Below, piece after piece: positions 1 through 52,610 of a DNA stretch of 52,610 nt; positions within the stretch are counted from its first letter, which is position 1; each line of letters begins with the position of its first letter. The notes beneath the pieces are model-generated. The model had not been told where the DNA came from. It did not search any database and saw only the letters and a program-made list of their open reading frames with translations. Origin of the DNA: Egibacteraceae bacterium (GTDB lineage: Bacteria > Actinomycetota > Nitriliruptoria > Euzebyales > Egibacteraceae); the NCBI GenBank assembly GCA_035513815.1, contig DATKBU010000104.1, positions 1-52,610 of the forward strand. The letters are read 5' to 3'. The position numbers and the translations under genes are program-made.

Positions 1-84
1 CCATGAGCTCCTCGGAGTCGAGCGCGCGACGGACGGCGCCGGGCGGCCCGCGATCCGCTTGCTGATCAGGAAGGGCGCGTAGAG

Positions 85-396
85 ATGCGCCTCACTGTGC
101 TCACCTCGCACCCCGCGACCTCGACGGTGGCGCTGGCCGCTTCCTGGGCGAGCGCTGGGGACTCGGTGACCTTGGTGCTTCTGGACGCGGCGGCGGCACT
201 GGCCCGGGCCGGCCATCCGGCCGCGCGCGCCCTCGCCGACGCCGAGCGGGTTGGTGTGGTCGTCGTCGCCCACGACGACGCGCTTCGGCGGCGAGGGCTG
301 ATCGGCAGTTCTGTATCCGATGGGGTCAAGGCCGTCGACCTCGATGAGGTCGCTGACCTCGTCGTCGACGGGGCCGACAAGGCGGTGTGGCTGTAG
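85..396 (+). CDS. DsrH/TusB-like small protein (cysteine-free)
   Basis: 103-aa ORF with an AGGAAGG Shine-Dalgarno at 68-74. The pattern MRLTVL...GDSVTLVLLDAA...VVVAHDDALRRRGL...VDLDEVADLV...AVWL resembles DsrH/TusB. It is the first of three small DsrEFH-sized ORFs and contains no Cys. Confidence 0.55.
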   Translation: MRLTVLTSHPATSTVALAASWASAGDSVTLVLLDAAAALARAGHPAARALADAERVGVVVVAHDDALRRRGLIGSSVSDGVKAVDLDEVADLVVDGADKAVWL

Positions 397-749
397 TGGC
401 GGGGCCTGTCACGTTCGTGCTGAACAGCGGGCCTGCGGCCGAGTCGACCGCGACCGCGATCAAGCTCGCCGAGAGGATTCTGGCGCGCGGCCATCGCGTC
501 GCCGTGTTCGCCCATGACGAGGCGGCGACCCTGACCGCGGGCAAGGGCGAGACGGCCCAGGCCATCGCCGCGCTGATCCGACGGGGAGTGCACGGCGCCA
601 CGCTGGATTGGGTGGTGGACAGCGCGGCCGCCGACCGTCTCGGCGTGGCCGACAGCCAGATCGCTGGCGTGGTGCCCGGGGATCATGCCGATCTATGGGC
701 GTTTGTTCGCGGGTCCGCCATCGTGCTGAGCCCAGGGACGGCGGCCTAG
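387..749 (+). CDS. DsrE/TusD-like small protein (cysteine-free)
   Basis: 120-aa ORF with a GTG start overlapping the upstream stop; an alternative GTG lies at 396. VTFVLNSGP...LAERILARGHRVAVFAHDEA... is DsrE-fold-like. The position of the DsrE active Cys reads VVDSAAADRLG. Confidence 0.55.
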   Translation: MAVVAGPVTFVLNSGPAAESTATAIKLAERILARGHRVAVFAHDEAATLTAGKGETAQAIAALIRRGVHGATLDWVVDSAAADRLGVADSQIAGVVPGDHADLWAFVRGSAIVLSPGTAA

Positions 750-1127
750 ATGGCCAGGCGCGTCGTCAGCTATGTCCGCAGGGGCCCGGTAGCCCTGCGC
801 GCAAGCCATCCGGCGCTGGAGGCCAACGCCTACGCCGTCGCCGAGGACGTTGATCTGACGCTGGTTCTCGCCGGTCGCGCAGTCGAGTTGGCGCTGGCGG
901 GCGGCGAGGTGCGTCCCGGCGAGGTCGCCGGCGTGTCCCTCCCCCCGGCAGCGAGCGCCCAGGATCTGCGCGGGCTCATCGAGAGCGGAGTGTCCGTGCT
1001 GATCGCGGGCGAGGATCTGGCGGCGCTGGGCCTGGGCAGCGGCGACCTGGTCGATGGCGTCCAGGCAGCCGATTCCGGATCCATCGCCGAGGCGATCCGC
1101 CAGGCCGACGCGGTGGTGGGCTGGTGA
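750..1127 (+). CDS. DsrF/TusC-like small protein (cysteine-free)
   Basis: 125-aa ORF with a TAGATG junction to the upstream ORF. DLTLVLAGRAVELAL...GVSVLIAGEDLAALGL...ADAVVGW is DsrF/TusC-like. No Cys. Confidence 0.5.
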   Translation: MARRVVSYVRRGPVALRASHPALEANAYAVAEDVDLTLVLAGRAVELALAGGEVRPGEVAGVSLPPAASAQDLRGLIESGVSVLIAGEDLAALGLGSGDLVDGVQAADSGSIAEAIRQADAVVGW

Positions 1128-1867
1128 GCGGGACGTCCGCCTCGCTGATTGACCTCGCCGACACCGGCTCAAGGCTCGAGGGCGCACCGGCTGAGGACAT
1201 CCTGCAGTGGGCGATCTCGAGTGTGCCGCGCTTCGCGGTCAGCTCCAGCTTCGGCGCCGACAGCGCGGTCCTGCTGCATCTGCTCGCCCAGATCGATCCG
1301 AGCGTGCCGGTGCTGTTCATCGACACGGGGTTCCACTTCCCGGAGACGATCGCGTATCGCCACCAGATCGCGGAGCTTCTCGGGCTCATTGACGTGCGCG
1401 ATCTGCGACCGGATCTATCCGTCGCGGCTCAGGGGCGGCTGCACGGCGGAGGGCTGTATGTGCGCGATCCCGACCTGTGCTGCGCCATCCGCAAGGTCGC
1501 TCCGCTGGACGCTGCCCTCGCCGACTTCGATGGGTGGGCAAGCGGGCTGCGGCGCGAGCAGACGATCGATCGGGCCGATACGCCTGTGATCCAACTGGTC
1601 CGCCGCGGCGAGCGCGAGTTGGTGAAGGCGGCCCCGCTGGCCCGCTGGACCGGGGAGGATCTCACCGACTATCTCCGTCGCCACGATCTGCCGCGGCATC
1701 CGCTGGCGGACGCGGGCTATCCCTCCATCGGCTGCGCGCCCTGCACCCGACCGGTGGCGACGGGCGACGATCCGCGCGCGGGCCGCTGGGCGGGGCAGTC
1801 CAAGACCGAATGCGGAATCCATCTAGAGCTTCCGCTCATCCCGGCGCCGGGGGGCGAGGCATCGTGA
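1124..1867 (+). CDS. cysH: Adenosine 5'-phosphosulfate / PAPS reductase, Fe-S type (assimilatory)
   Basis: 247 aa, with a GTGA overlap with the upstream ORF. PAPS_reduct pattern SSSFGADSAVLLHL...LFIDTGFHFPET; the CC...CxxC cluster (DLCCAIRKV, GCAPCT) is typical of APS reductases; catalytic KTECGIH near the C-terminus. Confidence 0.9.
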   Translation: MSGTSASLIDLADTGSRLEGAPAEDILQWAISSVPRFAVSSSFGADSAVLLHLLAQIDPSVPVLFIDTGFHFPETIAYRHQIAELLGLIDVRDLRPDLSVAAQGRLHGGGLYVRDPDLCCAIRKVAPLDAALADFDGWASGLRREQTIDRADTPVIQLVRRGERELVKAAPLARWTGEDLTDYLRRHDLPRHPLADAGYPSIGCAPCTRPVATGDDPRAGRWAGQSKTECGIHLELPLIPAPGGEAS

Positions 1868-2292
1868 TGGAGATCGATGTCCGAGGCCCGCGCTTCTCGG
1901 CCGCTCTCACCTTTGTGGTGCTGTCCGTCGCGTATCTGACCGAGAGCTTGTGGATCCTGGCGTTCCAGGTCGCGGTCTTCGCCGTCGCCGCCCTCGCCGG
2001 GCTGCGCTGGTCGCCGTACGGGAACCTGTTCCGGCTGCTCAAGCGCCGGCTCGACTGGGGACCGCCGCCCGCGACCGAGCCGTCCGCCGGCCCGAGGTTC
2101 TCCCAGCTGATGGGCCTGCTGTTCTCCGGCGGCGGCCTCGTGGCGATCCTGGCCGATCAGCCGACGCTCGGGTGGGCGCTCGTGCTGATTGTCGTCGGCC
2201 TATCGGGCCTGCTGGCCGCGACCGGGCTCTGCGTCGGATGCCATGTGCACGCGCTCGGCAGCCGCTTGCTCGCTCGGGAGGCGAGGTCGTGA
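1867..2292 (+). CDS. DUF4395-family membrane protein
   Basis: The internal ATG at 1867 overlaps the cysH stop (TGATG). RGPRFSAALTFVVL...four hydrophobic helices...GLCVGCHV at the C-terminus, as in DUF4395 proteins found next to sulfur genes. The longer track ORF starting at 1477 runs through cysH and was rejected. Confidence 0.65.
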   Translation: MEIDVRGPRFSAALTFVVLSVAYLTESLWILAFQVAVFAVAALAGLRWSPYGNLFRLLKRRLDWGPPPATEPSAGPRFSQLMGLLFSGGGLVAILADQPTLGWALVLIVVGLSGLLAATGLCVGCHVHALGSRLLAREARS

Positions 2293-2714
2293 ACGATCCC
2301 CTCGCGCTGCTCGCGGTCATCGCAGTGACGGCGCTGGCCGCGGCGTGGTGGCGCGCGCTCGACGGCAAGGCTCATGTCAGAGCTGATGAGATCGGACTTG
2401 AGCCCTTGCGCGCGGCGGGGGCCCCGACCGGCGCATGGCTCCTGCTTGAGCTGACCGCTCCGCACTGCGCCGCGTGCCTGCGCGCGCGCCGTGTCCTCGA
2501 CGAGGTGGTCCAGCGCAGCCCTGACGTCGCCGTTCACGCTGTGGACATCGCCGACGCCGGCGACATCGCCCACTCTCAGCGGGTGCTGCGCGCCCCGACG
2601 GTGCTGCTGGTGGATCCCGGAGGAGTCGTCCGCGCACGCGTCGCGGGCGTGCCCTCCGCTTCGGATCTGACCCGGATGCTCGAGCAGCGGGGCTCGCTGC
2701 CGATGGCCAGCTAG
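2289..2714 (+). CDS. Membrane-anchored thioredoxin-fold protein (CAAC motif)
   Basis: GTG start at 2289 with a GTGA overlap. N-terminal TM helix LALLAVIAVTALAAAWW, then the thioredoxin-like LLLELTAPHCAACLRARRVLDEV...RAPTVLLVD. Confidence 0.65.
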   Translation: MNDPLALLAVIAVTALAAAWWRALDGKAHVRADEIGLEPLRAAGAPTGAWLLLELTAPHCAACLRARRVLDEVVQRSPDVAVHAVDIADAGDIAHSQRVLRAPTVLLVDPGGVVRARVAGVPSASDLTRMLEQRGSLPMAS

Positions 2715-2777
2715 CTAGCTGGCGAGCTCACGCCGTGTGAGCGGGGGCGCGCGAGGGCGCGCAGGACGCCAGCGGCG

Positions 2778-3140
2778 TCAGTAGACCAGCGGGCGCGCTC
2801 CCTCGCCGGTCGCCAGCTCGACGAACCGAGCCGACCCGGCCAGCTGGGTTCCGGCGCGGAAGTCCTCTGCGGCCAGCCCGCGGCGCGTCGCGCACGGGGA
2901 GCACACGACCACCGAGCCGGCTGCGTAGACCGCGTCGAGCAGATCGGCGATCGGGGGCGCCTCCGCCACCTCGATCTGCTCGGGGATGCCGGGTCGAGCC
3001 AGGTGCACCCCTTCGACCGCCAGGAACAGGTGGACCTCCACGCCGCTTGCCAGCGCAACCGAGGCGACATTGCAGCCGATATGGGCGCGCTCGGGATCGT
3101 CCAAGCTGTGGGTGATCTTGATCACCAGGCTCGAGGGCAT
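2778..3140 (-). CDS. DsrE/DsrF-like family protein (with VVCSPC motif)
   Basis: 120 aa. VIKITHSLDDPERAHIGCNVASVAL...VHLFLAVEGVHLA...SVVVCSPCATRRGL is typical of stand-alone DsrE-family proteins. Confidence 0.65.
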   Translation of the reverse strand: MPSSLVIKITHSLDDPERAHIGCNVASVALASGVEVHLFLAVEGVHLARPGIPEQIEVAEAPPIADLLDAVYAAGSVVVCSPCATRRGLAAEDFRAGTQLAGSARFVELATGEGARPLVY

Positions 3141-3182
3141 TGGCGGTCTCCTGGGATGGCGAGGCTGCTACCCTAACCAGCC

Positions 3183-3281
3183 ATGGACGGCGCTCCGCTC
3201 TTCTTCTTGATTCTGCTGATCGTCATGACCGCTGCCGCGGGCCTGTTCGGCCTGTACGCGCTGTACCGCCTCAAGGGCTGA
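3183..3281 (+). CDS. Possible 32-aa single-TM micro-protein
   Basis: ATG...TGA ORF not in the track: MDGAPLFFLILLIVMTAAAGLFGLYALYRLKG. Codon third positions are GC-rich like real genes, and it has a hydrophobic helix with a basic tail. No clear SD. The 3' end overlaps the pgl stop convergently. Confidence 0.3.
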   Translation: MDGAPLFFLILLIVMTAAAGLFGLYALYRLKG

Positions 3282-3972
3282 CCAGCTGCGCCGCCGACGC
3301 ATCGGCGATCACGACGGCCCGGTCGCGGCGGATCCGCGCCGCGGGGATATCCCCGCCGTTCAGGAGCATCCGCAGCGCCTCGGCCTTCCCCGCGCCTGCC
3401 ACCTGCCACACGATCGCGGCCGACCGATTGAGGGCCGGAAGCGTCAGCGTCATGCGCCGCCGGCCCTGATACGGACCGGTGACCGCGACATCGGCGCCCT
3501 CGACGGCCAGAACCGGGTCACCCGGCACAAGCGAGGCGGTGTGGCCGTCCTCGCCCAGACCGAGGTGCGCGACATCCAGCGCGACCGCATCGCCGCCGCT
3601 CAGGCTGGCCACCAGCGCCGCGTAGGCGCCGCAAGCCGCGTGCAAGTCCTGGCTGGTCACCGGCATGAGGTGGACGTTGGAGGCCGGGACGCCCGCGAGG
3701 TCGGCAAGCATGCGCAGCAGCCCGGCGTTGCGGTCGGGGTGCTCGCTGGGCGCGATGCGCTCATCGACCTGGACAAGGTGCGTCTGCGGCCACGGCAGAT
3801 CGCGGTCAGCAAGCGAGCGCATCATCGGCTCGGGCGTGCTGCCGCCGCTGAAGCCTGCGACGCAGCGACCTCGACGGCTCACCGCGCCGGTGATGAGCTC
3901 GGCGATGTGCTCCGCGGTCCGCTCTGCCAGGTCCTTGTCGTCGACGACGCGGATGCGCAGGAGCGATCTCAT
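3271..3972 (-). CDS. pgl: 6-phosphogluconolactonase
   Basis: The ATG at 3972 overlaps the zwf stop (ATGA). Motifs GFSGGSTP, LGLGEDGHTASL. Confidence 0.85.
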   Translation of the reverse strand: MRSLLRIRVVDDKDLAERTAEHIAELITGAVSRRGRCVAGFSGGSTPEPMMRSLADRDLPWPQTHLVQVDERIAPSEHPDRNAGLLRMLADLAGVPASNVHLMPVTSQDLHAACGAYAALVASLSGGDAVALDVAHLGLGEDGHTASLVPGDPVLAVEGADVAVTGPYQGRRRMTLTLPALNRSAAIVWQVAGAGKAEALRMLLNGGDIPAARIRRDRAVVIADASAAQLVSP

Positions 3973-5423
3973 GAGGCTGGGCGCCCGTCGCGCTCCGGCA
4001 GGTACCACCGGCGGGGCGCGATGAGGTCCGCTGCGCGTTCAGGCCCCCACGACCCCTGCTCGTAGGCGCCCAGCGGTGGCGGCCGGTCGATGAGGTCCTG
4101 GACCAGCTCCCATGTCCGCTCGATGCCGTCGGCGCGCGTGAACAGGGTCCGGTCGCCGATGAGCGCGTCGTGCAGGAGCCGCTCGTAGGCGTCGACCAGC
4201 TTGCCGTTCGCCGCCTCCGAGTAGGAGTAGCGCATCTGCGCCGGCTCCACGTCCATGCCGGGGCCCGGCCGCTTTGCCAGGAACGACACTGCGAGCTCGC
4301 CGCGGCCAAGGTCGAGCGTCAAATAGTCGTTCGGCTGGCGGTCCGCGATGAGCTCCCCGCCGAACATCCGTCTCGGCGGCTCGCGGAAGGCGAGGGTCAC
4401 GGTCTGGCGGCTGGCGGCGAGACGCTTGCCGGTGCGCAGATAGAACGGGACGCCCGCCCAGCGCCAGTTGTCGACCTCGACTCGCGCGGCGAGGAACGTC
4501 TCGGTGTCGGAGCCTTCCGACACGCCTTCGGCGGATGCGTAGCCCTCGTACTGGCCGCGTACCACGTGCTCGCCCCGCAGCGGCGCCATCGCTTCGAAGA
4601 CCTTGACCTTCTCGTCGGTCAGCGGCTTGGGCTCCAGCGACGCCGGGGGCTCCAGCGCGATGACGCTGAGCACCTGGAACAGGTGCGTGACCACCATGTC
4701 GCGCAGCGCGCCGGTCTGCTCGTAGAAGCCTGCGCGGCTGCCGACCCCGAGTTGCTCTGGCACGTCGATCTGCACGTGGTCGATGTGCGCCCGATTCCAT
4801 ACGGGCTCGAACATGCCGTTGGCGAAGCGCAGCGCCAGCACGTTCTGCAGTGTCTCCTTCCCCAGGAAGTGATCGATGGTGTAGATCTGCGGCGCCGCGA
4901 GCACCGAGCGCACCACCTCGTCGAGCTCGCAGAACGATGGGCGGTCCATGCCGAACGGCTTCTCGTAGACGACGCGCGACCGCTCGACGAGATCCGCTTC
5001 GCCGAGCGCCAGCGTCAGCCGCCCGAAGACGGCCGGCGGCACCGCCAGGTAGAACAGCCGCCGCACGCTTCCGGCGCCCTCATCGGCGAGTTCAGCCTCG
5101 GCGCGCTTGACCGCATCGGTCAACGGCTGCGCGTCGCCGGGCGCGACGTCATGACTCAGGTAGGACAGGCGCTCGGCGAAGGCCTGCCAATCGCTGTCGG
5201 CGGGGCGCCGGTCGAACTCCTCCACCGCCTCCCTGGCGAAGTCGCGGAACTCCTCGTCGCTGGTCTCGGTCCTGGCCACGCCCACGATCCGAAACCGCTT
5301 CGGCAGCAGTCCCTCATGGTGCAGGTGGAACAGCGCCGGGAGCAGCTTGCGGCGGGCGAGATCTCCGCGGCCGCCGAAGATGACGATGACATGGTCCTCG
5401 GCCGAGCGGGAGCGAGCCGGCAT
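3969..5423 (-). CDS. zwf: Glucose-6-phosphate 1-dehydrogenase
   Basis: The start MPARSRS... at 5423 overlaps the gnd stop (TGATG). Motifs FGGRGDLARRKL, IDHFLGKE, RVDNWRWAGVPFYLRTGKR. The 5' extension of the track ORF to 5714 overlaps gnd and was rejected. Confidence 0.93.
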   Translation of the reverse strand: MPARSRSAEDHVIVIFGGRGDLARRKLLPALFHLHHEGLLPKRFRIVGVARTETSDEEFRDFAREAVEEFDRRPADSDWQAFAERLSYLSHDVAPGDAQPLTDAVKRAEAELADEGAGSVRRLFYLAVPPAVFGRLTLALGEADLVERSRVVYEKPFGMDRPSFCELDEVVRSVLAAPQIYTIDHFLGKETLQNVLALRFANGMFEPVWNRAHIDHVQIDVPEQLGVGSRAGFYEQTGALRDMVVTHLFQVLSVIALEPPASLEPKPLTDEKVKVFEAMAPLRGEHVVRGQYEGYASAEGVSEGSDTETFLAARVEVDNWRWAGVPFYLRTGKRLAASRQTVTLAFREPPRRMFGGELIADRQPNDYLTLDLGRGELAVSFLAKRPGPGMDVEPAQMRYSYSEAANGKLVDAYERLLHDALIGDRTLFTRADGIERTWELVQDLIDRPPPLGAYEQGSWGPERAADLIAPRRWYLPERDGRPAS

Positions 5424-6334
5424 CACTCGTCGCCAACGTCGCTCGAGCGCACGGCGTGCCCGCCGAACTGCTGGCGCAAGGCCGCGAGAAGCCGGTTGGA
5501 CAGCATGTCGGGCTGGCGGGACGCGAAGCGCGAGAACAGCGACAGGGCGATCGTCGGCGCTGGGACGCCGAGGTCGATGGCGCTCTCCACCGTCCAGCGA
5601 CCCTCGCCGGAGTCCTCGACGTAGCCGGACACGGCGTCCAGCCGAGGATCCTCGGCCAGCGCGCGGCCGGCAAGATCGAGCAGCCACGAGCGGACGACGC
5701 TGCCGTGGCGCCACAGCTCCGCGATCTGAGGAAGGTCAAGATCGAACCCGCTAGCGTCCAGCAGCTGAAAGCCCTCGCCGTAGGCCTGCATCATGGCGTA
5801 CTCGATGCCGTTGTGAACCATCTTGACGAAGTGGCCCGCGCCGGTCGCTCCCACGTGCGCGTAGCCGTCCGGCGGCGCCAGCGAGGCCAGGATCGGCTCT
5901 ATCCGCGCGAAGACCTCCCGATCGGCGCCGACCATCAGGCAGTAGCCCTCCTCCAGACCCCAGATCCCACCTGATGTCCCGGCGTCGACGAGGTTGATGC
6001 CGGACTCGGCGAGTTCGCCGGCGCGGGTCATCGTGTCGGTGAACCGGGAGTTGCCCCCGTCGATGATCGTGTCGCCCGGGCTCATCAGGTCCGCGAGCGA
6101 GGCGATCGTCTCCGCGGTGATCCCGCCCGCAGGCACCATCACCCACACGACGCGAGGCGCCTCAAGTGCAGCCACGACCGCCGCGAGCGAGTCGGCAGGC
6201 TCGGCGCCGAGCTCCACCGCGCGCTGCAGCGCCCCGCGGTCGATGTCGCTTGCAACGACCTCATGCCCTGTATTCAGGAGTCGCTGCGCCATGTTCGCGC
6301 CCATCCTGCCAAGCCCGACCAGACCGATGCGCAT
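5423..6334 (-). CDS. gnd: 6-phosphogluconate dehydrogenase, decarboxylating (short ~300-aa form)
   Basis: The start MRIGLVGLGRMGANMAQRL (Rossmann GxGxxG) at 6334 follows an AGGAG SD. Motifs GGNS, GTSGG, HFVKMVHNGIEYAMMQAY. Confidence 0.88.
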   Translation of the reverse strand: MRIGLVGLGRMGANMAQRLLNTGHEVVASDIDRGALQRAVELGAEPADSLAAVVAALEAPRVVWVMVPAGGITAETIASLADLMSPGDTIIDGGNSRFTDTMTRAGELAESGINLVDAGTSGGIWGLEEGYCLMVGADREVFARIEPILASLAPPDGYAHVGATGAGHFVKMVHNGIEYAMMQAYGEGFQLLDASGFDLDLPQIAELWRHGSVVRSWLLDLAGRALAEDPRLDAVSGYVEDSGEGRWTVESAIDLGVPAPTIALSLFSRFASRQPDMLSNRLLAALRQQFGGHAVRSSDVGDE

Positions 6335-6382
6335 CGCCGCTCCTGTTCTCTCCCGGAGCGGCTGTTCTACCTCACAAATGAG

Positions 6383-6414
6383 GACCGCCCGGACCACGAA
6401 TGGTCCGGGCGGTC
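6383..6414 (-). terminator. Perfect 14-bp GC-rich hairpin (GACCGCCCGGACCA / TGGTCCGGGCGGTC, 4-nt loop)
   Basis: Read directly from the sequence. On the minus strand it is followed by CCUCAUUUGUG, a weak U-tract. It lies about 50 nt upstream of the gnd start, so it could terminate an upstream minus-strand transcript or act as an attenuator. Confidence 0.4.
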
Positions 6415-6660
6415 GGCATCCTTCACCCGTCGTCTGGTCTCGTCCCCGGTCTGGCCCGCGAAAAGCGGGGCGCCGGGTGGGCGGGCGTGACCACCTCCCG
6501 CAGACGGTCCGAGCGGGCGATGAGGATGGTTTCGCTTCTGGCTCCGTGACTCCGGTCCGGATGCCACCTGTTGACCGGTGGGCCTTAGCGCCTCATCACC
6601 TCGACGGTCACGCAAGATCTATCAGAACTCATGCTCGGACCACCTCCTCTCTGTCGTTGC
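6415..6660 (-). ncRNA. Candidate structured RNA / 5' leader of the gnd-zwf-pgl operon (family unknown)
   Basis: It lies within a 387-bp non-coding gap in an otherwise tightly packed region. Nested helices: 6633-6641 pairs with 6506-6514 (9 bp), and 6591-6600 pairs with 6516-6525 (10 bp, with one G-U that only works on the minus-strand transcript). There is an internal hairpin and a duplicated GGAGGUGGUC element. See findings. Confidence 0.3.
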
Positions 6661-6721
6661 GCCAGCATGACACCGAGTCGCTCCTGCGGCAATGAATTGC
6701 CGCGGCCGGGATACTGGTGGC

Positions 6722-7657
6722 ATGACGCGTCTGATCACTCGGCTGGCCGTGCTCACGCGACCGGTCGGATTGGTGCGGGTGAGCGGCCCTGATCGCTTGA
6801 GCTACCTGCACACGCTGCTCAGCCAGCAGGTGGAAGGGCTGACGCCTGGCGCTGCAGCCGACTTCCTGTACCTGGACGCCAAGGGCAACCCGCTCGCCGC
6901 CGGGCGCCTGCTCGTCGGCCAGGAGGATGTTCTCTTGGCGGCGCCGTCTCCTGCGACGGCCGCGGATCTCGCCGCCGCGTTGGAGAAGTTCAAGTTCCTC
7001 CTCCAGGTGGACGCGTCCGACGTGAGCGACGAGCTGACCTTCGCGAGCATCCGCGGCCCAGGCGAGATCGACGTGCCCGGCGCGCCGCCCGCGGCGATGA
7101 CGTTCGCTGCCGACGGCTCCGGCCTTCTGGTGCGAGACCGCGGAGGGGGAGTCGATCTGATCGGCAGCGGCGAATGGGTCGCCGGCCGACTCGCCGAGCT
7201 CGCACTCCCCGAGGCGTCGCGCGAGGAATGGGAGGCCTGGAGGATCCTCGCCGGCGAGCCCGCCTGGGGCGCCGAGATCGCCCCGGGGCGGCGGGCGCAG
7301 GAGCTGGGGCTGCTGCCGACCCATGTGCACCTCCGCAAAGGCTGCTATCCGGGCCAGGAGTTGATCGCGAAGATCTACAACCTCGGGCGGCCGCGTCGTG
7401 CGCTCGCTGTCGTGGAGCTGGACGGCCCGGTCGCCCCCGGCGATCAGATCGAGGTCGGCGGCAAGGCGGGGGAGGTCACCAGCGCGGCTGCGACGGCCGA
7501 GCGCTGGGTCGCTCTCGCGCTGCTGCCGGTCGGTCCGGATGGCGAGGTGGGCGACAGCGCGGTGCGCGCGAACGGGCGGACCGGCCGCATCCTGCACCGT
7601 GTCGGCGAGGGATTTCCTCAGCCCGGTGCGCCGGCCCGGCGCTCACCGGACGGCTGA
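6722..7657 (+). CDS. ygfZ: Folate-binding YgfZ/GcvT-like protein (Fe-S cluster/tRNA modification associated)
   Basis: Start MTRLITRL at 6722. VRVSGPDRLSYLHTL, and the signature KGCYPGQE near the C-terminal third. Confidence 0.82.
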   Translation: MTRLITRLAVLTRPVGLVRVSGPDRLSYLHTLLSQQVEGLTPGAAADFLYLDAKGNPLAAGRLLVGQEDVLLAAPSPATAADLAAALEKFKFLLQVDASDVSDELTFASIRGPGEIDVPGAPPAAMTFAADGSGLLVRDRGGGVDLIGSGEWVAGRLAELALPEASREEWEAWRILAGEPAWGAEIAPGRRAQELGLLPTHVHLRKGCYPGQELIAKIYNLGRPRRALAVVELDGPVAPGDQIEVGGKAGEVTSAAATAERWVALALLPVGPDGEVGDSAVRANGRTGRILHRVGEGFPQPGAPARRSPDG

Positions 7658-8836
7658 TGTCGGCGGCGGCGAGCCTGGCCCAGCTGCCGGCGCCCGCGCG
7701 TGAACCGCGCGGCGGAGGTTCAGGGTGCCCAGGAGTGCGGCCCCGGCGACGGCCGCCAGAATCATCGGAATGCCGCGCTCATCGGTGAGGTCGATGAGCT
7801 GGCCGACCACGCGCGGGAAGATGATCCCCCCGGCGCCGGCGCCCGCGAGGACAACGGCTGCTCCGCTGCGAACCCCCGGCAGCGCCCTGGCGAGCCAGTT
7901 GAGGCCTGTGGGGAAAACAGGTCCGCAGGCGACGCCTGCCAGCGCGTACGCTGCTGGCGCGATCGGACCGTACTGGGCGAGCACCAGACAGCCGATGCTC
8001 GCGGCGATGCAGCTGATGAAGATCCGATCCGGCGCGACGCGAAGGGCGATGGGAGCGATCAGGAATCTGCCCAGCGTGTAGGTGGTGAAGAACAGCGCCG
8101 TGTAGCCTGCCGCCGCGCTGCTGCTGACGCCCTGGGCGATCAGGTGCGTCGCCTCCCACAGGCCGATGCCCTGCTCTACTCCCGCGTACAGCAGATAGAC
8201 CGCTCCGAAGCCGAGCAGGATGCGCCGGACGGCCCGGCGGCGCTCGCGCCAGGCCGGGCCTTCGTCGGCCGCGGCTGCCAGGACGGGGTTCCTCGTCCCC
8301 CACAGCATCGGGATCGTGAGCAGCGCGAGCGCGCTGAGCACCGCATAGGGGATCCGATAGTCGGCCCCGGGCATCGCGCTGATCGCCAATGGCGCTGCGA
8401 TCGCGCCGACGCCGTAGGCGCCGTTGAGCAGGTTGATCATGAAGCCGCTGCGCTGACCGAAGCCGTCTGCGAACAGGCTGTTGAGCGTCACCGCGAAACC
8501 GCCGAAGCCCAGCCCGATCAGCGCCGCGAAGGCGAGTGTGATGCCCCAGGCGGGCGCCACTGCCAGCCCGAGGCATCCCATCGACACCGCGATCGCGGAG
8601 CCGGCGAGCACGACGCGCATCGACGCCCGGCGATGGCCGGCCGTCCACAGCGCCAACGCGACCATGGCGCCGCCCAGGTGAGTGCTGCCCAGGAGCCCGG
8701 CGCTGGCAGCGTCGAGCGCGAACGCTTCGCGCAGCGCCGGGATCGCCGGCCCGTAACCCGACAGGGTTCCGCCGGCGACGACGAACGCTGCGAAGCCGCC
8801 TGCGGCGGCCCGCGGGGGGAGCGTGTGCGAGGTCAG
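7643..8836 (-). CDS. MFS transporter (start uncertain, probably non-ATG)
   Basis: The 340-aa ATG ORF (to 8665) begins inside a TM region. The same frame stays open upstream to 8851 and encodes the expected first helices (AAAGGFAAFVVAGGTLSGYGPAIPALREAF). There is no ATG/GTG/TTG in that stretch. The CTG at 8836-8834 overlaps the bcp stop as CTGA. Confidence 0.7.
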   Translation of the reverse strand: MTSHTLPPRAAAGGFAAFVVAGGTLSGYGPAIPALREAFALDAASAGLLGSTHLGGAMVALALWTAGHRRASMRVVLAGSAIAVSMGCLGLAVAPAWGITLAFAALIGLGFGGFAVTLNSLFADGFGQRSGFMINLLNGAYGVGAIAAPLAISAMPGADYRIPYAVLSALALLTIPMLWGTRNPVLAAAADEGPAWRERRRAVRRILLGFGAVYLLYAGVEQGIGLWEATHLIAQGVSSSAAAGYTALFFTTYTLGRFLIAPIALRVAPDRIFISCIAASIGCLVLAQYGPIAPAAYALAGVACGPVFPTGLNWLARALPGVRSGAAVVLAGAGAGGIIFPRVVGQLIDLTDERGIPMILAAVAGAALLGTLNLRRAVHARAPAAGPGSPPPTSAVR

Positions 8837-9321
8837 GAGCGGGCCGACTGATCAGCCGCTAGCGATCGAAGCACCTCGAGCGTCTTCTCGGACTGTTCGG
8901 CGGGCTGGATCTTGTCGAACACCGCAGCCAGCGCTCCGCCGGCGTCGATCACGACCGAGGAGCGGATGACGCCCTCGTACTGCTTGCCGTACATCGACTT
9001 GGCCCCCCAGGCGCCGTACGCCTCAATGACCTGGCGCGCGGGATCGGCGAGCAGCGTGTGCGGCAGATCGTGCCGGCCTGCGAAGGCAGCGTGGCTGACG
9101 TGATCGTCCGGCGAGATCCCCACCACGGCGGCGCCGAGCTCCGTGAACCCCGCCCAGTTGTCTCGCACGTCGCACGCCTGAGCCGTGCAGCCGGAGGTCT
9201 CGTCCTTCGGATAGAAGTACAGCACGACAGGCCGCCCGCGCTGCGCCTGCAGCGACCATTCGACGCCGTGCTGGTCCGGCAGCGTGAACTCGGGAGCTGG
9301 CTCCCCGACTGACACCTTCAT
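8833..9321 (-). CDS. bcp: Thioredoxin-dependent peroxiredoxin Bcp
   Basis: 162 aa. VVLYFYPKDETSGCTAQAC has the peroxidatic and resolving Cys spacing of Bcp/PrxQ. Confidence 0.9.
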   Translation of the reverse strand: MKVSVGEPAPEFTLPDQHGVEWSLQAQRGRPVVLYFYPKDETSGCTAQACDVRDNWAGFTELGAAVVGISPDDHVSHAAFAGRHDLPHTLLADPARQVIEAYGAWGAKSMYGKQYEGVIRSSVVIDAGGALAAVFDKIQPAEQSEKTLEVLRSLAADQSARS

Positions 9322-9390
9322 CCGTTGCTCCTATCTGGGCCGTGCGGGCCATCCTGTGTCCGGCGAGCATGCCATCGCTAGGCTGCCCTC

Positions 9391-9894
9391 ATGCGCCTGC
9401 TGCTCGTCTGCCTGGGGAACATCTGCCGCTCGCCCACGGCCGAAGCCGCCGTCCGCGAGGCGCTCGCCCAGGCGGGGGTCACCGCCGGGGTCGAGGTCGA
9501 CTCGGCCGGGCTCGGCGACTGGCATATAGGGTGTCCGCCCGACGAGCGCATGATCGCCGCGGCGGGCGCGGTCGGGTTGAGGCTCGAGGGCAAGGCCAGG
9601 CTGTTTCAGCGAGAGGACTTCGACAAGTTCGATCTGATCCTGGTCATGGATCGGGAGAACCTCGCCGGAGTGCTCGCGCTCGCACCCGATGCTGCGGCGT
9701 CCGCGAGGGTCGCGTTATTCCGCGAGTTCGAGGATGCCGCCGACGCTGAGGAGGTGCCGGATCCCTATTACGGGGGCGAGCAGGGCTTCGCTCGCGTGGT
9801 CGAGATCGCCCGCGCCGGCGCGCGGGGCCTCGTCCGCCAGCTCATCGACGGCGGGCTCGACGAGCGCGCCCGGCATCGGCTGCCGGGCAGGTGA
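9391..9894 (+). CDS. Low-molecular-weight protein-tyrosine phosphatase
   Basis: MRLLLVCLGNICRSPTAEA is the CX5R(S/T) P-loop at the N-terminus. DPYYG is the DP loop. Confidence 0.9.
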   Translation: MRLLLVCLGNICRSPTAEAAVREALAQAGVTAGVEVDSAGLGDWHIGCPPDERMIAAAGAVGLRLEGKARLFQREDFDKFDLILVMDRENLAGVLALAPDAAASARVALFREFEDAADAEEVPDPYYGGEQGFARVVEIARAGARGLVRQLIDGGLDERARHRLPGR

Positions 9895-10676
9895 CGCCGG
9901 CGCCGCCGATCCTCCCCGAGGGGATCCCTCGCGCCATCGCCTGGCGCGTGCTCGGTCAGAGCCTGTGGCAGGTGGACCTCGCCGACGGATCCGCTGCGGT
10001 GGTGAAGCGGACCCCGTACCGCGCCGAGATGGAGGCCGACGGGCTTGAAGCCCTCCGCGACGCTGGCGCACCGGTCCCGAGCGTCATGGCGGTCGCGCAG
10101 CATCTACTCGTGCTCGAGCATGTGTCCGGTCCGCCTGATTGGGCAGGCCTCGGCGCCACCCTCGCCACGGTGCACCGGCGCAGCGCCGACCGATTCGGAT
10201 GGGGCCGGGCCAATGCGCTCGGCCCGCTGCCGCAGCCGAACCCGTGGACTGACGACTGGGCCGAGTTCTATGCCGAGCAGCGTCTGCGCCCGCATGTGGA
10301 TGCCCCCGGAGTTCCGCCGGAGGCCCGCCGACGCCTTCACGCGGGCATCGACGGCCCGCTCGCCGAGCTGCTCGGAACGCCGCCGCCGAGCCTGATCCAT
10401 GGCGATCTGTGGAGCGGCAACGTCGTGGGCGGTCGCTGGCTGATCGACCCGGCCGTCTGCTACGCCGACCGAGAGCACGAGCTGGCGTTCATGGAGGTGT
10501 TCGGCGGGTTTCCGCCCGCCATGTTCGACGCCTACGAGCGAGCGTGGCCGCTCAGCGAGGGGTGGCGCCGCCGCCGGCCGGCGCTGCAGCTGTATCACCT
10601 GCTCGTGCACGTCCGGCTGTTCGGCCCCGGCTACGTTCCCGCCGTCATCAGCCGGCTGGATTCTCTCGGCTGGTAG
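9891..10676 (+). CDS. Fructosamine/ketosamine-3-kinase family protein
   Basis: GTGA overlap with the phosphatase gene. Motifs LIHGDLWSGN and DPAVCYADREHELA. The LMW-PTP/fructosamine-kinase pairing is a familiar conserved gene pair. Confidence 0.82.
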   Translation: MTPAPPILPEGIPRAIAWRVLGQSLWQVDLADGSAAVVKRTPYRAEMEADGLEALRDAGAPVPSVMAVAQHLLVLEHVSGPPDWAGLGATLATVHRRSADRFGWGRANALGPLPQPNPWTDDWAEFYAEQRLRPHVDAPGVPPEARRRLHAGIDGPLAELLGTPPPSLIHGDLWSGNVVGGRWLIDPAVCYADREHELAFMEVFGGFPPAMFDAYERAWPLSEGWRRRRPALQLYHLLVHVRLFGPGYVPAVISRLDSLGW

Positions 10677-11007
10677 CCGCTCGCATCCCCGGGGCCGGGA
10701 TCGGCTCGTCAGGCATGGGCGGGTGACCCGGCATGGGCTCGCCTGGATCTGGGAGCGGCGACGGCTCACCAGGGTCGGGCAGCGGGGTGGGCTCCCCCGG
10801 ATCGGGCAGCGGAGCCGGCTCACCCGGCTCCGGCATGGGGGTCGGACGTCCGGGATCTGGCGTCGGATCCCCCAGCTCCGCCGCCCTCGACGCTCTCATC
10901 AGGTGAGCCAACCCCGGCACTCGGCCGGCGCCGGCGTGTCGTCGCTGCATCTGGCCAGCCTCCCCACGGCAATCGTCGGTGCCGTCGCTCGGATACCCTG
11001 CGCGCAT
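10648..11007 (-). CDS. Possible proline-rich repeat protein (PGEPxPLPD repeats)
   Basis: 119-aa ORF in the gap between two convergent genes. It contains 4-5 tandem 9-aa units. The 3' end overlaps the fructosamine kinase stop region by 29 nt. Coding status is uncertain. Confidence 0.35.
   Translation of the reverse strand: MRAGYPSDGTDDCRGEAGQMQRRHAGAGRVPGLAHLMRASRAAELGDPTPDPGRPTPMPEPGEPAPLPDPGEPTPLPDPGEPSPLPDPGEPMPGHPPMPDEPIPAPGMRAATSRENPAG
10702..10869. repeat. 27-nt tandem repeat (about 4-5 units, imperfect)
   Basis: Units on the plus strand look like GGCTCACCAGGGTCGGGCAGCGGGGTG and GGCTCCCCCGGATCGGGCAGCGGAGCC. The core lies at 10726-10827. Confidence 0.7.
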
Positions 11008-11067
11008 GATCCTTACGCGGCGCGCGGTCGGCGCCGTGGCCGGCTGACCTCGTCGAGTCTGTTCTGG

Positions 11068-12411
11068 TCAGCCCTTGCGGAATCGCCCGAAGAACCCCTT
11101 CTTATCCTCGTCCCGCTCGTCGTCCTCGGGGGCCGGCACGGAACGGGATCGAGCGCCGTTGGGCGCAGAGCCCTCGCCGGAGCGGGGTCGGGGCTTGGAC
11201 GCCTGATCGTCGTACTCGTCATCCAGCGCGGCGAACTCCTGCAGGAGCTCATTGCGATCGACTTGGCCTGGGGCCGACTCGCGCCTGGGTTCACGTTCCG
11301 TCGGCGCTGGCTCGTCCGCGGTCTCGGCGGGGTGAGCGGGCGGTTCCTGGCCAGCGGGCGGGGGCGGCGCAGGAAAGAACGGATCCCCACCAGGTTGTGG
11401 GGGAGCAGGCCCCGCGCCTGGGGCCGGCGCCTCGGGGGCGGCCGGCGCCGCCCAGGGATCAGGAGGGCTCGCCGGCGCCGGGGCGTCGGATGCGGCGGGC
11501 TGGTCCTCGAGCGACGAACCGCTGCCCGGCGCGGGCGGAGGCGGCGGGGCCGCGTCGGACAGGCCGGCGAGGTCGGCTGCGAAGTCGCCGATCTGCGACG
11601 CCGGCTCCTCTTCTGGGAGGGCTGTGAAATCGGCGTACAGGTCGTCCGCCCCGTCATCTGCGCCGAGTTCGTCCTCGACCGACTCAGCAGTCTCGGGCGC
11701 CTCTTCGTCGTCGGTGAGCACGCGGACGACACCGGCGGTCAGCAGGCCGTAGATGATGCGGGCCGCCTCGAACTGGCCATAGCCGGAGTCCATCGCGATC
11801 TCTCGCACCGTGGAGACGCCGTCGATGTGGGTCAGCATCGACCACTCGTCCGGCGTCAATGACAGATCGGCCTGACTACCGCCCGGGGCGAAATCGACCA
11901 CTGCGTCGACCGAGCCCAGCCGGGAGGTGATCACCTCCCACTCCTCCAGGCGCCGGGAGCCCTCCATGAGGAGGTTCTCCACGCTCATGTCCAGTGCCAC
12001 GTCCTCGGCGATCTCGTCGCCCTGCGTGAATGTCCAGGCGCCCGTCGTCCAGCTCATGGCCGCCGCCACGGAGTCGGCGATCTGCTCGCGCACGTAGGTG
12101 CGCATCGTCTCTCGGTCGATGAAGCCCTGCTCGATCAGGAGCTCGCCGATTCGCCGCGGCACAGCGGAGCTGCGCTGGAGCTGCAGGGTGTCCAGAAGCT
12201 GGTCCTCGGTGATGTGCCCTGCGCCGACGAGCCGGTCCCCCAGACGGGGTCGCGCCTCCGGCGCTGTGGCCGTGTAGATCAGTCCGTCGCGGAACCACAC
12301 CTTCGCCTCGACGGCGTCCCGCTCGATGCGCAGGCAGCCGGAGGCTGCGGCCTGCGCGTGCTGGCGGAGCAGCTCGGCAGTCGATGTCCCCTCGATGCGT
12401 CCGGACTCCAT
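11068..12411 (-). CDS. DUF4388 (PatA-N-like) domain protein with long Pro/Asp/Glu-rich disordered tail
   Basis: Start MESGRIEGTSTAELLRQ at 12411. Pattern GCLRIERDAVEAKVWFRDGLIYTA...LGDRLVGAGHITEDQL; second module MLTHIDGVSTVREIA...AARIIYGLLTAGVV. The C-terminal ~200 aa are low complexity. Confidence 0.65.
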   Translation of the reverse strand: MESGRIEGTSTAELLRQHAQAAASGCLRIERDAVEAKVWFRDGLIYTATAPEARPRLGDRLVGAGHITEDQLLDTLQLQRSSAVPRRIGELLIEQGFIDRETMRTYVREQIADSVAAAMSWTTGAWTFTQGDEIAEDVALDMSVENLLMEGSRRLEEWEVITSRLGSVDAVVDFAPGGSQADLSLTPDEWSMLTHIDGVSTVREIAMDSGYGQFEAARIIYGLLTAGVVRVLTDDEEAPETAESVEDELGADDGADDLYADFTALPEEEPASQIGDFAADLAGLSDAAPPPPPAPGSGSSLEDQPAASDAPAPASPPDPWAAPAAPEAPAPGAGPAPPQPGGDPFFPAPPPPAGQEPPAHPAETADEPAPTEREPRRESAPGQVDRNELLQEFAALDDEYDDQASKPRPRSGEGSAPNGARSRSVPAPEDDERDEDKKGFFGRFRKG

Positions 12412-12481
12412 GCAGGCAGGGTAACAGCGTGGAGAACAGCGGGCCGAGCGCCGCGGCGGATTCTCAAGATTCTGACGGGGC

Positions 12482-13663
12482 GTGACGAAGCCTGGCAACG
12501 TGGACGTCATTCACTCGCGCCGTTCCGCGCGGGTCGCATCGCCGTGGCGGCGTGCGGCCGTAGCCGGGCTGTGCGCCGCCGCGCTGGTGTCGTCGGCGGC
12601 GCCGGCGGCGGCGGTGACTGATGCGCAGGTGGACTCCGACGCCGAGGTGAAGGCGGCCCGCGATCGCCAGCAGGCCGCCGATCAGCAGCTCCAGCAGGTC
12701 CTCGCGTCCCTGGATGAGGCCGCCGCCGCGTACGAGAACGCCAACCGCCACCATCTTCTCCTGCAGGAGGAGTCCGGCGCCGCGGATGGCAGCGTCGACG
12801 GGGCACGCCAGGTCCTCGCCAGCGCCGAGGCCGGATTCGCCGAGCGCATCGCGCAGGCCTATCGCAACCCCGGTCGTCAGATCAAGATGGCGGAGGCCGT
12901 GCTGCTGTCGCCGGATGTCGCGGGAGCCTTGCACCGCGTGGCGATGATCGATCACGTGGCCTCTCGCGGCGCGGGGCAAGTGAACCAGGCGGCCAAGCGC
13001 GCCGCGTATGCGGTGAACCTGACCAATCAGCACAGGATCGTGACGGCAGGGGCGGCCGGCGCCGCCCAGGATCGGCAGCGGCGCGCGGATGAGCTCTCTG
13101 TTCTGGTGCAGCAGGGACAGGATCTGCTGGCTCAGGCGCAGGCGCAGCTGACCCAGACCCGCGGCGAGGCTCGCGAGCGGATCGAGGAGGAGGAGCGGCT
13201 GGCTGCATGGCGCGCGCAGATGGCCCAGATCGCCGCCGGCGCCGCGCCGCCGGTGGTGGTCGATGGGAAGGTATGCCCCGTCGGCGCCCCCAACGGATTC
13301 ATCGACTCCTGGGGATATCCTCGCTCGGGCGGGCGCACCCACAAGGGCGTGGACATGTTCGCCGCCCACGGCACCCCGCTGTACGCCGTGGCCGATGGGG
13401 TGATCAAGCGCGTCTTCACCAACCGCCTGGGAGGGCTGTCGATCGATCTGATCGACAGCGACGGCAACCGCTACTACTACGCGCATCTGTCCGCGGCGAT
13501 CGCCAGCGGCGGCCAGCACGTCCGCGCCGGTGATGTGATCGGCGCCGTGGGCAACACCGGGAACGCGCGCGGCACGCCCCCGCATCTGCACTGGCAGTTC
13601 CACCCTGGGAACGGCCCGCCGGTCAATCCGTACCCGTTGGCGGTGGCGCTGTGCAGAGCGTGA
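12482..13663 (+). CDS. Secreted M23-family metallopeptidase with coiled-coil N-domain
   Basis: GTG start. Signal peptide ...AAPAAAVTDAQ, a long Gln/Ala coiled coil, and the LytM motifs HKGVDMFA...GNTGNARGTPPHLHWQFH. Confidence 0.85.
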   Translation: MTKPGNVDVIHSRRSARVASPWRRAAVAGLCAAALVSSAAPAAAVTDAQVDSDAEVKAARDRQQAADQQLQQVLASLDEAAAAYENANRHHLLLQEESGAADGSVDGARQVLASAEAGFAERIAQAYRNPGRQIKMAEAVLLSPDVAGALHRVAMIDHVASRGAGQVNQAAKRAAYAVNLTNQHRIVTAGAAGAAQDRQRRADELSVLVQQGQDLLAQAQAQLTQTRGEARERIEEEERLAAWRAQMAQIAAGAAPPVVVDGKVCPVGAPNGFIDSWGYPRSGGRTHKGVDMFAAHGTPLYAVADGVIKRVFTNRLGGLSIDLIDSDGNRYYYAHLSAAIASGGQHVRAGDVIGAVGNTGNARGTPPHLHWQFHPGNGPPVNPYPLAVALCRA

Positions 13664-13740
13664 ACGGGGACCGCCTACCCAACTACACTGATGCGAGGGT
13701 CTACATTCTCGATCATCGACGCGGAACAGGAAGAAAGACG

Positions 13741-14322
13741 ATGGACGGCCCCGAGCGCGGCAGGCGACGAATCGACCGCATCCTCGCGCACACGTTCCTC
13801 GCCGATCTCGATTCGAAGACGGCTTCTGAGGTCCGCGCGATGCGCGACGACTGCCGCCAAGAAGAGGGACGCCTGAGCTACGCGCGCCGGCTCCTGCAGG
13901 CGCGGCTGGACATCGTCGCAGCCGAGACCGCGCGGAGGGCGTCTGACGGCGCCGGCGGGGGACTGCTCGACGCACTGCCCTCGATCCTCGCCGGGCCTGC
14001 CGGGCAGTCGCGTCAGGAAGGGCGACCGGTCACCCTGTACGCGCCCGCCGACGACGATGGTCGCCGTGAGGAGGACGCGGCGCTGGATGATCCGTCGCTG
14101 TCGAATCTCGCGGACATGGACGCGGCCGCGCTTGAGCGCTTCCAGCAGCGCCTCGCCGAGGAAGAGCGGGAGACCTCGAGGATCCGGAGCCTGGTCCAGG
14201 AGCGGCTGGACCTGCTTCAAGGCGAGCTTGTCCGCCGCTATCGCGACGGCGAGGCCGCCGTCGATCAGATCGTCGGCGTCTCGCGAAGTCGCAGCGCCGA
14301 CGAAGGGCCGAGCGCCGGCTGA
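13741..14322 (+). CDS. RsiG-family (c-di-GMP-binding anti-sigma) homologue
   Basis: The ATG at 13741 follows GGAAGAAAG. Two exact copies of E-x3-S-x2-R-x3-Q-x3-D: EGRLSYARRLLQARLD and ERETSRIRSLVQERLD, on predicted helices. Confidence 0.7.
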   Translation: MDGPERGRRRIDRILAHTFLADLDSKTASEVRAMRDDCRQEEGRLSYARRLLQARLDIVAAETARRASDGAGGGLLDALPSILAGPAGQSRQEGRPVTLYAPADDDGRREEDAALDDPSLSNLADMDAAALERFQQRLAEEERETSRIRSLVQERLDLLQGELVRRYRDGEAAVDQIVGVSRSRSADEGPSAG

Positions 14323-14361
14323 CGACGGCGGGCTCCCGCCGCACAGCGCTCAGGGGGTGAG

Positions 14362-15366
14362 GTGAGCGCGCTGGACCCCGTCTCGATGCGTCGCTGTCCG
14401 CCCTTGCTTGCCCACGTCGTTCGCGACGGCGTTGTGGAGTCGGCCCATTCAGGCGATCTCGTCGTGGCCGGTCCGGCGGGCGAGCCTCAGTTCGTCCTCG
14501 GAGACCCGGACCTGGCGATCTATCCGCGGTCTGCGATCAAGCCGTTCCAGGCGCTGGCGTGCCTGAGCGTGCTGAACCGCCGCCCGCGCGCTGCGGCGGA
14601 GCTGAGCGCCGATGCCCTCGCCATCGCCTGCGCGTCGCACAGCGGCAGCGCCGAGCATCAGATCGAGGCGGCGCATCTGCTCGCGCTGGCCGGCCTCGAC
14701 GAGACGGCGCTGCAGTGCCCGGAGGGTCTTCCGCGCGACATCCCGGCGCTGGTCGACCAGCGCGGCGAGCCCACGCGACTGGCCCACAACTGCTCAGGAA
14801 AGCACGCCCTGCTGGCGTGGGCCCAGTCGGTCGCGGCGGGAGACGCGCGGCACTATCTCAATCCGGCGTCGGCCGTGCAGCTGGCGGTGCGCGACTGCCT
14901 CGAGCGAGTGGGTGGCTCGCCGCCGGCCGGGCCCGGAGTCGATGGCTGCGGGGCGCCTGCCTGGGTGATGCGGCTGCGCGCCGTCGCCGCCGCGTTCGCT
15001 TCTCTCGCGGCCGGCGACGAGCCGGGGCTGGCACTGGTGCGGGATGCGATGCGCGCGCGACCGGATCTTGTCGGCGACCCGGCTTCGCCGGATACACGCC
15101 TGATGGCGGCCGACTCGCGGGTCGTGGCGAAGGCCGGGGCGGAAGCAGTCTTCGGCGCGGGCTTTCAGGGGCCGGAGGGGGCAGTCGGTATCGCGGTCAA
15201 GATCGCAGATGGAGGCGGAAGGGCCGCGGCCCCGGCGGTCGCGGCGGCGCTTCGACTGCTGGGCGCGACAGTGCCGGAGGACGTGCTGCGCCCCCGAGTT
15301 CTGGGCGGAGGATCGCCCCGCGGCGCCCTGGAAACCGCGCCCATGCTTGCGATCTGGCCCGGCTGA
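14362..15366 (+). CDS. Asparaginase (Asparaginase_II / Rhizobium-type family)
   Basis: GTG start. LLAHVVRDGVVESAHSGDLVV...YPRSAIKPFQAL...NCSGKHA match the family pattern. Confidence 0.78.
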   Translation: MSALDPVSMRRCPPLLAHVVRDGVVESAHSGDLVVAGPAGEPQFVLGDPDLAIYPRSAIKPFQALACLSVLNRRPRAAAELSADALAIACASHSGSAEHQIEAAHLLALAGLDETALQCPEGLPRDIPALVDQRGEPTRLAHNCSGKHALLAWAQSVAAGDARHYLNPASAVQLAVRDCLERVGGSPPAGPGVDGCGAPAWVMRLRAVAAAFASLAAGDEPGLALVRDAMRARPDLVGDPASPDTRLMAADSRVVAKAGAEAVFGAGFQGPEGAVGIAVKIADGGGRAAAPAVAAALRLLGATVPEDVLRPRVLGGGSPRGALETAPMLAIWPG

Positions 15367-15459
15367 ATCGATGCGCGCACGGCGCGGAGCTGCGCTGCGT
15401 AACCACCCGGTACCCTGGCGAGATTGGACGGGTGACGACCAGGGAAGTGAAGCGACGGC

Positions 15460-16812
15460 ATGAGGGCGATCGCACTGGAGGACGGCGCAGCCGCTGAGCC
15501 CGGAGATCACCGGCCGTCGGATCGGGCGGGGCCAGCCGCGCCGCCTCGGCCCGGCGACGGGCCGAGGCGCGTTGGGATCGTATCCGTTCACACATCTCCT
15601 CTTGAGCTGCCCGGCGTCGGAGACTCCGGCGGGATGAATGTCTACATCGCGTCTCTCGCCCAGCAGCTGGCGCGCGCCGGCGTCGAGGTCGAGATCTTCA
15701 CCCGAGCTGGCGGCGAAGATCTCCCGCCGACCATTCGAACCGCCGACGGCGCGCGCGTGCATCACATCCAGGCCGGCCCAGCTGGACTGGCGAAATCCGG
15801 ACTGCCGCCGCACCTGTGCGCCTTCTATCTGGGGCTGGCGGCGCACCCGGCTTCGCAGGCGCTTGACCTGCTCCATGCGCACTACTGGATGAGCGGGTGG
15901 GTGGGGCGCAAGGCCAGCGGGCGACTCGGCGTTCCGCTGATCCAGAGCTTCCATACGCTCGCTCGCGTCAAGAACTCCAGCCTCGCGCCCGGCGAAGCGC
16001 CCGAATCGGCGCTGCGGATCGCCGCCGAGGATCGCGTGGTCGCCACCGCCGACGCGCTGGTCGCTCCCACCGGCGAGGAGGCCGCGATCCTTCACGACCG
16101 CTACCGCGCGCGCCCGGGAAGAGTCCACGTCGTCGAGCCGGGCGTCGATCTGAAGATCTTCTCACCCGGCGATCGGCAGGCCGCGCGGCGCAGCCTCGGC
16201 GGCGGACGGATCGTGCTGTTCGTCGGGCGGCTGCAGCCGTTGAAGAGCCCAGACATCGCAGTGCGTGCGCTCGCAGCGGTTGATCGGCTGCTGGGCGAGC
16301 ACGAACCGCCGGCGAGGCTGGTGATCTGCGGTGGGCCCAGCGGAGACCGAGCGGGGGAGTCGAGTCCCGCGGGGCTGCGCGCGCTCGCGAGCTCGCTGGG
16401 GATCGCCGACCGGGTTGCGCTGCTCGGCGCTCGCCCGCAGCACGAGCTCGCCGCGCTCTATCGCGCCGCTGACGTCGTGATCATGCCCAGCCGTTCGGAG
16501 AGCTTCGGTCTGGTGGCGCTGGAGGCCCAGGCGTGCGGGACGCCCGTTGTGGCGGCTGGAGTCGGCGGTCTGCGCCATGTGCTCGCCGGCGGCGGGGGCA
16601 CGCTGATCGCCGGCCACGATCCGCGTGACTACGCTCAGGCGCTCGTGGAGTATCTGACGGATCCGGTCGCACGTCAGGACGCATCGGCTGCGGGGCGCAA
16701 GCGCGCTCTCGCCCACAGCTGGGAGCGCACAGCCGCGGGAATGCTCGGCGTCTATCGCCGCGTGCTCGAGCGCCGCTGGCCGGCGGCGTCGAGCGTCCAG
16801 CGAGGCGCCTGA
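15460..16812 (+). CDS. mshA: D-inositol-3-phosphate glycosyltransferase (mycothiol biosynthesis)
   Basis: VSVHTSPLELPGVGDSGGMNVYI is characteristic of MshA. C-terminal GT4 motif PSRSESFGLVALEAQACGTPVVA. The exact start is uncertain because the N-terminus is Pro/Gly-rich. Confidence 0.85.
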   Translation: MRAIALEDGAAAEPGDHRPSDRAGPAAPPRPGDGPRRVGIVSVHTSPLELPGVGDSGGMNVYIASLAQQLARAGVEVEIFTRAGGEDLPPTIRTADGARVHHIQAGPAGLAKSGLPPHLCAFYLGLAAHPASQALDLLHAHYWMSGWVGRKASGRLGVPLIQSFHTLARVKNSSLAPGEAPESALRIAAEDRVVATADALVAPTGEEAAILHDRYRARPGRVHVVEPGVDLKIFSPGDRQAARRSLGGGRIVLFVGRLQPLKSPDIAVRALAAVDRLLGEHEPPARLVICGGPSGDRAGESSPAGLRALASSLGIADRVALLGARPQHELAALYRAADVVIMPSRSESFGLVALEAQACGTPVVAAGVGGLRHVLAGGGGTLIAGHDPRDYAQALVEYLTDPVARQDASAAGRKRALAHSWERTAAGMLGVYRRVLERRWPAASSVQRGA

Positions 16813-17270
16813 TGATTGCGGCGGACGCGATCCAACGATGGTTCAGCGACCATCCGGAGATCACGGTCGAGCGCACCAGCGAGGCGGGATGGCTGGCGGT
16901 GCTTCCCGGCGAGCGCAAGCGCGCCATCCCGACGCACCTCCGGCTGGGAGAGCGCACGCTCGCCGTCGAGTCCTTCTTCATCCACGCGCCCGAGGAGAAC
17001 CAGGCGCAGACCTACGCGCTGCTGCTGCGGCGGCACCTCGCCAGCCACATCTATCGCTTCGCGCTGACGGGGGATGGCGATGTGCTGATCGTGGGCGTCT
17101 TCCCGGCGGCGGCCGTCACCCTCGAGCAGGTCGATGTGCTGCTCGGCCAGCTGATCGCATTGGTCGATGAGACGTTCGACGCTGCGCTGCGGCTCGGATT
17201 CGCCCATTACATTGACCGTGAGCAAGCGTGGCGCGCAAGGGTGGGGGCGGCGCCGAACCCTATCACGTAG
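16812..17270 (+). CDS. YbjN-domain protein (conserved mshA neighbour)
   Basis: TGATG junction with mshA. 152 aa; pattern WLAVLPGERKRAIPTHLRLGERTLAVESFF...YRFAL resembles the Rv0487-like gene downstream of mshA. Confidence 0.7.
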   Translation: MIAADAIQRWFSDHPEITVERTSEAGWLAVLPGERKRAIPTHLRLGERTLAVESFFIHAPEENQAQTYALLLRRHLASHIYRFALTGDGDVLIVGVFPAAAVTLEQVDVLLGQLIALVDETFDAALRLGFAHYIDREQAWRARVGAAPNPIT

Positions 17271-17597
17271 TCCTCACGCTGCGTTTTGCAGTGGTATGGA
17301 CTAGTCATGCGCCGCGGAGGGGTGAAACAAGAGATTCTGTGGATGCGGCCGCGCTGCTGGTCAATCCTACATAGATAGTGGGTCGTGGCTGGAGCCAGCC
17401 CGGGCCCGCGAAGCGAAGGGCGCAGGACGCGCGCACCGCCTCGAAGGCGCGCGACCTCCCCGGCGGGTAGGCCCGCGGCCTTGGTCGCGGGCCTGCGCAC
17501 GTCCGCAGCGCGGTCGGTCTGCTTCCCCCAACCAGACGAGGGCGGGGCGGTTGACCATTCGCCGCCCCGGCAACAGTGCTGTGGGGAGGTGAGCCGT

Positions 17598-18149
17598 ATG
17601 GGTGCGGAGGCGCTCATCGTCGTCGACATGCAGAACGGGTTTCTGCGCGAGGGCAATCTCGCGAGCGATCGCTGCCTGGCCGTCCTGCCTGACGTCATCA
17701 GCGAAGTCACCGCAGCGCTGGCAGCAGACCACTACGTGTTCTTCACCGCTGACACGCATGAGCTCGACGATGAGGAATTTAAGATCTTCCCCGTCCATTG
17801 CGTTCGCGGGACCTCGGAGGCGCAGCTGGTCGACGAGCTCCAGCCGTTCCTCGATCGCGACAACGTCTTCGTGGTCCGCAAGCGGCGCTACTCGGCGCTT
17901 TTCGAAACCGAGCTCGAGGGCCATCTCAACCGCTTTGGGATCGACCGTGTGCGGATCTGCGGGGTCTGCACGGATATCTGCGTGCTGCACACCACCGCCG
18001 ACTTGCGCAACCGCGACATCGACGTGACCGTCGCCGCCGCCGCGACCGCCACGTTCGACGCGCCCGGGCACGCGGGTGACGACGTGCAGCGGTTCTCGAT
18101 CGCGCATCTGTCGGGGATCCTCGGGGCCGCCGTGGAAGACCCCGCGTAG
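17598..18149 (+). CDS. pncA: Nicotinamidase/pyrazinamidase (isochorismatase superfamily)
   Basis: The start MGAEALIVVDMQNGF follows GGGGAGG. Metal/active-site pattern ADTHE...FPVHCVRGT, K in VVRKRRYSA, and Cys in GVCTDICV. Confidence 0.8.
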   Translation: MGAEALIVVDMQNGFLREGNLASDRCLAVLPDVISEVTAALAADHYVFFTADTHELDDEEFKIFPVHCVRGTSEAQLVDELQPFLDRDNVFVVRKRRYSALFETELEGHLNRFGIDRVRICGVCTDICVLHTTADLRNRDIDVTVAAAATATFDAPGHAGDDVQRFSIAHLSGILGAAVEDPA

Positions 18150-18158
18150 GCCGGCGGG

Positions 18159-19094
18159 ATGCCTATCGCGCCGGGAGCCGTCCTGCGCTCGCTGCTGATT
18201 CGGGCGTCCCAGAGCCGCCTGCTTCGCGAGCAGGTGGCGCAGCGATCGCTGCCGCGCCGGGTGGCGCTGCGCTACGTCGCCGGCGAGACGATTGACGACG
18301 GGCTTCACGCAGCCGCGCGCCTGGCCGCCGCCGGGCGGTCGGCGACGCTTGACTACCTCGGTGAGAGCGTGACCGAGGAGTCAAGGGCCCGCTCCGCCAG
18401 CAAGGTGCTGCTGGAAGTCCTCGACCGCATCCGCGTCGAGGGTCTTCCTGGCGGCGTGTCCGTCAAGCCCACGGGAGTAGGGCTGGCGGTCGATCGCGCG
18501 CTGTGCGAGGAGCTGCTCGGAGAGGTCGCCGCCGCAGCGGAGGCCGTCCCCGCCCACGTGACACTCGACATGGAGGACAGCTCCGTCACCGAAGCCACCG
18601 TCGCGCTGGTGGAGCGCCTCCGGGCCGCCGGCCGCCACGAGGTCGGCTGCGCAGTCCAGGCCTACCTGCACCGAACCCGCGGCGACATCGAGCGCCTCAC
18701 CGCCGCGGGCGCCAGCCTGCGCCTGTGCAAGGGCGCGTACGCGGAGCCGGCCAGCGTGGCGCATCAATCGCGCTCGGCGGTGGATCGAAGCTTCGCCGAG
18801 TGCGCTGACTGGCTGCTGGAGCACGGGGTCTACCCACGGCTCGCCACGCACGATCACCGGCTCATCGAGCGCGCCAAGCGAGTCGCGACTGCCCTCGGCC
18901 GCGCTCCCGACGAGTTCGAGTTCCAGATGCTGTACGGGGTGCGGCCCAAACTTCAGGGGTCCCTCGTGGCCGATGGCTATCGGCTGCGGGTGTATGTCCC
19001 GTTCGGCAGCGAGTGGTATCCGTACCTGGTGCGCCGGATCGCGGAGCGCCCCGCCAATCTGGTGTTCTTTCTGCGGGCCCTCGGTCGGCGCTGA
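18159..19094 (+). CDS. Proline dehydrogenase (monofunctional PutA-like)
   Basis: 311 aa. Motifs TLDYLGE, LDMEDSS, AVQAYLHRT, LRLCKGAY, ATHD, RIAERPANLVFFLR. Confidence 0.85.
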   Translation: MPIAPGAVLRSLLIRASQSRLLREQVAQRSLPRRVALRYVAGETIDDGLHAAARLAAAGRSATLDYLGESVTEESRARSASKVLLEVLDRIRVEGLPGGVSVKPTGVGLAVDRALCEELLGEVAAAAEAVPAHVTLDMEDSSVTEATVALVERLRAAGRHEVGCAVQAYLHRTRGDIERLTAAGASLRLCKGAYAEPASVAHQSRSAVDRSFAECADWLLEHGVYPRLATHDHRLIERAKRVATALGRAPDEFEFQMLYGVRPKLQGSLVADGYRLRVYVPFGSEWYPYLVRRIAERPANLVFFLRALGRR

Positions 19095-19145
19095 GCCTCC
19101 CGCGCACGCGCCAGGAGTAGGCGGGTCGCGGTACCCTGCAGTGCC

Positions 19146-19955
19146 ATGGAGGGCACGCTTGCGATTCTTGGCACCGGCCGCATGGGCGAGGCCCTGCTGT
19201 CCGGTCTGCTGCGCTCCGGGTGGGCGAAGCCGGAGCAGATCCGCTGCGCGGTCAGGCGGGAAGAGCGCGCTCGCGCGCTGAGCGAGACGTACGGCGTGCG
19301 CACCGAACTCGACTCCGCGTCCGCGGCGGCCGACGCGGATGTGCTGATCCTTGCGGTGAAGCCCCAGAACATGCGCGCGCTGCTGACCGAGATCGCGCCG
19401 AAGGTTCACTCGGGCCAGACGATCATCTCCGTCGCCGCCGGCGTGCCGACCAGTGTCATCGAGCAGATGCTGCCCGCCGGCGTCCCGGTGGTGCGCGTGA
19501 TGTCGAACGTTCCCGTGCAGGTCGATGAGGCGATGAGCGCGATCGCTCCGGGCCGGGAGGCTGGTGAAGAGCACCTCGCGGTCGCCGAGGCGGTGCTCGG
19601 CCACGTCGGAAAGGTCGTCCACCTGGCGGAGGAGCATCTGGACGCCGTCACCGCGCTGTCGGGATCGGGGCCGGCGTATTTCTTCCTGCTCGCCGAGGCG
19701 ATGATCGACGCCGGGATCCTTCTCGGGCTTTCGCGCGATGTGGCCACCGAGCTGATCGTCCAGACGATGGTGGGAAGCGCGAAGATGCTGCGCGACACGG
19801 GCAAGCACCCGGTGGAGCTTCGCGAGGCTGTCACGTCTCCCGGCGGCACCACCATCGCAGCGATCCGGGTGCTCGAGGAGCAGCGGGTCCGCGCCGCATT
19901 CCTCAACGCGATCGAGGCGGCGAAGCTGCGCTCCGAAGAGCTGGCAGGCGGGTGA
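19146..19955 (+). CDS. proC: Pyrroline-5-carboxylate reductase
   Basis: LAILGTGRMGEALLSGL (Rossmann), LSGSGPAYFFLLAEAM, VTSPGGTT. Confidence 0.9.
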   Translation: MEGTLAILGTGRMGEALLSGLLRSGWAKPEQIRCAVRREERARALSETYGVRTELDSASAAADADVLILAVKPQNMRALLTEIAPKVHSGQTIISVAAGVPTSVIEQMLPAGVPVVRVMSNVPVQVDEAMSAIAPGREAGEEHLAVAEAVLGHVGKVVHLAEEHLDAVTALSGSGPAYFFLLAEAMIDAGILLGLSRDVATELIVQTMVGSAKMLRDTGKHPVELREAVTSPGGTTIAAIRVLEEQRVRAAFLNAIEAAKLRSEELAGG

Positions 19956-20037
19956 GCGCGTTCCGCGCGCAGTGCCGTTGCGAGCGGCGCCGGCCTGGGT
20001 AGCCTGGGCGCAAGAGACAGCAGATGGGGAGTATGGG

Positions 20038-20331
20038 ATGACGACGACGCGATCAGCATCCATCGATCGCCTCCTGGGCGAGTTCGAAGGCGCCTGGCGG
20101 GATGACATGCCGGTGTTCGCCTGCTGCCGGAAGTCGGTCGCCACGGCGGTCGGCAACCTGGACATCGCCGCGACCGTCCCGCTGGATGCGACGTCGAGAG
20201 TGCAGGCGCTGCGCCAGGCCGTCGAGGAGCAACTGGTCGGCCATCTCGAGGCTCACCGCTGCTGCTCCGGGCATCTCGCGGATCTCGCCTTCGATCTTCC
20301 TGACCTGATCGCCCCCGTCAACGAGGGTTGA
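20038..20331 (+). CDS. Hypothetical small protein with two CC dyads
   Basis: 97 aa counted from the ATG at 20038. Contains FACCRK and HRCCSGH. The stop overlaps the TTG start of the deacetylase gene (TTGA). I recognise no family. Confidence 0.45.
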   Translation: MTTTRSASIDRLLGEFEGAWRDDMPVFACCRKSVATAVGNLDIAATVPLDATSRVQALRQAVEEQLVGHLEAHRCCSGHLADLAFDLPDLIAPVNEG

Positions 20332-21485
20332 GCTCGGCGCTGATCTGGGCGGGTGGGCTGCGGTACGACTTCGGGCCCCATCACCCGCTGAAGCCGCTGC
20401 GCGTTGAGCTCACTGTCTCGCTCATCCAAGCCTGCGGCCTGGCCGACGGCGGGAACGTCGCCACTGTGGCGCCGGCTGCGTTCGATGACGCCGACGTGCT
20501 CAGACTTCACGATCCCGCCTACGTCGAGCAGGTGCGGCGCCTGTCGGCGGACCCGGATCCGGCGGGGGCGCCGGCGCACGGCCTCGGGGCGGGCGACAAC
20601 CCTGTGTTCGCCGGCATGCACGAGGCCTCGCTGGAGGTCTGCGGCGCATCCGTCGCTGCCGCCCGCGAGGTGTGGCAGGGCGCGGCGCGGCACGCCTTCA
20701 ATCCGGCCGGCGGTCTGCATCACGCCATGAGCGATCGAGCCTCTGGCTTCTGCGTCTACAACGATCCCGCGTTCGCGATCGACTGGCTGCTGCGCCACGG
20801 GGCCGGGAAGGTTGCGTATGTCGATGTCGACACGCATCACGGCGACGGCGTGCAGGCGATGTTCTATGACAATCCGCGGGTCCTCACGGTGAGCCTCCAC
20901 GAGTCGGGGCGCTACCTGTTCCCCGGCACCGGATTCCCCGGCGAGATCGGCGAGGGCGACGGCCGCGGCGCTTCCCTCAACGTGCCGCTTGCCCCCTCGA
21001 CGACCGGTGAGGTGTATCTCGAGGCGTTCGACGCGGTCGTCCCGGCGGCGCTGGATGCGTTCCGGCCAGACGTGCTGGTCACCCAGCTGGGCTGCGATAC
21101 CCACGTGACCGATCCGCTCGCGCATCTGGCGCTGACGACCGACGACTATGCGCAGATCGCCGCCCGCCTTCATCGTCTGGCCCATGAGCGGGCGCACGGG
21201 CGCTGGGTCGCGCTTGGCGGGGGCGGGTATCAGATCGCCTCCGTGGTCCCTCGGGCCTGGACCATCTACTTCGCCGAGCTCAGCGGCCAGCATCTGCCGA
21301 TGGAGCTGCCCTGGGGCTGGCTGCACGAGGCCGAGGCCCGCGCCGGCGTCACGCCCCCTCAGACCTTCCACGACCCGCCCGTGCATGTGAGCCCAGCTCG
21401 CGTGACCGCGCTGCGCGAGGAGACCCGAGGCAGCGTGGAAGAGCTCAAGCGCGCGGCGTTCGACCTGCTGGAGCGCTTGCCGTGA
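20328..21485 (+). CDS. Histone deacetylase-family protein (AcuC-like acetoin utilisation/deacetylase)
   Basis: 385 aa. YDFGPHHPLKP, GGLHHAMSDRASGFCVYND, VDVDTHHGDGVQ, HESGRYLFPGTG. Confidence 0.85.
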   Translation: MSSALIWAGGLRYDFGPHHPLKPLRVELTVSLIQACGLADGGNVATVAPAAFDDADVLRLHDPAYVEQVRRLSADPDPAGAPAHGLGAGDNPVFAGMHEASLEVCGASVAAAREVWQGAARHAFNPAGGLHHAMSDRASGFCVYNDPAFAIDWLLRHGAGKVAYVDVDTHHGDGVQAMFYDNPRVLTVSLHESGRYLFPGTGFPGEIGEGDGRGASLNVPLAPSTTGEVYLEAFDAVVPAALDAFRPDVLVTQLGCDTHVTDPLAHLALTTDDYAQIAARLHRLAHERAHGRWVALGGGGYQIASVVPRAWTIYFAELSGQHLPMELPWGWLHEAEARAGVTPPQTFHDPPVHVSPARVTALREETRGSVEELKRAAFDLLERLP

Positions 21486-22258
21486 GCTGGTCAGGCCAAG
21501 ACGCGCTGCGCGCGCATCTGGTGACCAGCCGACTCGCCGGTCAGGTCGCGACGCCGCCCGTCAGCACGCTTGCCAACTGCGCACGGCTGGTTGCGGGTCG
21601 TTCTCATTACACGTTCGGGCTGTCCGATTGGCGCGAGGCCGATCTCGGCGCGGCGATCGCTGCCGTGCGGGCGCTGTGCGGCGGGGATCCCGAGACCGCC
21701 GAGCCCAACGGGCCCGGCTGGATCGATCCGGACGCGTGCCTCCGCGCGATCGCGCTGCACCGGGGCCGCCTCGCCGACACCGCGCGCTCCGGCGGACGGG
21801 TCCTGCTGGCCACCGGGCATCCGACAGGGCTCATCCCGCACTACGGCGCCATCGCACGGGCTCTGCGCGCGGCGGGATGCAAGATCCTCACGCCGCTGGA
21901 CGATGTGGTGCTGCGCACGGCCGAGGACGGCCGCCCGCAGGGGCTCCGCTTTCTGGACGGTGTGGCCGCCGTATTCAGCGCCGCCGCCCTGATTCACAGC
22001 CATCATCCGCGCTACATGCAGGCCATGCTCGAAGAGCTCGGCGGCGCCGACGCGGTAGATCTGGTCATCGGCGATCACGGGATGGCCGGCGCCGCCATCG
22101 AGGCGGGGATCCCGGCGCTCGCCATCGCCGATGTCAACGATCCCGCGCTGCCGCTGGCGCAGGCCCGAGGACGCACGGACGCCGTCCTGCCCGTCGACGA
22201 CAACCTGGCCCCGAGCCTCTTCGCCCCTGTGACCGAGGCGATGCTGGCCTGGTCGTGA
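21482..22258 (+). CDS. Conserved hypothetical protein, AcuC-linked (function unknown)
   Basis: 258 aa. GTGA-type overlap with the deacetylase gene; gene-like codon bias. I cannot assign a domain. Confidence 0.5.
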   Translation: MSWSGQDALRAHLVTSRLAGQVATPPVSTLANCARLVAGRSHYTFGLSDWREADLGAAIAAVRALCGGDPETAEPNGPGWIDPDACLRAIALHRGRLADTARSGGRVLLATGHPTGLIPHYGAIARALRAAGCKILTPLDDVVLRTAEDGRPQGLRFLDGVAAVFSAAALIHSHHPRYMQAMLEELGGADAVDLVIGDHGMAGAAIEAGIPALAIADVNDPALPLAQARGRTDAVLPVDDNLAPSLFAPVTEAMLAWS

Positions 22259-22348
22259 ACCCGCGCCGCTTCACGCCTCACACGGGTTCGCCCTGCAATT
22301 ATGTGCGCCGCTCAAGCTGTCGTCCCTTCGTGGCCGAATATTCGCAGG

Positions 22349-23689
22349 ATGGAGCACGCAACGAACACCGAAGCTGGGCCGGCATTTGGCGCCCGGCGAC
22401 GCAATGGCCCGCGCGGCGCACGGCGAGCCCAGTCGAGGAGCGCTCGCGTCGCGCTGGTGGCTGTGCTTGCGCTGGCCCCCGCCGCCGTGACGATTCCCGA
22501 CGCGGGCGCCGATCACGGCGCTCAGGTCTATGGCACGGTCACTGCGCCCGATGGGACGGCAGTGGGCAGCGTGCGCGTCGGGACCGAGGCAGGCCCCACT
22601 GACACCAGTACGGAGACCTCCTCGGCCGGGGGCTACCGGCTCCATCCGCTGGCTCCCGGGTCGTATGCGATCGAGTTCGGCTCGCCGCTCGCGCAGTACG
22701 AGACGGCGACCGTCACCGTCTCGCTGGCGCAGATGGAGTCCAAGCTCCTCGATGTCGCCCTTCAGCCAGCCGCGCTGCCACTGAGCGTCGTCTCGGGCGC
22801 GACCCGTATCATGACCGCGGTGCAGGCGTCCCAGGCCGGGTTCCCGCAGGGGGCCGACACCGTGGTGATCGCTGCGGGCGGCACCTTCCCGGATGCGCTG
22901 GCGGCGGCGCCGCTCGCCGCGCAGAATGACGCCCCCCTCCTGCTCGTCGGCGATCGCAGCGGTCCCGAGGTCCTGGCTGAGGTCGGGCGCCTGGGCGCAG
23001 GCAAGGCCTTCATCGTGGGCGCCAGCGGCGCGGTCAGCGTGGTCGTCCAGTCCGAGCTAGAGCGCGCCGGCGTGGAAGTCGAGAGGATCGCCGGGGAGAA
23101 CCGGTTCGACACCGCCGCCCTGATCGCGCGCGAGGTCGGCGCGCCGCCCAGTGGGGAGGTGGCGGTGGCCTTCGGCGGCAACTTCCCTGACGCGCTCGCG
23201 ATGGCGCCGGTGGCTGCCGCGAACGGCATCCCGATCGTCCTCGCGGATACCGACTTGCCCAAGGACACGGCAGCCGCCCTGGCCGCGCTCGGCGCCACCC
23301 GCACGCTCGTCCTGGGGGGGCAGGCAGTGGTGAGCGACGCAGTCGTGCGCCAGCTTCCTGCGCCGCGGCGGATCTCTGGTCCGGAGCGCTATGCGACGGG
23401 CGTGGCGGTTGCCGAGGAGGGACTGCGCCGCGGGGGATCGCTCAGCACGGTCTACGTGGCGACGGGAGGGAACTTCCCCGACGCGCTGGCGGCCGGGCCG
23501 TTTGCCGCGCTGACGGCCAGCCCGGTGCTGCTCGTCGACGGCAGCGACGCCCGGGCGGCCGGCGTCGCCTACCAGTTCCTGGTCGACCATTTCGCCGAGA
23601 TCGATCGAATCGTAGTGCTCGGCGGTGACGGCGCGGTGTCCAGTCCGGTCCGCTCGAGGGTTCGCCGACCGGCGATGGCGCTGGAGTAG
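22349..23689 (+). CDS. Secreted cell-wall-binding (CWB2) repeat protein with N-terminal carboxypeptidase-regulatory-like beta domain
   Basis: Signal peptide ARVALVAVLALAPAAV. GTVTAPDGTAVGSVRV...GGYRLHPLAPGSYAIEF. Three CWB2 repeats (RIAGENRFDTAALIA...GGNFPDALAMAPVAAANGIPIVLA; RISGPERYATGVAVA...GGNFPDALAAGPFAALTASPVLLV). Confidence 0.72.
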   Translation: MEHATNTEAGPAFGARRRNGPRGARRAQSRSARVALVAVLALAPAAVTIPDAGADHGAQVYGTVTAPDGTAVGSVRVGTEAGPTDTSTETSSAGGYRLHPLAPGSYAIEFGSPLAQYETATVTVSLAQMESKLLDVALQPAALPLSVVSGATRIMTAVQASQAGFPQGADTVVIAAGGTFPDALAAAPLAAQNDAPLLLVGDRSGPEVLAEVGRLGAGKAFIVGASGAVSVVVQSELERAGVEVERIAGENRFDTAALIAREVGAPPSGEVAVAFGGNFPDALAMAPVAAANGIPIVLADTDLPKDTAAALAALGATRTLVLGGQAVVSDAVVRQLPAPRRISGPERYATGVAVAEEGLRRGGSLSTVYVATGGNFPDALAAGPFAALTASPVLLVDGSDARAAGVAYQFLVDHFAEIDRIVVLGGDGAVSSPVRSRVRRPAMALE

Positions 23690-23692
23690 CCG

Positions 23693-24223
23693 ATGGCCGA
23701 GTACGGGAACGTGAGTGCTCCGCTGCTGGCGGCGCTGTTCGCGTGGGCGGCGTTGGTCAAGGCCCGTCGCCCGGCGGCGACGGCAGGCAGCTTCTCTGCC
23801 CTTGGCCTGCCCGGCGCCCGCGGCCTGGCGTTCGCTGTCCCAGCTGCGGAGCTGATCATCGCCGCCGCCCTGCTGGTCCGCCCGACGCTCGGCGCAGCCA
23901 CGGCGCTGCTGGCGCTGGCGGCGTTCAGCGCGGTGCTCGGCTCGGCGCTGCGGCGCGGTGCGGCGGTGACGTGCGGGTGCTTCGGCGCCGCGGGCGCGAA
24001 CGCGGTGTCCAGCGGAGATCTGCTGCGCAACGCAGCGCTGGCGCTGCTCGCCGCGCCCGCCCTCGCGGTCTGGAAGCTTGCCGTGCCGACCCTTCCCGCC
24101 ATGGTTGGCGTCACAGGGGCCGCATCCGCAGCTGCTGTGGCGCTCGCGCTGCTGCGGCTGCGCCGGGAGACGGGTCGGCTGTGGGACAACGCGTTGGAAC
24201 CGGGTCCCGAGGGGGGGGTATGA
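23693..24223 (+). CDS. MauE/DoxX-family redox-associated membrane protein
   Basis: 176 aa with four to five TM helices. FAWAALVKARRP... and the CGCFG motif are typical of MauE. Confidence 0.75.
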   Translation: MAEYGNVSAPLLAALFAWAALVKARRPAATAGSFSALGLPGARGLAFAVPAAELIIAAALLVRPTLGAATALLALAAFSAVLGSALRRGAAVTCGCFGAAGANAVSSGDLLRNAALALLAAPALAVWKLAVPTLPAMVGVTGAASAAAVALALLRLRRETGRLWDNALEPGPEGGV

Positions 24224-24705
24224 GCGGCGGCGCGTGGATCGCCTCGTACGTGATCCTGTGGGTCGCGGTTGCCATGCTGTCGCTGGCGGTGATCGTCCTG
24301 CTGCGCCAGATCGGCGTCCTCCATGCGCGGATCCGCCCGATGGGAGTTCATTTCGCCAACGAGGGCCCGACGCGTGACGCGCCCGCGCCGTTGCCGCAGC
24401 ACTTCGACTTCGGCTCGCGGCGACTCACCCTGGTGACCTTCACCTCCGAGGGGTGCCGGATCTGCCAAGACCTCCTGCCGTCGATCCGCGCGCTGGAGCG
24501 GCAGTACGAGGACCTGGGCATCGACGTCGTATCGCTGGGTCCGGGCACGCAGGAAGTGTTCAACGCCTACAGCGTGCGCTCGACCCCCTATGTCGTGGGA
24601 GTCGACTCCGCTGGAGTCGTGCGAGGCGGCGGCGTCGCGAACACCCTTGAGCAGATCGAAGTGCTGGTGGAGTCGTGTCTTGAAGGAAGCTCGCAAGATG
24701 GCTGA
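24220..24705 (+). CDS. MauD-like membrane-anchored thioredoxin-fold protein (CRIC)
   Basis: ATGA overlap with the mauE-like gene. N-terminal TM followed by LLRQIGVLHARIRPMG (very MauD-like), then TFTSEGCRICQDLLP. Confidence 0.7.
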   Translation: MSGGAWIASYVILWVAVAMLSLAVIVLLRQIGVLHARIRPMGVHFANEGPTRDAPAPLPQHFDFGSRRLTLVTFTSEGCRICQDLLPSIRALERQYEDLGIDVVSLGPGTQEVFNAYSVRSTPYVVGVDSAGVVRGGGVANTLEQIEVLVESCLEGSSQDG

Positions 24706-26074
24706 CAGATCGATGGAGGCAACCGGGGCGACGGTGGACCAAGTCGCCGAGCGTCTCGGGAGGTGGGCGGCCGGGCGCACGACGCGCCGCAGCTTCCTGG
24801 GCCGGCTGGGACGACTGGCAGTCCTCGTCGCGGGCGGCTCGACCATGGCGACACTGCTGGCCGAGTCCGCGTCTGCGCGGGTCTGCGGACAGTCCGGGGT
24901 CTCCCCGAAGTGCGACACGTTCGACTGCGACGCCACATGGGGCTGGTGCTGGTACGCCTCCGGATGCTGCGCCGGCGGGCTGCTGAAGAAGATCTGCGAT
25001 TGCTGCGCCCCGAACACGCCCAACCCGGTCGGCTACTGCCCCAGCGGCACTCGGGTGCTGTGCATCCTGGAAAGCTGCGGGGCCGATCCGCGGCTGCAGA
25101 CTCGCGAGATCGTGCGGACCGACAGCGACGATCCGATCGACATCGCGGTTCGCATCAGCCAGCACCGGTTCCCGGGCCGATCGCCGATCGCGGTGCTCGG
25201 CGACGCCGAATCCGCCTTCCACGCCGCGGTCGCGGCGTCGCTGGGCCGCGTATCGGGCGGTCCGGTGCTGCTCACGGGCCGCGGCGCGCTGTCAGGGCCG
25301 GTGGCGGAAGAGCTGCGCCGGCTACGGGTGGAGTTCGTCAAGGTGGCGGGCTCGCAGTTGAGCGAGCACATCGACGAACAGCTGGCCCAGATGCGCATTT
25401 CGGTCGAGCGAGTCGGCGAGAGCGCCGACGCTGGGGACTTCTCAGCTGAAGTCGCGGAATGGAGCAGGGCGATGACCGGCGCCAGGACGGCCATCGTGGT
25501 GCTGCCAGGGACCGCGGGCGCCGGTGCGCTTGCCAGCGCGGCGGCGTGCGCAAACGCGGCGGCCCGGCCCCTGCTGATCGGCGGCGGCGAGCGCGTGATG
25601 CAGGCGCTGTCGACACCGCGGCGGGTCACGCGCACCTGGGTGCTGGGGGACAGCGAGAGCGACGCCGCTGCCTTCTTCGGAGGCCGGCCGCTGATCGAGG
25701 GCAACGCGGCGGCCCTTGCGCGCCTGCTCGCCGACACCGCGCGGGCCATGGGCGCCCCCCGCGAGGCGGTGGGGCTCGCGCCGCTGAAGTCCGGCATGGT
25801 CGCGGCGGCCATGGCCGCGCTGCCGGCGCCGCTGCTGTACCACGCTCCCGGCTCGATGGATGGCGCATTCGACTGGCTGCTGCGCAATCGTGACGGCCTG
25901 ACGGCGGCCTATCAAGGCGGCGGACCCGATGCCTTCGACACGCAGGCGTACTACGAGCTTCAGTCGGTCATCAACGAGTACGAAGTCCATCTGCTGCGCG
26001 GGGTCGCCGGTCAGGGCTTGCCGGTGATCCCCCAGCCGCATTCTGAGCGCCCAATCGGCAGAGCGAGGCGCTGA
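24698..26074 (+). CDS. Tat-exported MauA-leader-like, 12-Cys/Trp-rich module fused to three divergent CWB2-like repeats
   Basis: GAAGGAAG SD, then an ATG at 24698 overlapping the mauD-like stop by 8 nt. Leader VDQVAERLGRWAAGRTTRRSFLGRLG resembles the long Tat leader of methylamine dehydrogenase light chains. Residues 61-128 carry 12 Cys (ICDCC...CPSGT). The rest resembles CWB2 repeats. Confidence 0.65.
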   Translation: MADRSMEATGATVDQVAERLGRWAAGRTTRRSFLGRLGRLAVLVAGGSTMATLLAESASARVCGQSGVSPKCDTFDCDATWGWCWYASGCCAGGLLKKICDCCAPNTPNPVGYCPSGTRVLCILESCGADPRLQTREIVRTDSDDPIDIAVRISQHRFPGRSPIAVLGDAESAFHAAVAASLGRVSGGPVLLTGRGALSGPVAEELRRLRVEFVKVAGSQLSEHIDEQLAQMRISVERVGESADAGDFSAEVAEWSRAMTGARTAIVVLPGTAGAGALASAAACANAAARPLLIGGGERVMQALSTPRRVTRTWVLGDSESDAAAFFGGRPLIEGNAAALARLLADTARAMGAPREAVGLAPLKSGMVAAAMAALPAPLLYHAPGSMDGAFDWLLRNRDGLTAAYQGGGPDAFDTQAYYELQSVINEYEVHLLRGVAGQGLPVIPQPHSERPIGRARR

Positions 26075-26161
26075 GCCATGCTTGCGCTGGGGCTGACCGC
26101 CGCGGCGCTGGCCGCCGTTCGAACGCTGTGGTCGCCCTGAGGCCTGTCGATCACGGAGACC

Positions 26162-26719
26162 GTGACGCCTCCCGTGCGGGGGCGGGACAAGCTGATCGTG
26201 GCGGGCCTCATGCTCGCCGCCGCTGCGACGGCCGCGGGGCTGGCTGGATTCGCCGCTGGCGCGGCCTGGGAGATCGCCGGCCTGCCGCCGCTCGGCGCGC
26301 CCGGGTCTGCGGCCGTCGTCCTGATGGCGCTCGCCGCCGACGCCGCCTACAGCAGGCTCTCCAGACCGCGGCCTTGGTCTGTGGGGCGGCAGGTGCCCAG
26401 GGAATGGTCCAGGCTGTTCTCGGCTCGGACCGTCGCGGTCCTGTATGGCGCCAGGCTCGGGGTCGGCCCGCTGACGATCCTTCCGACCTGGCTGTGGTGG
26501 GCGGCCACGGCAGTCGGGGCTTCCGCCGGAGTGTGGCACTCGGTCGCGGTCGCGGTCGCGTTCGCGGCTGTCCGGGTGCTGGTGATGGTCGGCCTGGCGC
26601 AGCACATCGCGTCAGCAGCCGCACCTCGAATGGCGCGCATCATGGCCTCCGAGCCCCGCGCTCGCGCCAGTTGCGCCGCCGTCGGGACGCTGGTGTGCGC
26701 GGTCATGCTGATCTGGTGA
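26162..26719 (+). CDS. Hypothetical integral membrane protein
   Basis: 185 aa with a GTG start and four predicted TM helices. The upstream in-frame 20-codon ORF (26078-26140) ends at a TGA; see findings. Confidence 0.5.
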   Translation: MTPPVRGRDKLIVAGLMLAAAATAAGLAGFAAGAAWEIAGLPPLGAPGSAAVVLMALAADAAYSRLSRPRPWSVGRQVPREWSRLFSARTVAVLYGARLGVGPLTILPTWLWWAATAVGASAGVWHSVAVAVAFAAVRVLVMVGLAQHIASAAAPRMARIMASEPRARASCAAVGTLVCAVMLIW

Positions 26720-26729
26720 TCATGGCCGG

Positions 26730-27623
26730 ATGAGCGCTGCAGACGCCGAAGCCGCGGCGGACGCTCTCGTGGCCCGCGTCCAGGCGCGCCCGGGCGCCGT
26801 GCTCGTGCTCGGCGGCATCGACAGCGGCAAGACGACGCTGGCGACCCGCCTGCTCGGAGCGCTCGTCGACGCCGGTCTCGTGCCGGCCTACATCGATACC
26901 GACGTGGGCCAATCGACTACGGGGCCGCCGGCCACGGTCGGCTGGCGCCGTGTGGTCAGCCGCGCCGACCTGACGGACCTCTTCGAGGCCGACGGGCTGT
27001 ACTTCGTCGGCGACGTCACTCCTGCGACGCGCCTGCTGGCGACGCTGACCGGCGCCGCGCGGGCGCTGGAGGCATCGCGCGCGGTGTCCGGCGCGGCGGT
27101 GATCGATACGTCCGGCTTCGTGTCGGGAGTCACCGCCCAGACGCTGAAGTTTCACAAGATCGAGATCCTGCGACCGGATCACGTGGTGGCCCTTCAGCGC
27201 GGCGAGGAGCTCGAGCCGCTGCTCGCGGCGGTGCGCCGCTTCGGCTCGATTGAGACCACTCGCGTCCAGATCCATCCCGGGGTCGTGTCGAAAACCGCTG
27301 AGCAGCGCGCTGAGCGACGCTCCCGGCTGCTGCGGCGCTACTTCGCGCCGCCGCTGACCCGCTACCGGGTGCGCGCCGCCGCGTTCATGCCGACCCTGCC
27401 GCCGACACTTGACGCCTCCCGGCTTCACGGGCTGCTTGCGGGACTGGACGACGAGCAGGGGAACTGCATCGGCATCGGCGTTGTCGAGCATCGCGAGGCA
27501 GGGCTGCGCCTTGCCGCACGGACAGGCGTGATCCCCAGCGCGCTGCGCCTCGGCGCCGTCGCAGTCGATGATGACTGGACAACTCGAAGCATCGACCTTC
27601 GCTCGCTGCTCGGCAGCGGATAG
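26730..27623 (+). CDS. Clp1/Grc3-family P-loop protein (putative polynucleotide 5'-hydroxyl kinase)
   Basis: VLVLGGIDSGKTTLATRLL (Walker A), YIDTDVGQSTTGPPATVGW, YFVGDVTP, VIDTSGFVSG, and the C-terminal RAERRSRLLRRYF follow the Clp1 P-loop domain pattern. Confidence 0.68.
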   Translation: MSAADAEAAADALVARVQARPGAVLVLGGIDSGKTTLATRLLGALVDAGLVPAYIDTDVGQSTTGPPATVGWRRVVSRADLTDLFEADGLYFVGDVTPATRLLATLTGAARALEASRAVSGAAVIDTSGFVSGVTAQTLKFHKIEILRPDHVVALQRGEELEPLLAAVRRFGSIETTRVQIHPGVVSKTAEQRAERRSRLLRRYFAPPLTRYRVRAAAFMPTLPPTLDASRLHGLLAGLDDEQGNCIGIGVVEHREAGLRLAARTGVIPSALRLGAVAVDDDWTTRSIDLRSLLGSG

Positions 27624-27631
27624 GCGCGCCG

Positions 27632-28447
27632 TTGCGACCGATCATGTTTCTCTCCGACTTCGGGCTGGCGGATCCCTTTGTCGGCCTGTGCCACAGCGTG
27701 ATCGAGCGGATTGCGCCAGGCGCCAAGGTGATCGATCTGACGCACGGCATCGCGCCGCAGGCAATCCGTCACGGTGCCGCGACGCTGGCCGATTGCGTGG
27801 GGTGGCTGCCCCCCGGGGTGTGCCTCGCGGTTGTTGACCCCGGCGTCGGGACGGCCAGACGGGGGCTGATCGTGGTCGCCGGCGACCAGCTGCTGGTGGG
27901 GCCCGACAACGGACTGCTGTGGCCGGCGGCGCAGGTCCTCGGCGGTGTGAGCGGCGCGTGGGAGCTGCGAGCCGATCCGGCGGCGTCACCCACCTTCCAT
28001 GGGCGCGACGTCTTCGCGCCGGCCAGCGCGCGACTGGCTGCCGGCGGCGATCCGGAATCGCTGGGGATCGCGATGTCGACGGACGACCTGACCGAGCTGG
28101 CGCTGCCCGCGGCCAGGGTCTCGGCGGGCTTCATCGAGGCCGAAGTGCTCGCCGTGGATCGCTTCGGCAATCTGCAGCTGTGCGCGACGGGCGCGGATCT
28201 CAAGGCAGCCGGCTTCGCTCAGGGCCAGCAGATCCTCGTCACGGCCGGCGGCGGCGAGCATGTCGCCTCGGTGGTCGCGACGTTCGCCGGAGCCCCGCCG
28301 GCAAGCATCGTCGTGCTCGAGGATTCGCTGGGCCGAGCGGCCGTCGCCGTGAACGCCGGGGATGCGTCGAAGCGTCTGGGCGCCGCCCGGGAAGCGCCGG
28401 TGATCCTGCGGGCTACTGCTTCGCAGTCGGGAGCCGAACCGGGGTGA
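27632..28447 (+). CDS. S-adenosyl-L-methionine hydroxide adenosyltransferase family protein (DUF62)
   Basis: FLSDFGLADPFVGLCHSV, VVDPGVGTARR, GPDNGLL, FHGRDVFAPA. The start is either the TTG at 27632 or the ATG at 27644. Confidence 0.85.
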   Translation: MRPIMFLSDFGLADPFVGLCHSVIERIAPGAKVIDLTHGIAPQAIRHGAATLADCVGWLPPGVCLAVVDPGVGTARRGLIVVAGDQLLVGPDNGLLWPAAQVLGGVSGAWELRADPAASPTFHGRDVFAPASARLAAGGDPESLGIAMSTDDLTELALPAARVSAGFIEAEVLAVDRFGNLQLCATGADLKAAGFAQGQQILVTAGGGEHVASVVATFAGAPPASIVVLEDSLGRAAVAVNAGDASKRLGAAREAPVILRATASQSGAEPG

Positions 28448-28461
28448 CCGGCGCGCTCAGA

Positions 28462-28548
28462 TCAGCGAGCGCTCACCAGCTGGACGACCGTGGCCGCGAC
28501 GATGAGCACCAGCAGCACCGCGATCGCCACGGTCGTCGCTCGTCTCAT
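28462..28548 (-). CDS. Possible 28-aa single-TM micro-protein
   Basis: MRRATTVAIAVLLVLIVAATVVQLVSAR, immediately downstream of the pfpI-like gene on the same strand. Too short for the ORF track, with no strong SD. Speculative. Confidence 0.25.
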   Translation of the reverse strand: MRRATTVAIAVLLVLIVAATVVQLVSAR

Positions 28549-28569
28549 GGCGCAAGACTAGCCGGGGGA

Positions 28570-29115
28570 TCAACTCTGCGGCGCGGACTCGTCGGTGCGC
28601 AGCGCCGCGATGATGGCCTTCATCCACGGGCCGAGGTCGGCGGGGGTGCGGGCAGAGATCAGCTCGCTGTCGACCACCACCGGCTCGTCGACCCAGTCGG
28701 CGCCGGCGTTGACCATGTCGTCGCGGATCGCGTCGACGCTCGTGGCTCGCCGGCCCTTGATGATCCCAGCGGAGATCGGCACCCATCCGGCGTGGCAGAT
28801 GAACGCCACCGGCTTCGAAGCGGCGCTGAAGTCGCGGACGAGCTGCAGCACCTGCTGGCTGCGGCGAAGCGCATCCGGCGCGAAGCCGCCGGGGATCACG
28901 AGGGCGTCGAAGGCGTCGGCTCTCATCTGGTCGATCGCGGCATCCACCGCCAGCGGCCCATGGCCCTTCTTACCGGTCACGGGCTGGCCGTCGAGGCTCG
29001 CGACGGTCACCTCGACGCCCTCCTCCGCCAGCCGGTGGAAGGGGTAGATCAGCTCGGAGTCCTCGAACAGGTTCGCTGCGAGGATCAGAACCTTGCGATG
29101 CGCATGGTCGGTCAT
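28570..29115 (-). CDS. DJ-1/PfpI-family protein (type 1 glutamine amidotransferase-like)
   Basis: KVLILAANLFEDSELIYP, ALVIPGG, and the nucleophile elbow AFICHAGW. Confidence 0.85.
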   Translation of the reverse strand: MTDHAHRKVLILAANLFEDSELIYPFHRLAEEGVEVTVASLDGQPVTGKKGHGPLAVDAAIDQMRADAFDALVIPGGFAPDALRRSQQVLQLVRDFSAASKPVAFICHAGWVPISAGIIKGRRATSVDAIRDDMVNAGADWVDEPVVVDSELISARTPADLGPWMKAIIAALRTDESAPQS

Positions 29116-29939
29116 TGGGGGGCAACCTCTGTCTCGTCGGCGATCAGCAGCATTCTCTGAGCTCTCCGGCGCTGGGCGCTGAGGAACCCTACGAGCGCGG
29201 TTCGGTCATTCAGATAGCGTCGGCAGTCGAGCTCCAAGGTGACCGTGCCGTCATATCCAGATGCGGCCACCCGGGCGCAGAACGCCTCCAGCGGAAGCGT
29301 CCCCGCTCCGATGGGCGCGTGACTGTCCCGGCCGCCGCCGAGGTTATCTGACAGATGGATGTGCGCGACGCGCTCGCCCAGCGCATCCCAGGCGCTGAGC
29401 AGGTCGATCCCGGCCACGCCGAAATGGCTGGTGTCGAAGACCACATGCGGAAACGCGGCGAGCTGCGCAGCGGTGATCACCGACGACAGCGCCAGCCCGC
29501 CGACCGGGAATAGGTTCTCCACCCCCAGGCGAGGGCCATAGGCGGCGGCCTCACCAGCGGCCTCGCGCGCCAGCCAGCCGCGGTGACCGCGTTCCCACCG
29601 CATCGGGGCGTGCGCCACGAGCAGCTGTGCGCCGATCGCTGCGGCCAGCTCAAGGGAGCGCCGCGACTTCTCAACGTAGTGGGCGCCGAGGACGCCGCGC
29701 AGCAGCACCATGTATGGCCCGTGCACCACGGGGACATCCAGGCCCGTCTCGCTCGCCAGGGCCAGCAGACGGTCGGGATCGCGGGACTCCGGCGCGCGCG
29801 TCACGAGCACTTCCGCACCCTGGAACCCGGCATCGGCGATCGTCTCCAGCGCGCTGCCCAGAGGCCCGAACGACAGCGGCCCCGTGGAGGCCAGCAGCCG
29901 AGGGCGTGTCGCCGTGTCCTGGCTGTTGTCGGCCCGCAT
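29112..29939 (-). CDS. Sugar phosphate isomerase/epimerase (xylose isomerase-like TIM barrel)
   Basis: Start MRADNSQD at 29939. GFQGAEV, VAHAP, GVENL, HIHLSDN and TLELD are the pattern of AP-endonuclease-2/TIM family proteins. ATGA-type overlap with the downstream pfpI-like gene. Confidence 0.72.
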   Translation of the reverse strand: MRADNSQDTATRPRLLASTGPLSFGPLGSALETIADAGFQGAEVLVTRAPESRDPDRLLALASETGLDVPVVHGPYMVLLRGVLGAHYVEKSRRSLELAAAIGAQLLVAHAPMRWERGHRGWLAREAAGEAAAYGPRLGVENLFPVGGLALSSVITAAQLAAFPHVVFDTSHFGVAGIDLLSAWDALGERVAHIHLSDNLGGGRDSHAPIGAGTLPLEAFCARVAASGYDGTVTLELDCRRYLNDRTALVGFLSAQRRRAQRMLLIADETEVAPQ

Positions 29940-30187
29940 GCACCCCACGCTACCCACCTCGCCTCGACCGGCGCTCGCCCGAATCCCGCGATCGCGCGCC
30001 AGAGCCGGCAAGGGCGCGCCCGCTCCGTGCTTCGCGCGCTGGCGCAGGCTGCTGTCGGATGTGCACGAGCTCGGTGTCTCGCGCTGTTCCAGGCGGCGGC
30101 GTCGCCGTGCGGAGCGGCGACCCGGTCGGCTACGCTCGCCCACGGGTCGGGTGAGGCACGTCGGAGCAGGATCGGGAGGACATTCGG

Positions 30188-30862
30188 GTGCTGGCGGTCG
30201 CGCTGTCCGTCGCTGCGTCCGCGGTGGCCGGCGTTTTCGCGTTCCAGCTCGCGCGCCAGTACCGCGATCGTCGGCGGTCTCACGCGCTTGCCTGGGCGCT
30301 GTCGCTGGCGCTGTTCGCGCTCGCCTCGGCTGCCGCCGCGATGGGGATGGGCGTGGGCTGGTCGCCTGCGGTCTTCTGGGTGTACTGGCTGGCCGGGGCG
30401 CTGCTCACGGTGCCGTTGCTCGCCGTCGGCCAGATGCTGCTGATGGATCCGGACCGGGCGGTCGTGTACTGGACGCTCGGCGGGCTCGCGGTGGTCTGGG
30501 CGCTGTCGGCCGCAGTGCTGTCGACCCTCGATGTCGCCGTCCTCGAGGCGGCCGGCGAGGCGAGGTCAATCCCGCTCGGCGAGCAGGCCCTCGGCGGGCA
30601 GCTGGCGTACGGGCTTCTCCGCTGGACCAACTACACCGCGGTCATCGTCATCGTCGGCACGGTCTGGTCCGCGATCACCTCACGGCGACCCACGATCCTG
30701 CTGATCGCTCTCGGCGTCGTGGCCGCGGGCGCCTCGTTCGCGTTTATCCGCTCAGGCCAGCCGTCGCTGTTCTCCGCCACGCTGGCCGCCGGAGTAGGGC
30801 TGATGTACGTGGGATTCCGGGCAGCATCGAAGCCGTCGAACGCGCGCGGCGCTGAGGGCTGA
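30188..30862 (+). CDS. Hypothetical integral membrane protein
   Basis: 224 aa, GTG start, about 6 hydrophobic helices. I recognise no family. Confidence 0.5.
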   Translation: MLAVALSVAASAVAGVFAFQLARQYRDRRRSHALAWALSLALFALASAAAAMGMGVGWSPAVFWVYWLAGALLTVPLLAVGQMLLMDPDRAVVYWTLGGLAVVWALSAAVLSTLDVAVLEAAGEARSIPLGEQALGGQLAYGLLRWTNYTAVIVIVGTVWSAITSRRPTILLIALGVVAAGASFAFIRSGQPSLFSATLAAGVGLMYVGFRAASKPSNARGAEG

Positions 30863-30866
30863 GCCG

Positions 30867-31160
30867 GTGCGCCTGGGTCGGCGCCCAGATCGCCCCGTCG
30901 TCACCGTCTACACCCGTCAGCGCTGCGGCCTGTGTCGTGCGGCTGAGGCGGTGGTGGCGCGGGTCGCCCGCGGCCGAGCCCGCGTCGAGCTGGTCGATAT
31001 CGATGCTGATCGTGTCTTGACCGAGCGCTACACCATCCGCGTTCCCGTTGTCGCGGTCGACGGCGTGGAGATCGCCGAGCACCAACTCGAGCCCGACCAG
31101 CTCCGCGCCGCCATCCGCATCGCGGGCCGCGCTCGCCGGGCCGCGCGCCGCCGGCTTTGA
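30867..31160 (+). CDS. Glutaredoxin-like small protein (CGLC)
   Basis: VVTVYTRQRCGLCRAAEAVV...VPVVAVDG. It sits at the conserved position upstream of hemA, as in mycobacteria. Confidence 0.75.
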   Translation: MRLGRRPDRPVVTVYTRQRCGLCRAAEAVVARVARGRARVELVDIDADRVLTERYTIRVPVVAVDGVEIAEHQLEPDQLRAAIRIAGRARRAARRRL

Positions 31161-31230
31161 GCGCCGCCGTCGGTGCACGTACGATTGTGAAACGGCTCGC
31201 GCTCACGGGGCAGCCGGGCCTACGGCATCA

Positions 31231-31950
31231 ATGACGGCAGGAGCAGCGTTGTCCGCACGGCAGATCCCAGAGGCCAGCGTCGCCCGCCTCCCCGTCTACC
31301 TCCGGGCGCTGGTCGACAAGGCCGAGCGCGGCACACACACGATCTCCAGCGAGGCGCTGGCGGCCGCCGCTGGCGTCAACTCAGCCAAGATCCGCAAGGA
31401 CCTGTCCTACCTGGGCTCGTATGGCACCCGCGGGGTCGGCTACGACGTTGAGTACCTGATCCACCAGATCAGCCGCGAGCTTGGCCTCACGCAGGACTGG
31501 GCCGTGTGCATCGTGGGGGTCGGCAACCTGGGCCATGCGCTGGCCAACTACGGCGGCTTCGCGGAGCGCGGGTTCCGGATCGCGGCGCTGCTGGATGCCG
31601 ACGAGTCCAAGGTCGGCGAGCGCATCGGGCGCCTGGAGGTGTCCCACTTCGACGAAGTGGAGCGCGTCGTCAAGGAAGGCGAGATCTCGATCGCCGTCCT
31701 GGCGGTGCCCGGGCATGTCGCTCAGGAGGTCAGCGACCGGCTGGTCGCCGCTGGCATCACCTCGATACTCAACTTCGCCCCCGCGGTGATCCAGGTCCCC
31801 GCCGGGGTCAGCCTGCGAAAGGTCGATCTGTCGATCGAGCTGCAGATCCTGTCGTTCTACGAGCAGCGCAAGGTGGCCGAGGAGTCCGTCCGCCGAGGGA
31901 CAGCGCGCCGCCAGCTCGACGAGGTGTCAGCGCCGACCGAACCCAGGTGA
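31231..31950 (+). CDS. rex: Redox-sensing transcriptional repressor Rex
   Basis: IPEASVARLPVYLRAL, SSEALAAAAGVNSAKIRKDLSYLGSYGTRGVGYDV, and the Rossmann motif VGVGNLGHALANY. Rex heading a hem operon is known from Streptomyces. Confidence 0.9.
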   Translation: MTAGAALSARQIPEASVARLPVYLRALVDKAERGTHTISSEALAAAAGVNSAKIRKDLSYLGSYGTRGVGYDVEYLIHQISRELGLTQDWAVCIVGVGNLGHALANYGGFAERGFRIAALLDADESKVGERIGRLEVSHFDEVERVVKEGEISIAVLAVPGHVAQEVSDRLVAAGITSILNFAPAVIQVPAGVSLRKVDLSIELQILSFYEQRKVAEESVRRGTARRQLDEVSAPTEPR

Positions 31951-32609
31951 GGGCCGGGCCCAGCCCAGCGGCGCTGCCGCTGGCGATCGATCTGCGCGAT
32001 CTTCCCGTCGTCTGCGTCGGCGCTGGGCGCGTCGCCGCTGGAAAGGTCTCGGCGCTGCTGGCCGCGGGTGCGCGCGTGACGGTTGTGGCGCCGCAGGCCG
32101 ATGAGCGAGTCCAGGCGCTGTGCGGTTCACAGACGCTGCGCTGGCTGCCGCGCGGCTACCGCGATCAGGATCTCGACGGCGCCGTGCTGGTCATCGCCGC
32201 GACCGATGATCCGGCGACCAACGCCCGGGTCGCCGCCGACGCCGCGGCGCAGTCGACGCTGTGCGTGCGGGTCGACGGCGGGGGCACTGCCGAGTTCGCC
32301 GCCGTGCTGCGCCGCGGCCCGGTCACGGTGGCCGTATCCACGGGCGGAGCGGCGCCCGCGCTGGCTCGCCGGCTTCGCGACCAGCTTGCGTCGGCCGTGG
32401 GCGCTGAGTACGGCCTGCTCGCTGACCTCCTCGGCCAGCTCCGCGCCGACCCGAAGGTTCAGACCGCGCTCGCGGCGCTGCCGGCCGAGGCGAGAGCTGC
32501 GAAATGGCGCGCCATCCTTGACACCGATATCCTGAGTCTGCTTCGCGACGGCGAGCAAACCACGGCGAGAGAAGTGGCGACTGCGTGTCTGTTCTCGTCC
32601 TCGGACTGA
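31947..32609 (+). CDS. Precorrin-2 dehydrogenase / sirohydrochlorin ferrochelatase (CysG N-domain/SirC-like)
   Basis: GTGA overlap with rex. PVVCVGAGRVAAGKVSALLAAGARVTVVAP, ATDDPATN, VSTGGAAPALARRLR. Confidence 0.8.
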   Translation: MRAGPSPAALPLAIDLRDLPVVCVGAGRVAAGKVSALLAAGARVTVVAPQADERVQALCGSQTLRWLPRGYRDQDLDGAVLVIAATDDPATNARVAADAAAQSTLCVRVDGGGTAEFAAVLRRGPVTVAVSTGGAAPALARRLRDQLASAVGAEYGLLADLLGQLRADPKVQTALAALPAEARAAKWRAILDTDILSLLRDGEQTTAREVATACLFSSSD

Positions 32610-33853
32610 ACTACAAGACGGCGCCGGTCGGCCTGCTTGATCGGGTCGCCGTGCCCCCCGAGCGCCTTTCCAAGGCGCTCGCATCGCTGCTCGCGCGCGA
32701 CCACATCCGCGAGGCCGTGGTGCTGTCGACGTGCAACCGCGTGGAGGTGTACGCGCACGTCACGCGCTACCACGGGGGCATGGCGGACCTACGCAACTTC
32801 TTCGGCGAATGGGGGGGGATCGCGCCGGAGGACTTCGCCGAGCTTGCCTATGACTACTTCGACGATCGCGCCGCGGCGCATCTGTTCGCGGTCGCCAGCG
32901 GCCTGGACTCGATGGTGGTCGGCGAGCGCCAGATCCAGCTGCAGGTCAAGCAGGCGTTCAACGACGCCGAGGCTGAGGGCTCTTCCGGCCGCGTGCTGCA
33001 GTCGCTGTTCCGCCGTGCGCTGCGCGCGGCCAGGCGCACGCGCGCCGAGACGCGCATCTCCGATGGCGCGGCGTCCATGGTCGATGTCGGTCTGGAGGCA
33101 GCGGCTCGCGTGCTCGGCGATCTTCAGGGGCGCGCCGTGCTGATCGTCGGCGCGGGAAAGATGGGCGCGATGGCGGCCGTCCGGCTGCGCGCCTCCGCCG
33201 CCAGGCTCCTCGTCGCCAATCGCACCCCCGAGCGCGGCGAGCAGCTCGCTGCCCGGGTCGATGCGGATCTGCTGAGCTTCTCGGAGCTGTCTGAGGGCCT
33301 GGCTCAGGCTGACCTGGTGCTCAGCTCCACCGGCGCCCCGGAGCCGGTCATCTCCCAGGAGGCGGTCTCCTTGGCGATGGCGTCTCGCCCTGACCGCCCG
33401 CTGGTCCTGCTGGATCTCGCGGTTCCCCGCGATGTGGATCCCGGATGCTCGGCCGTGCCGGGCGTGACCGTCCTCGACATCGATGCGGTCAGGGCGCTGA
33501 CCGACACCGGCGAGACCGGCGCCGAAGTGGGCAAGGCTCGCGCAGTGGTCGAGGAGGAGGCCCGCGCCTTCGCTGCCTGGACTCGCAGCGTGCGGGTCGA
33601 GCCGACCATCGCGGCGCTGCGCGCGCGGGCCGAGGATGTCCGAGCGGCGGAGATCAAGCGCCTCGCCTCTCGCCTCGACAGCCTCGATGCGCGCCAGCGG
33701 GCCGCGGTCGAGGCGCTGACCAAGGGCATCGTCAACACGCTCCTGCATGATCCGACCGTGCGGCTGAAGTCCATCGCGGACGCCAAGGACGGAGTCGGGG
33801 GCGGCGATCTCTACGCCGGAGCTCTGCGCGAGCTGTTCGACCTTCCCGAGTAG
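32585..33853 (+). CDS. hemA: Glutamyl-tRNA reductase
   Basis: VLVLGLNYKTAPV, STCNRVEVY, GLDSMVVGERQI, GAGKMG. Confidence 0.92.
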   Translation: MSVLVLGLNYKTAPVGLLDRVAVPPERLSKALASLLARDHIREAVVLSTCNRVEVYAHVTRYHGGMADLRNFFGEWGGIAPEDFAELAYDYFDDRAAAHLFAVASGLDSMVVGERQIQLQVKQAFNDAEAEGSSGRVLQSLFRRALRAARRTRAETRISDGAASMVDVGLEAAARVLGDLQGRAVLIVGAGKMGAMAAVRLRASAARLLVANRTPERGEQLAARVDADLLSFSELSEGLAQADLVLSSTGAPEPVISQEAVSLAMASRPDRPLVLLDLAVPRDVDPGCSAVPGVTVLDIDAVRALTDTGETGAEVGKARAVVEEEARAFAAWTRSVRVEPTIAALRARAEDVRAAEIKRLASRLDSLDARQRAAVEALTKGIVNTLLHDPTVRLKSIADAKDGVGGGDLYAGALRELFDLPE

Positions 33854-33886
33854 CGCGATGCCCCCTCATCGGGCCGGTTAGCCGCG

Positions 33887-34861
33887 ATGCTGCGCATTGC
33901 GACCCGCCGCTCACCGCTGGCCCGCGCCCAGGCCTTCCAGACCGGGCAGCTCATATCGGCGCGCACGGGCGAGCCGTTCGAGCTGGTTGCGATGGCCGCG
34001 ACCGGGGATCTTGACCCGGACCGGGTCGTGGAGGCCTTCGAGAGCAAGGGCCTGTTCGTCGACACGATCCGCCAGGCCGTTGCGGACGGTGACTGCGATC
34101 TTGCGGTGCACTCGTACAAGGATCTGCCCACCGACCCCCATCCCGGGCTGGTGATCGGCGCGGTGCCGCCGCGGGAGGATCCGCGCGACGTGCTGATCAG
34201 CCGCGACGGTCACGCGCTGGCCACGCTGCCCCCTGCCGCCACGGTGGGGACGTCCTCGGCGCGGCGGCGCCTGCAGCTGCTGCGCGCCAAGCCGAGCCTT
34301 GAGGTCGTAGCGCTTCGCGGCAACCTCGGCACGCGTCTGCGCGCAGTCGCCGAGCGCCGCCTCGATGCGGCGGTTGTCGCAGCTGCGGGCCTGCGCAGGC
34401 TCTACACGGCGACCGAGGACGGGGGCGCCGGGCCGCTTGGCTTGGCCGTGACTGGCGCGCCCCTGGAGCCGGGCGAGTGCCTGCCCGCTCCGGCGCAGGG
34501 CGCGCTGGCGATCGAGCGCAGAGCCGACGACCCGCGCGCCGAGGCGGTGTGCGCCGCGATCGATGACCGCGTCAGCCATGTGCAGGTGCGGGCCGAGCGG
34601 GCGTTCCTCGCTGCGGTTGGGGGCGGGTGCCTCGCGCCCGTGGGCGCACTGTGCCATGCCGTGCCCGGCGGCCTTGAGCTTCTCGGGATGATCGCCGATC
34701 CGGTCGAGCGCCGCGTGCTGCGCGTATCGCTCGTCGGCGCGGCCGACGACCCGGAGGCGCTGGGCGCGGCGCTTGCCGAGGCCGCGCTCGCCGAGGGCGG
34801 CGATGCGATGGTTCGCGTGATCGAGCAGCTGCGGGCCTCCACCGGGAGCGCGGGCGCATGA
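33887..34861 (+). CDS. hemC: Hydroxymethylbilane synthase (porphobilinogen deaminase)
   Basis: LRIATRRSPLARAQA, AVHSYKDLPT, GTSSARR, LRGNLGTRL, and the cofactor Cys in GGGCLAPVGA. Confidence 0.92.
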   Translation: MLRIATRRSPLARAQAFQTGQLISARTGEPFELVAMAATGDLDPDRVVEAFESKGLFVDTIRQAVADGDCDLAVHSYKDLPTDPHPGLVIGAVPPREDPRDVLISRDGHALATLPPAATVGTSSARRRLQLLRAKPSLEVVALRGNLGTRLRAVAERRLDAAVVAAAGLRRLYTATEDGGAGPLGLAVTGAPLEPGECLPAPAQGALAIERRADDPRAEAVCAAIDDRVSHVQVRAERAFLAAVGGGCLAPVGALCHAVPGGLELLGMIADPVERRVLRVSLVGAADDPEALGAALAEAALAEGGDAMVRVIEQLRASTGSAGA

Positions 34862-34949
34862 CCGCCCCAGCTCAGGGACTTGAACATTGGGCGACGCATG
34901 TGTCGGCAACTGTTCAAGACCGCTGTTCGTTGGCGGGGAGGGCGAGCAG

Positions 34950-36542
34950 ATGAGTCGCCCCGTCGCGAGCTGGCCGCAGAGCCAGCAGCTCGGCGCGATC
35001 CCATTCGGCGGGCCGCCGGCGCAGCGCGGGACGGTTCACCTCGTCGGCGGCGGCCCGGGCGACCCTGGTCTGCTGAGCGTGCGGGCGGCGAGGCTGCTGT
35101 CCACGGCGACGTTTGTGGCCTACGACCGGCTGTCCCCGCCGGAGGCGCTCGCCCTGTGCGCGGGCGACTGCGAGCGGGCCTACGTCGGCAAGCTCCCCGA
35201 CCGTCACGCGCTGACCCAGGAGGCGATCAATGAGCTCCTGGTATCCAGGGCAGCCGAGGGCCACGCTGTCGTCCGGCTCAAGGGGGGAGATCCGTTCGTG
35301 CTGGGCCGGGGCTCGGAGGAGGCGCAGGCGTGCGTGCGAGCCGGAACCCCCTTTGAAGTCGTCCCTGGGGTGACCTCGGCCGTCGCAGCCCCGGCGTACG
35401 CCGGGATCCCGGTGACGCATCGCGGCCTGGCCCCGGCGTTCGCGGTCGTCACCGGACATGAGGATCCGGGCAAGGATGAGCGCCAGGTCGACTGGGTGGC
35501 GCTCGCGTCCTTCCCCGGAACGCTCGTGCTGCTCATGGGAGTCAGGCGGATCGCCGAGATCGCTCAGGCGCTCATCGCCGCCGGCAAGGCGCCCGCCACG
35601 CCGGTCGCGCTCGTGCGCTGGGGGTCGACGCCTCGACAGCAGACCCTGACAGGGACGCTCGGCGACATCGGCGAGCGCGTCGCCCAGCGACGCTTCGCCT
35701 CCCCGGCGGTCACGGTGATCGGACAGGTGGCCGAGCTGGGCGAGGAGCTGTCGTGGTTCGAGTCCCGCCCTCTGCATGGCGCGTCCGTGCTGGTGCCCCG
35801 GACCCGGCAGCAGGCCAGCGAGCTGTCCGAGCGCCTGCGCGCGCTCGGCGCCGAGGCGGTCGAGGCGCCGACCATCGCCATCGAGCCTTCCGAGCCTGCG
35901 CCCCTTCGCGCTGAGCTGGCTTCGCTGGCGGACGGGGCGTACGACTGGATCGCGCTCACCTCGGCCAACGCGGTCCATGCCGTGTGGGAGCAGATCGGGG
36001 CCCTTGGCGCCGACGCGCGGCTGCTCGCCGGAGTCCGTATCGCGGCCGTGGGGTCGGGGACGGCCGACGCGCTGAGCGCAAGAGGGCTGCGCGCAGACCT
36101 GCTTCCGGAGCAGTTCACCACGCGCGGTCTCGCCGAGGCGCTGATCGCGGCAGCCCGCGACGACGAGTTGGGCGGTCGCCGGGCGCTGCTGCCGAGGGCC
36201 GACATCGCCACCCCTGCGCTCGGCGACGCCCTGCGCGACGCCGGCTGGCACGTGAGCGATGTCGAGGCGTACCGCACGGTCCCGGCTCGGAGTCTTCCGG
36301 CGGAGGTGCGACGCCGCCTGGCCAACGGTGAGATCGACGCTGTCGCGCTTGCCTCGTCGTCCACCGCCCGCAACCTCGTCGACCTCGCCGGCGGTGTGCC
36401 CGACTCTCGCGTCAAAGTCGCGTCCATCGGCCCGGTGACCTCCCAGACGTGTCGGGATCTGGGCCTGCGCGTCGACGCCGAGGCTGAGCCCCACAACCTC
36501 GACGGGCTTGTCCAGGCTGTTCGCACAGCGCTGGGCCGCTGA
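34950..36542 (+). CDS. Bifunctional uroporphyrinogen-III C-methyltransferase / uroporphyrinogen-III synthase
   Basis: The N-half has VHLVGGGPGDPGLLS, LKGGDPFVLGRG, VPGVTSA (CobA/SUMT). The C-half is HemD-like (VLVPRTRQQASELS...IALTSANAV). The same fusion occurs in mycobacterial Rv0511-type genes. The start is either 34950 or 34887. Confidence 0.85.
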   Translation: MSRPVASWPQSQQLGAIPFGGPPAQRGTVHLVGGGPGDPGLLSVRAARLLSTATFVAYDRLSPPEALALCAGDCERAYVGKLPDRHALTQEAINELLVSRAAEGHAVVRLKGGDPFVLGRGSEEAQACVRAGTPFEVVPGVTSAVAAPAYAGIPVTHRGLAPAFAVVTGHEDPGKDERQVDWVALASFPGTLVLLMGVRRIAEIAQALIAAGKAPATPVALVRWGSTPRQQTLTGTLGDIGERVAQRRFASPAVTVIGQVAELGEELSWFESRPLHGASVLVPRTRQQASELSERLRALGAEAVEAPTIAIEPSEPAPLRAELASLADGAYDWIALTSANAVHAVWEQIGALGADARLLAGVRIAAVGSGTADALSARGLRADLLPEQFTTRGLAEALIAAARDDELGGRRALLPRADIATPALGDALRDAGWHVSDVEAYRTVPARSLPAEVRRRLANGEIDAVALASSSTARNLVDLAGGVPDSRVKVASIGPVTSQTCRDLGLRVDAEAEPHNLDGLVQAVRTALGR

Positions 36543-36611
36543 CTGGCCTCACGCCGACCCCAGGCCCGCGGAGTGCCCAGGGGCGCCGAGCAGGCGTATC
36601 CTCGCTCTGCG

Positions 36612-37622
36612 ATGGAGTTTCGACAGGTTGCCCCATTCCCCGTCTCGCGGCCGCGACGGCTGCGGCGGACAGCCGCGCTGCGGTCGGCGGTGCGCGAGAC
36701 CTCGCTGGATGTCAGCGGACTCGTCGCGCCGCTGTTCGTGAAGGAGGGACTCAGCGAGCCGAGCCCGGTCGCGTCGCTGCCGGGTGTCGTGCAGCACACG
36801 CTGGACAGCCTGCGAGCGGAGGCCAAAGAGCTGCGGGCTGCGGGGGTGACGAGCCTGCTGCTGTTCGGCATTCCAGCGAGCAAGGACGCTGTGGGCAGCC
36901 AGGCGTGGCATCGCGACGGGATCATCCAGCGGGCGCTGACGGCGCTGCGCGAGGACCACGGGGACGAGATGGTCCTGATGGCGGACACCTGCCTGGACGA
37001 GTTCACCGATCACGGCCATTGCGGGCCTCTGGGGCCCGACGGGTCGGTGGACAACGACGCGGCCAACGAGCTGTACGCCAAGGCGGCGCTGGCCCAGGCG
37101 GGCGCCGGCGCGGATCTGGTCGCCCCGTCGGGGATGATGGACGGGCAGGTCGCGGCGATTCGCTCGGCGCTGGATGACGCGGGCTTCGCCGAGCGCACAG
37201 GGATCATGGCCTACTGCGCGAAGTACGCCAGCGCGTTCTATGGCCCCTTCCGCGATGCCGCCGAGTCGGCGCCGCGCAGCGGCGATCGCCGCGGCTACCA
37301 GATGGATCCCGGCAACGCGGCGGAGGGCATCCGAGAGGCGCTCGCCGATGTCGCTGAGGGCGCGGACATCCTCCTGGTGAAACCGGCGACGTCCTATCTC
37401 GACATCGTCTGGCGGGTCAAGCAGGCGACCGGGATGCCACTCGCCGCCTACCACGTGTCCGGTGAGTACGCGATGGTGCACGCCGCCGCAGCGAACGGCT
37501 GGATCGACGGCGATGCGGCGATGGAGGAATCATTGGTATCGATCCGCCGTGCGGGAGCGGATCTGATCATCACCTACGCGGCCAAATGGTTTGCCCGGAA
37601 AGTCGCGTCTACCCGGGCTTGA
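36612..37622 (+). CDS. hemB: Porphobilinogen synthase (delta-aminolevulinate dehydratase)
   Basis: RPRRLRRT, DTCLDEFTDHGHCG, MVAPSGMMDG-like segment, Schiff-base Lys in LLVKPA, YHVSGEYAM. Confidence 0.92.
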   Translation: MEFRQVAPFPVSRPRRLRRTAALRSAVRETSLDVSGLVAPLFVKEGLSEPSPVASLPGVVQHTLDSLRAEAKELRAAGVTSLLLFGIPASKDAVGSQAWHRDGIIQRALTALREDHGDEMVLMADTCLDEFTDHGHCGPLGPDGSVDNDAANELYAKAALAQAGAGADLVAPSGMMDGQVAAIRSALDDAGFAERTGIMAYCAKYASAFYGPFRDAAESAPRSGDRRGYQMDPGNAAEGIREALADVAEGADILLVKPATSYLDIVWRVKQATGMPLAAYHVSGEYAMVHAAAANGWIDGDAAMEESLVSIRRAGADLIITYAAKWFARKVASTRA

Positions 37623-37695
37623 CGGCTGCCGTTTCTTCGCGCTTTCCAAGAACTCGGGCTTCAGAATCGCCCACTTGTTCCGACGTTACAGAGCA

Positions 37696-40449
37696 ATGGT
37701 TGCGAACGCGTGGAAGCAGGTCCTCGGCGGCGGGGCGGCTCTGGCCGCGCTGTTCGTCGTCGTGCCTGCGGCATCAGGCGGACGGCTCGGCTGGGGCCTG
37801 ATCTTCCTGGCCGCCGCCGCGCTGTCCTATCACGGATGGGTGGCCAACGGCGCTCAGCCTCCGACCGACTGGTACATCTGGATGGCGGCGCTGACGTCTT
37901 GGGGTCTGGGCGACCTGGTGACCGCCCTGGGCGAGGGCAGCACGCCAGCGTGGGTTCCCGTCGCGTTCTTCGCCCTGGGGTATCTGTTGTTCGCCCTCGG
38001 GATCATCTGGTTCCAGCAGACGCGCGTGGTAGGAGTGGACCGCGACTGGATGATCGACGCGACGATCGTGTCAACGGCCGTGGGCGTCGTGCTGTGGACA
38101 ACGCTGGATATCACCAGCCTCGCCGCCTCCACGCTCACCCCGGTCGAGCAGTCGATGTACGCGCTCGCCGCCCTGGTGCACACTTCGTTCCTGGCGTTCT
38201 CCGTCCGTCTGCTCATCCTCACGCGCGGCCGGCTGATCAAGAACTGGCTCGGCGGATCGGCTGCGCTGCTGGGCACGGCGGGGTCGATGGCGCACTTCGT
38301 GCTGCGGGTGCAGGGAAGCGACCCTTCGCCGGCTGGCGTGCTGGCCCTGTGGGCGCTCGCAGCCGTGGTCTTCTGCTCGATGCCGAACGAGGTCACGCAC
38401 GGCAAGTACAAGCGTGAGGGGCTGACCGACCAGGGCCGTCCGTTCGCCCGATTCGCGGTCCTGGCCTCCGCCATGATGGGGGGCACGCTCGCTATCGTCC
38501 TCCAGGACGGGATCAACGGCCAGCGGACCATCCCCGTCGGCGGATCGCTGCTCCTGACGTTCCTGGTGCTCGGCCGCCTTCTCGGCCTGGTCATGGCCCG
38601 CGAGCGCGGGAAGCGCGAGCTGGAGGCGCGCGCCGCCCAGCAGGGCATGGTCGCCGACCTGGGGCAGCAGTCGCTGAGCAAAGCTGACCTGCCGACGCTG
38701 CTGGGACAGACCGTGCAGGGGATCGCCGCCACGCTGCGGGTCGACCACTGCGGCGTGCTCGAGCTGCTTCCGGGAGGAGCTGTCCTCCTGCTGCGCGAGG
38801 CGTTCGGCTGGCCTGACGACGCCGTCGGCTCCGCGGTCATCTCGGCCGATGATCGGCGGCTGTCGTTCACCGCCGTGGAGACGGGGCAGACCGTGGTCGT
38901 CGCCGACATGGCGACGGATGATCGCCTTGACTCGCCGGAGCTCGTCGGCGGGCTTGCCGCCACGTCAGTGGTGTTCACCCCGATCGGCGGCAGCGAGGCC
39001 CCCTACGGCGTGCTGATCGTCGCGTGCGACGAGCAGCGCAATTTCACCGACCAGGAGATCAAGTTCCTCCAGGCCGCGGCGAACGTCCTGGCGGTGGCGA
39101 TCGAGCGGCGGGCCCGCGAGGACGAGATCCGCCACCGGGCGCTGCACGATCCGCTGACCGGCCTGCCGAATCGCGCGCTCATGATCGACCGGCTGACCCA
39201 TGCGCTCGCGGTCCGCACGCGCCGTGCCGGAGAGCTGGCCGTGCTGTTCATCGACTTGGACCATTTCAAGGACGTCAACGATCGGCTGGGTCACGCAGCC
39301 GGTGACGAGCTGCTGCTCGGCGTCACCAAGCGGCTGCAGGAGACCGCCCGATCCGAGGACACCATCTCGCGGTTCGCAGGCGATGAGTTCGTCATCGTGT
39401 GCGAGCGCCTGGAGGGCGAGCACGACGTCATCGGAATCGCCGAACGGATCATCTCGGCAGTCGGGCGGCCGTTCATGATCCAGGGTCAGCAGGCCAACGT
39501 GAGCGCCAGCGTGGGCATCGCGCTGGCGACCGATGAGCACGACAGCGAGCGCCTGCTGCGCGACGCCGACGCTGCGATGTACCGCGCCAAGGAGCGGGGG
39601 CGCGCCTGCTTCGAGGTGTTCGACGAGGTCATGGGCGCACGCGTGATGCGCCGTCTGCGCATGGAGCAGGACCTGTACGGGGCGCCGGAGCGCAAGGAGC
39701 TGAAGGTCGTCTACCAGCCCATCATCGCGCTGGAGCGCGAGGAGATCGTCGGTGTCGAGGCGCTGCTGCGCTGGAACCACCCCCGCGACGGCTGGGTGTC
39801 GCCAGGCGACTTCATCCCCATCGCCGAGGAGAGCGGGCTGATCCTCATCCTCGGCGAGTGGGTCCTGCACCAGTCGTGCCGCCAGCTCGCGCGCTGGTCC
39901 CGCGAGTTCCCTGACGTGCGGCCCTTCCGGGTGTTCGTGAACCTGTCGGCGCGCCAGCTGATGGATCCGAATCTGATCGAGATGGTGCTGCGCTCCCTGG
40001 AGGAGACCGGGGCGGACCCGACGTGCCTGGGCCTGGAGATCACCGAGAGCGCCGCCATGGAGGACGCGGAGACCGCGAGCCGCAATCTTCAAGCGCTCAA
40101 GGACTTGGGTATCCACCTGGCGATGGACGACTTCGGCACCGGGTACTCGTCGCTGGCCCATCTGAAGCGCTTCCCGGTGGATGTCGTCAAGATCGACGCG
40201 AGCTTCATCGACGGGCTCGGCGCCGGCGCCGAGGACGAAGCGATCGTGTCCGCGATCGTGGGCATGGCCCGCGCGCTGGACCGCGCGGTGCTGGCCGAAG
40301 GCGTAGAGACCCAGCAGCAGGCCGCCGCCGTGCGCGAGCTCGGATGCGATTTCGCGCAGGGCTACCTCTTCGCTCGCCCCATCCCGCCCGTTCAGATCGA
40401 CGAGATGCTCGCGGCCGGCAGCTTGCTTCAGCGCCCTCAGATGGCGTAG
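37696..40449 (+). CDS. Multi-TM sensor - GAF - GGDEF - EAL protein (c-di-GMP turnover)
   Basis: About 9-10 N-terminal TM helices and a GAF-like segment (LRVDHCGVLELLPGG...). The GGDEF domain has HDPLTGLPNR and an active-site RFAGDEF. The EAL domain has YQPII, VEALLRW, DDFGTGYSSL, KIDASFI, EGVETQQQ, QGYLFARP. Confidence 0.85.
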   Translation: MVANAWKQVLGGGAALAALFVVVPAASGGRLGWGLIFLAAAALSYHGWVANGAQPPTDWYIWMAALTSWGLGDLVTALGEGSTPAWVPVAFFALGYLLFALGIIWFQQTRVVGVDRDWMIDATIVSTAVGVVLWTTLDITSLAASTLTPVEQSMYALAALVHTSFLAFSVRLLILTRGRLIKNWLGGSAALLGTAGSMAHFVLRVQGSDPSPAGVLALWALAAVVFCSMPNEVTHGKYKREGLTDQGRPFARFAVLASAMMGGTLAIVLQDGINGQRTIPVGGSLLLTFLVLGRLLGLVMARERGKRELEARAAQQGMVADLGQQSLSKADLPTLLGQTVQGIAATLRVDHCGVLELLPGGAVLLLREAFGWPDDAVGSAVISADDRRLSFTAVETGQTVVVADMATDDRLDSPELVGGLAATSVVFTPIGGSEAPYGVLIVACDEQRNFTDQEIKFLQAAANVLAVAIERRAREDEIRHRALHDPLTGLPNRALMIDRLTHALAVRTRRAGELAVLFIDLDHFKDVNDRLGHAAGDELLLGVTKRLQETARSEDTISRFAGDEFVIVCERLEGEHDVIGIAERIISAVGRPFMIQGQQANVSASVGIALATDEHDSERLLRDADAAMYRAKERGRACFEVFDEVMGARVMRRLRMEQDLYGAPERKELKVVYQPIIALEREEIVGVEALLRWNHPRDGWVSPGDFIPIAEESGLILILGEWVLHQSCRQLARWSREFPDVRPFRVFVNLSARQLMDPNLIEMVLRSLEETGADPTCLGLEITESAAMEDAETASRNLQALKDLGIHLAMDDFGTGYSSLAHLKRFPVDVVKIDASFIDGLGAGAEDEAIVSAIVGMARALDRAVLAEGVETQQQAAAVRELGCDFAQGYLFARPIPPVQIDEMLAAGSLLQRPQMA

Positions 40450-40598
40450 GCGCGGTCAGGTCGACGCGCGGCCGCCTCGCGTGGCCGGGCCCGGGATTCT
40501 GATGCAGCGCCGCGGCGCGCGCGAGAGGGTTCCACTCCGTGGCTACACTCGCCGGACGGCGGCATTCGCCGCGATAGCCGACGCGAGGAGCAGCACCG

Positions 40599-41606
40599 AT
40601 GCGCTACCGGGAGCTTGCGCCCGGGATCGAAGTCAGTGAGATCGGCTTCGGGAACTGGACCGTCACCACCGGCTGGTGGGGCGCCTACACCGAGAAAGAG
40701 TCCGCGGACCTGCACCGAGCAGCGTTTGACGCCGGGATCACGTTCTTCGACACCGCGGACGCCTATGCGGAGGGCCGCGCGGAGGAGATCCTCGGCGCTG
40801 CGCTGTCCGGCGTGCGCGATCGAGTCGTCATCGCCACCAAGTTCGGCTACGACATCTCTGATGCGTCGACGGCGCAGCGCCGCGGTCAGCAGGAGCGGCG
40901 CAAGGACTTCTCGGTGGACATCGTCCGCAGGGCCCTCGACGACAGCCTCCGCCGCCTCGGCACCGAGCCGATCGATCTGTACCAGCTCCACAACCCGAGG
41001 ATGGGCCATCTGGACGACGACGAGCTGTTCGCGTTCCTCGACGCCGCCGTTGTCGCGGGCAAGATCCGCGCCTACGGCGTGGCGCTCGGCCCCAAGATCG
41101 GCTGGCTGGACGAGGGCGTCCATTCGATGCGCACGCGCAGCGTCGCCAGCGTTCAGATGATCTACAACCTGCTCGAGCAGGACCCGGGCCGCGAGCTGCT
41201 CGAGGCGGCCGGCGAGACCGGCGCCAGGATGATCGTCCGGGTCCCGCACTCTTCGGGCATGCTCGAGGGAAACCTCACGGCGGACACCGTGTTCGCCGAG
41301 AACGACCATCGTCGCCATCGCCCACGCAGCTGGCTGATCGAGGGAGTGCAGAAGATCGCGGCCCTGGGCTTCCTCAGTGAGGACATGACGTTGGGGCAGG
41401 CGGCGCTGCGCTGGATCCTGGCGGATGCGCGCGTCGCCTCGACGCTGCCGAACATCTACGGCCCCGAGCAGATTTCCGAGTTCGCCGCCGCCAGCGACCG
41501 CCGCGACCTCACGGCCGACGAGCTGGCGCGCGTCGCCGAGCTGTATGAGCGGAACTTCGGTGTCGAGGCGTCGGATGACGACACCCGCCTGAACCAGTCG
41601 GCCTGA
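40599..41606 (+). CDS. Aldo/keto reductase
   Basis: FFDTADAYAEGRAEEILG, IATKFGY, IDLYQLHNP, IVRVPHSSGML. Confidence 0.85.
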   Translation: MRYRELAPGIEVSEIGFGNWTVTTGWWGAYTEKESADLHRAAFDAGITFFDTADAYAEGRAEEILGAALSGVRDRVVIATKFGYDISDASTAQRRGQQERRKDFSVDIVRRALDDSLRRLGTEPIDLYQLHNPRMGHLDDDELFAFLDAAVVAGKIRAYGVALGPKIGWLDEGVHSMRTRSVASVQMIYNLLEQDPGRELLEAAGETGARMIVRVPHSSGMLEGNLTADTVFAENDHRRHRPRSWLIEGVQKIAALGFLSEDMTLGQAALRWILADARVASTLPNIYGPEQISEFAAASDRRDLTADELARVAELYERNFGVEASDDDTRLNQSA

Positions 41607-41684
41607 GGCGATGACTGGCGCCGCTGAACGGTGGCGGCCCCGGCGTCTGGGTGACGCCATCGGCCGTGTCCTGAAAGCACGACT

Positions 41685-41722
41685 GGGTGCATTCGACTTC
41701 ACCGGTGGAGCAGAATGCACCC
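41685..41722. promoter_or_regulatory. 38-bp near-perfect palindrome upstream of hemL
   Basis: GGGTGCATTC-GACTT-CACC|GGTG-GAGCA-GAATGCACCC. The outer 10-bp arms are perfect and the centre is CACCGGTG. It ends 22 nt before the hemL ATG. Confidence 0.45.
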
Positions 41723-41743
41723 GCTCGGCGGGAAGCCGCTGAC

Positions 41744-43018
41744 ATGGCGAGCTCAGAAGAGCTGTTCAGTCGTGCCCGGCGCGTCATCCCGGGTGGGGTG
41801 AACTCGCCGGTTCGCGCGTTCCGCGGCGTCGGCGGCGTCCCGCGCTTCATCGCCGGCGCCGAAGGGGCGATGCTGACCGATGTCGACGGTCGCTCCTACA
41901 TCGACTACGTCATGAGCTGGGGGCCGCTGATCCTCGGCCACCGGCATCCCGCGGTCACCGAGGCGGCCGCCGAGGCGCTGCGGCGCGGCTCCAGCTACGG
42001 GGCGCCGACCGCCGCGGAGGTTGAGCTGGCTGAAGTCATCGCGGCCGCCGTGCCGGGCGTGGAGATGGTGCGCTGCGTCTCCAGCGGGACCGAGGCGACC
42101 ATGACCGCGATCCGGCTGGCCCGCGCGGCCACCGGCCGCGACCGCATCGTCAAGTTCGCGGGGCACTATCACGGCCACGCGGACGCGCTGCTGGCCGCCG
42201 CCGGCAGCGGCGTGGCGACGCTGGGCCTGCCCGATTCTCCGGGCGTCACGGCGCGGGGCGCGGCGGACACGATCGTGGCCGAGTGGAATGACCCGGAGGG
42301 GATCAGCGCGGTCTTCGAGGACGCAGGGGGGCAGATCGCCGCCGTGATCTGCGAGCCGGTCGCCGCGAACATGGGCGTCGTGCCCGCCCAGGACGGATTC
42401 CTGGAGCTGCTGCGCGATCTCACCGCCCGCCACGGCGCGCTGCTCATCGCCGACGAGGTCCTGACCGGCTTCCGCGTGGCCTTGGCGGGCGCGGCCGCCC
42501 GTCGCGGGATCGCACCCGACCTCATCACGCTGGGGAAGGTCGTCGGCGCGGGGTTTCCGCTCGCGGCGCTCGGCGGACCGGCTGACCTGATGCGCCGGCT
42601 GGCGCCTGAGGGCGCGGTGTATCAGGCGGGGACCCTCAGCGGGAACCCTGTCGCCGTGGCTGCCGGGCTCGCGCAGCTGCGCCTGCTGGGCGACGACGTC
42701 TACGCGCGGCTTGAGGAACTGGCCGATCGTCTCATCGCAGGGTTCGGGAAGGCGTTCGCGCGCGCCGGAGTGCCGGCCGTGATCCAGCGGGAGGCGAGCC
42801 TGTTCAGCGTGTTCTTCGCCGAGGATCCGGTGCGCGGCTATCCCGACGCCAAGCAAGCCGATCATGAGCGCTACGCGCAGTTCTTCCACGGGATGCTGGA
42901 GCGCGGCGTGTATCTGCCGCCATCCGGCTACGAGGCCCTGTTCCTCAGCGCAGCCCACTCCGCCGAGCACATCGACGCCACCATCGCCGCCGCCGAGGAG
43001 GTCGCGGCCGGCTTGTAG
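41744..43018 (+). CDS. hemL: Glutamate-1-semialdehyde 2,1-aminomutase
   Basis: LFSRARRVIPGGVNSPVRAF, SGTEATMTAIRLAR, ADEVLTGFR, and PLP Lys in TLGKVVGAG. Confidence 0.92.
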   Translation: MASSEELFSRARRVIPGGVNSPVRAFRGVGGVPRFIAGAEGAMLTDVDGRSYIDYVMSWGPLILGHRHPAVTEAAAEALRRGSSYGAPTAAEVELAEVIAAAVPGVEMVRCVSSGTEATMTAIRLARAATGRDRIVKFAGHYHGHADALLAAAGSGVATLGLPDSPGVTARGAADTIVAEWNDPEGISAVFEDAGGQIAAVICEPVAANMGVVPAQDGFLELLRDLTARHGALLIADEVLTGFRVALAGAAARRGIAPDLITLGKVVGAGFPLAALGGPADLMRRLAPEGAVYQAGTLSGNPVAVAAGLAQLRLLGDDVYARLEELADRLIAGFGKAFARAGVPAVIQREASLFSVFFAEDPVRGYPDAKQADHERYAQFFHGMLERGVYLPPSGYEALFLSAAHSAEHIDATIAAAEEVAAGL

Positions 43019-43097
43019 CGCCAGCCGCGGGGCGCGTGGGGACCCGGCGCGCGCCTCACGCTGACCGCCGGTCCTCGGGCGCCGGTAAGGTGGGCAG

Positions 43098-43763
43098 GTG
43101 AGCGGGTCCGATCGAGGGGCTGACGCCCCGACTGCGGAGGCGGAGAGCGAGGGCGCGTCCGCTGCCGCCTGGCGGACGGCCGCCATCGCAGGCGCCGCAG
43201 CGATCGCTCTGCTGGTCGCGGTCGTGCTGCTGGTCGCCGAGCGGAGCGCCGACGGGATTCCGGCGGGCGCCGAGCCCCTCCCCGGGGCAACGCCGGGGCT
43301 GCTCGGCGAGCGCCCCCGGCCCGACGACGCCCGCCCGCTGCCGCCCGTGGTCCTCGACGGGTTCGCCGACGGCGACCAGGTCGATGTGCTGGCCTACCGT
43401 GGTCGCCCTCTGGTGGTGAACTTCTGGGCCAGCTGGTGCGGTCCCTGCGTGGAGGAGATGCCCGACTTCGAGCAGGTGGGCACAGAGCTGGCGGGCCAGG
43501 TGGCGATGCTCGGCGTCAATGTGCGGGATGCGCCCGGGCAGGCGCAGCGCTTCGCCGAGGAGGCGGGCGTCACCTATGACCTCGCGGTCGACGCCGACCG
43601 CGAGCTTGAGATCGGCGTCGGGGTGTTCGGGCTGCCGACCACCCTGTTCGTGGACGCCGACGGCACCATCGTCCTGCACCACACCGGTCCGCTGAACGCC
43701 GAGCAGCTGCGCGGCCTCATCGCCGAGCGGCTCGGAGCCAGCGCCGCCGATCGGCCCGCCTAG
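43098..43763 (+). CDS. TlpA/ResA-family thiol:disulfide oxidoreductase (membrane-anchored)
   Basis: GTG start and an N-terminal TM helix (AIAGAAAIALLVAVVLLV). VVNFWASWCGPCVEEMP. Confidence 0.8.
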   Translation: MSGSDRGADAPTAEAESEGASAAAWRTAAIAGAAAIALLVAVVLLVAERSADGIPAGAEPLPGATPGLLGERPRPDDARPLPPVVLDGFADGDQVDVLAYRGRPLVVNFWASWCGPCVEEMPDFEQVGTELAGQVAMLGVNVRDAPGQAQRFAEEAGVTYDLAVDADRELEIGVGVFGLPTTLFVDADGTIVLHHTGPLNAEQLRGLIAERLGASAADRPA

Positions 43764-43909
43764 CGCATTGCAGCCGGTCCGCAGCCGTCCGCGCAGTTGG
43801 CGGCGCCGCGCCCCCCCCGGTACAGTTGGCGCCACGCGGGGACGGGCGTCAAAGCCCGCTGCGACGCTGGTCACGACACTGATCGGACCGAGGAAAGGGC
43901 AGACGGACC

Positions 43910-44368
43910 GTGGGCGAGTTCTTCCGGGCGATACCCGAGGTCTTCGCCGCGCTCTGGCGCTTCATGGACACGTGGCGCGGCCTGGGCGTGACGGTCGGCA
44001 GCCTGGTCCTCATCGTGGTCTTCACCGGCGGAGCGGTCCGCCTGCGGACCTCCTACGGCTGGGTGTCGGCCATTCTGGGCGCCATGGCCGCGACGCTCGT
44101 CGCCTGGTGGGTGTTCGGGATCATCCCGTCCGCTTGGATCTACTTCGCCGATGCCGAGCGGGATCTCCTCGGAGGGCGGGTCATACCAAACGCGCTCGAC
44201 CCGGTCGCTGCGAACTTCTATCAGGTGTTCCGCGACAGCGTCGCCATGGCGGAGATCACCGTCGCGATGGGCGCGTCCATCGTGGCGGCGCTGTGGATCC
44301 AGAAGCGCTATTCGCGGTCGCTCGCGGACGGCGAGGAGAAGGGCCCGGCTACGGGCGGCTACAAGTAG
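43910..44368 (+). CDS. Hypothetical membrane protein heading the Rieske/cyt b gene cluster
   Basis: 152 aa. The GTG start follows GAGGAAAGGG. 3-4 TM helices. I recognise no family. Confidence 0.5.
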   Translation: MGEFFRAIPEVFAALWRFMDTWRGLGVTVGSLVLIVVFTGGAVRLRTSYGWVSAILGAMAATLVAWWVFGIIPSAWIYFADAERDLLGGRVIPNALDPVAANFYQVFRDSVAMAEITVAMGASIVAALWIQKRYSRSLADGEEKGPATGGYK

Positions 44369-44419
44369 CGTCGCGGGGGCCGCAGCAGCTGCCCCGCCGA
44401 GACCACGTCAGGACGCAGG

Positions 44420-44767
44420 ATGGGCAAGACGGACCAGGGACTGCACCCGGAGATCTTCGATGACTACCGGGTCGAGACCGTTGATCCGAGCTGGCTCCAG
44501 GAGCGCGTCAAGCCAAAGCGGCACATCGGCCTGACCCCAGAGCTGTGCATCTTGTGCCGGGCTTGCGAGGACGTCTGCCCGTGGGAGTGCATCTTCATGC
44601 TGGCGCCGAACATCATCGCCGACGCCGAGACGACGCAGGTCATGACGCTGGCGAATACGGCTGAAGCGATCTTCGTGATCGACGACAACGAATGCACGCG
44701 CTGCGCGATCTGCGTCGAGCGCTGCCCGTCCGACGCCCTGTGGCTCGGCCGGGTCGACAGCAACTAA
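44420..44767 (+). CDS. 2x[4Fe-4S] ferredoxin-domain protein
   Basis: CILCRACEDVCP and CTRCAICVERCP are two CxxCxxCxxxCP motifs in 115 aa. Confidence 0.78.
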   Translation: MGKTDQGLHPEIFDDYRVETVDPSWLQERVKPKRHIGLTPELCILCRACEDVCPWECIFMLAPNIIADAETTQVMTLANTAEAIFVIDDNECTRCAICVERCPSDALWLGRVDSN

Positions 44768-44781
44768 CCGAAGGGTTGTAG

Positions 44782-45564
44782 GTGGCCAGGCTCCCGTCTC
44801 TCCGCCCTCCGGCGCCCGACGAGCTCAAAAAGCGGGTCCAGGACAACGTCATCTGGAAGTCGATCTTCCGGCCGGGTTCGATCTATCGGAAGGGCTATCG
44901 CGACACGTCCCGTGATCGGGCGCTGGCCGCGATGAACAATGTGCTGTACCACCTGCACCCGGTGAAGGTGAAGCGCCACGGCCTCAAGCTGACCTACACC
45001 TACTGCCTGGGAGGGCTGAGCTTCTTTCTGTTCATCCTCCTGACCGTCACGGGCATCTTCCTGATGTTCTTCTACCGGCCTGCCGCGGGCGCCGGCGCCG
45101 AGCACGCCTACCTGGACATGGTCCGCCTCCGGGACACGGTCGTGTTCGGCGATTTCGTGAGGAACATGCATCGCTGGGCCGCCCACTTGATGGTGTTCAC
45201 CGTGTTCCTGCACATGGCGCGCGTCTTCTATCACGGCGCCTACAAGCCCCCGCGCGAGTTCAACTGGGTTGTCGGCGTGATCCTGCTGTTGCTGACGCTC
45301 CTGCTCGCTTTCAGCGGGTATCTGCTCCCATGGGATCAGCTGGCGCTGTGGGCCTTCACCGTCGGCACTGCGATGGCCGGGTTCACGCCCGTGTTCGGGC
45401 GAGAGGTCTCGTTCGTGCTGCTCGGGGGCGTGGAGATCGGCCCCGAGACGCTGCTGCGCTGGTACGTGCTGCATGTGCTCGCCCTGCCGTTCATCCTCAC
45501 CATCTTCCTTGCTGTCCACTTCTGGAGGATTCGCAAGGACGGCGGCATCTCCGGCCCGCTGTAG
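44782..45564 (+). CDS. Cytochrome b6-type protein (N-terminal half of cytochrome b)
   Basis: YCLGG (the position of the haem ci Cys). Helix B is HRWAAHLMVFTVFLH (His-13-His). Helix D is HVLALPFILTIFLAVH (His-14-His, b6/Firmicutes-type spacing). The ORF ends after helix D. Confidence 0.85.
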   Translation: MARLPSLRPPAPDELKKRVQDNVIWKSIFRPGSIYRKGYRDTSRDRALAAMNNVLYHLHPVKVKRHGLKLTYTYCLGGLSFFLFILLTVTGIFLMFFYRPAAGAGAEHAYLDMVRLRDTVVFGDFVRNMHRWAAHLMVFTVFLHMARVFYHGAYKPPREFNWVVGVILLLLTLLLAFSGYLLPWDQLALWAFTVGTAMAGFTPVFGREVSFVLLGGVEIGPETLLRWYVLHVLALPFILTIFLAVHFWRIRKDGGISGPL

Positions 45565-45596
45565 CCGCGGCAGCAGGCTGATATAAGGAGCGCGTC

Positions 45597-46442
45597 ATGG
45601 CCGAAGAAGTTGAGATGGACCAGAAGGTCTACGACGAGCTGATCGCTGCGGGCAAGAGCGAGCGGATCGCACGGGCGAAGGCGAAGGCGGCGGCGGTTCG
45701 GGCCAAGAAGGCCGCAGCAGGCGAGACGCTCGGGCCGCGCGAGGCGTCAGCCGCAGAGGACCGCCCCACCGCGGCCGCCGAGGGCGGCGGCGAGACCGTC
45801 GCAGGCGGGGGGGTCGCCACCAAGGAGCGCACTGGCGGCGGCGCGCTGACACCGGAGGAGCGGCAGGCCAGGGTGGCCGCGGCGCTCAAGGAGCGCGGCA
45901 ACGGCGAGGCCGCCGGATCCGCGGAGACGAAGCTCGCCGGTCAGGCGCACACGCACCGCCTGCTCGCGATGGTTCCTCCCACGGGGATCCAGCAGATCCG
46001 CGGCAAGCAGGAGGACAAGGTCTACACCTGGCCGCACCTCCTCGGCGCTGAGCTCATCGCCCTGCTGAGCCTGATGGCCTTTCTCACGCTGTTCTCGGCC
46101 GTGGTGCCCGCGCCACTGCAGCCACTCGCGAACCCGAACGTCACGCCCAACCCGTCCAAGGCCCCTTGGTACTTCCTGGGACTCCAGGAGCTCCTGCGCT
46201 TCTTCCACCCGATGGTGGCCGGCGTGATCATCCCCGGCGTCGTCGGCCTGCTCGGCCTCATGGCGATCCCGTACGTGGACAAGAATCCGTCAGTTCGCCC
46301 GGAGAACCGCAAGACGGCATACACGCTTTTCACCTTCTTCATGCTCGGATCCGGGATCCTGACGCTGATCGGTTCGCTGTTCCGCGGACCCGGCCAGAAC
46401 TGGGTGTGGCCGTGGGTCGACGGCATCTGGTTCACCTTGTAG
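45597..46442 (+). CDS. Cytochrome b C-terminal half / subunit IV-like protein with ~130-aa Ala/Lys/Glu-rich N-extension
   Basis: AAGGAG SD. VYTWPHLL..., then PNPSKAPWYFLGLQELL (counterpart of the PEWY loop), then two more TM helices. Confidence 0.78.
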   Translation: MAEEVEMDQKVYDELIAAGKSERIARAKAKAAAVRAKKAAAGETLGPREASAAEDRPTAAAEGGGETVAGGGVATKERTGGGALTPEERQARVAAALKERGNGEAAGSAETKLAGQAHTHRLLAMVPPTGIQQIRGKQEDKVYTWPHLLGAELIALLSLMAFLTLFSAVVPAPLQPLANPNVTPNPSKAPWYFLGLQELLRFFHPMVAGVIIPGVVGLLGLMAIPYVDKNPSVRPENRKTAYTLFTFFMLGSGILTLIGSLFRGPGQNWVWPWVDGIWFTL

Positions 46443-46454
46443 ACAGGCCTGCGA

Positions 46455-47276
46455 GTGATATCGATGACAACGATGATTCTCGGATTCGCGGCAGTTGCCG
46501 CGGCGCTGACGGCGGTCGCGTGGTGGATCCGCCGGGAGAATCTGGCGGTCTACCCCGTCGGGCGCAGCCCGCGTGAGCTGCGCCCCCTGCCAGCAGGCTG
46601 CGACCTCGGCGCGCAGCTGATGGCCGCTGCCGACGTGGGGAAGGATTCGTCGGGCTCCGCTGGGTCTGCAGGCGGCGCTGCCGCGTCTGAGCCTGCCCCG
46701 GCGAAGCCCACGAAGCAGCGGCGCAAGCCCTTCAGCCCAGACCGACGCGCGTTTCTCAGGAACAGCTGGCTGTTCGGGTGGCTTGGAACGCTGGCCGGCT
46801 TTGGGGGAGCGTCGATCGCGTTCCTGTGGCCGGACGCCGCGGGCGGCTTCGGCGCCCGGATACGAGTCGGCCCGCCAGAGGACGTGCTCAGCGCCATCCG
46901 CGAGGCCCAGGCGCCGTTCGCGTTCCCGGCGGGGCGCATGTACATCGTCGAGTACGATCCCGCGCTCGACCCCGACGGCCAGTACGAGGAGATCACCGGC
47001 GGCAGCAACCTCATGGCGCTGTATCAGAAGTGCGTGCACCTTGGCTGCAAGGTTCCCTGGTGCCAGACCTCGCAGTGGTTCGAGTGCCCGTGCCACGGCT
47101 CGCGCTACAACCGCTGGGGAGAGTGGAAGGACGGGCCTGCGCCGCGCGGGCTGGACCGGTTCCCGATCACGGTCGAGCAAGGCGAGGTCTTCGTCAACAC
47201 CGGCGATCTGCGGACCGGCCCGTCGCGCCAGGCGGTGGTGCTAGACCAGGAGCGGGAAGGCCCCAGCTGCCTGTAG
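46455..47276 (+). CDS. Rieske [2Fe-2S] subunit
   Basis: CVHLGC ... CPCHGSRY boxes. An internal twin-arginine motif (SPDRRAFLRNSW) follows a first TM helix, as in actinobacterial QcrA. Confidence 0.85.
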   Translation: MISMTTMILGFAAVAAALTAVAWWIRRENLAVYPVGRSPRELRPLPAGCDLGAQLMAAADVGKDSSGSAGSAGGAAASEPAPAKPTKQRRKPFSPDRRAFLRNSWLFGWLGTLAGFGGASIAFLWPDAAGGFGARIRVGPPEDVLSAIREAQAPFAFPAGRMYIVEYDPALDPDGQYEEITGGSNLMALYQKCVHLGCKVPWCQTSQWFECPCHGSRYNRWGEWKDGPAPRGLDRFPITVEQGEVFVNTGDLRTGPSRQAVVLDQEREGPSCL

Positions 47277-47312
47277 GTCCCAGGCGCTTCGAGCAGGAGA
47301 AGGATCACACTA

Positions 47313-48386
47313 GTGACCACCACAGGAGCAGCGGTTCTCGTTCTCGCCCTCGCGGCGGTGGCGGTCATCGCCTATCTGATCGTCAGCGCGGGCCGCGGCC
47401 GGCGCCTGCGCGAAGACATCCCCCCGGGCATGCGCCCGGCTTACTCCGACGAGCAGCTCGAGCGCAGCGTGATCGAGCGCTACATGGCCTGGGGGCTGGT
47501 GCTGACGCTGTTCTTCGCCGTGTTCCTGCCGGTGTACGGAATCGCCGAGGCGCGCAGGATCCAGGGCCAGCGGGAGGGCATGTTCGTCGCCACCGTGGAG
47601 CGCGGTGCTGTGGCGTACGGGCAGTACTGCGCGCTGTGCCACGCGGCGGACCTCAGCGGAGGGTCCACCGCTTCTCCCTATCGCGCGGTCGACGATGGCG
47701 ACGCAACGGCGGACGAGGGCGAGGAAGCGGCCGGCGAAGACGCCGCGCCCGCTGCGCCGGATCAATGGCCGGTGCCGGCGCTGAACGACATCGTGGCCCG
47801 GTATGAGGGCAGCGACGTCATCACCGATGTCGAGGATCTTGTCCGGACGACGATCACGCGCGGCCGGCCGGGGACGCCGATGCCCACCTGGGGATCGCAG
47901 TTCGATGGCCCGCTGAATGACCAGGAGATCGAGGACATCGTCCGCTTCATCCTGGACAACCAGATTGATGAGGTGGCCGAGGCCACGTCGGCTTCGGACC
48001 TCTCCGGCCAGGAGCTGTTCATCCAGAACTGCGCCCAGTGCCATGGCGCCGAGCTCCAGGGCGAGGTTGGGCCGACTCTGGTGGGAGTCTTCGAGCGCCA
48101 CGGGCGCGACACCGTGCTGGGCATCGTGCGCAACGGGATCTACGTCGGGGCCGCGCCGATGATGCCGCCGTGGCAGAACGGCTACCTCTACCCCGAGGCG
48201 CGCTACACCGATGAGGCGCTGGAGCGGATCGTGGACTATCTCGCTGAGCAGCAGCCCGCGACGATCCCCGAGCGGCTGCGCGGATATCAGGGGCCTGGAA
48301 TGACGCTTGAGGAGCGGCAGCCGCAAGCGGACAGCACCGAGCCGGCGCAGGAGGCGGCCGCCGCAGGCCGCCGCGCGGCCGGTTGA
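47313..48386 (+). CDS. Membrane-anchored dihaem c-type cytochrome
   Basis: Two CxxCH motifs (CALCHAA, CAQCHGA), two N-terminal TM helices, and a GCAGGAGAAGGA SD. Confidence 0.8.
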   Translation: MTTTGAAVLVLALAAVAVIAYLIVSAGRGRRLREDIPPGMRPAYSDEQLERSVIERYMAWGLVLTLFFAVFLPVYGIAEARRIQGQREGMFVATVERGAVAYGQYCALCHAADLSGGSTASPYRAVDDGDATADEGEEAAGEDAAPAAPDQWPVPALNDIVARYEGSDVITDVEDLVRTTITRGRPGTPMPTWGSQFDGPLNDQEIEDIVRFILDNQIDEVAEATSASDLSGQELFIQNCAQCHGAELQGEVGPTLVGVFERHGRDTVLGIVRNGIYVGAAPMMPPWQNGYLYPEARYTDEALERIVDYLAEQQPATIPERLRGYQGPGMTLEERQPQADSTEPAQEAAAAGRRAAG

Positions 48387-48403
48387 CACGAGGAGCTTGG
48401 GTC

Positions 48404-49243
48404 ATGTCGCTGGATCTGCTGGGACTGGTGCTACTCGCTGTTGAGGAGGCCAGCCACGAATGGGTCCCCCCGTGGGACTGGCGCGCGCAGGTCGCGCTGC
48501 CGGCAGGGCTGCTGATCTTCTTCGGCAGCGTTTTCCTGCTGCTGCGATCCAACCTGGGCGCTCGACGCGCCTACCTGGTGGAGGCGACGTCGTTCTTCGG
48601 ATTCATGATCATCCTGGCGCTGTTCTGGACCTTCGGGGCGCCGGGCACGCCGATCGCGACCGGTCCTATCACCTTGCCCGGCCAGCCGCTGGACGCCTAC
48701 CAGCCGACGTGGACGCCGTTCGCGGGCGACAGCGTCATTGCCGAGGACGAGCGGTTCGTCACCGCGAAAACGTTCCCGGAGGGCTGGACCGAGGTGCCCG
48801 ACGCGTTCGCCGCCCAAGCCGACACCGGAGTCCAGGAGATCCAGTCGTTCTTCGGCGAGCAGGAGGCCGGCAGCCGCATCCCGGCCACCTGGGTTCCCGT
48901 CGGGGACACCGTGCGGTACCGCGAGGCGACCAACGGGTTCCCGATGATCTCGGCGGAGTTCAAGGAGTCCTATCAGCCCAACGCCGACGGCAGCCTTCCC
49001 GAAGGCGTATCCGAGACCCAGATCGGCCAGCCGATCCCCGACGGCGCCACGTTCCGTGCCTTCGCTTTCTTCGACGCCGGCAACATCCAGTTCCCCAGCA
49101 TCGTGATGCTGGCGGTCATGACCGTCGCCTTCCTGATCCACCTGGCGCTGCTGGCCCTCGACGAGCGCCGCGAGCAGCGTGAGCTGGCGGAAGATGCGGC
49201 GCACGTCGCCGAGGAGCGCGAGCGCGTTTCCGCCGAGGCCTAG
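48404..49243 (+). CDS. Hypothetical membrane protein (3 N-terminal TM, ~170-aa extracytoplasmic domain, C-terminal TM)
   Basis: The ATG at 48404 follows GAGGAG (the track start at 48383 is TTG). It immediately follows the cytochrome c gene. I recognise no family. Confidence 0.5.
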   Translation: MSLDLLGLVLLAVEEASHEWVPPWDWRAQVALPAGLLIFFGSVFLLLRSNLGARRAYLVEATSFFGFMIILALFWTFGAPGTPIATGPITLPGQPLDAYQPTWTPFAGDSVIAEDERFVTAKTFPEGWTEVPDAFAAQADTGVQEIQSFFGEQEAGSRIPATWVPVGDTVRYREATNGFPMISAEFKESYQPNADGSLPEGVSETQIGQPIPDGATFRAFAFFDAGNIQFPSIVMLAVMTVAFLIHLALLALDERREQRELAEDAAHVAEERERVSAEA

Positions 49244-49313
49244 CGTTCCTGCAGCGGCCTCGGGGCTGGGCTGGCCCCGCCTGCGGCGAACGCCCGCGCC
49301 GGCGGACCTTACT

Positions 49314-49844
49314 ATGGCTGGAATGCGCGAAGCCCTGGTCCTGCTCTTGCTCGCGCTCACGGCGTGTGTGAGCGACACCGCTGCGGCGGGCGTGGTGATC
49401 CCCCCGGCCGAGCGCGAGCCTGCCCCCGACGTGGCGGGCGTGACGCTTCAAGGTGACCAGCTGGCACTGGAGGATCTCGACGGCGTCGTCCTGGTCAACT
49501 TCTGGGCCTCATGGTGCGGTCCGTGCGTCGCCGAGGTGCCCCATCTGTCGGCGGTCGCCACCGAGTTCGCCGATGAAGGCGTGCACGTGCTCGGCGTGAA
49601 CATCAAAGACCAGCGCGCGAACGCTGTCGCGTTCGAGGCCGAGCACCGCGTGACCTACCCCTCGCTGCATGACGAGGCGGCGGTCGTCGCCGCGTCGTTC
49701 GGCGCCATCGGGCCGGCAGGGCTTCCCTCGACGATCATTCTCGACGCCGATCACAACGTGGCGGTCCGCCTGTTCGGCGCGGTCACCGCCCGCCAGCTGG
49801 TCCCGTACCTGCAGGATCTCCTGGCCGAGCCAGAGGCCGGCTAG
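49314..49844 (+). CDS. TlpA/ResA-family thiol:disulfide oxidoreductase, probable lipoprotein
   Basis: MAGMREALVLLLLALTAC (lipobox-like). LVNFWASWCGPCVAEVP. Paralogue of the gene at 43098-43763. Confidence 0.8.
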   Translation: MAGMREALVLLLLALTACVSDTAAAGVVIPPAEREPAPDVAGVTLQGDQLALEDLDGVVLVNFWASWCGPCVAEVPHLSAVATEFADEGVHVLGVNIKDQRANAVAFEAEHRVTYPSLHDEAAVVAASFGAIGPAGLPSTIILDADHNVAVRLFGAVTARQLVPYLQDLLAEPEAG

Positions 49845-50600
49845 ATGCAGGTCAGCGAGCTCATCACTAGCGCCAACCTCCTGGTCGCCGCTGCGGTGGC
49901 GTTCGCGGCCGGGCTGGTGTCGTTCGCGTCGCCCTGCGTCGTACCGCTGGTGCCCGGCTATCTGTCGTATATGACGGGCCTGTCCAGCGCAGAGCTCGCG
50001 GCCGGCGCTCGAACCGGTCGCGCGCGGGTCCTCGGCGGCGGCTTGCTGTTCACGCTCGGATTCGCGATCCCGATCACGCTGCTGGGCGTTGTGGGCGGGG
50101 CGCTGAACTTCATGCTGATGGACCGCGGCTGGCAGATCGCGATGGGCGCCGTCGTCGCGGTGATGGGGCTGGCCTTCACCGGACTGCTGCCGTTCGACAT
50201 CCTCGGGCGTGAGCGCCGGTTCAGCGACACGGCCATCGACCGGGGGGTCCTGGGCGCGCTTCCGCTCGGATTCATCTTCGGAGTCGGATGGACGCCATGC
50301 ATCGGCCCGGCGCTCGCTGCGATCCTCGCGCTGGCGGCCGGCGCGAGCGGCGGCCCGTCTCGCGGCGCGGCCCTGGCGTTCATCTACGCCCTGGGACTGG
50401 GCCTGCCGTTCATCGTGATGGGTCTGGCCTTTCACCGGGCAGAGCGCGCCTTCGGCTTTCTGCGGCGCAACGCGCGCGCGGTGCAGATCCTCGGCGGGCT
50501 GATGCTCACGGTGGTCGGGGTGCTGGTCGCGACGGGCTTCTGGACCCAGCTCATCCAGCGGCTGCAGCCGGTCATCGGCGGCTTTGAGACGGTGCTGTAA
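49845..50600 (+). CDS. ccdA: Cytochrome c biogenesis protein CcdA (DsbD-like transmembrane reductant transporter)
   Basis: [17 protein letters not shown] and WTPCIGP are the two conserved Cys-containing helices. Confidence 0.87.
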
Positions 50601-50606
50601 GCCGCG

Positions 50607-52229
50607 ATGACTGAGACGCTTCCGGATCACGGGCCCGGGCAGTCCCCGCCGCCCGCGTCCGCGCCGAGCGTGCTCCCTGATATCCCCGGGCCGATTCAGA
50701 CGCTGGGGATTCTGTGGCGCAAGCTGCGGCGCATGTCCACGGCCCTGGTGCTGCTGTTCGCCATGGCGGCCGCCGCGGTGGTGGCGACCTTCGTGCCTCA
50801 GGAGCCGGCGACCCCATCGACGGTCGCGCAATGGCGGGCGGGCGAGGCCGGCCCAGGCGCTGACATCGCCCGCGCCTTCGAAGCGCTCGGGCTGTTCGAC
50901 CTGTTCGGGTCGTGGTGGTTCATGACCCTCACCGCGCTGCTGTTCGTCAGCCTCACCGGCTGCCTCGTTCCGCGGTACGCGGCCTTCCTGCGAACCGTCC
51001 GGCGGCCGCCGGCGGCCGGGCGCAATCTCGAACGGCTCGCCAGCAGGCGGGCGCTGCGCACGGCGCTGCCGTCAGATCAGGCGCTGGCGGCCGCCGACCG
51101 CGTGCTGGCCCGGCGACACTTTCGCCGCCTGCGCACCGCGGATGGCCGGCAGCTGGCCGCCGAGCGGGGGCACTGGCGCGAGGGCGGCAGCCTGGCCTTC
51201 CACACCGCGTTCTACCTGCTGCTGACCGGCGCGATCATCGGCCAGACGTTCGGCTTCAGGGGGCAGATCAACCTGCCGGAGGGCGCGGTGTTCGCCGACA
51301 CCCGGATCGCCTACGACCTGGCCGAGCCGGGGCGCGCGTTCGGGCTCGGGGACCACCGCGGATTCGTCGTGCGCCTGGACGACTTCGCCGCCGAGTGGCA
51401 CCCCAACGGCGTCCCGCGCGATTTCGTCTCCACGGTGACGGTGATCGAGGACGGGCAGGAGGTGCGCACCGCGGCCGTGCGCGTCAACCACCCGCTGACC
51501 CACGACGGCATGAAGCTGTACCAGGCGCGCTTCGGCATGGCGCCCAGAATCGTGGTGCGCGCGGGCGAGCGCGTTCTCTACGACGAGCCGGTCATGCTCG
51601 CCGAGACCACCAACGGCCTTTGGACCGGCGTGGCCAAGATCCTGGTGCCCAGCGGCGACGGGCCGCAGCTTGCGCTCGATCTGGTCTTGCTGCCCGACGT
51701 CAGCATCGACGAGCAGGGACGGCTGGTCACCGCCTCGCCCGAGGCGCGCGCCCCGCTGCTGCTCGGCGACCTGTGGACTGGGCAGCTGGGGCTGGAGCGA
51801 AACCTTCCGCCGCGCGAGTTCCTGCGAGCCGACGGCGAGGTCGCAGGGGAGGTCAGCCTGGCCGAGGGCGCTTCGCAGGAGCTGTTGAACGGGGCGCTGA
51901 CGGTCGAGTTCGCCGAGTTGCGCATGTGGTCGGGCTTCCAGGTTTCCCATGCCCCGGGTCGGATGCTGCTGCTGGCGTCCGCGATCCTGCTGCTGGGAGG
52001 GCTGATACCATCGCTGTACAGCTACCGGCGTCGCATCTGGGTGCAGGCGACCCCAGGCGCGTCCGGCGCTCAGACGCACATCGCGGTCGCCGGCGCGGCG
52101 CTGCAGCGCAAGCCCCGCTTCGCTGAGGAGTTCACGGCCATCGCCGACGAGTTGACCAAGGCCCTCGGGGATTCGCCGCCGGCGGCCAGCAGCGCCCGAG
52201 CGACGCGCCAGGACAGGGTGAAGGAGTAG
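50607..52229 (+). CDS. resB: Cytochrome c biogenesis protein ResB/Ccs1
   Basis: LRRMSTALVLL, FGSWWF, a large extracytoplasmic domain, VNHPL and YQ motifs, and a C-terminal TM, in the conserved position between ccdA and ccsA. Confidence 0.85.
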   Translation: MTETLPDHGPGQSPPPASAPSVLPDIPGPIQTLGILWRKLRRMSTALVLLFAMAAAAVVATFVPQEPATPSTVAQWRAGEAGPGADIARAFEALGLFDLFGSWWFMTLTALLFVSLTGCLVPRYAAFLRTVRRPPAAGRNLERLASRRALRTALPSDQALAAADRVLARRHFRRLRTADGRQLAAERGHWREGGSLAFHTAFYLLLTGAIIGQTFGFRGQINLPEGAVFADTRIAYDLAEPGRAFGLGDHRGFVVRLDDFAAEWHPNGVPRDFVSTVTVIEDGQEVRTAAVRVNHPLTHDGMKLYQARFGMAPRIVVRAGERVLYDEPVMLAETTNGLWTGVAKILVPSGDGPQLALDLVLLPDVSIDEQGRLVTASPEARAPLLLGDLWTGQLGLERNLPPREFLRADGEVAGEVSLAEGASQELLNGALTVEFAELRMWSGFQVSHAPGRMLLLASAILLLGGLIPSLYSYRRRIWVQATPGASGAQTHIAVAGAALQRKPRFAEEFTAIADELTKALGDSPPAASSARATRQDRVKE

Positions 52230-52234
52230 GCGCA

Positions 52235-52610
52235 TGGTCGATGAAGGGCTCGCTCAGCTGTCGATCCGGCTGTTCAACATCGCCTTCCTGACCTACATCG
52301 TGGCGATGGCTGCCTATTTCTTCCGCCTCGCTTTCACCCGGGTCTCGGTGTCCGGCGTGCTGACCAGCACCCGCACCGGCCAGCGTGTGGGATTGGCGGC
52401 CACCGGGGCGGCGATCGCTGGCGCGGCGATCCACAGCGGCAGCGTCATCAGCCGGTGGCTGGCAGTCCGACGGGTGCCCTGGGCGAATATGTACGAGTAC
52501 TCCTCGCTGATGGCGCTGACCGCGGTCGTGGTCGGCCTGGTGGTGGTGCAGCGCCGGTTCGGCTACGGGCATCTGATGGGCTTCGTGCTGGCGCTCGCGG
52601 TGCTGTCGAT
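52235..52610 (+). CDS. ccsA: Cytochrome c biogenesis protein CcsA/ResC (5' partial, runs off window)
   Basis: My own translation from the ATG at 52235: MVDEGLAQLSIRLFNIAFLTYIVAMAAYFF...RRVPWANMYEYSSLMAL... This frame stays open to the window end, and the ORF is not in the track because it has no stop. Confidence 0.8.

Follow-up and report, generated by a model that had tools for sequence, protein, structure and literature searches.

The region between positions 22349 and 26719 of the window, the whole 52,610-nt stretch of Egibacteraceae DNA that was analyzed, contains a conserved four-gene operon, mauE–mauD–gene 4–mauF. Judged from its sequence, this cassette is probably a thiol/selenol redox system dedicated to one substrate, the putatively disulfide-knotted, wall-anchored domain encoded by gene 4. 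The last gene of the operon, gene 5, encodes a protein that profile and sequence comparison identify as a MauF homologue, and it is apparently translated with selenocysteine at an in-frame TGA codon. The four genes are best explained as the subset of mau genes that serves the light chain of methylamine dehydrogenase (MADH), attached here to a different substrate. The features of the locus are listed in Table 1.

Table 1. Features of the mauE–mauD–gene 4–mauF locus (positions in the window)
Feature	Position	Strand	Description
Gene 1	22349–23689	+	Secreted; CarboxypepD_reg-like domain and three CWB2 repeats
Gene 2 (MauE)	23693–24223	+	DsbB-like membrane thiol oxidase, CGCFG active-site motif
Gene 3 (MauD homologue)	24220–24705	+	N-terminal membrane anchor, then thioredoxin fold with CRIC
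Gene 4, residues 1–60	24698–24877	+	Extended MauA-type twin-arginine leader
Gene 4, residues 61–132	24878–25093	+	Near-invariant 12-cysteine module
Gene 4, residues ~137–415	25106–25942	+	Triad of divergent CWB2 cell-wall-binding repeats
Gene 4, C-terminal tail and TGA stop	25943–26074	+	Conserved, YYELQSxxNxFExHLLxGxxGQGLPVIxQPxxERPIGxAR
Gene 5 (MauF homologue)	26078–26719	+	213 codons, predicted to be read through one in-frame UGA
In-frame TGA	26138–26140	+	Predicted selenocysteine, LWSP-U-GLS; equivalent to MauF Cys79 (TWSPCG)
Weaker first hairpin	26151–26165	+	UCACGG-AGA-CCGUGA, between UGA and SECIS-like hairpin
SECIS-like hairpin	26167–26183	+	GCCUCC-CGUGC-GGGGGC, 27–43 nt 3′ of UGA, conserved GU in loop

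Organization of the locus

Five co-directional genes occupy the region. Their placement and the first three junctions, as given in the original prediction, agree with the coordinates: a 3-nt gap separates genes 1 and 2 (23689/23693), genes 2 and 3 share an ATGA overlap (24220–24223), and genes 3 and 4 overlap by 8 nt (24698–24705). The 3-nt gap described before gene 5 (ATG 26078) exists only with read-through of the TGA, which had gone unmentioned. The domain assignments held for MauE, the MauD homologue, the CWB2 repeats and the MauA-like Tat leader, but not for the identity of gene 5 or for a MauA-like Cys-rich module.

Wherever a related locus has sufficient flank, genes 2–5 are, with hardly any exception, adjacent and colinear; the synteny survey of related loci found gene 3 in 80 of 84 and gene 5 in 79 of 84. 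The mauE–mauD–gene 4 triad is thus conserved as a unit, together with gene 5. Relatives of gene 4 are encoded in 113 species genomes, nearly all from Acidimicrobiia, Euzebyales or Egibacteraceae, and the cassette is distributed mostly in Acidimicrobiia and Nitriliruptoria within Actinomycetota. Stand-alone versions of the module of about 125 aa occur in the same mauE–mauD–module–mauF(UGA) order. Gene 1 has the carboxypeptidase-regulatory and CWB2 domains ascribed to it (PF13620, 5.1e-8; PF04122, 1.9e-49 in three stretches; alternative start at 22301), but it is a lineage-specific neighbor outside the conserved core. Its homologues lie 5′ of mauE only in the Nitriliruptoria-type loci L001 and L005–L007, with a weaker match in L023, and in other lineages DUF4214-repeat or GYW-repeat proteins take this position.

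The assignment of gene 2 to MauE is supported by its match to PF07291 (2.8e-21). The CxCFG motif is found in 63 of 87 loci, and on inspection of the sequence TM1 contains a Lys and TM2 a Glu. MauE has been shown experimentally to act like DsbB via its CXC motif, and MauE alone substitutes for DsbB in E. coli (bioRxiv 10.64898/2026.03.05.709764); MauF is therefore not generally required for oxidation. The product of gene 3 was correctly recognized as a MauD-like, membrane-anchored thioredoxin. It matches TIGR02661 at 4.7e-21 (75 bits, under the cut-off of 188.6) and P. denitrificans MauD over its full length (BLASTP 3e-25, 31% identity). Its membrane anchor bears the motif LLRQIGVLHARxxPxG, a CxxC motif is shared by 77 of 87 loci, and in Pfam terms the protein is TlpA/ResA-like.

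The locus had been described as lacking mauB, mauG, mauC and mauF. With MauB, MauG, MauJ, MauM and MauN, tblastn found nothing in the window or the 86 related loci; amicyanin had no match in the window and one weak match across the 86 loci, in L010 (3.2e-6, 26% identity). The description does not hold for mauF, which is present at the locus, since gene 5 encodes its homologue. The only di-haem cytochrome c of the window (47313–48386) is of the QcrC type and is located in a bc-complex/ResABC cluster.

The substrate gene

Gene 4 encodes a wall-binding protein of 458 aa. Its leader follows the pattern VERxxRWxAxRxTRRSFLGR ... AxA, with cleavage predicted before RVCGQ. The protein had been regarded as MauA-like, and the likeness appears to reside mainly in this leader. 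In a leader-only HMM comparison the gene 4 leader scored 29.5 bits against that of MauA, a value matched by none of 1000 shuffles, and hhalign against MauA gave 95% probability (4e-8). TIGR02659 matches gene 4 (1.6e-5) and 26 of 29 of its relatives, and the family profile detects the MADH light-chain precursor 3c75_L at 1.2e-6. The similarity proposed for the Cys-rich module is only weak: the mature part scored 7.5 bits against MauA, which 8 of 1000 shuffles reached, and PF02975 (MADH light chain) matched none of the 29 relatives.

The module (RVCGQSG...WGWCWY...LKKICDCC...GYCPSG...ESCGxDPR) is beta-rich, comprises about 70 residues and has a pLDDT of 91–96 in the full-length model. None of the 12 cysteines varies among 67 relatives, and D, E, K, W and Y residues are conserved as well; ferredoxin-type CxxCxxC spacing is absent. 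The weak resemblance is to the N-terminal half of MauA. The alignment stops at MauA Cys61, Ile occupies the position of Trp57, and the half of MauA with Trp108 and four partner cysteines is missing. Foldseek of the module, which had been suggested as a check, returned no MADH match and no PDB fold match. The TTQ-type cross-linked cofactor that had been considered possible is therefore unsupported, as both TTQ tryptophans are lacking. The module profile found 54 clusters at E ≤ 0.001 and 40 at ≤ 1e-10 among 1.84 billion representatives, and all five module loci with inspected gene calls (L001, L002, L004, L085 and L086) show the mauE cassette context.

The predicted fusion to three divergent CWB2-like repeats was confirmed. 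In profile searches against the PDB this region matches Cwp6 (6.6e-19) and Cwp8 (8.6e-15); with Foldseek it matches Cwp6 (8.5e-14) and the SlpA HMW chains (rmsd 3.5–4 Å over ~350–380 columns), and the full-length AF2 model (pLDDT 90, pTM 0.84) matches CWB2 triads. In the tail, residues Q422, N426, L433, G435, G438, G440, L441, P442, Q446 and P447 are identical in all of 67 sequences. The stop codon of gene 4 at 26072–26074 is TGA, so TGA normally terminates translation in this organism; this ordinary stop lies 64 nt upstream of the in-frame TGA of gene 5.

A MauF homologue with predicted selenocysteine

Gene callers report only a 185-aa part of gene 5, starting at GTG 26162, and the gene calls of all 108 database relatives are truncated at the N-terminus. 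The full-length family aligns with MauF over 169 colinear columns (hhalign, 97.7% probability, 1.7e-12), and P. denitrificans MauF matches the position of gene 5 in 17 loci by tblastn (best 2e-11). No relationship of the MauF family to CcdA was detected (hhalign, 9.5% probability), and the family has no sequence match in the PDB.

The TGA is present in all 83 related loci containing the site (80 distinct sequences), and it aligns with the single invariant Cys (WSPCG) of three genuine MauFs. Coding is conserved on both sides of it, and the codons 3′ of it are under protein-level selection: from codon +1 to +7 the third positions wobble and the amino acids are conserved. No fixed restart codon follows; the first ATG, GTG or TTG occurs anywhere from codon 2 to codon 54. 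The downstream SECIS-like hairpin is paired in 86.6% of cells, and its pairs 30–46, 33–43 and 34–42 covary. Its covariation score is 0.261 versus 0.154 in shuffles (0 of 500 reached it) and at most 0.132 in slid controls, and the hairpin is retained in L085 and L086 despite encoding different amino acids there. Its GU loop lies ~33 nt 3′ of the UGA, more distant than in E. coli fdhF. The Rfam SECIS families gave no match, and the hairpin region of the window is thermodynamically ordinary (z = −0.68). The weaker first hairpin is paired in 70.4% of cells, with changes on both sides at pairs 15–27 and 18–24, and the minimum-free-energy fold of the window contains it. In one relative, L035, selA, a selD-like gene and the tRNA-SeC gene selC lie within 2–4 kb of the cassette; neither Sec machinery nor any tRNA gene was found in the 52.6-kb window. 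Because the TGA is invariant, aligns with the MauF cysteine and is followed by selected codons and a covarying hairpin, and because Sec genes adjoin the cassette in one relative, gene 5 is apparently a selenoprotein gene. The selenocysteine probably marks the catalytic residue of MauF. No description of a selenoprotein MauF came up in the literature search, and the main text of the searched selenoprotein surveys does not mention MauF.

Proposed function and alternatives

We propose that the product of gene 4 is first exported by Tat. MauE, linked to quinone, and MauD would then form the module's six disulfide bonds and rearrange them, and the CWB2 triad would retain the product on the wall polymer. 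MauF may act as a third redox component through its single Sec/Cys, which the positive-inside rule places near the cytoplasmic face. Most plausibly it would serve as a reductive or isomerising arm, or as a relay that supplies MauD in the way CcdA supplies ResA. The leader common to MauA and gene 4 could be the tag by which the substrate is directed to the Mau proteins. The original prediction, that the genes form a maturation system dedicated to a Cys-rich domain anchored in the wall, fits the conserved colinearity, the absence of mauB and mauG nearby and the DsbB-like activity of MauE.

A metal or cluster site would also be compatible with the 12 cysteines and the Tat export of gene 4. Proteins that contain cofactors typically leave the cell by Tat, and loading of a metal or Fe–S-type cofactor in the cytoplasm would account for this route; the Mau proteins would then protect or repair thiols, which would suit the TlpA/ResA-like MauD, a Sec-containing MauF and the invariant cysteines, along with which D, E, K, W and Y positions are conserved. 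We regard this as improbable, as MauA, the only characterized relative, uses its 12 cysteines as six disulfides, MauE is an oxidase, and the module lacks ferredoxin-type spacing. MauE and MauD could instead be a general DsbB/DsbA-type disulfide system, with gene 4 as an unrelated neighbor and no dedicated substrate. MauE reportedly acts as a generalist, and MauA is found in only 10.2% of MauE-bearing species (bioRxiv 10.64898/2026.03.05.709764), so that MauE and MauD without MADH are not unusual in themselves; gene 1 and the outer flanks also vary among lineages. Such a system is nevertheless unlikely here: gene 4 and the MauF homologue stay with mauE–mauD in about 80 loci with differing flanks, the rare module was found with the cassette wherever gene calls were inspected, and gene 4 bears the n-region specific to the leader of MauA, the other known client of MauE, MauD and MauF.

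The TGA at 26138 could also be a true stop, dividing gene 5 into a 20-aa membrane peptide and a 185-aa protein reinitiated at GTG 26162. All public gene calls begin 3′ of the TGA, the Rfam SECIS families are without a match, and the sequence conserved between the cistrons would be a ribosome-binding site, GGAG being located 5 nt before the GTG in the window. This reading has little probability, since codons +1 to +3 (G, L/R, S), which lie 5′ of any possible start in nearly all loci, keep their amino acids while their third positions vary synonymously. In addition, the first possible start varies, genuine MauF is one polypeptide with Cys at the TGA position, the downstream hairpin covaries, and sel genes adjoin the cassette of L035. 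It is very unlikely that the locus belongs to a conventional split methylamine or amine dehydrogenase, with gene 4 as a genuine TTQ light chain and the genes for the heavy chain and MauG at another site. Although TIGR02659 matches most gene 4 relatives, MauE, MauD and MauF are all there and the module has 12 cysteines like MauA, the missing PF02975 and Foldseek matches, the loss of both tryptophan positions and of the four partner cysteines, the absence of MauB and MauG from the window and 86 loci, and the fusion to a CWB2 triad all argue against it.

Comparison with known systems

In Paracoccus and Methylobacterium the methylamine dehydrogenase clusters have the order mauFBEDACJG..., and mutants of mauF, mauE or mauD reportedly lack the light chain, a finding attributed to Chistoserdov et al. 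1994 and van der Palen et al. 1997. Homologues of all four genes are present in the cassette, and the order E–D–A(-like) is the same. However, MauB, MauG, MauJ, MauM and MauN are missing, as is amicyanin from the window, and mauF lies 3′ of the substrate gene instead of heading the cluster. In gene 5 the ~58 N-terminal residues of MauF have no counterpart, and UGA stands where MauF has Cys79; the substrate is only weakly like the N-terminal half of MauA, has neither of the TTQ tryptophans and carries fused CWB2 repeats.

With the generalist MauE (Gonzalez et al., bioRxiv 10.64898/2026.03.05.709764) gene 2 shares the CXC-then-F-G motif (CGCFG), the TM1 Lys and the TM2 Glu; both occur without MADH and next to a thioredoxin-like partner. 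In contrast, MauE is here locked in an operon with one Cys-rich client and a predicted MauF selenoprotein, and MauF and dedicated clients other than MADH are not discussed in that paper. The candidate Streptomyces RiPP clusters of decRiPPter (PMC7794033) likewise pair actinobacterial mauE and mauD with a Cys-rich secreted product, and their precursors have at least 8 Cys; the genomes are reported to lack other mau orthologues. The ~125-aa stand-alone versions in L085 and L086 are alike in concept, whereas gene 4 encodes a 458-aa wall-binding protein and not a small peptide; MauF, selenocysteine or a MauA-type Tat leader are not reported in that paper.

Like bacterial thiol-oxidoreductase selenoproteins with Cys-containing homologues (DsbA-like, thioredoxin-like and AhpD-like, among others), gene 5 has a single in-frame UGA at a conserved redox-type Cys position, a downstream stem-loop with a GU loop, and Cys orthologues in other phyla, but it encodes a polytopic membrane protein without a second conserved Cys. 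Gene 4 shares with the C. difficile CWB2 proteins Cwp6, Cwp8 and SlpA HMW the wall anchor of a CWB2 triad with an appended functional domain; it differs from them in its host phylum, Actinomycetota, in its Tat export and in the nature of the appended domain, a 12-Cys module, and its identity to them is only 14–19%.

Extent of the conserved cassette

Five co-directional open reading frames, genes 1–5, were found where the original prediction had placed them. The 3-nt gap, the ATGA overlap and the 8-nt overlap between them stand as described, but the fourth junction, between genes 4 and 5, holds only conditionally. The mechanically called reading frame of gene 5 starts with a GTG at 26162. An ATG at 26078 lies 3 nt past the stop codon of gene 4, and its frame reaches a TGA at 26138–26140 after 20 codons. 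The promoter and terminator scan was empty, which is uninformative in DNA with a G+C content of about 71%.

Full-length relatives of the gene 4 product number in the hundreds, all annotated as hypothetical, and are encoded by Euzebyales, Egibacteraceae, Acidimicrobiales and unclassified Actinomycetota. Among species-representative genomes, 113 were found to encode such a relative. The five proteins of the window were compared by tblastn with 84 related loci. Genes 2, 3, 4 and 5 are adjacent and colinear in every locus where the contig permits; the predicted grouping of mauE, mauD and a gene for a Cys-rich Tat protein is kept together, with gene 5 included. Homologues of gene 1, which encodes a protein with a PF13620 domain and three PF04122 repeats, are confined to the closest loci, those of the Nitriliruptoria type. 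In other loci, mauE is preceded by a gene for a DUF4214-repeat protein or for a secreted 'GYW'-repeat protein. The outer flanks vary from locus to locus, and those of the window itself are unrelated housekeeping genes. This indicates that the conserved unit comprises four genes, not five. Gene 1, previously regarded as part of a five-gene unit, is excluded as a component of the system, since unrelated secreted proteins occupy the same position in other lineages.

The DUF4214-repeat secreted protein is encoded 5′ of mauE in about 32 loci and the GYW-repeat type in about 16. Proteins of the latter type, with the repeat 'GYWLV..DGG.F.FGDA', have no Pfam match and may be propeller-like. Both types might be additional clients of the cassette. 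In the cultured strain Egibacter rhizosphaerae, an IS110-family insertion splits the cassette operon, the transposase gene lying between mauE and mauD in the opposite orientation.

MauE and MauD homologues

The assignment of gene 2 to the MauE family was confirmed by a match to PF07291 (2.8e-21, 76.6 bits against a gathering threshold of 27), and the active-site motif CGCFG (CXC followed by F-G) is present in the translation. DsbB-like oxidase activity has been described for two MauE homologues from other phyla, MauE, a predicted quinone binder, can take the place of DsbB in E. coli by means of its CXC motif, and MauD is considered its DsbA-like partner (bioRxiv 10.64898/2026.03.05.709764). 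By homology, gene 2 probably encodes a DsbB-like oxidase. The product of gene 3 aligns over its full length with P. denitrificans MauD (BLASTP 3e-25, residues 7–152 on 6–180) and matches the MauD model TIGR02661 (4.7e-21). The score of 75.1 bits is below the equivalog cut-off of 188.6, and gene 3 is therefore regarded as a MauD homologue and not an equivalog, which agrees with the membrane-anchored, MauD-like thioredoxin originally described. The LRQxGxLHxR membrane-anchor motif and the cysteines of the thioredoxin-fold CxxC are invariant in the family (alignment A8). In Pfam terms, the protein is TlpA/ResA-like, not DsbA-like.

Gene 5 as mauF

The proteins of the P. denitrificans PD1222 mau cluster (mauRFBEDACJG...) were used as tblastn queries against the window and all loci. 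MauD gave matches in 82 loci, MauE in 55 and MauF, at the position of gene 5, in 17, the best with 2e-11. MauB and MauG, which had been predicted to be absent, have no match in the window or in 86 loci; MauJ, MauM and MauN have none in the window and the related loci, and amicyanin has one weak match, in locus L010. Neither Pfam nor NCBIfam contains a MauF model, and gene 5 as called has no domain match in either. In profile comparison with MauF, the gene 5 family as called gave a probability of 93.9%. Read through the TGA, the family gave an hhalign probability of 97.7% (E = 1.7e-12, 169 colinear columns), with U entered as C in the profile, a choice that gives this one column a slight advantage. 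The colinear homology includes the WSPCG and QVP...LYGxxLG...T motifs. Judged from its sequence, gene 5 is a MauF homologue, and the earlier view that mauF is absent from the locus has to be abandoned.

The gene 5 family profile has no sequence match in the PDB. A relationship of MauF to CcdA/DsbD was rejected: the hhalign probability of 9.5% is based only on likeness of the SPC motif, an analogy at most. About half of the relatives with the in-frame TGA carry an extra C-terminal stretch of about 190 residues without a Pfam match; their called lengths are about 310–375 aa.

The in-frame TGA

The sequence upstream of gene 5 was translated in its own frame in the 83 loci with the site, among them the stand-alone systems L085 and L086; these loci give 80 distinct sequences. 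In all 83 loci, a start codon is followed by a hydrophobic helix some 20 residues long that ends in (R/H)(S/T)LWSP, the TGA and then G(L/R)SV(A/T)ET..PSVRG; all 80 distinct sequences thus carry the TGA with coding conservation on both sides. Genuine MauF proteins of Paracoccus, Methylobacterium and Indioceanicola read GGLLSTWSPCGYSS at this place. Cys79 of MauF, its only invariant cysteine, lies at the UGA position. All 108 public gene calls for relatives of gene 5 start past the TGA and are labelled 'hypothetical'.

Such gene calls imply initiation past the TGA. However, codon positions 1 and 2 around the TGA are largely conserved and position 3 varies, with synonymous third positions such as GGC/GGG/GGT/GGA, TCG/TCC/TCA and ACC/ACG/ACA, and the first possible restart codon lies anywhere from codon 2 to codon 54. 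This pattern and the lack of a fixed restart argue that the codons directly past the TGA are translated and are reachable only through it. A variant genetic code would also permit reading of the TGA. It is ruled out by gene 4, which ends at an ordinary TGA stop 64 nt upstream, and site-specific recoding is thus indicated. The recoding probably inserts selenocysteine. A covarying, SECIS-like hairpin with a conserved GU loop lies downstream of the UGA, and its recognition by SelB is predicted at most. Pair 30–46 occurs as GC, CG, UA, GU, AU and UG; pair 33–43 as CG (63), GC (9), UG (4) and UA (2); pair 34–42 as UG (37), UA (30) and CG (12), without mismatches. In the loop of the hairpin, the G is near-invariant and the U invariant. 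Its covariation score is reached by none of the 500 shuffles and by no slid control, and L085 and L086 keep the hairpin at the same position despite different encoded amino acids. Rfam SECIS models gave nothing relevant on 25900–26500, and the hairpins of the window are not thermodynamically significant (z = -0.68).

The genes selA, selB, selC and selD were not found within the 52.6-kb window. In locus L035, genes of the selenocysteine machinery lie close to the cassette, which suggests that the mauF-Sec gene is physically linked to this machinery there. A SelB-like match in locus L025 is ambiguous and was set aside, as only the EF-Tu-type GTPase domain is covered. The selenocysteine trait has been reported in Acidimicrobiia (recent preprint). 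In a literature search that included the main text of searchable selenoprotein surveys, no paper was found that connects MauF to selenocysteine.

The product of gene 4

The leader of the gene 4 product is conserved as VERxxRWxAxRxTRRSFLGR...AxA in alignments of 29–67 relatives. It belongs to the extended, MauA-type twin-arginine leaders: against P. versutus MauA, an HMM of the leader alone scores 29.5 bits, a value reached by none of 1000 shuffles. The mature part of the profile scores only 7.5 bits, which 8 of 1000 shuffles reach. The hhalign probability against P. denitrificans MauA is 95%, and the sole PDB match of the N-terminal profile is 3c75_L (1.2e-6), the only entry that includes the light-chain leader. 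The match to TIGR02659 (1.6e-5, 24.9 bits) is far under its cut-off of 196.85, the gene 4 product has no Pfam match, and PF02975 is matched by none of 29 relatives, so that the mature domain stays below the MauA family threshold. The link between gene 4 and MauA is, at the sequence level, real yet narrow: the predicted resemblance stands for the leader and is weak for the Cys-rich module.

The mature N-terminus consists of about 70 nearly invariant residues with 12 invariant cysteines (29–67 relatives) and the motifs WGWCWY, LKKICDCC, GYCPSG and ESCGxDPR. The rest of the protein is far more divergent, save for a conserved tail. An AF2 model of the module alone (pLDDT 77.6) has no Foldseek match in the PDB better than E = 3.4 and none to a MADH chain, contrary to the expected light-chain fold; Foldseek has difficulty with small folds rich in disulfides, and this is thus weak negative evidence. 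A phmmer search of the mature module against the PDB gave nothing beyond chance similarity to spider toxins. Trp57 of MauA is aligned with Ile123, and the alignment ends at Cys61 of MauA. The TTQ cofactor is not expected in gene 4, since the Trp57 position is Ile and the MauA sequence past Cys61, with Trp108, has no counterpart. It is considered very improbable that the invariant WGWCWY core carries a new cross-link or cofactor. The only di-haem protein in the window is of the QcrC type and was rejected as a MauG candidate, not being CCP_MauG.

The module is a rare one: among 1.84 billion representatives, its profile matched 54 clusters at E <= 0.001 and 40 at <= 1e-10. Almost all have the same architecture and about 450–540 aa; a few stand-alone proteins of about 125 aa have the same leader type. 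In the stand-alone systems L085 and L086, the leader is followed by 'HHxCGHTGT...' with 12–13 cysteines, an extra ORF of 58–99 aa lies between mauE and mauD, and the mauF homologue has the same UGA. Five long repetitive proteins of 588–3309 aa (P0150, P0156, P0157, P0160 and P0166) match the module profile in 7–17 stretches each; they could be distantly related to the module or Cys-rich repeat proteins of other descent.

The window protein alone has no match to PF04122, which 8 of 29 relatives match. The three divergent CWB2-like repeats described earlier were nevertheless borne out by the family profile (Cwp6 6.6e-19, Cwp8 8.6e-15) and by the full-length AF2 model (pLDDT 90, pTM 0.84), which matches Cwp6, Cwp8 and SlpA HMW chains with E values of 8.5e-14 to 7.6e-8. 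The tail, GQGLPVIxQPxxERPIGxAR, is conserved nearly as much as the Cys module, and in Acidimicrobiia relatives it is lengthened by a further 'YWTGR' motif; it may serve in packing on the module, in sorting or in processing.

Proposed function

MauA contains six disulfides. MauF has been known since the 1990s to be genetically required for methylamine dehydrogenase, and no mechanism is known to have been assigned to it. Mutants in mauF, mauE and mauD reportedly lacked the MADH light chain. We propose that the gene 4 product is exported by Tat, that the six disulfides of its module are then oxidised and proof-read by the cassette, and that the CWB2 triad would tether the product to the wall. The active-site motifs MauE CxCFG, MauD CxxC and MauF U/C are conserved. 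By the positive-inside rule, the conserved MauF motifs WSP-U-G and RQVP would lie near the cytoplasmic face. This location and the TlpA/ResA-like nature of MauD speak for a scheme in which MauE would be the oxidant and MauF would give MauD a reductive or isomerising input, or act as a relay to it; the direction in which electrons would flow is conjectural.

The four cassette families are strictly linked, and gene 4 and MauA have their leader type in common. We regard the following joint reading as somewhat more probable than its alternatives. MauF would be a redox enzyme whose single conserved cysteine is catalytic and was turned to selenocysteine in Acidimicrobiia and Nitriliruptoria, MauF-Sec being a membrane selenoprotein family of which no description was found in the literature. 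MauE, MauD and MauF would form a three-component, leader-addressed thiol/selenol machine, evolutionarily portable, that serves the maturation of MauA in methylotrophs and of a wall-anchored 12-Cys domain in the present cassette. The predicted natural Sec-for-Cys swap at the only invariant cysteine of MauF is strong comparative evidence for redox chemistry at this residue, and the Sec/Cys pair puts the redox role within reach of U/C/S variants.

With MauB and MauG unmatched in the window and in 86 loci, the cassette is not regarded as a MADH system. MauE/MauD without MADH are common (bioRxiv 10.64898/2026.03.05.709764), and the closest published case is that of the Streptomyces clusters from decRiPPter, in which mauE/mauD accompany Cys-rich precursors (PMC7794033). 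Relative to the literature found, a conserved non-MADH client with a MauA-type leader, MauF accompanying MauE and MauD outside mau clusters, and MauF as a predicted selenoprotein are new. Together with the unusual leader of MauA, the genes mauF, mauE and mauD would constitute a self-contained module separable from MADH, a refinement of the recent view that MauE is an analogue of DsbB. The 12-Cys domain of the client, tethered to the wall, shows very strong conservation and is found in Actinomycetota that are widespread in soil and aquatic habitats. In public annotation, over 100 gene calls for the gene 5 family are cut short at the UGA.

Coordinates of the cassette and of associated features
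Feature	Location	Strand	Remarks
Genes 1–5	window 22349-26719	+	
Gene 4	window 24698-26074	+	
Gene 4 tail	window 25943-26071	+	residues 416-458
Gene 5 (mauF homologue)	window 26078-26719	+	
SECIS-like hairpin	window 26167-26183	+	alignment columns 30-36 paired with 40-46, 86.6% of cells
CLP1_P-type P-loop kinase gene	window 26730-27623		directly downstream of cassette
SAM hydroxide adenosyltransferase gene	window 27632-28447		downstream of P-loop kinase gene
Split cytochrome b	window 44782-45564 and 45597-46442	+	
Rieske protein	window 46455-47276	+	
Di-haem cytochrome c (QcrC-type)	window 47313-48386	+	
ORF	window 48383-49243	+	no Pfam match
ResA-like thioredoxin	window 49179-49844	+	
CcdA	window 49845-50600	+	
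ResB	window 50607-52229	+	
Lineage-specific genes 5′ of mauE	L002 6157-7008; L004 5614-6807; L013 3941-5005; L028 3333-4322		
IS110-family transposase gene	L001 6048-7283		E. rhizosphaerae CP036402
MauF-Sec C-terminal extension	L002 9589-10713		also P0192, P0218, P0223 and others
selA, selD-like AIRS-family gene, tRNA-SeC	L035 5735-8160		selA: PF03841, 3.9e-94; within 2-4 kb downstream of cassette, directly after the MauF-Sec gene
Stand-alone systems	L085 2896-5342; L086 327-2977		module about 125 aa

The kinase and adenosyltransferase genes next to the cassette are missing from the gene lists for loci L001, L002 and L004. Farther downstream, at 44782–52229, the window carries a respiratory and cytochrome c biogenesis cluster.

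Follow-up and report, generated by a model that had tools for sequence, protein, structure and literature searches.

The Tat leader and 12-cysteine, Trp-rich module flagged by a first-pass annotation in a 52,610-nt stretch of DNA (the window) are the export signal and the N-terminal domain of a cell-wall-bound protein from uncultured actinobacteria. This protein is not a methylamine dehydrogenase (MADH) and has no TTQ cofactor; its gene belongs to a cassette with mauE, a mauD-like and a mauF-like gene, and this context is the strongest evidence for a connection with MauA. The explanation that we favour, and regard as reasonably probable, is that the module is a disulfide-knotted surface domain, held in the wall and matured by an oxidative-folding system of the MauFED type. 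The features concerned are as follows:

22301..23689, + strand: secreted protein with a CarboxypepD_reg-like domain and three CWB2 repeats (Pfam: CW_binding_2, E 2.3e-49; CarboxypepD_reg, E 7.5e-8)
23693..24223, + strand: mauE homologue, membrane protein (PF07291, E 2.8e-21)
24220..24705, + strand: mauD-like membrane-anchored thioredoxin-fold protein, 161 aa (TIGR02661, E 4.7e-21)
24698..24877, + strand: Tat leader of the MauA type, residues 1-60 of the flagged protein (profile match and alignment)
24878..25096, + strand: 12-Cys, Trp-rich domain, residues 61-133, the best-conserved section of the protein
25097..26074, + strand: three divergent CWB2 repeats and a conserved C-terminal tail (profile against PDB, AF2, Foldseek)
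26078..26719, + strand: mauF-like polytopic membrane protein, 213 codons (tblastn and hhalign against MauF)
26138-26140, + strand: in-frame TGA at codon 21 of the mauF-like gene, motif LWSP[UGA]GLS, at the position of the invariant Cys79 of MauF
26148..26183, + strand: hairpin A (26148-26162) and hairpin B (26167-26183) (alignment, RNAalifold)

The open reading frame starting at ATG 24698 encodes 458 aa and ends with the TGA stop at 26072-26074; its first part, 24698-25090 (+), is translated as MADRSMEATGATVDQVAERLGRWAAGRTTRRSFLGRLGRLAVLVAGGSTMATLLAESASA followed by RVCGQSGVSPKCDTFDCDATWGWCWYASGCCAGGLLKKICDCCAPNTPNPVGYCPSGTRVLCILESCGADP. The first-pass annotation had described a module of 24698-25081, and the sequence features that it read there were right: a Tat leader of residues 1-60 ending in ASA, in which TRRSFL, a hydrophobic core and an ASA/R cleavage-type site were all found, and exactly 12 Cys, which in the translation from ATG 24698 occupy the positions listed (C63, 72, 77, 84, 90, 91, 100, 102, 103, 114, 122 and 127). 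However, the frame runs on to 26074, making the module an N-terminal domain. The C-terminal 320 aa of the 458-aa protein are three tandem CWB2 cell-wall-binding repeats that make up one pseudo-trimeric domain, after which comes the tail motif GVAGQGLPVI.QP..ERPIG. When the family profile was compared with PDB, the repeats matched Cwp6 (5j72, E 1.6e-16), Cwp8 (5j6q, E 3.8e-11) and SlpA HMW (E 1e-8), and a full-length AF2 model (pLDDT 89) matched CWB2 proteins only in Foldseek (Cwp6, E 1e-14; Cwp8, E 6e-13; SlpH, TM about 0.6). Taken one by one, only 4 of 71 family members matched the Pfam model PF04122.

A search of other genomes, as had been proposed, showed that conserved homologues exist. 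The family comprises at least 399 proteins, every one of them annotated as "hypothetical", from MAGs of Acidimicrobiia and Nitriliruptoria, with a uniform architecture of about 470 aa, and the Cys-rich domain family that they define was previously undescribed. The genome search gave 112 loci, of which 80 were kept; counts for the cassette refer to 82 loci, these 80 plus two metagenome contigs.

The domain follows the pattern RVCGQSG..C..C..WGWCWY..CC..LKKICDCC..GYCP.G..V.C..ESC..DPR. Since none of the 12 Cys, W81 or W85 varies among 72 orthologues (100% conservation, against 96% for W83), the 12-Cys pattern is not due to chance; in a wider alignment of 121 sequences the Cys are likewise invariant or nearly so, C122 being kept in at least 90%. 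Orthologues are 74-95% identical over the Cys domain, compared to only 30-40% over the CWB2 part. His111 and Asn119, present in 120 of 121 other sequences, are missing from the window's own clade, which we count against the favoured explanation. The mature domain matched no family of Pfam or NCBIfam and bears no significant likeness to any family of known function (P 0.008 with MauA, prob 54 with hevein). A search of 1.84 billion representatives with the domain profile gave 51 matches, among which there was no MauA and no other architecture: they were the family itself, a stand-alone relative (P0179) and repeat or low-complexity matches (the ankyrin-like P0176 and the tandem-repeat P0168). AF2 predicted a three-stranded sheet for the Cys domain (E80-87, E97-104, E119-126); the model of the N-terminal 138 aa, built from an 11-sequence alignment, had a pLDDT of 54 and no match in PDB by Foldseek.

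The leader had been said to parallel that of MauA proteins, and this was borne out. Its conserved n-region reads D14..E18..R22-W23..A25..R27, then T-R30-R31-S-F-L, and the sole NCBIfam match of the flagged protein is TIGR02659, the MADH small subunit (E 1.6e-5), a model also matched by 53 of 71 family members. Its score of 24.9 bits is below the model's cut-off (196.85), and 21 of the 25 bits fall in the leader. Compared by hhalign with the leaders of MauA and AauA, the family leader gave prob 97.5 and E 7.5e-12. The likeness is not confined to generic Tat features, as the n-region upstream of the RR matches these leaders alone (prob 95, E 3.5e-8, with none of 200 column shuffles as good) and scores 21.3 bits with the MauA model vs. 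14.3 bits with a generic TAT-signal model.

The mature domain behaved differently from the leader. On its own it matched neither TIGR02659 nor, in Pfam, PF02975, and the suggested correspondence of ICDCC..CPSGT to ICDCSGG..CPPGT in MauA did emerge as the best local alignment but was marginal (hhalign prob 5, P 0.008, 3 of 200 shuffles as good). The stand-alone relative P0179 gave the identical ICDCC-type alignment to MauA, with P 0.0011. The number of 12 Cys equals that of MauA, but no more than about 5-6 of these Cys could be matched to positions in MauA. The two TTQ tryptophans, as the first reading had found, cannot be aligned: beta-W57 falls on E125 or I123 in the best alignments, and the segment that holds beta-W108 is missing from the domain of about 70 aa, which is about half the length of the light chain (about 130 aa), as had also been noticed, and lacks its C-terminal half. 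Searches by tblastn with the P. denitrificans mauB, mauG, mauJ, mauM and mauN products gave no match in the 52.6-kb window or in the 80 loci of about 16 kb. The earlier opinion that the protein is probably not a methylamine dehydrogenase is therefore supported, as it has neither the TTQ Trp, the C-terminal half of the light chain nor a Pfam match, and mauB, mauG and mauJ are missing in the window and within 8 kb on either side in the 80 loci.

The genes around the flagged gene point to MauA more clearly. Its ATG overlaps the stop of the mauD-like gene (24703-24705) by 8 nt, the mauD-like ATG overlaps the mauE stop (ATGA), and the E-D-A gene order agrees with that of the P. denitrificans mau cluster. 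The mauD-like gene accompanies the family in 81 of 82 loci, the mauF-like gene in 75 and mauE in 71, in the same order and on the same strand. When the neighbours in the 8-kb flanks were clustered, nothing was recovered but the genes of the cassette and a DUF4214-like protein; the flanks are otherwise not conserved. The gene at 22301..23689 ends 3 nt before mauE, and its tie to the cassette is found in 3 of 82 loci, all of the window's own clade. The mauE product carries the motif C94-G95-C96-F-G (at about 23972-23980), and CGC(FG) is conserved in the 71 loci. The mauD-like protein scores 75 bits with the MauD model TIGR02661, under the cut-off of 188.6, and is 31% identical to P. denitrificans MauD (tblastn, E 1.5e-19); its CxxC is C79-R-I-C82, and this CxxC and the motif LLRQIGVLH are conserved in the 81 loci. 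MauE has been described as a DsbB-like thiol oxidase with a CXC active site, and has been argued to be a generalist (bioRxiv 10.64898/2026.03.05.709764), so that linkage alone is no proof that it is dedicated to the flagged protein.

An independent replicate of this pattern, with a second passenger family, was found in a distant contig (L100), where mauE (with one small ORF), a mauD-like gene, the gene for P0179 and a mauF-like gene lie together, the last again with LWSP[TGA]G and both hairpins. P0179 is a protein of 127 aa with a MauA-type leader and 14 Cys, but without the WGW motif. It bears on the reading that the resemblance to MauA consists of generic Tat features plus a Cys-rich composition, with no real mau relationship. 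The marginal similarity of the mature domain, the lack of MauA among the profile matches and the concentration of the TIGR02659 score in the leader would all agree with such a reading; against it, the n-region matches by itself, mauE, the mauD-like and the mauF-like gene flank the flagged gene in mau order, and P0179 repeats the whole pattern. We consider it extremely improbable. It is already contradicted by the results for the cassette, the n-region and the MauF profile.

The mauF-like gene, 213 codons compared to the 277 aa of MauF and lacking the first ~60 residues of the latter, matched the MauF profile by hhalign over 162 columns (prob 97.2, E 4e-11), and did so also without its N-terminal extension (prob 92.8, E 4e-7). 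MauF itself found 13 loci by tblastn (30-34% identity, E down to 4.7e-7), and in the window the alignment reads through the in-frame stop. Neither MauF nor the mauF-like protein matched a family of Pfam or NCBIfam. The likeness to MauF of Paracoccus and Methylobacterium includes the motifs WSPCG(Y), RxQVP (RAQVP in MauF) and LYG.xLG..LT (LYG.SLG..LT in MauF), and an operon shared with mauE and mauD. In contrast to MauF, which is first in its cluster, the mauF-like gene comes after the substrate gene, and its UGA, probably read as selenocysteine (Sec) and with a hairpin downstream, replaces the invariant Cys79.

Of 76 sequences, from 75 loci and the window, 75 have the TGA, which is never exchanged for another codon and aligns with Cys79 in the MauF motif WSP[C/U]G. 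Coding conservation extends to both sides of it; upstream, the entropy at the three codon positions is 1.00/0.65/1.38. TGA is also the ordinary stop of neighbouring genes. Hairpin B is 93% paired, with three compensatory pairs and an apical loop C-G-U-G-C in which G37 and U38 are invariant; covariation of the hairpins was 0.229 vs. 0.097 after shuffling (0 of 500), and slid controls gave at most 0.10. Both hairpins are kept in L100 despite a different peptide sequence. The in-frame TGA, together with a hairpin that covaries and keeps GU unchanged in its loop, makes the mauF-like gene a candidate for a new selenoprotein, in which UGA probably encodes selenocysteine at the position of Cys79 of MauF, and the hairpins 3' of the UGA form, by this comparative evidence, a putative SECIS-like element. 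Rfam gave no match over the whole window at the gathering threshold; bacterial SECIS elements are reported to be poorly represented in that database (2026 preprint). A tRNA-Sec search and E. coli SelA and SelD queries found none of selA, selB, selC or selD in the window or the loci, which counts against this part of the favoured explanation. Sec machinery has been reported in another order of Acidimicrobiia (preprint 10.64898/2026.04.03.716425). A SelB-like match in one locus (L023) turned out to be EF-Tu.

From these components we infer the following route. The precursor would be exported by Tat, and its unusually conserved n-region helix, which MauA and AauA also have, would direct it to the Mau accessory proteins as their client. 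Outside the membrane, the CxxC of the mauD-like protein would introduce and/or shuffle disulfides, and this protein would be re-oxidised by MauE through its CGC motif, in the manner of DsbB. The mauF-like protein may be a third redox component, its single conserved redox residue being UGA-encoded and probably Sec. The product would be a knot of six disulfides at the surface of the cell wall, where the three CWB2 repeats would hold it on the wall polymer. This knot is most plausibly a binding module, with the exposed W-x-W-x-W strand and the resemblance of its N-terminal half to hevein hinting at a glycan as ligand.

Export by Tat is the usual route for proteins that gain a cofactor in the cytoplasm, which we count against a disulfide knot. 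It would suit a domain whose 12 Cys bind a metal or Fe-S cluster inserted before export, the Mau-like genes being general envelope redox housekeeping that happens to lie nearby. Tat substrates are typically cofactor proteins, the invariant Cys are joined by conserved Asp, Glu and His, and MauE is described as a generalist. However, the four genes keep their linkage and their order in about 75-81 of the 82 loci, which come from two classes, and also in L100, between flanks that are not conserved; no ferredoxin, HiPIP or Rieske family was matched; and motifs that bind clusters are spaced differently from the CxC and CC found here. In addition, the leader resembles that of MauA specifically, and MauA of MADH, itself exported by Tat, contains six disulfides and receives no cofactor in the cytoplasm. 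We therefore hold metal or Fe-S binding to be very unlikely.

A modification of another kind could also be considered, in which the domain carries a new Cys/Trp cofactor or cross-link, for instance a CTQ-like quinone or a Cys-Trp thioether at WGWCWY/CC. It would then be a redox protein bound to the wall, and the MauF-like protein with its Sec would help to make the cofactor. The conserved W81, W83 (96%) and W85 stand beside invariant Cys, there are two CC pairs, the leader and the accessory genes are derived from, or common to, a quinoprotein system, the high identity of the domain relative to CWB2 suggests more than a scaffold, and a selenoprotein in the operon hints at demanding redox chemistry. 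On the other hand, neighbour clustering put no MauG-like di-haem protein, LodB/GoxB/QhpG-like flavoprotein or radical SAM QhpD among the genes conserved across loci (MauG alone being also searched for directly), the TTQ Trp positions are not conserved, and P0179 does without WGW. This makes a Cys/Trp cofactor unlikely, and slightly less likely still is its more specific form, that WGWCWY/CC is converted outside the cell, without MauG, by the Sec-containing MauF-like protein, MauE and MauD. If true, it would give the Acidimicrobiia a wall-anchored redox protein and reveal an unknown selenium-dependent branch of quinoprotein-type maturation.

The nature of the binding module may be narrowed by a comparison with hevein, which refines the favoured explanation and does not compete with the maturation model. 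In its N-terminal half the domain would be a hevein-like (CBM18-type) knot, and the protein a wall-anchored lectin or adhesin for GlcNAc glycans of peptidoglycan or chitin. In the segment CGQSGVSPKC-DTFD-C-DATWGWC the Cys are spaced as in hevein (C-x8-C-x4-C-x6-C) and WGWC is in register, in a small disulfide knot of similar size, and the hevein domain of a rice chitinase was the second PDB match (E 2.2). The family profile aligned with 11 hevein domains over 29 gap-free columns, which span no more than the first 29 residues (prob 53.7 by hhalign, P 1.3e-4, 0 of 200 shuffles), and AF2 sets TWGWCWYA in one strand, from which secondary structure the three Trp may be expected on one face. Yet Pfam Chitin_bind_1 (PF00187) was not matched even at E 10, Cys18 of hevein is Asp or Gly here and its C-terminal CxxxC is lacking, in most of the family C77 and W81 are set 2-4 residues further apart, the domain has six more Cys and a second half, P0179 has no WGW, and the comparison was chosen post hoc from a non-significant match. 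We rate the sugar-binding reading, with its putative relationship to hevein, as doubtful.

For the Mau proteins themselves, the cassette separates the leader and MauF/E/D from the TTQ-specific parts, namely MauB, MauG and the TTQ tryptophans. That they are found apart argues for a portable, leader-addressed export and oxidative-folding system for Tat-exported Cys knots, and suggests that the conserved n-region of the MauA leader is a recognition element. To our knowledge, a role has so far been proposed for MauE only; the replacement of the single conserved Cys of MauF by UGA points to redox activity of this residue and offers a handle on the function of MauF. The cassette also adds a candidate new selenoprotein family, which standard gene callers split or shorten, and a wall protein common in uncultured Acidimicrobiia.

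Among known systems, MauA and AauA (TIGR02659, PF02975) share with the flagged protein the long Tat leader with the n-region fD..vE..sR..A..tSRRsF, the 12 Cys in the mature part, the I/LCDC..CPxGT segment followed by a strand, and a gene directly 3' of mauE and mauD in an operon with a mauF relative. They differ in the length of the domain, its C-terminal half and both TTQ Trp, in having mauB, mauG, amicyanin and mauJ nearby, and in lacking the fusion to three CWB2 repeats and the monoderm actinomycetotal hosts; the likeness of the mature domains is statistically insecure. QhpC, the gamma subunit of quinohemoprotein amine dehydrogenase, is likewise a small subunit of a redox protein, rich in Cys and with Cys/Trp chemistry. 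It gave no sequence match in any search, and its radical-SAM partner QhpD and flavoprotein QhpG are missing among the genes conserved beside the cassette. A QhpC-like reading was given low weight.

Like the DsbB/DsbA and VKOR/DsbA pairs, the cassette couples an oxidase of the membrane that has a short Cys motif (CGCFG) to an outward-facing CxxC protein of the thioredoxin fold. Here the pair is tied to a single gene for a Cys-rich client and to a third, probably selenocysteine-containing membrane protein, and the client is exported by Tat and not by the Sec pathway. The triple CWB2 unit joined to a separate 'functional' domain is shared with the C. difficile Cwp family and SlpA HMW; here, in contrast, the functional domain is an N-terminal 12-Cys knot, export is by Tat and the hosts are Acidimicrobiia and Nitriliruptoria. 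Finally, candidate RiPP clusters of Streptomyces have mauE, with or without mauD, beside the gene for a product with at least eight Cys (decRiPPter, PMC7794033), and so resemble the cassette as actinobacterial cases of a mauE-adjacent Cys-rich product without the rest of the mau cluster. By their description those products are set apart as proposed short RiPP precursors, whereas the client here, a wall protein of 458 aa (in L100, a protein of 127 aa), has a Tat leader of the MauA type and a mauF-like gene as its partner.

The first-pass annotation had read positions 24698-25081 as a Tat leader followed by a module of 12 cysteines reminiscent of MauA, the light chain of methylamine dehydrogenase (MADH). 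Translation of 24698-25090 (+) gives a leader of 60 residues, MADRSMEATGATVDQVAERLGRWAAGRTTRRSFLGRLGRLAVLVAGGSTMATLLAESASA, followed by RVCGQSGVSPKCDTFDCDATWGWCWYASGCCAGGLLKKICDCCAPNTPNPVGYCPSGTRVLCILESCGADP, in which all 12 cysteines described are present (63, 72, 77, 84, 90, 91, 100, 102, 103, 114, 122 and 127). The ORF runs on to 26074, encoding 458 residues from the ATG at 24698, and the last 8 nt of the gene before it, stop included, lie within this ORF. Among PDB sequences, the family profile matched the CWB2 triple repeats of C. difficile Cwp6 (E 1.6e-16) and Cwp8 (E 3.8e-11), as well as SlpA HMW, and an AlphaFold2 model (121-sequence alignment, mean pLDDT 89) retrieved the same CWB2 proteins with Foldseek (Cwp6, E 1e-14; SlpH, TM about 0.6). 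The target is therefore built of four parts: a Tat leader, the 12-Cys domain, a set of three CWB2 repeats and a tail that is also conserved. A three-stranded sheet is predicted for the Cys domain in the confident model.

Predicted strands of the Cys domain (AlphaFold2 model)
E80-87, TWGWCWYA
E97-104, KKICDCCA
E119-126, RVLCILES

The C-terminal tail, L.GVAGQGLPVI.QP..ERPIG.AR (residues 433-457, window about 25990-26071), is strongly conserved, with G438, G440, P442, P447 and G454 invariant, and many orthologues extend past it with DGA..WGS..PP.YWT.

An initial protein search for relatives returned 18 fragments only. Scanning one genome per species for the pattern gave 112 loci; 80 of these were retained. 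The hosts are all MAGs, from Acidimicrobiia/Acidimicrobiales and a few Nitriliruptoria, the nearest relatives being found in a Euzebyales MAG (80% identity), an unclassified Actinomycetota MAG (78%) and an Egibacteraceae MAG (76%). Profile searching raised the family to at least 399 proteins; the 120 matches listed are 435-506 aa long (mostly about 470 aa), all annotated 'hypothetical', and none has a Pfam domain. Conservation is highest in the Cys domain: across 72 orthologues the 12 cysteines, W81 and W85 never vary, and W83 is kept in 96%. At residues 109-119 (window 25022-25054), the window's clade (window, L003 and L044) has PNPVGY..GTRV, compared to PNVHGY..GTNV in 120 of 121 other sequences. 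Because P110-V111 and R/Q119 stand there in place of V-H and N, the otherwise near-universal His and Asn are dispensable in Nitriliruptoria.

The sole curated family match of the target was TIGR02659 (MADH small subunit; E 1.6e-5), at 24.9 bits, far under the cut-off of 196.85 bits. This model was matched by 53 of 71 family members, and the top PDB sequence match was the P. versutus MADH light-chain precursor (3c75_L, E 9e-5). For the leader by itself, TIGR02659 scored 21.3 bits and the generic TAT-signal model 14.3 bits; for the mature domain by itself, neither NCBIfam nor Pfam gave a match. Profiles were then compared with nine MauA, AauA (the aromatic amine dehydrogenase counterpart) and related light chains, taken from plasmid records.

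Profile comparison with the light chains (hhalign)
Leader vs. leader: prob 97.5, E 7.5e-12
The 21 residues before and up to the RR motif (n-region): prob 95, E 3.5e-8; score reached by 0/200 shuffles
Mature vs. mature: prob 5, P 0.008; score reached by 3/200 shuffles

Because of these results, the likeness of the leader to MauA leaders is taken as real and exceeds generic Tat features, whereas the likeness of the mature domains is only suggestive. The proposed correspondence of KICDCC..GYCPSGT with ICDCSGG..CPPGT was indeed recovered as the best local mature alignment, but it is marginal. The tryptophans forming TTQ, the Trp-derived cofactor, are absent, as the failure to align them at first pass had suggested: W57 falls on E125 or I123, and the half bearing W108 is missing from the target. 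A search of 1.84 billion representative proteins with the mature-domain profile gave 51 matches, nearly all sharing the target architecture and none being MauA.

Two genes upstream of the target, on the same strand and with overlapping start and stop codons, encode homologues of Mau accessory proteins.

Genes upstream of the target
23693-24223, +, mauE (PF07291, E 2.8e-21; motif C94-G-C96-F-G)
24220-24705, +, mauD-like thioredoxin-fold protein (TIGR02661, E 4.7e-21)

The MauD-like protein shows 31% identity to P. denitrificans MauD; it is membrane-anchored and has the motif C79-R-I-C82. According to a 2026 preprint, MauE can stand in for dsbB in E. coli, its CXC motif, then F-G, is essential, and it is much more widespread than MauA (bioRxiv 10.64898/2026.03.05.709764). 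Over 82 loci (80 genome loci and 2 metagenome contigs), mauD-like was present in 81, mauE in 71 and a downstream membrane gene in 75; cassette order and strand were constant and the outer flanks were not conserved. Neither the window nor any of the loci contained a match to MauB, MauG, MauJ, MauM or MauN.

Several neighbours were also recorded. A secreted protein with three CWB2 repeats and a CarboxypepD_reg-like domain (22301-23689) ends 3 nt before mauE, so in the window's clade the cassette is probably transcribed together with the gene of this second wall protein; the linkage is seen in the 3 closest loci only. In 42 of 80 loci, a secreted protein of ~230 aa lies upstream of mauE (e.g. L013, 5883-6803), with repeats Y..LLGR.AD..G..YW..L that are DUF4214-like by eye; it is absent from the window. 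A Clp1-type P-loop gene (26730-27623; PF16575, E 1.1e-35) starts 11 nt past the mauF-like gene and is not conserved beside the cassette in other loci. In the cassette-bearing metagenomic locus L002, contractile-injection-system genes (CIS_tube, gp25, PAAR, base_V; 10882-14661) lie ~3 kb downstream, probably by coincidence.

Downstream of the target, an ORF of 185 aa was called at 26162-26719, with no Pfam or NCBIfam match. A profile of its family matched a MauF profile built from six sequences (prob 92.8, E 4e-7). In the loci, tblastn alignments with P. denitrificans MauF ran through a stop codon, pairing TLWSP*GLS with the invariant TWSPCGYSS of MauF. In the window, this frame begins with an ATG at 26078, 4 nt beyond the TGA that ends the client gene, and reads MLALGLTAAALAAVRTLWSP-TGA(26138-26140)-GLSITETVTPPVRG...; the gene, 26078-26719, had been mis-called and from ATG 26078 encodes a MauF homologue, in which an in-frame TGA replaces the invariant Cys (WSPUG motif). 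With the extension included, the profile alignment with MauF lengthened to 162 columns (prob 97.2, E 4e-11). The peptide is conserved on both sides of the TGA, and codon-position entropy upstream of it is of coding type (1.00, 0.65, 1.38). Of the 76 sequences compared (75 loci and the window), 75 have TGA at this position and none has a different codon. This conservation makes the mauF-like gene a candidate new selenoprotein family.

Structure following the UGA
26148-26183, +, two hairpins directly 3' of the UGA (hairpin alignment A9)

Hairpin B (26167-26183) is 93% paired across 57 sequences, with compensatory changes at three pairs (CG 48 / GC 5 / UG 4 at one, with zero unpaired; UG 27 / UA 22 / CG 6 / GC 2 at a second), and G and U are invariant in its 5-nt loop. 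The covariation score was 0.229 vs. 0.097 in shuffles (0/500 reaching it) and <=0.10 with slid partners; thermodynamic z-scores were modest (-1.2 to -1.6), and Rfam gave no match in the window, SECIS-like hairpins included. Taken together, these features of the UGA and hairpins are typical of selenocysteine codons and SECIS elements in bacteria. In the conserved peptide PSVRG, the Pro and Gly codons pair together in hairpin B, as do the Ser and Arg codons, because of which the peptide appears to be dictated in part by the hairpin. No tRNA-Sec, selA, selB or selD was found in the window or loci; Sec machinery is reported from another order of Acidimicrobiia (preprint 10.64898/2026.04.03.716425). 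MauF is absent from two reviews of prokaryotic selenoproteins.

The weakest significant match of the domain profile, P0179, is a stand-alone protein of 127 aa encoded on locus L100. Its leader is of MauA type (prob 95.7, E 9e-9), its 14-Cys domain is homologous to that of the target family (prob 98, E 1.9e-13), and its mature part gave the same local alignment with MauA (P 0.0011).

P0179 system
L100 2896-5342 (Logan SRR33230266 contig): mauE (plus one small unidentified ORF), mauD-like (VLRQIGILH..CSLC), P0179, mauF-like

The mauF-like gene of L100 again shows LWSP-TGA-GIS and two hairpins, though the encoded peptide differs. Therefore, leader and accessory genes are common to three passengers: TTQ light chains, a CWB2-fused knot and a stand-alone knot. 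Also encoded nearby on L100 are ECF sigma factors as well as a CAP-domain protein.

MauF tblastn (E below 1e-3) matched only the 15 plasmid records with canonical mauA. The divergent AauA-type records gave no MauF match, and in those inspected mauD lay just upstream of the light chain; the n-region motif therefore tracks mauD more closely than mauF. A Thermomicrobium roseum plasmid (L084; NC_011961.1, 474850-489131) encodes a divergent 150-aa 'methylamine dehydrogenase light chain' keeping both TTQ Trp positions. Close to it lie several hypothetical genes and the gene of a MauE/DoxX fusion protein of 597 aa, and a second light-chain-like match is unannotated. It looks like another non-canonical MauA system, from a monoderm-type lineage.

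The sequence comparisons show the architecture and conservation of the target, the homology of its leader and of the three accessory proteins, the linkage of the genes, and the UGA with its hairpin; the mechanism is inferred from them. In it, the precursor would be exported by Tat, and its n-region, a predicted helix at residues 10-26 in the AlphaFold2 model, could hold it at the MauD/MauE (and MauF-like) machinery until cleavage. The MauD-like CxxC protein would oxidise and/or isomerise the 12 cysteines and be re-oxidised by MauE, probably passing electrons to quinone, a transfer already proposed for MauE (bioRxiv 10.64898/2026.03.05.709764). The MauF-like protein might supply a single Sec/Cys redox centre, as a reductant or isomerase arm or in a covalent holding step, and the finished domain would be kept on the wall by CWB2. 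As to ligand, the N-terminal half of the Cys domain resembles hevein (hhalign prob 54, P 1.3e-4, 0/200 shuffles; a lead picked post hoc), a reading that Pfam does not support. Because of this half and the W-x-W-x-W strand, glycan binding is the most concrete guess.

The literature and libraries searched yielded no account of the target family, of other passengers carrying MauA-type leaders, or of MauF with Sec; published work comes closest in decRiPPter, which places mauE and mauD beside Cys-rich precursors in Streptomyces (PMC7794033). Compared to MADH light chains, the target differs in every defining respect (profile match, TTQ tryptophans, mauB and mauG) and is therefore not to be filed as MauA, in agreement with the first-pass opinion that it is probably not MADH. 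The order mauE, mauD, client is that of the P. denitrificans cluster mauFBEDACJGMN. As a MauA leader and MauFED helpers are nevertheless used, the target plausibly matures like MauA up to, but excluding, the TTQ steps. The cassette is best read as a maturation module of Mau type whose client is new and whose components probably include a selenoprotein.

Follow-up and report, generated by a model that had tools for sequence, protein, structure and literature searches.

A conserved b6-type complex III operon of Actinomycetota with its own ferredoxin, probably an optional electron port on the cell-interior side

Complex III operons are not expected to contain a gene for a ferredoxin, and the question raised by such an operon in an Egibacteraceae genome is whether the ferredoxin is a working part of the encoded complex and, if so, what it does there. 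The window, that is, the whole stretch of DNA analysed, comprises 52,610 nucleotides; a published description of a ferredoxin-bearing operon of this kind was not found in the literature.

The operon and its products

The operon spans positions 43910-49243 and consists of seven co-oriented open reading frames:

43910-44368, + strand: g1, small protein with three transmembrane (TM) helices and no known family, 152 aa
44420-44767, + strand: Fd, 2x[4Fe-4S] ferredoxin, 115 aa
44782-45564, + strand: cytochrome b6, 260 aa
45597-46442, + strand: subunit IV (SUIV), 281 aa
46455-47276, + strand: Rieske protein, 273 aa
47313-48386, + strand: dihaem cytochrome c, 357 aa
48383-49243, + strand: g7, membrane protein, 286 aa

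From g1 to the cytochrome c gene the intergenic gaps measure 51, 14, 32, 12, and 36 nt, so the range of 11-51 nt given in the initial annotation is essentially right; the overlap it reported for the last two genes amounts to 4 nt. Its gene order and the identities of all seven products are likewise correct, as judged from the reading frames, family matches, and motifs. Five products are identified by both Pfam and NCBIfam (Fer4 dicluster, Cytochrome_B, Cytochrom_B_C, Rieske, and two cytochrome c domains); g1 and g7 matched no family in either collection.

Cytochrome b6 (Pfam Cytochrome_B, E ~1e-42 to 2e-42) has four TM helices and haems bL and bH, and its YCLGG motif at 74-78 contains Cys75, the predicted site of covalent haem-ci attachment. 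Its best PDB match is a cyanobacterial b6 (E 5e-42), to which the four haem-ligand histidines and Cys35 align; its best NCBIfam match is ExtP, at 289.3 bits against a cut-off of 290. SUIV (Pfam Cytochrom_B_C, 1e-9; NCBIfam ExtQ, 6e-14) consists of a low-complexity cytoplasmic N-terminal extension of ~140 aa and a C-terminal part with three TM helices and the Qo motif APWY at 189. The split b6/SUIV architecture proposed earlier is thereby confirmed, together with a haem-ci cysteine.

The Rieske protein (Pfam Rieske, 7e-9; NCBIfam PetC-type, 1e-17) is built from a first TM helix, a Tat-like DRRAFL at 96, a second TM helix, and the cluster domain, the last with CVHLGC at 193, CPCH at 211, and the S-Y signature of high-potential proteins; CPCHGS.Y occurs in 72/73 family members. 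The cytochrome c is a membrane-anchored class-I dihaem protein (CxxCH at 106 and 240; two Cytochrome_CBB3/Cytochrom_C domains). Of the two labels given to these proteins in the initial annotation, 'actinobacterial-style' for the Rieske protein applies to the Tat-like motif after the first TM helix and 'QcrC-like' for the cytochrome to its two haems, but both resemblances are architectural only: the Rieske protein scores 28.5 bits with QcrA_actin (cut-off 275), its cluster domain fitting b6f PetC better (63.7 bits), and the cytochrome 43.9 bits with QcrC_actin (cut-off 200).

The g7 product combines a TM hairpin with an acidic alpha/beta domain, which is predicted to face the periplasm, and ends in a TM helix. 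Its AF2 model is confident (pLDDT 91, pTM 0.77); comparison of the model with the PDB gave no fold match (best E 0.09, TM <=0.16), and 51 members of the family gave no meaningful Pfam family. The gene overlaps that of cytochrome c in 38 of 57 loci and is predicted to be translationally coupled to it; the protein probably sits on the periplasmic side beside cytochrome c.

Together these proteins would form a b6-type ('APWY-clade') menaquinol:cytochrome c oxidoreductase, with a core of b6 (haems bL, bH, and covalent ci), SUIV, a high-potential-type Rieske protein, and the dihaem cytochrome c as the putative electron acceptor of the latter; this core would perform an ordinary Q cycle and supply terminal oxidases.

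Conservation of the operon and loss of the ferredoxin gene

The gene order is identical in ~80 genomes of Nitriliruptoria, in 17/17 sampled genomes of more distant Actinomycetota, and in three contigs from metagenomes or MAGs, and so lies far beyond chance. Fd and both membrane protein genes, g1 and g7, are syntenic with the b6 and Rieske genes across the phylum; the breakdown of synteny in relatives by which their assignment to the complex could have failed was therefore not observed. The operon can thus be regarded as a real and strongly conserved b6-type (chloroplast-like) respiratory complex III with its own ferredoxin.

Among 401 Actinomycetota genomes sampled, 157 contain the Fd family, always as one copy, in the operon context and nowhere else in the genome; 156 of the 157 carry operon-type b6, and ~97% of the genomes with operon-type b6 also carry Fd. 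In all loci inspected Fd lies immediately 5' of b6, even where its identity drops to 33% (b6, >=67%). A canonical qcrCAB, the presence of which was to be checked, is encoded on contig C79, so that the b6-type operon is a second complex III in this genome. In other actinobacterial families no further complex III accompanies it, and since operon-type b6 is the sole cytochrome b in nine complete or near-complete genomes, its core must be a working complex III.

Fd was cleanly deleted at least three times, leaving an operon that is intact, constrained, and little damaged. The initial designation of Fd as a dedicated subunit needs correction to the extent that Fd is not obligatory: with at least three clean deletions and the operon retained, Fd is an accessory part. 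Seventeen positions change only in Fd-less genomes, 12 of them on predicted n-side segments; this signal of relaxed constraint is weak because just two or three events underlie it and because Fd-less genomes deviate slightly more in p-side subunits, too. Rate covariation showed no preference toward n-side partners.

Sister operons with a flavoprotein

Paralogous b6 operons of the same phylum (G160, G299, G387, and G066; b6 46-53% identical) encode, directly 5' of b6, an FAD/NAD(P) flavoprotein of ~620 aa with Fer4_20, Pyr_redox_2, and a C-terminal dicluster domain, to which Fd aligns gap-free (36-43% identity, E 6e-15). The score of ~50 bits is barely above the ~47 bits reached with other dicluster proteins, and the argument for equivalence thus rests on position, not on score. 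The flavoprotein-type operons have the architecture of those of anammox bacteria; in Kuenenia, the NAD(P) oxidoreductase subunit co-migrates with its complex, and in AF3 models the clusters of this subunit form a route to the cytochrome b part (PMC12954380). From its position and its homology to the dicluster of the flavoprotein, the most plausible reading of Fd is that of an n-side module for electron transfer, encoded as a protein of its own; a separately encoded flavoprotein that could serve as its partner was not found. The idea, put forward with the initial annotation, that electrons enter or exit on the n side is strengthened by the homologous module in the equivalent position, and stays an interpretation.

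A docked or a free ferredoxin

Fd has the two CxxCxxCxxxCP motifs C43ILCRACEDVCP and C92TRCAICVERCP, matches Fer4 and dicluster families of Pfam and NuoI-like proteins of NCBIfam, and is distinguished by a family-specific N-terminal extension of 35 aa and by a long stretch inserted between its two cluster motifs. It is small and acidic (pI 4.4, net charge -10) and has no TM segment, as might be expected of a soluble carrier that shares only its transcript with the complex and brings electrons by diffusion to or from it, or serves an unrelated pathway. The clean losses of Fd would be readily accommodated by such a carrier, as would the poor AF2 model (pLDDT 56) and the finding that genuine Fd-b6 or g1-Fd fusions are absent among 1.84 billion representatives; all candidate fusions were rejected as frameshift artefacts.

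However, a freely diffusing Fd is unlikely in view of its gene position, which is invariant over phylum-level divergence, its absence elsewhere in the same genomes, and the presence of the equivalent module covalently within a complex-bound subunit in sister operons. Residues Y16, V21, D22, W25, L26, H35, and L38 of its N-extension are invariant, and this, together with non-ligand aromatic residues, would be unusual for a free carrier. Further, Fd is coupled to g1, which lies directly 5' of it in nearly all lineages and overlaps it (ATGA) in the distant lineages L085 and L087. The cytoplasmic C-terminal tail of the g1 product ends with GGYK, a GGY[KR] terminus being found in 82 of 83 Fd-bearing operons; the tail has decayed in two of the four Fd-less genomes, and conserved columns of g1 deviate more in Fd-less genomes (p=0.0015). 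The product of g1 may thus be the docking or anchor partner of Fd.

The explanation that we consider somewhat better than evenly probable is that Fd is a docked accessory electron port on the n side of the b6-type menaquinol:cytochrome c oxidoreductase, a free-standing counterpart of the membrane-proximal dicluster domain in the flavoprotein of anammox-type complexes. We infer that it binds to a basic face formed by the N-extension of b6 (~45 aa on the n side, conserved >=90% across all tiers), the SUIV segment preceding the first TM helix, and the g1 tail, and that it connects low-potential redox partners in the cytoplasm with the haem bH/ci-Qi region. The net charge of +11 in b6 residues 1-70 would favour docking of the acidic Fd. 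As the core works without Fd, the port would be accessory; it is probably an optional extra on the cell-interior side.

Genomic surroundings and a possible role in maturation

The operon is flanked by the following genes:

41687..43018, + strand: hemL, glutamate-1-semialdehyde aminomutase (upstream; open reading frame, Aminotran_3 in related contigs)
43098..43763, + strand: ResA/TlpA-like membrane thioredoxin, copy 1 (upstream; Pfam AhpC-TSA/Redoxin 7e-19, NCBIfam ResA 7.8e-21)
49179..49844, + strand: ResA/TlpA-like thioredoxin, copy 2 (downstream; Pfam AhpC-TSA 2e-23, NCBIfam ResA 1e-22); its actual start is probably downstream of 49179
49845..52608, + strand: ccdA, resB, and the start of ccsA/resC, system II cytochrome c maturation (downstream; open reading frames)

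It is thus inserted in a conserved hemL-resA-ccdA-resB-ccsA cluster; synteny with hemL is retained in ~70 loci, and the ccdA-resB-ccsA flank is syntenic in relatives (DsbD_TM, ResB, and Cytochrom_C_asm of Pfam in related contigs). Such surroundings, and the dispensability of Fd, would suit an assembly or maturation factor, acting for example in the attachment of haem ci on the n side or in the insertion of cofactors, or a redox sensor, neither of which would carry electrons in the working complex; to our knowledge, no machinery for haem-ci attachment is known outside cyanobacteria and plastids. Fd-less operons nevertheless retain the haem-ci cysteine and a b6 under constraint, so that haem ci does not depend on Fd. 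In other lineages the operon lies outside the maturation cluster and adjoins oxidase genes instead, and the homologous module of the sister operons ends an FeS wire from FAD, all of which makes a role in assembly or sensing very unlikely.

Direction of electron transfer

If Fd is docked, electrons might run from ferredoxin reduced by PFOR/KOR via the Fd clusters and haem ci/bH to menaquinone, an input role to which we would give a little less than an even chance; 2-oxoacid:ferredoxin oxidoreductases of the PFOR and KorA types are encoded in the genome, and reduced ferredoxin is therefore produced. An output role, in which bifurcation at the Qo site would drive electrons onto the clusters, as has been suggested for anammox, is a more doubtful proposition for a docked Fd, and what probability remains falls to a regulatory or bidirectional role.

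As a variant of the docked-port explanation, the exit of electrons through Fd would mean that one electron of menaquinol passes from Qo to the Rieske protein and cytochrome c and the other via bL, bH, and ci to the [4Fe-4S] clusters and on to a cytoplasmic low-potential acceptor, a pared-down version of the mechanism by which anammox complexes have been proposed to generate NAD(P)H. According to the rule that relates the S-Y signature to potential (PMC4122944), nearly all Rieske proteins of the family (those with the signature) are predicted at >260 mV, in an organism presumed to be menaquinone-based; the Rieske proteins of the anammox sister architecture were measured at >+300 mV, consistent with bifurcation. 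The position of Fd, equivalent to that of the anammox-type dicluster domain, and the APWY motif, which has been linked to non-standard operation, point the same way. Against this, the operon encodes the only complex III in many genomes and shows full conservation of its haem-ci cysteine and b6 core, so that the Qi site should take part in a normal Q cycle; reducing a typical [4Fe-4S] cluster from bH/ci would be strongly uphill unless the haem potentials were unusually low; and the QcrA of this genome is of the S-F type (~260 mV), which makes the contrast between its two Rieske proteins small. We regard electron exit as possible, though not probable.

Comparison with known systems

None of the characterised complexes compared subunit for subunit matches the operon. 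Actinobacterial bcc (QcrCAB) belongs to the same phylum and likewise combines a dihaem cytochrome c with a Rieske protein that has additional TM helices at its N-terminus, but its QcrB is unsplit and lacks haem ci, and the operon proteins fall far below the NCBIfam cut-offs for QcrA/B/C. ExtO/ExtP/ExtQ, the Rieske/cytochrome b part of extHIJKLMNOPQS in Geobacter, provide the best NCBIfam matches of b6 (ExtP) and SUIV (ExtQ); that cluster, however, lacks a ferredoxin gene and encodes multihaem cytochromes, a porin, and a rhodanese-like protein. QcrABC of Bacillota and PetABCD of Heliobacteria (with a dihaem cytochrome c) have the split b, haem ci, menaquinol oxidation, and c-type acceptors in common with the operon, and the CxGG context in Heliobacterium is YCLGG, as here, but their motif is PDWY or PEWY and genes for ferredoxin, g1, and g7 are lacking.

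The YCLGG haem-ci cysteine, four histidines with b6-type spacing, and the split SUIV recur in cytochrome b6f of cyanobacteria and chloroplasts, for which transfer from ferredoxin to haem cn on the n side is a long-standing proposal. The operon differs by the lack of cytochrome f, by gaps of at most 51 nt, which leave no room for PetG/L/M/N-type genes, by APWY instead of PEWY, by a quinone presumed to be menaquinone, and by encoding the ferredoxin itself. The 'APWY clade' of split cytochrome b (Kao & Hunte 2014, PMC4122944), which probably overlaps subfamily G of Dibrova et al. (2013, 2017), shares APWY, split b, CxGG, and actinobacterial hosts; there, CxGG usually takes the form WCMGG rather than YCLGG, the clade is described as uncharacterised in vitro and in vivo, and a small ferredoxin partner is not mentioned.

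The NAD(P) oxidoreductase subunit-type architecture is represented by Kuste4569-4574 and Kustd1480-1485 of the anammox bacterium Kuenenia stuttgartiensis and by the actinobacterial loci L147-L150. In the operon, only a 115-aa dicluster protein with its own N-extension is present, without Fer4_20 and FAD/NAD(P) domains, g1 and g7 are added (both absent from flavoprotein-type operons), and the acceptor is a dihaem class-I cytochrome c instead of hexa- or octahaem cytochromes. Nonetheless, both have split b6/SUIV, the haem-ci motif, and a high-potential-type Rieske protein, the actinobacterial flavoprotein-type loci also share APWY, and in both a cytoplasmic FeS module that ends in an alignable 2x[4Fe-4S] dicluster is encoded directly 5' of b6.

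The operon and the type of complex it encodes

The seven open reading frames of the operon were recovered by ORF calling where the initial annotation had placed them, all on the + strand; five of the products (ferredoxin, b6, subunit IV, Rieske protein and cytochrome c) are also recognised by Pfam and NCBIfam models:

43910–44368, + strand: g1, small protein with three transmembrane (TM) helices, 152 aa; no Pfam or NCBIfam match
44420–44767, + strand: 2x[4Fe-4S] ferredoxin (Fd), 115 aa; two CxxCxxCxxxCP motifs
44782–45564, + strand: cytochrome b6, 260 aa; YCLGG at residues 74–78
45597–46442, + strand: subunit IV, 281 aa; APWY at residue 189
46455–47276, + strand: Rieske protein, 273 aa; CVHLGC at residue 193, CPCH at residue 211
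47313–48386, + strand: cytochrome c, 357 aa; CxxCH at residues 106 and 240
48383–49243, + strand: g7, membrane protein, 286 aa; no Pfam or NCBIfam match

The gaps between them measure, in order, 51, 14, 32, 12 and 36 nt and are followed by a 4-nt overlap of the cytochrome c gene with g7. A scan of the operon returned neither a sigma-70-like promoter nor a convincing terminator, and is uninformative at 70% GC. The operon sits inside a conserved hemL-resA-[operon]-resA-ccdA-resB-ccsA cluster (window 41687–52608), bracketed by two paralogous genes for ResA/TlpA thioredoxins; this arrangement is kept across Nitriliruptoria, including the genomes lacking Fd described below.

The b6 protein (Pfam Cytochrome_B, 2e-42) is of the four-helix kind, with four histidines to ligate the two b haems and the helix-D spacing of the b6 type. 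Its best match among solved structures is cyanobacterial b6 (E 5e-42), and the alignment with 1vf5_A conserves the equivalents of His86, His100, His187 and His202; the haem-ci cysteine of the cyanobacterial protein is aligned as well and the YCLGG motif is conserved. Subunit IV (Pfam Cytochrom_B_C, 1e-9) is separate from b6 and bears a Qo motif of the xxWY type, and the Rieske protein (Pfam Rieske) contains both cluster motifs, CxHxGC and CxCH. Judged by these ligands and motifs, the operon encodes a b6-type Rieske/cytochrome b complex with a putative covalent haem ci.

QcrCAB is ruled out as the identity of the complex by the scores against the QcrB (106 bits, cut-off 500), QcrA (28.5, cut-off 275) and QcrC (43.9, cut-off 200) models, and the actinobacterial complex has an unsplit, long QcrB whereas cytochrome b is split into b6 and subunit IV in the window. 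The Rieske protein and cytochrome c had been described as actinobacterial-style and QcrC-like, respectively; a Tat-like DRRAFL past the first TM helix of the former and the two haem motifs of the latter agree with this, but the same QcrA and QcrC scores, both below cut-off, do not. Cytochrome b6f is ruled out because a dihaem cytochrome c of class I serves as acceptor in place of cytochrome f (PetA); further, operon gaps of at most 51 nt leave no room for small ORFs of the PetG/L/M/N type. The selenite/tellurite cluster Ext of Geobacter provides the best NCBIfam match for b6, yet it is without a ferredoxin; it is excluded because the ExtP equivalog score (289.3 bits) stays below the cut-off of 290 and the ExtH-S context is missing. 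The multihaem cytochromes, porin and rhodanese-like protein of that cluster do not occur around the operon. Nor does the Ext cluster set an example of a ferredoxin gene within such an operon, as its ExtM and ExtN are multihaem cytochromes. The ExtP score is the sole phylogenetic hint toward the published "APWY clade", defined as split cytochromes b with CxGG motifs, few Actinobacteria among them (Kao & Hunte 2014; PMC4122944). The window complex carries the motif combination of this clade, its cytochrome b being split and having both APWY and CxGG. According to the same authors no member of the clade has been characterised, and a ferredoxin is not mentioned by them.

For g7, an AF2 model of good confidence (pLDDT 91, pTM 0.77) was obtained; it consists of a TM hairpin, an alpha/beta domain, predicted from the charge distribution to be periplasmic, and a long C-terminal helix. 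Foldseek detected no relative of the model in the PDB (best E 0.09), and none of 51 g7 members scanned had a meaningful Pfam match. As its gene is translationally coupled to that of cytochrome c, g7 is probably a supernumerary subunit on the periplasmic (p) side.

Occurrence in Actinomycetota and relation to qcrCAB

The order of all seven genes and their flanks are kept in about 80 Nitriliruptoria genomes, which bears out the linkage of the Fd and TM protein genes to the b6 and Rieske genes that the initial annotation had proposed to survey. Across these genomes, identity to the window proteins is 73–91% for Fd, 80–91% for b6, 30–57% for g1 and 28–50% for g7; short gaps prevail throughout the compared loci and the cytochrome c/g7 overlap is found in 38 of 57. 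The closest loci belong to MAGs of Egibacteraceae, Euzebyales and Nitriliruptorales, which assigns the window to the class Nitriliruptoria; carriers include MAGs labelled with the names of the cultured genera Nitriliruptor, Egicoccus and Euzebya as well as at least one cultured, non-pathogenic aerobe, Salsipaludibacter albus (locus L035).

In a profile search of evenly sampled Actinomycetota, the Fd family was present in 157 of 401 genomes (113 of 249 genera). All 17 representatives compared from the lower-scoring tiers have the order Fd-b6-subunit IV-Rieske-cytochrome c, with 33–57% identity to the window for Fd and 67–80% for b6. Scores for b6 are bimodal in the phylum sample; the window type accompanies Fd in 156 of the 157 Fd-positive genomes, and only five genomes have it while truly lacking Fd. 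The module recurs on three further contigs; in two of them g1 overlaps Fd (ATGA), and in two it adjoins terminal oxidase genes. Locus L087 has FixO and COX1 genes beside the operon (1696–3683) and L089 has COX2-COX1-COX3-COX4 (1–4086); divergently oriented ResB/CcsA genes lie alongside, and the cytochrome c of L089 carries a cupredoxin domain. One Fd-family member, P0135 (277 aa), is extended at its C-terminus by a domain of about 160 aa that has no evident connection with the operon; either a genuine fusion or a chimeric gene call may account for it. An apparent carrier outside the phylum (L085; GCA_016208485.1, "Acidobacteria bacterium" at NCBI) is the same as the sampled genome G055, with identical match coordinates and score, and its label is probably a mis-assignment; all carriers seen in this sample, which is centred on the window, are therefore Actinomycetota.

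A canonical qcrCAB elsewhere in the genome, which had been left as a question, is indeed encoded by the window assembly (a MAG, 86% complete): qcrC-qcrA-qcrB lie on the minus strand of contig C79 (L084, 2696–5752), with an unsplit QcrB of 453 aa scoring 422 bits. The window operon thus specifies the second Rieske/cytochrome b complex of the organism. The Rieske signature of this QcrA is S-F (CPCHQSTF). Among complete or near-complete genomes, Nitriliruptoria carry both types of complex; nine genomes from other actinobacterial families have only the window-type b6, and there the b6 complex must be complex III. In many deep-branching Actinomycetota, then, qcrCAB is not the sole complex III, and in some it is not used at all.

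A flavoprotein module in the position of the ferredoxin

Three sampled genomes (G160, G299 and G387) have a second, divergent b6 operon, whose b6 is 46–50% identical, and G066 has a related one (53%). All four (loci L147–L150) encode, directly upstream of b6, a protein of about 620 aa composed of Fer4_20, Pyr_redox_2 (FAD/NAD(P) binding, GxGxxG) and a C-terminal 2x[4Fe-4S] domain; these operons have an APWY subunit IV and lack g1 and g7. In G299 (L148, 10883–13051) the acceptor subunit unites a cytochrome c domain and four sulfocyanin-like (SoxE/cupredoxin) repeats in tandem within one protein. The window Fd aligns without gaps to the C-terminal domain of the flavoprotein, including both cluster motifs and the insert between them (36% identity, E 6e-15 for L150; 41–43% by tblastn for the others). 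In terms of score this closeness is marginal (about 50 bits, other dicluster proteins about 47); it is the equivalent position beside a homologous b6 that speaks for Fd as the counterpart of the flavoprotein module.

In proteins of the GltD and DPD types the Fer4_20 clusters adjoin the flavin, from which we infer that the C-terminal dicluster domain forms the membrane-proximal end of the wire. The protein is built like the subunit that serves as NAD(P) oxidoreductase in Kuenenia Rieske/cytochrome b complexes. That subunit co-migrates with its complex, and its four clusters, in AF3 models, link cytochrome b with FAD (PMC12954380). The window Fd is thus best read as a free-standing version of the membrane-proximal dicluster module. 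No close split-off flavoprotein partner was found in genomes with the Fd type only; these encode just GltD-like proteins of 29–36% identity.

Loss of the ferredoxin

Within the family of the window, four genomes belonging to three genera have hemL-resA-g1-b6-subunit IV-Rieske-cytochrome c-g7-resA-ccdA-resB, without Fd, and the Fd family is absent from these genomes altogether. In a tree of concatenated operon proteins they fall in two clades, each sister to Fd-bearing genomes (support 1.0 and 0.999); in a fifth case, G325 from another family, b6 follows g1 directly after a 47-nt gap. The two clades and G325 amount to at least three independent, clean deletions of Fd. In the Fd-less genomes b6 still has its haem-ci cysteine and almost all of its invariant positions; the core complex therefore functions without Fd, which is accessory.

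True fusions of Fd with b6, of cytochrome c with g7 or of g1 with Fd were not found in a Rosetta-stone search, the apparent ones (L021, L057; P0132, P0140, P0158, P0176 and others) being artefacts that arise from frameshifts or out-of-frame reading in error-prone assemblies. The long-read MAG records L021, L057, L061 and L064 have internal stops and frameshifts in operon genes, and because of these errors ORF calls and public protein sets contain false Fd-b6 and cytochrome c-g7 fusions.

Indications of a possible docking site

With conserved columns taken from outgroup lineages alone, to guard against circularity, Fd-less genomes deviate more often than their Fd-bearing relatives in b6 (4.25 vs 1.43, p=0.002) and g1 (2.75 vs 0.52, p=0.0015); the excess is weaker in the remaining subunits. 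Twelve of the 17 positions altered only in Fd-less genomes lie in predicted cytoplasmic segments.

Cytoplasmic positions altered only in genomes lacking Fd
b6 N-extension: G38, Y39, L55, L58
subunit IV, before the first TM helix: R121, L123, I131
g1 tail: L138, E142, G149, G150, Y151

The tail of g1 ends with GGY[K/R] in 82 of 83 Fd-bearing operons and is decayed in two of the four Fd-less ones (Fisher p=0.005, from non-independent samples); the more distant tiers have, upstream of Fd, a small protein with several TM helices whose tail, KGYMxGK or YGRPL, is analogous. The N-extension of b6 is conserved in all tiers; its residues 1–70 have a net charge of +11, that of Fd being −10. Deviations, tail and charge point, suggestively only, to a docking site on the cytoplasmic (n) side, as the signals come from two or three loss events and a slight drift is seen in p-side subunits as well. 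Rate covariation, after removal of the species proxy, did not single out the n-side partners, and the AF2 model of Fd, built from a 65-sequence alignment, was poor, with a pLDDT of 56. The conserved N-extension (window 44782–44991) also contains three near-invariant histidines, H57, H59 and H66; as an extra n-side haem b has been proposed at the dimer centre in AF3 models of anammox complexes, this trio might, by analogy, bind one.

Possible direction of electron transfer

With all cofactor ligands, the Qo motif and a dihaem cytochrome c as acceptor, the core is an ordinary menaquinol:cytochrome c oxidoreductase, and in many genomes no other cytochrome b complex is present; its genes are tied to those of system II cytochrome c maturation, and other lineages have them beside genes for oxidases. 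Fd most likely adds an optional n-side port to this core, and we hold it slightly the more probable case that it is a docked, electron-transferring part. Electrons might enter there, reduced ferredoxin being oxidised into the menaquinone pool through Fd, or leave, if bifurcation at the Qo site reduced ferredoxin; input is slightly favoured. It is supported by a reduced-ferredoxin pool, as suggested by a PFOR-type enzyme (about 1,238 aa; contig C38, 215–904) and a KorA-type 2-oxoacid:ferredoxin oxidoreductase (about 628 aa; contig C101, 8480–9130) of the window genome, enzymes that would probably supply an aerobe with reduced ferredoxin, and by the fact that transfer from typical [4Fe-4S] clusters via haem ci/bH to menaquinone is downhill. 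Output by bifurcation fits a high-potential Rieske protein: the S-Y signature, present in 72 of 73 family members, predicts more than 260 mV (PMC4122944), as measured for anammox Rieske proteins. PFOR/KOR content is the same in Fd-bearing and Fd-less sister genomes and thus gives no signal.

A more specific reading is tentative, and we would sooner bet against it than for it: Fd could be the bound n-side subunit of a ferredoxin-coupled complex III, in which the haem bH/ci-Qi region trades electrons with the cytoplasmic ferredoxin pool. As part of the same tentative reading, this complex, present in about 40% of the sampled Actinomycetota, would represent the flavoprotein-bearing, anammox-type complexes in their minimal form, with two clusters.

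Comparison with known complexes

Rieske/cytochrome b complexes are three-site machines with Qo, Qi and a high-potential acceptor. Coupling of a low-potential cytoplasmic carrier to the n side is debated in two cases, namely from ferredoxin to haem cn in cyclic electron flow through b6f, and in NAD(P)H generation by anammox complexes. What appears to be new here is a minimal, two-cluster form of an n-side redox module, widespread in Actinomycetota and found in cultivable hosts. A full-text literature search returned no description of the small-ferredoxin form, and among solved structures there is no bc-type complex to which a related Fd is bound. Dibrova et al. (2017) noted that large NAD(P)/FeS proteins occur beside subfamily-G cytochromes b.

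If Fd docks, the operon offers a low-potential n-side connection of this sort in a simple, natural form and, if the link is true, a genetically hard-wired case of the one between ferredoxin and haem ci debated for b6f. The Fd-less sister lineages and the flavoprotein-bearing paralogues are built-in natural controls, which together with the wide spread and a cultured carrier make the question of an n-side port directly testable by biochemistry and cryo-EM. While operons for anammox-type complexes include the gene of a large FeS subunit that binds FAD/NAD(P) and the window operon has only the 115-aa dicluster protein, both have the coding sequence of a cytoplasmic 2x[4Fe-4S] module immediately upstream of b6.
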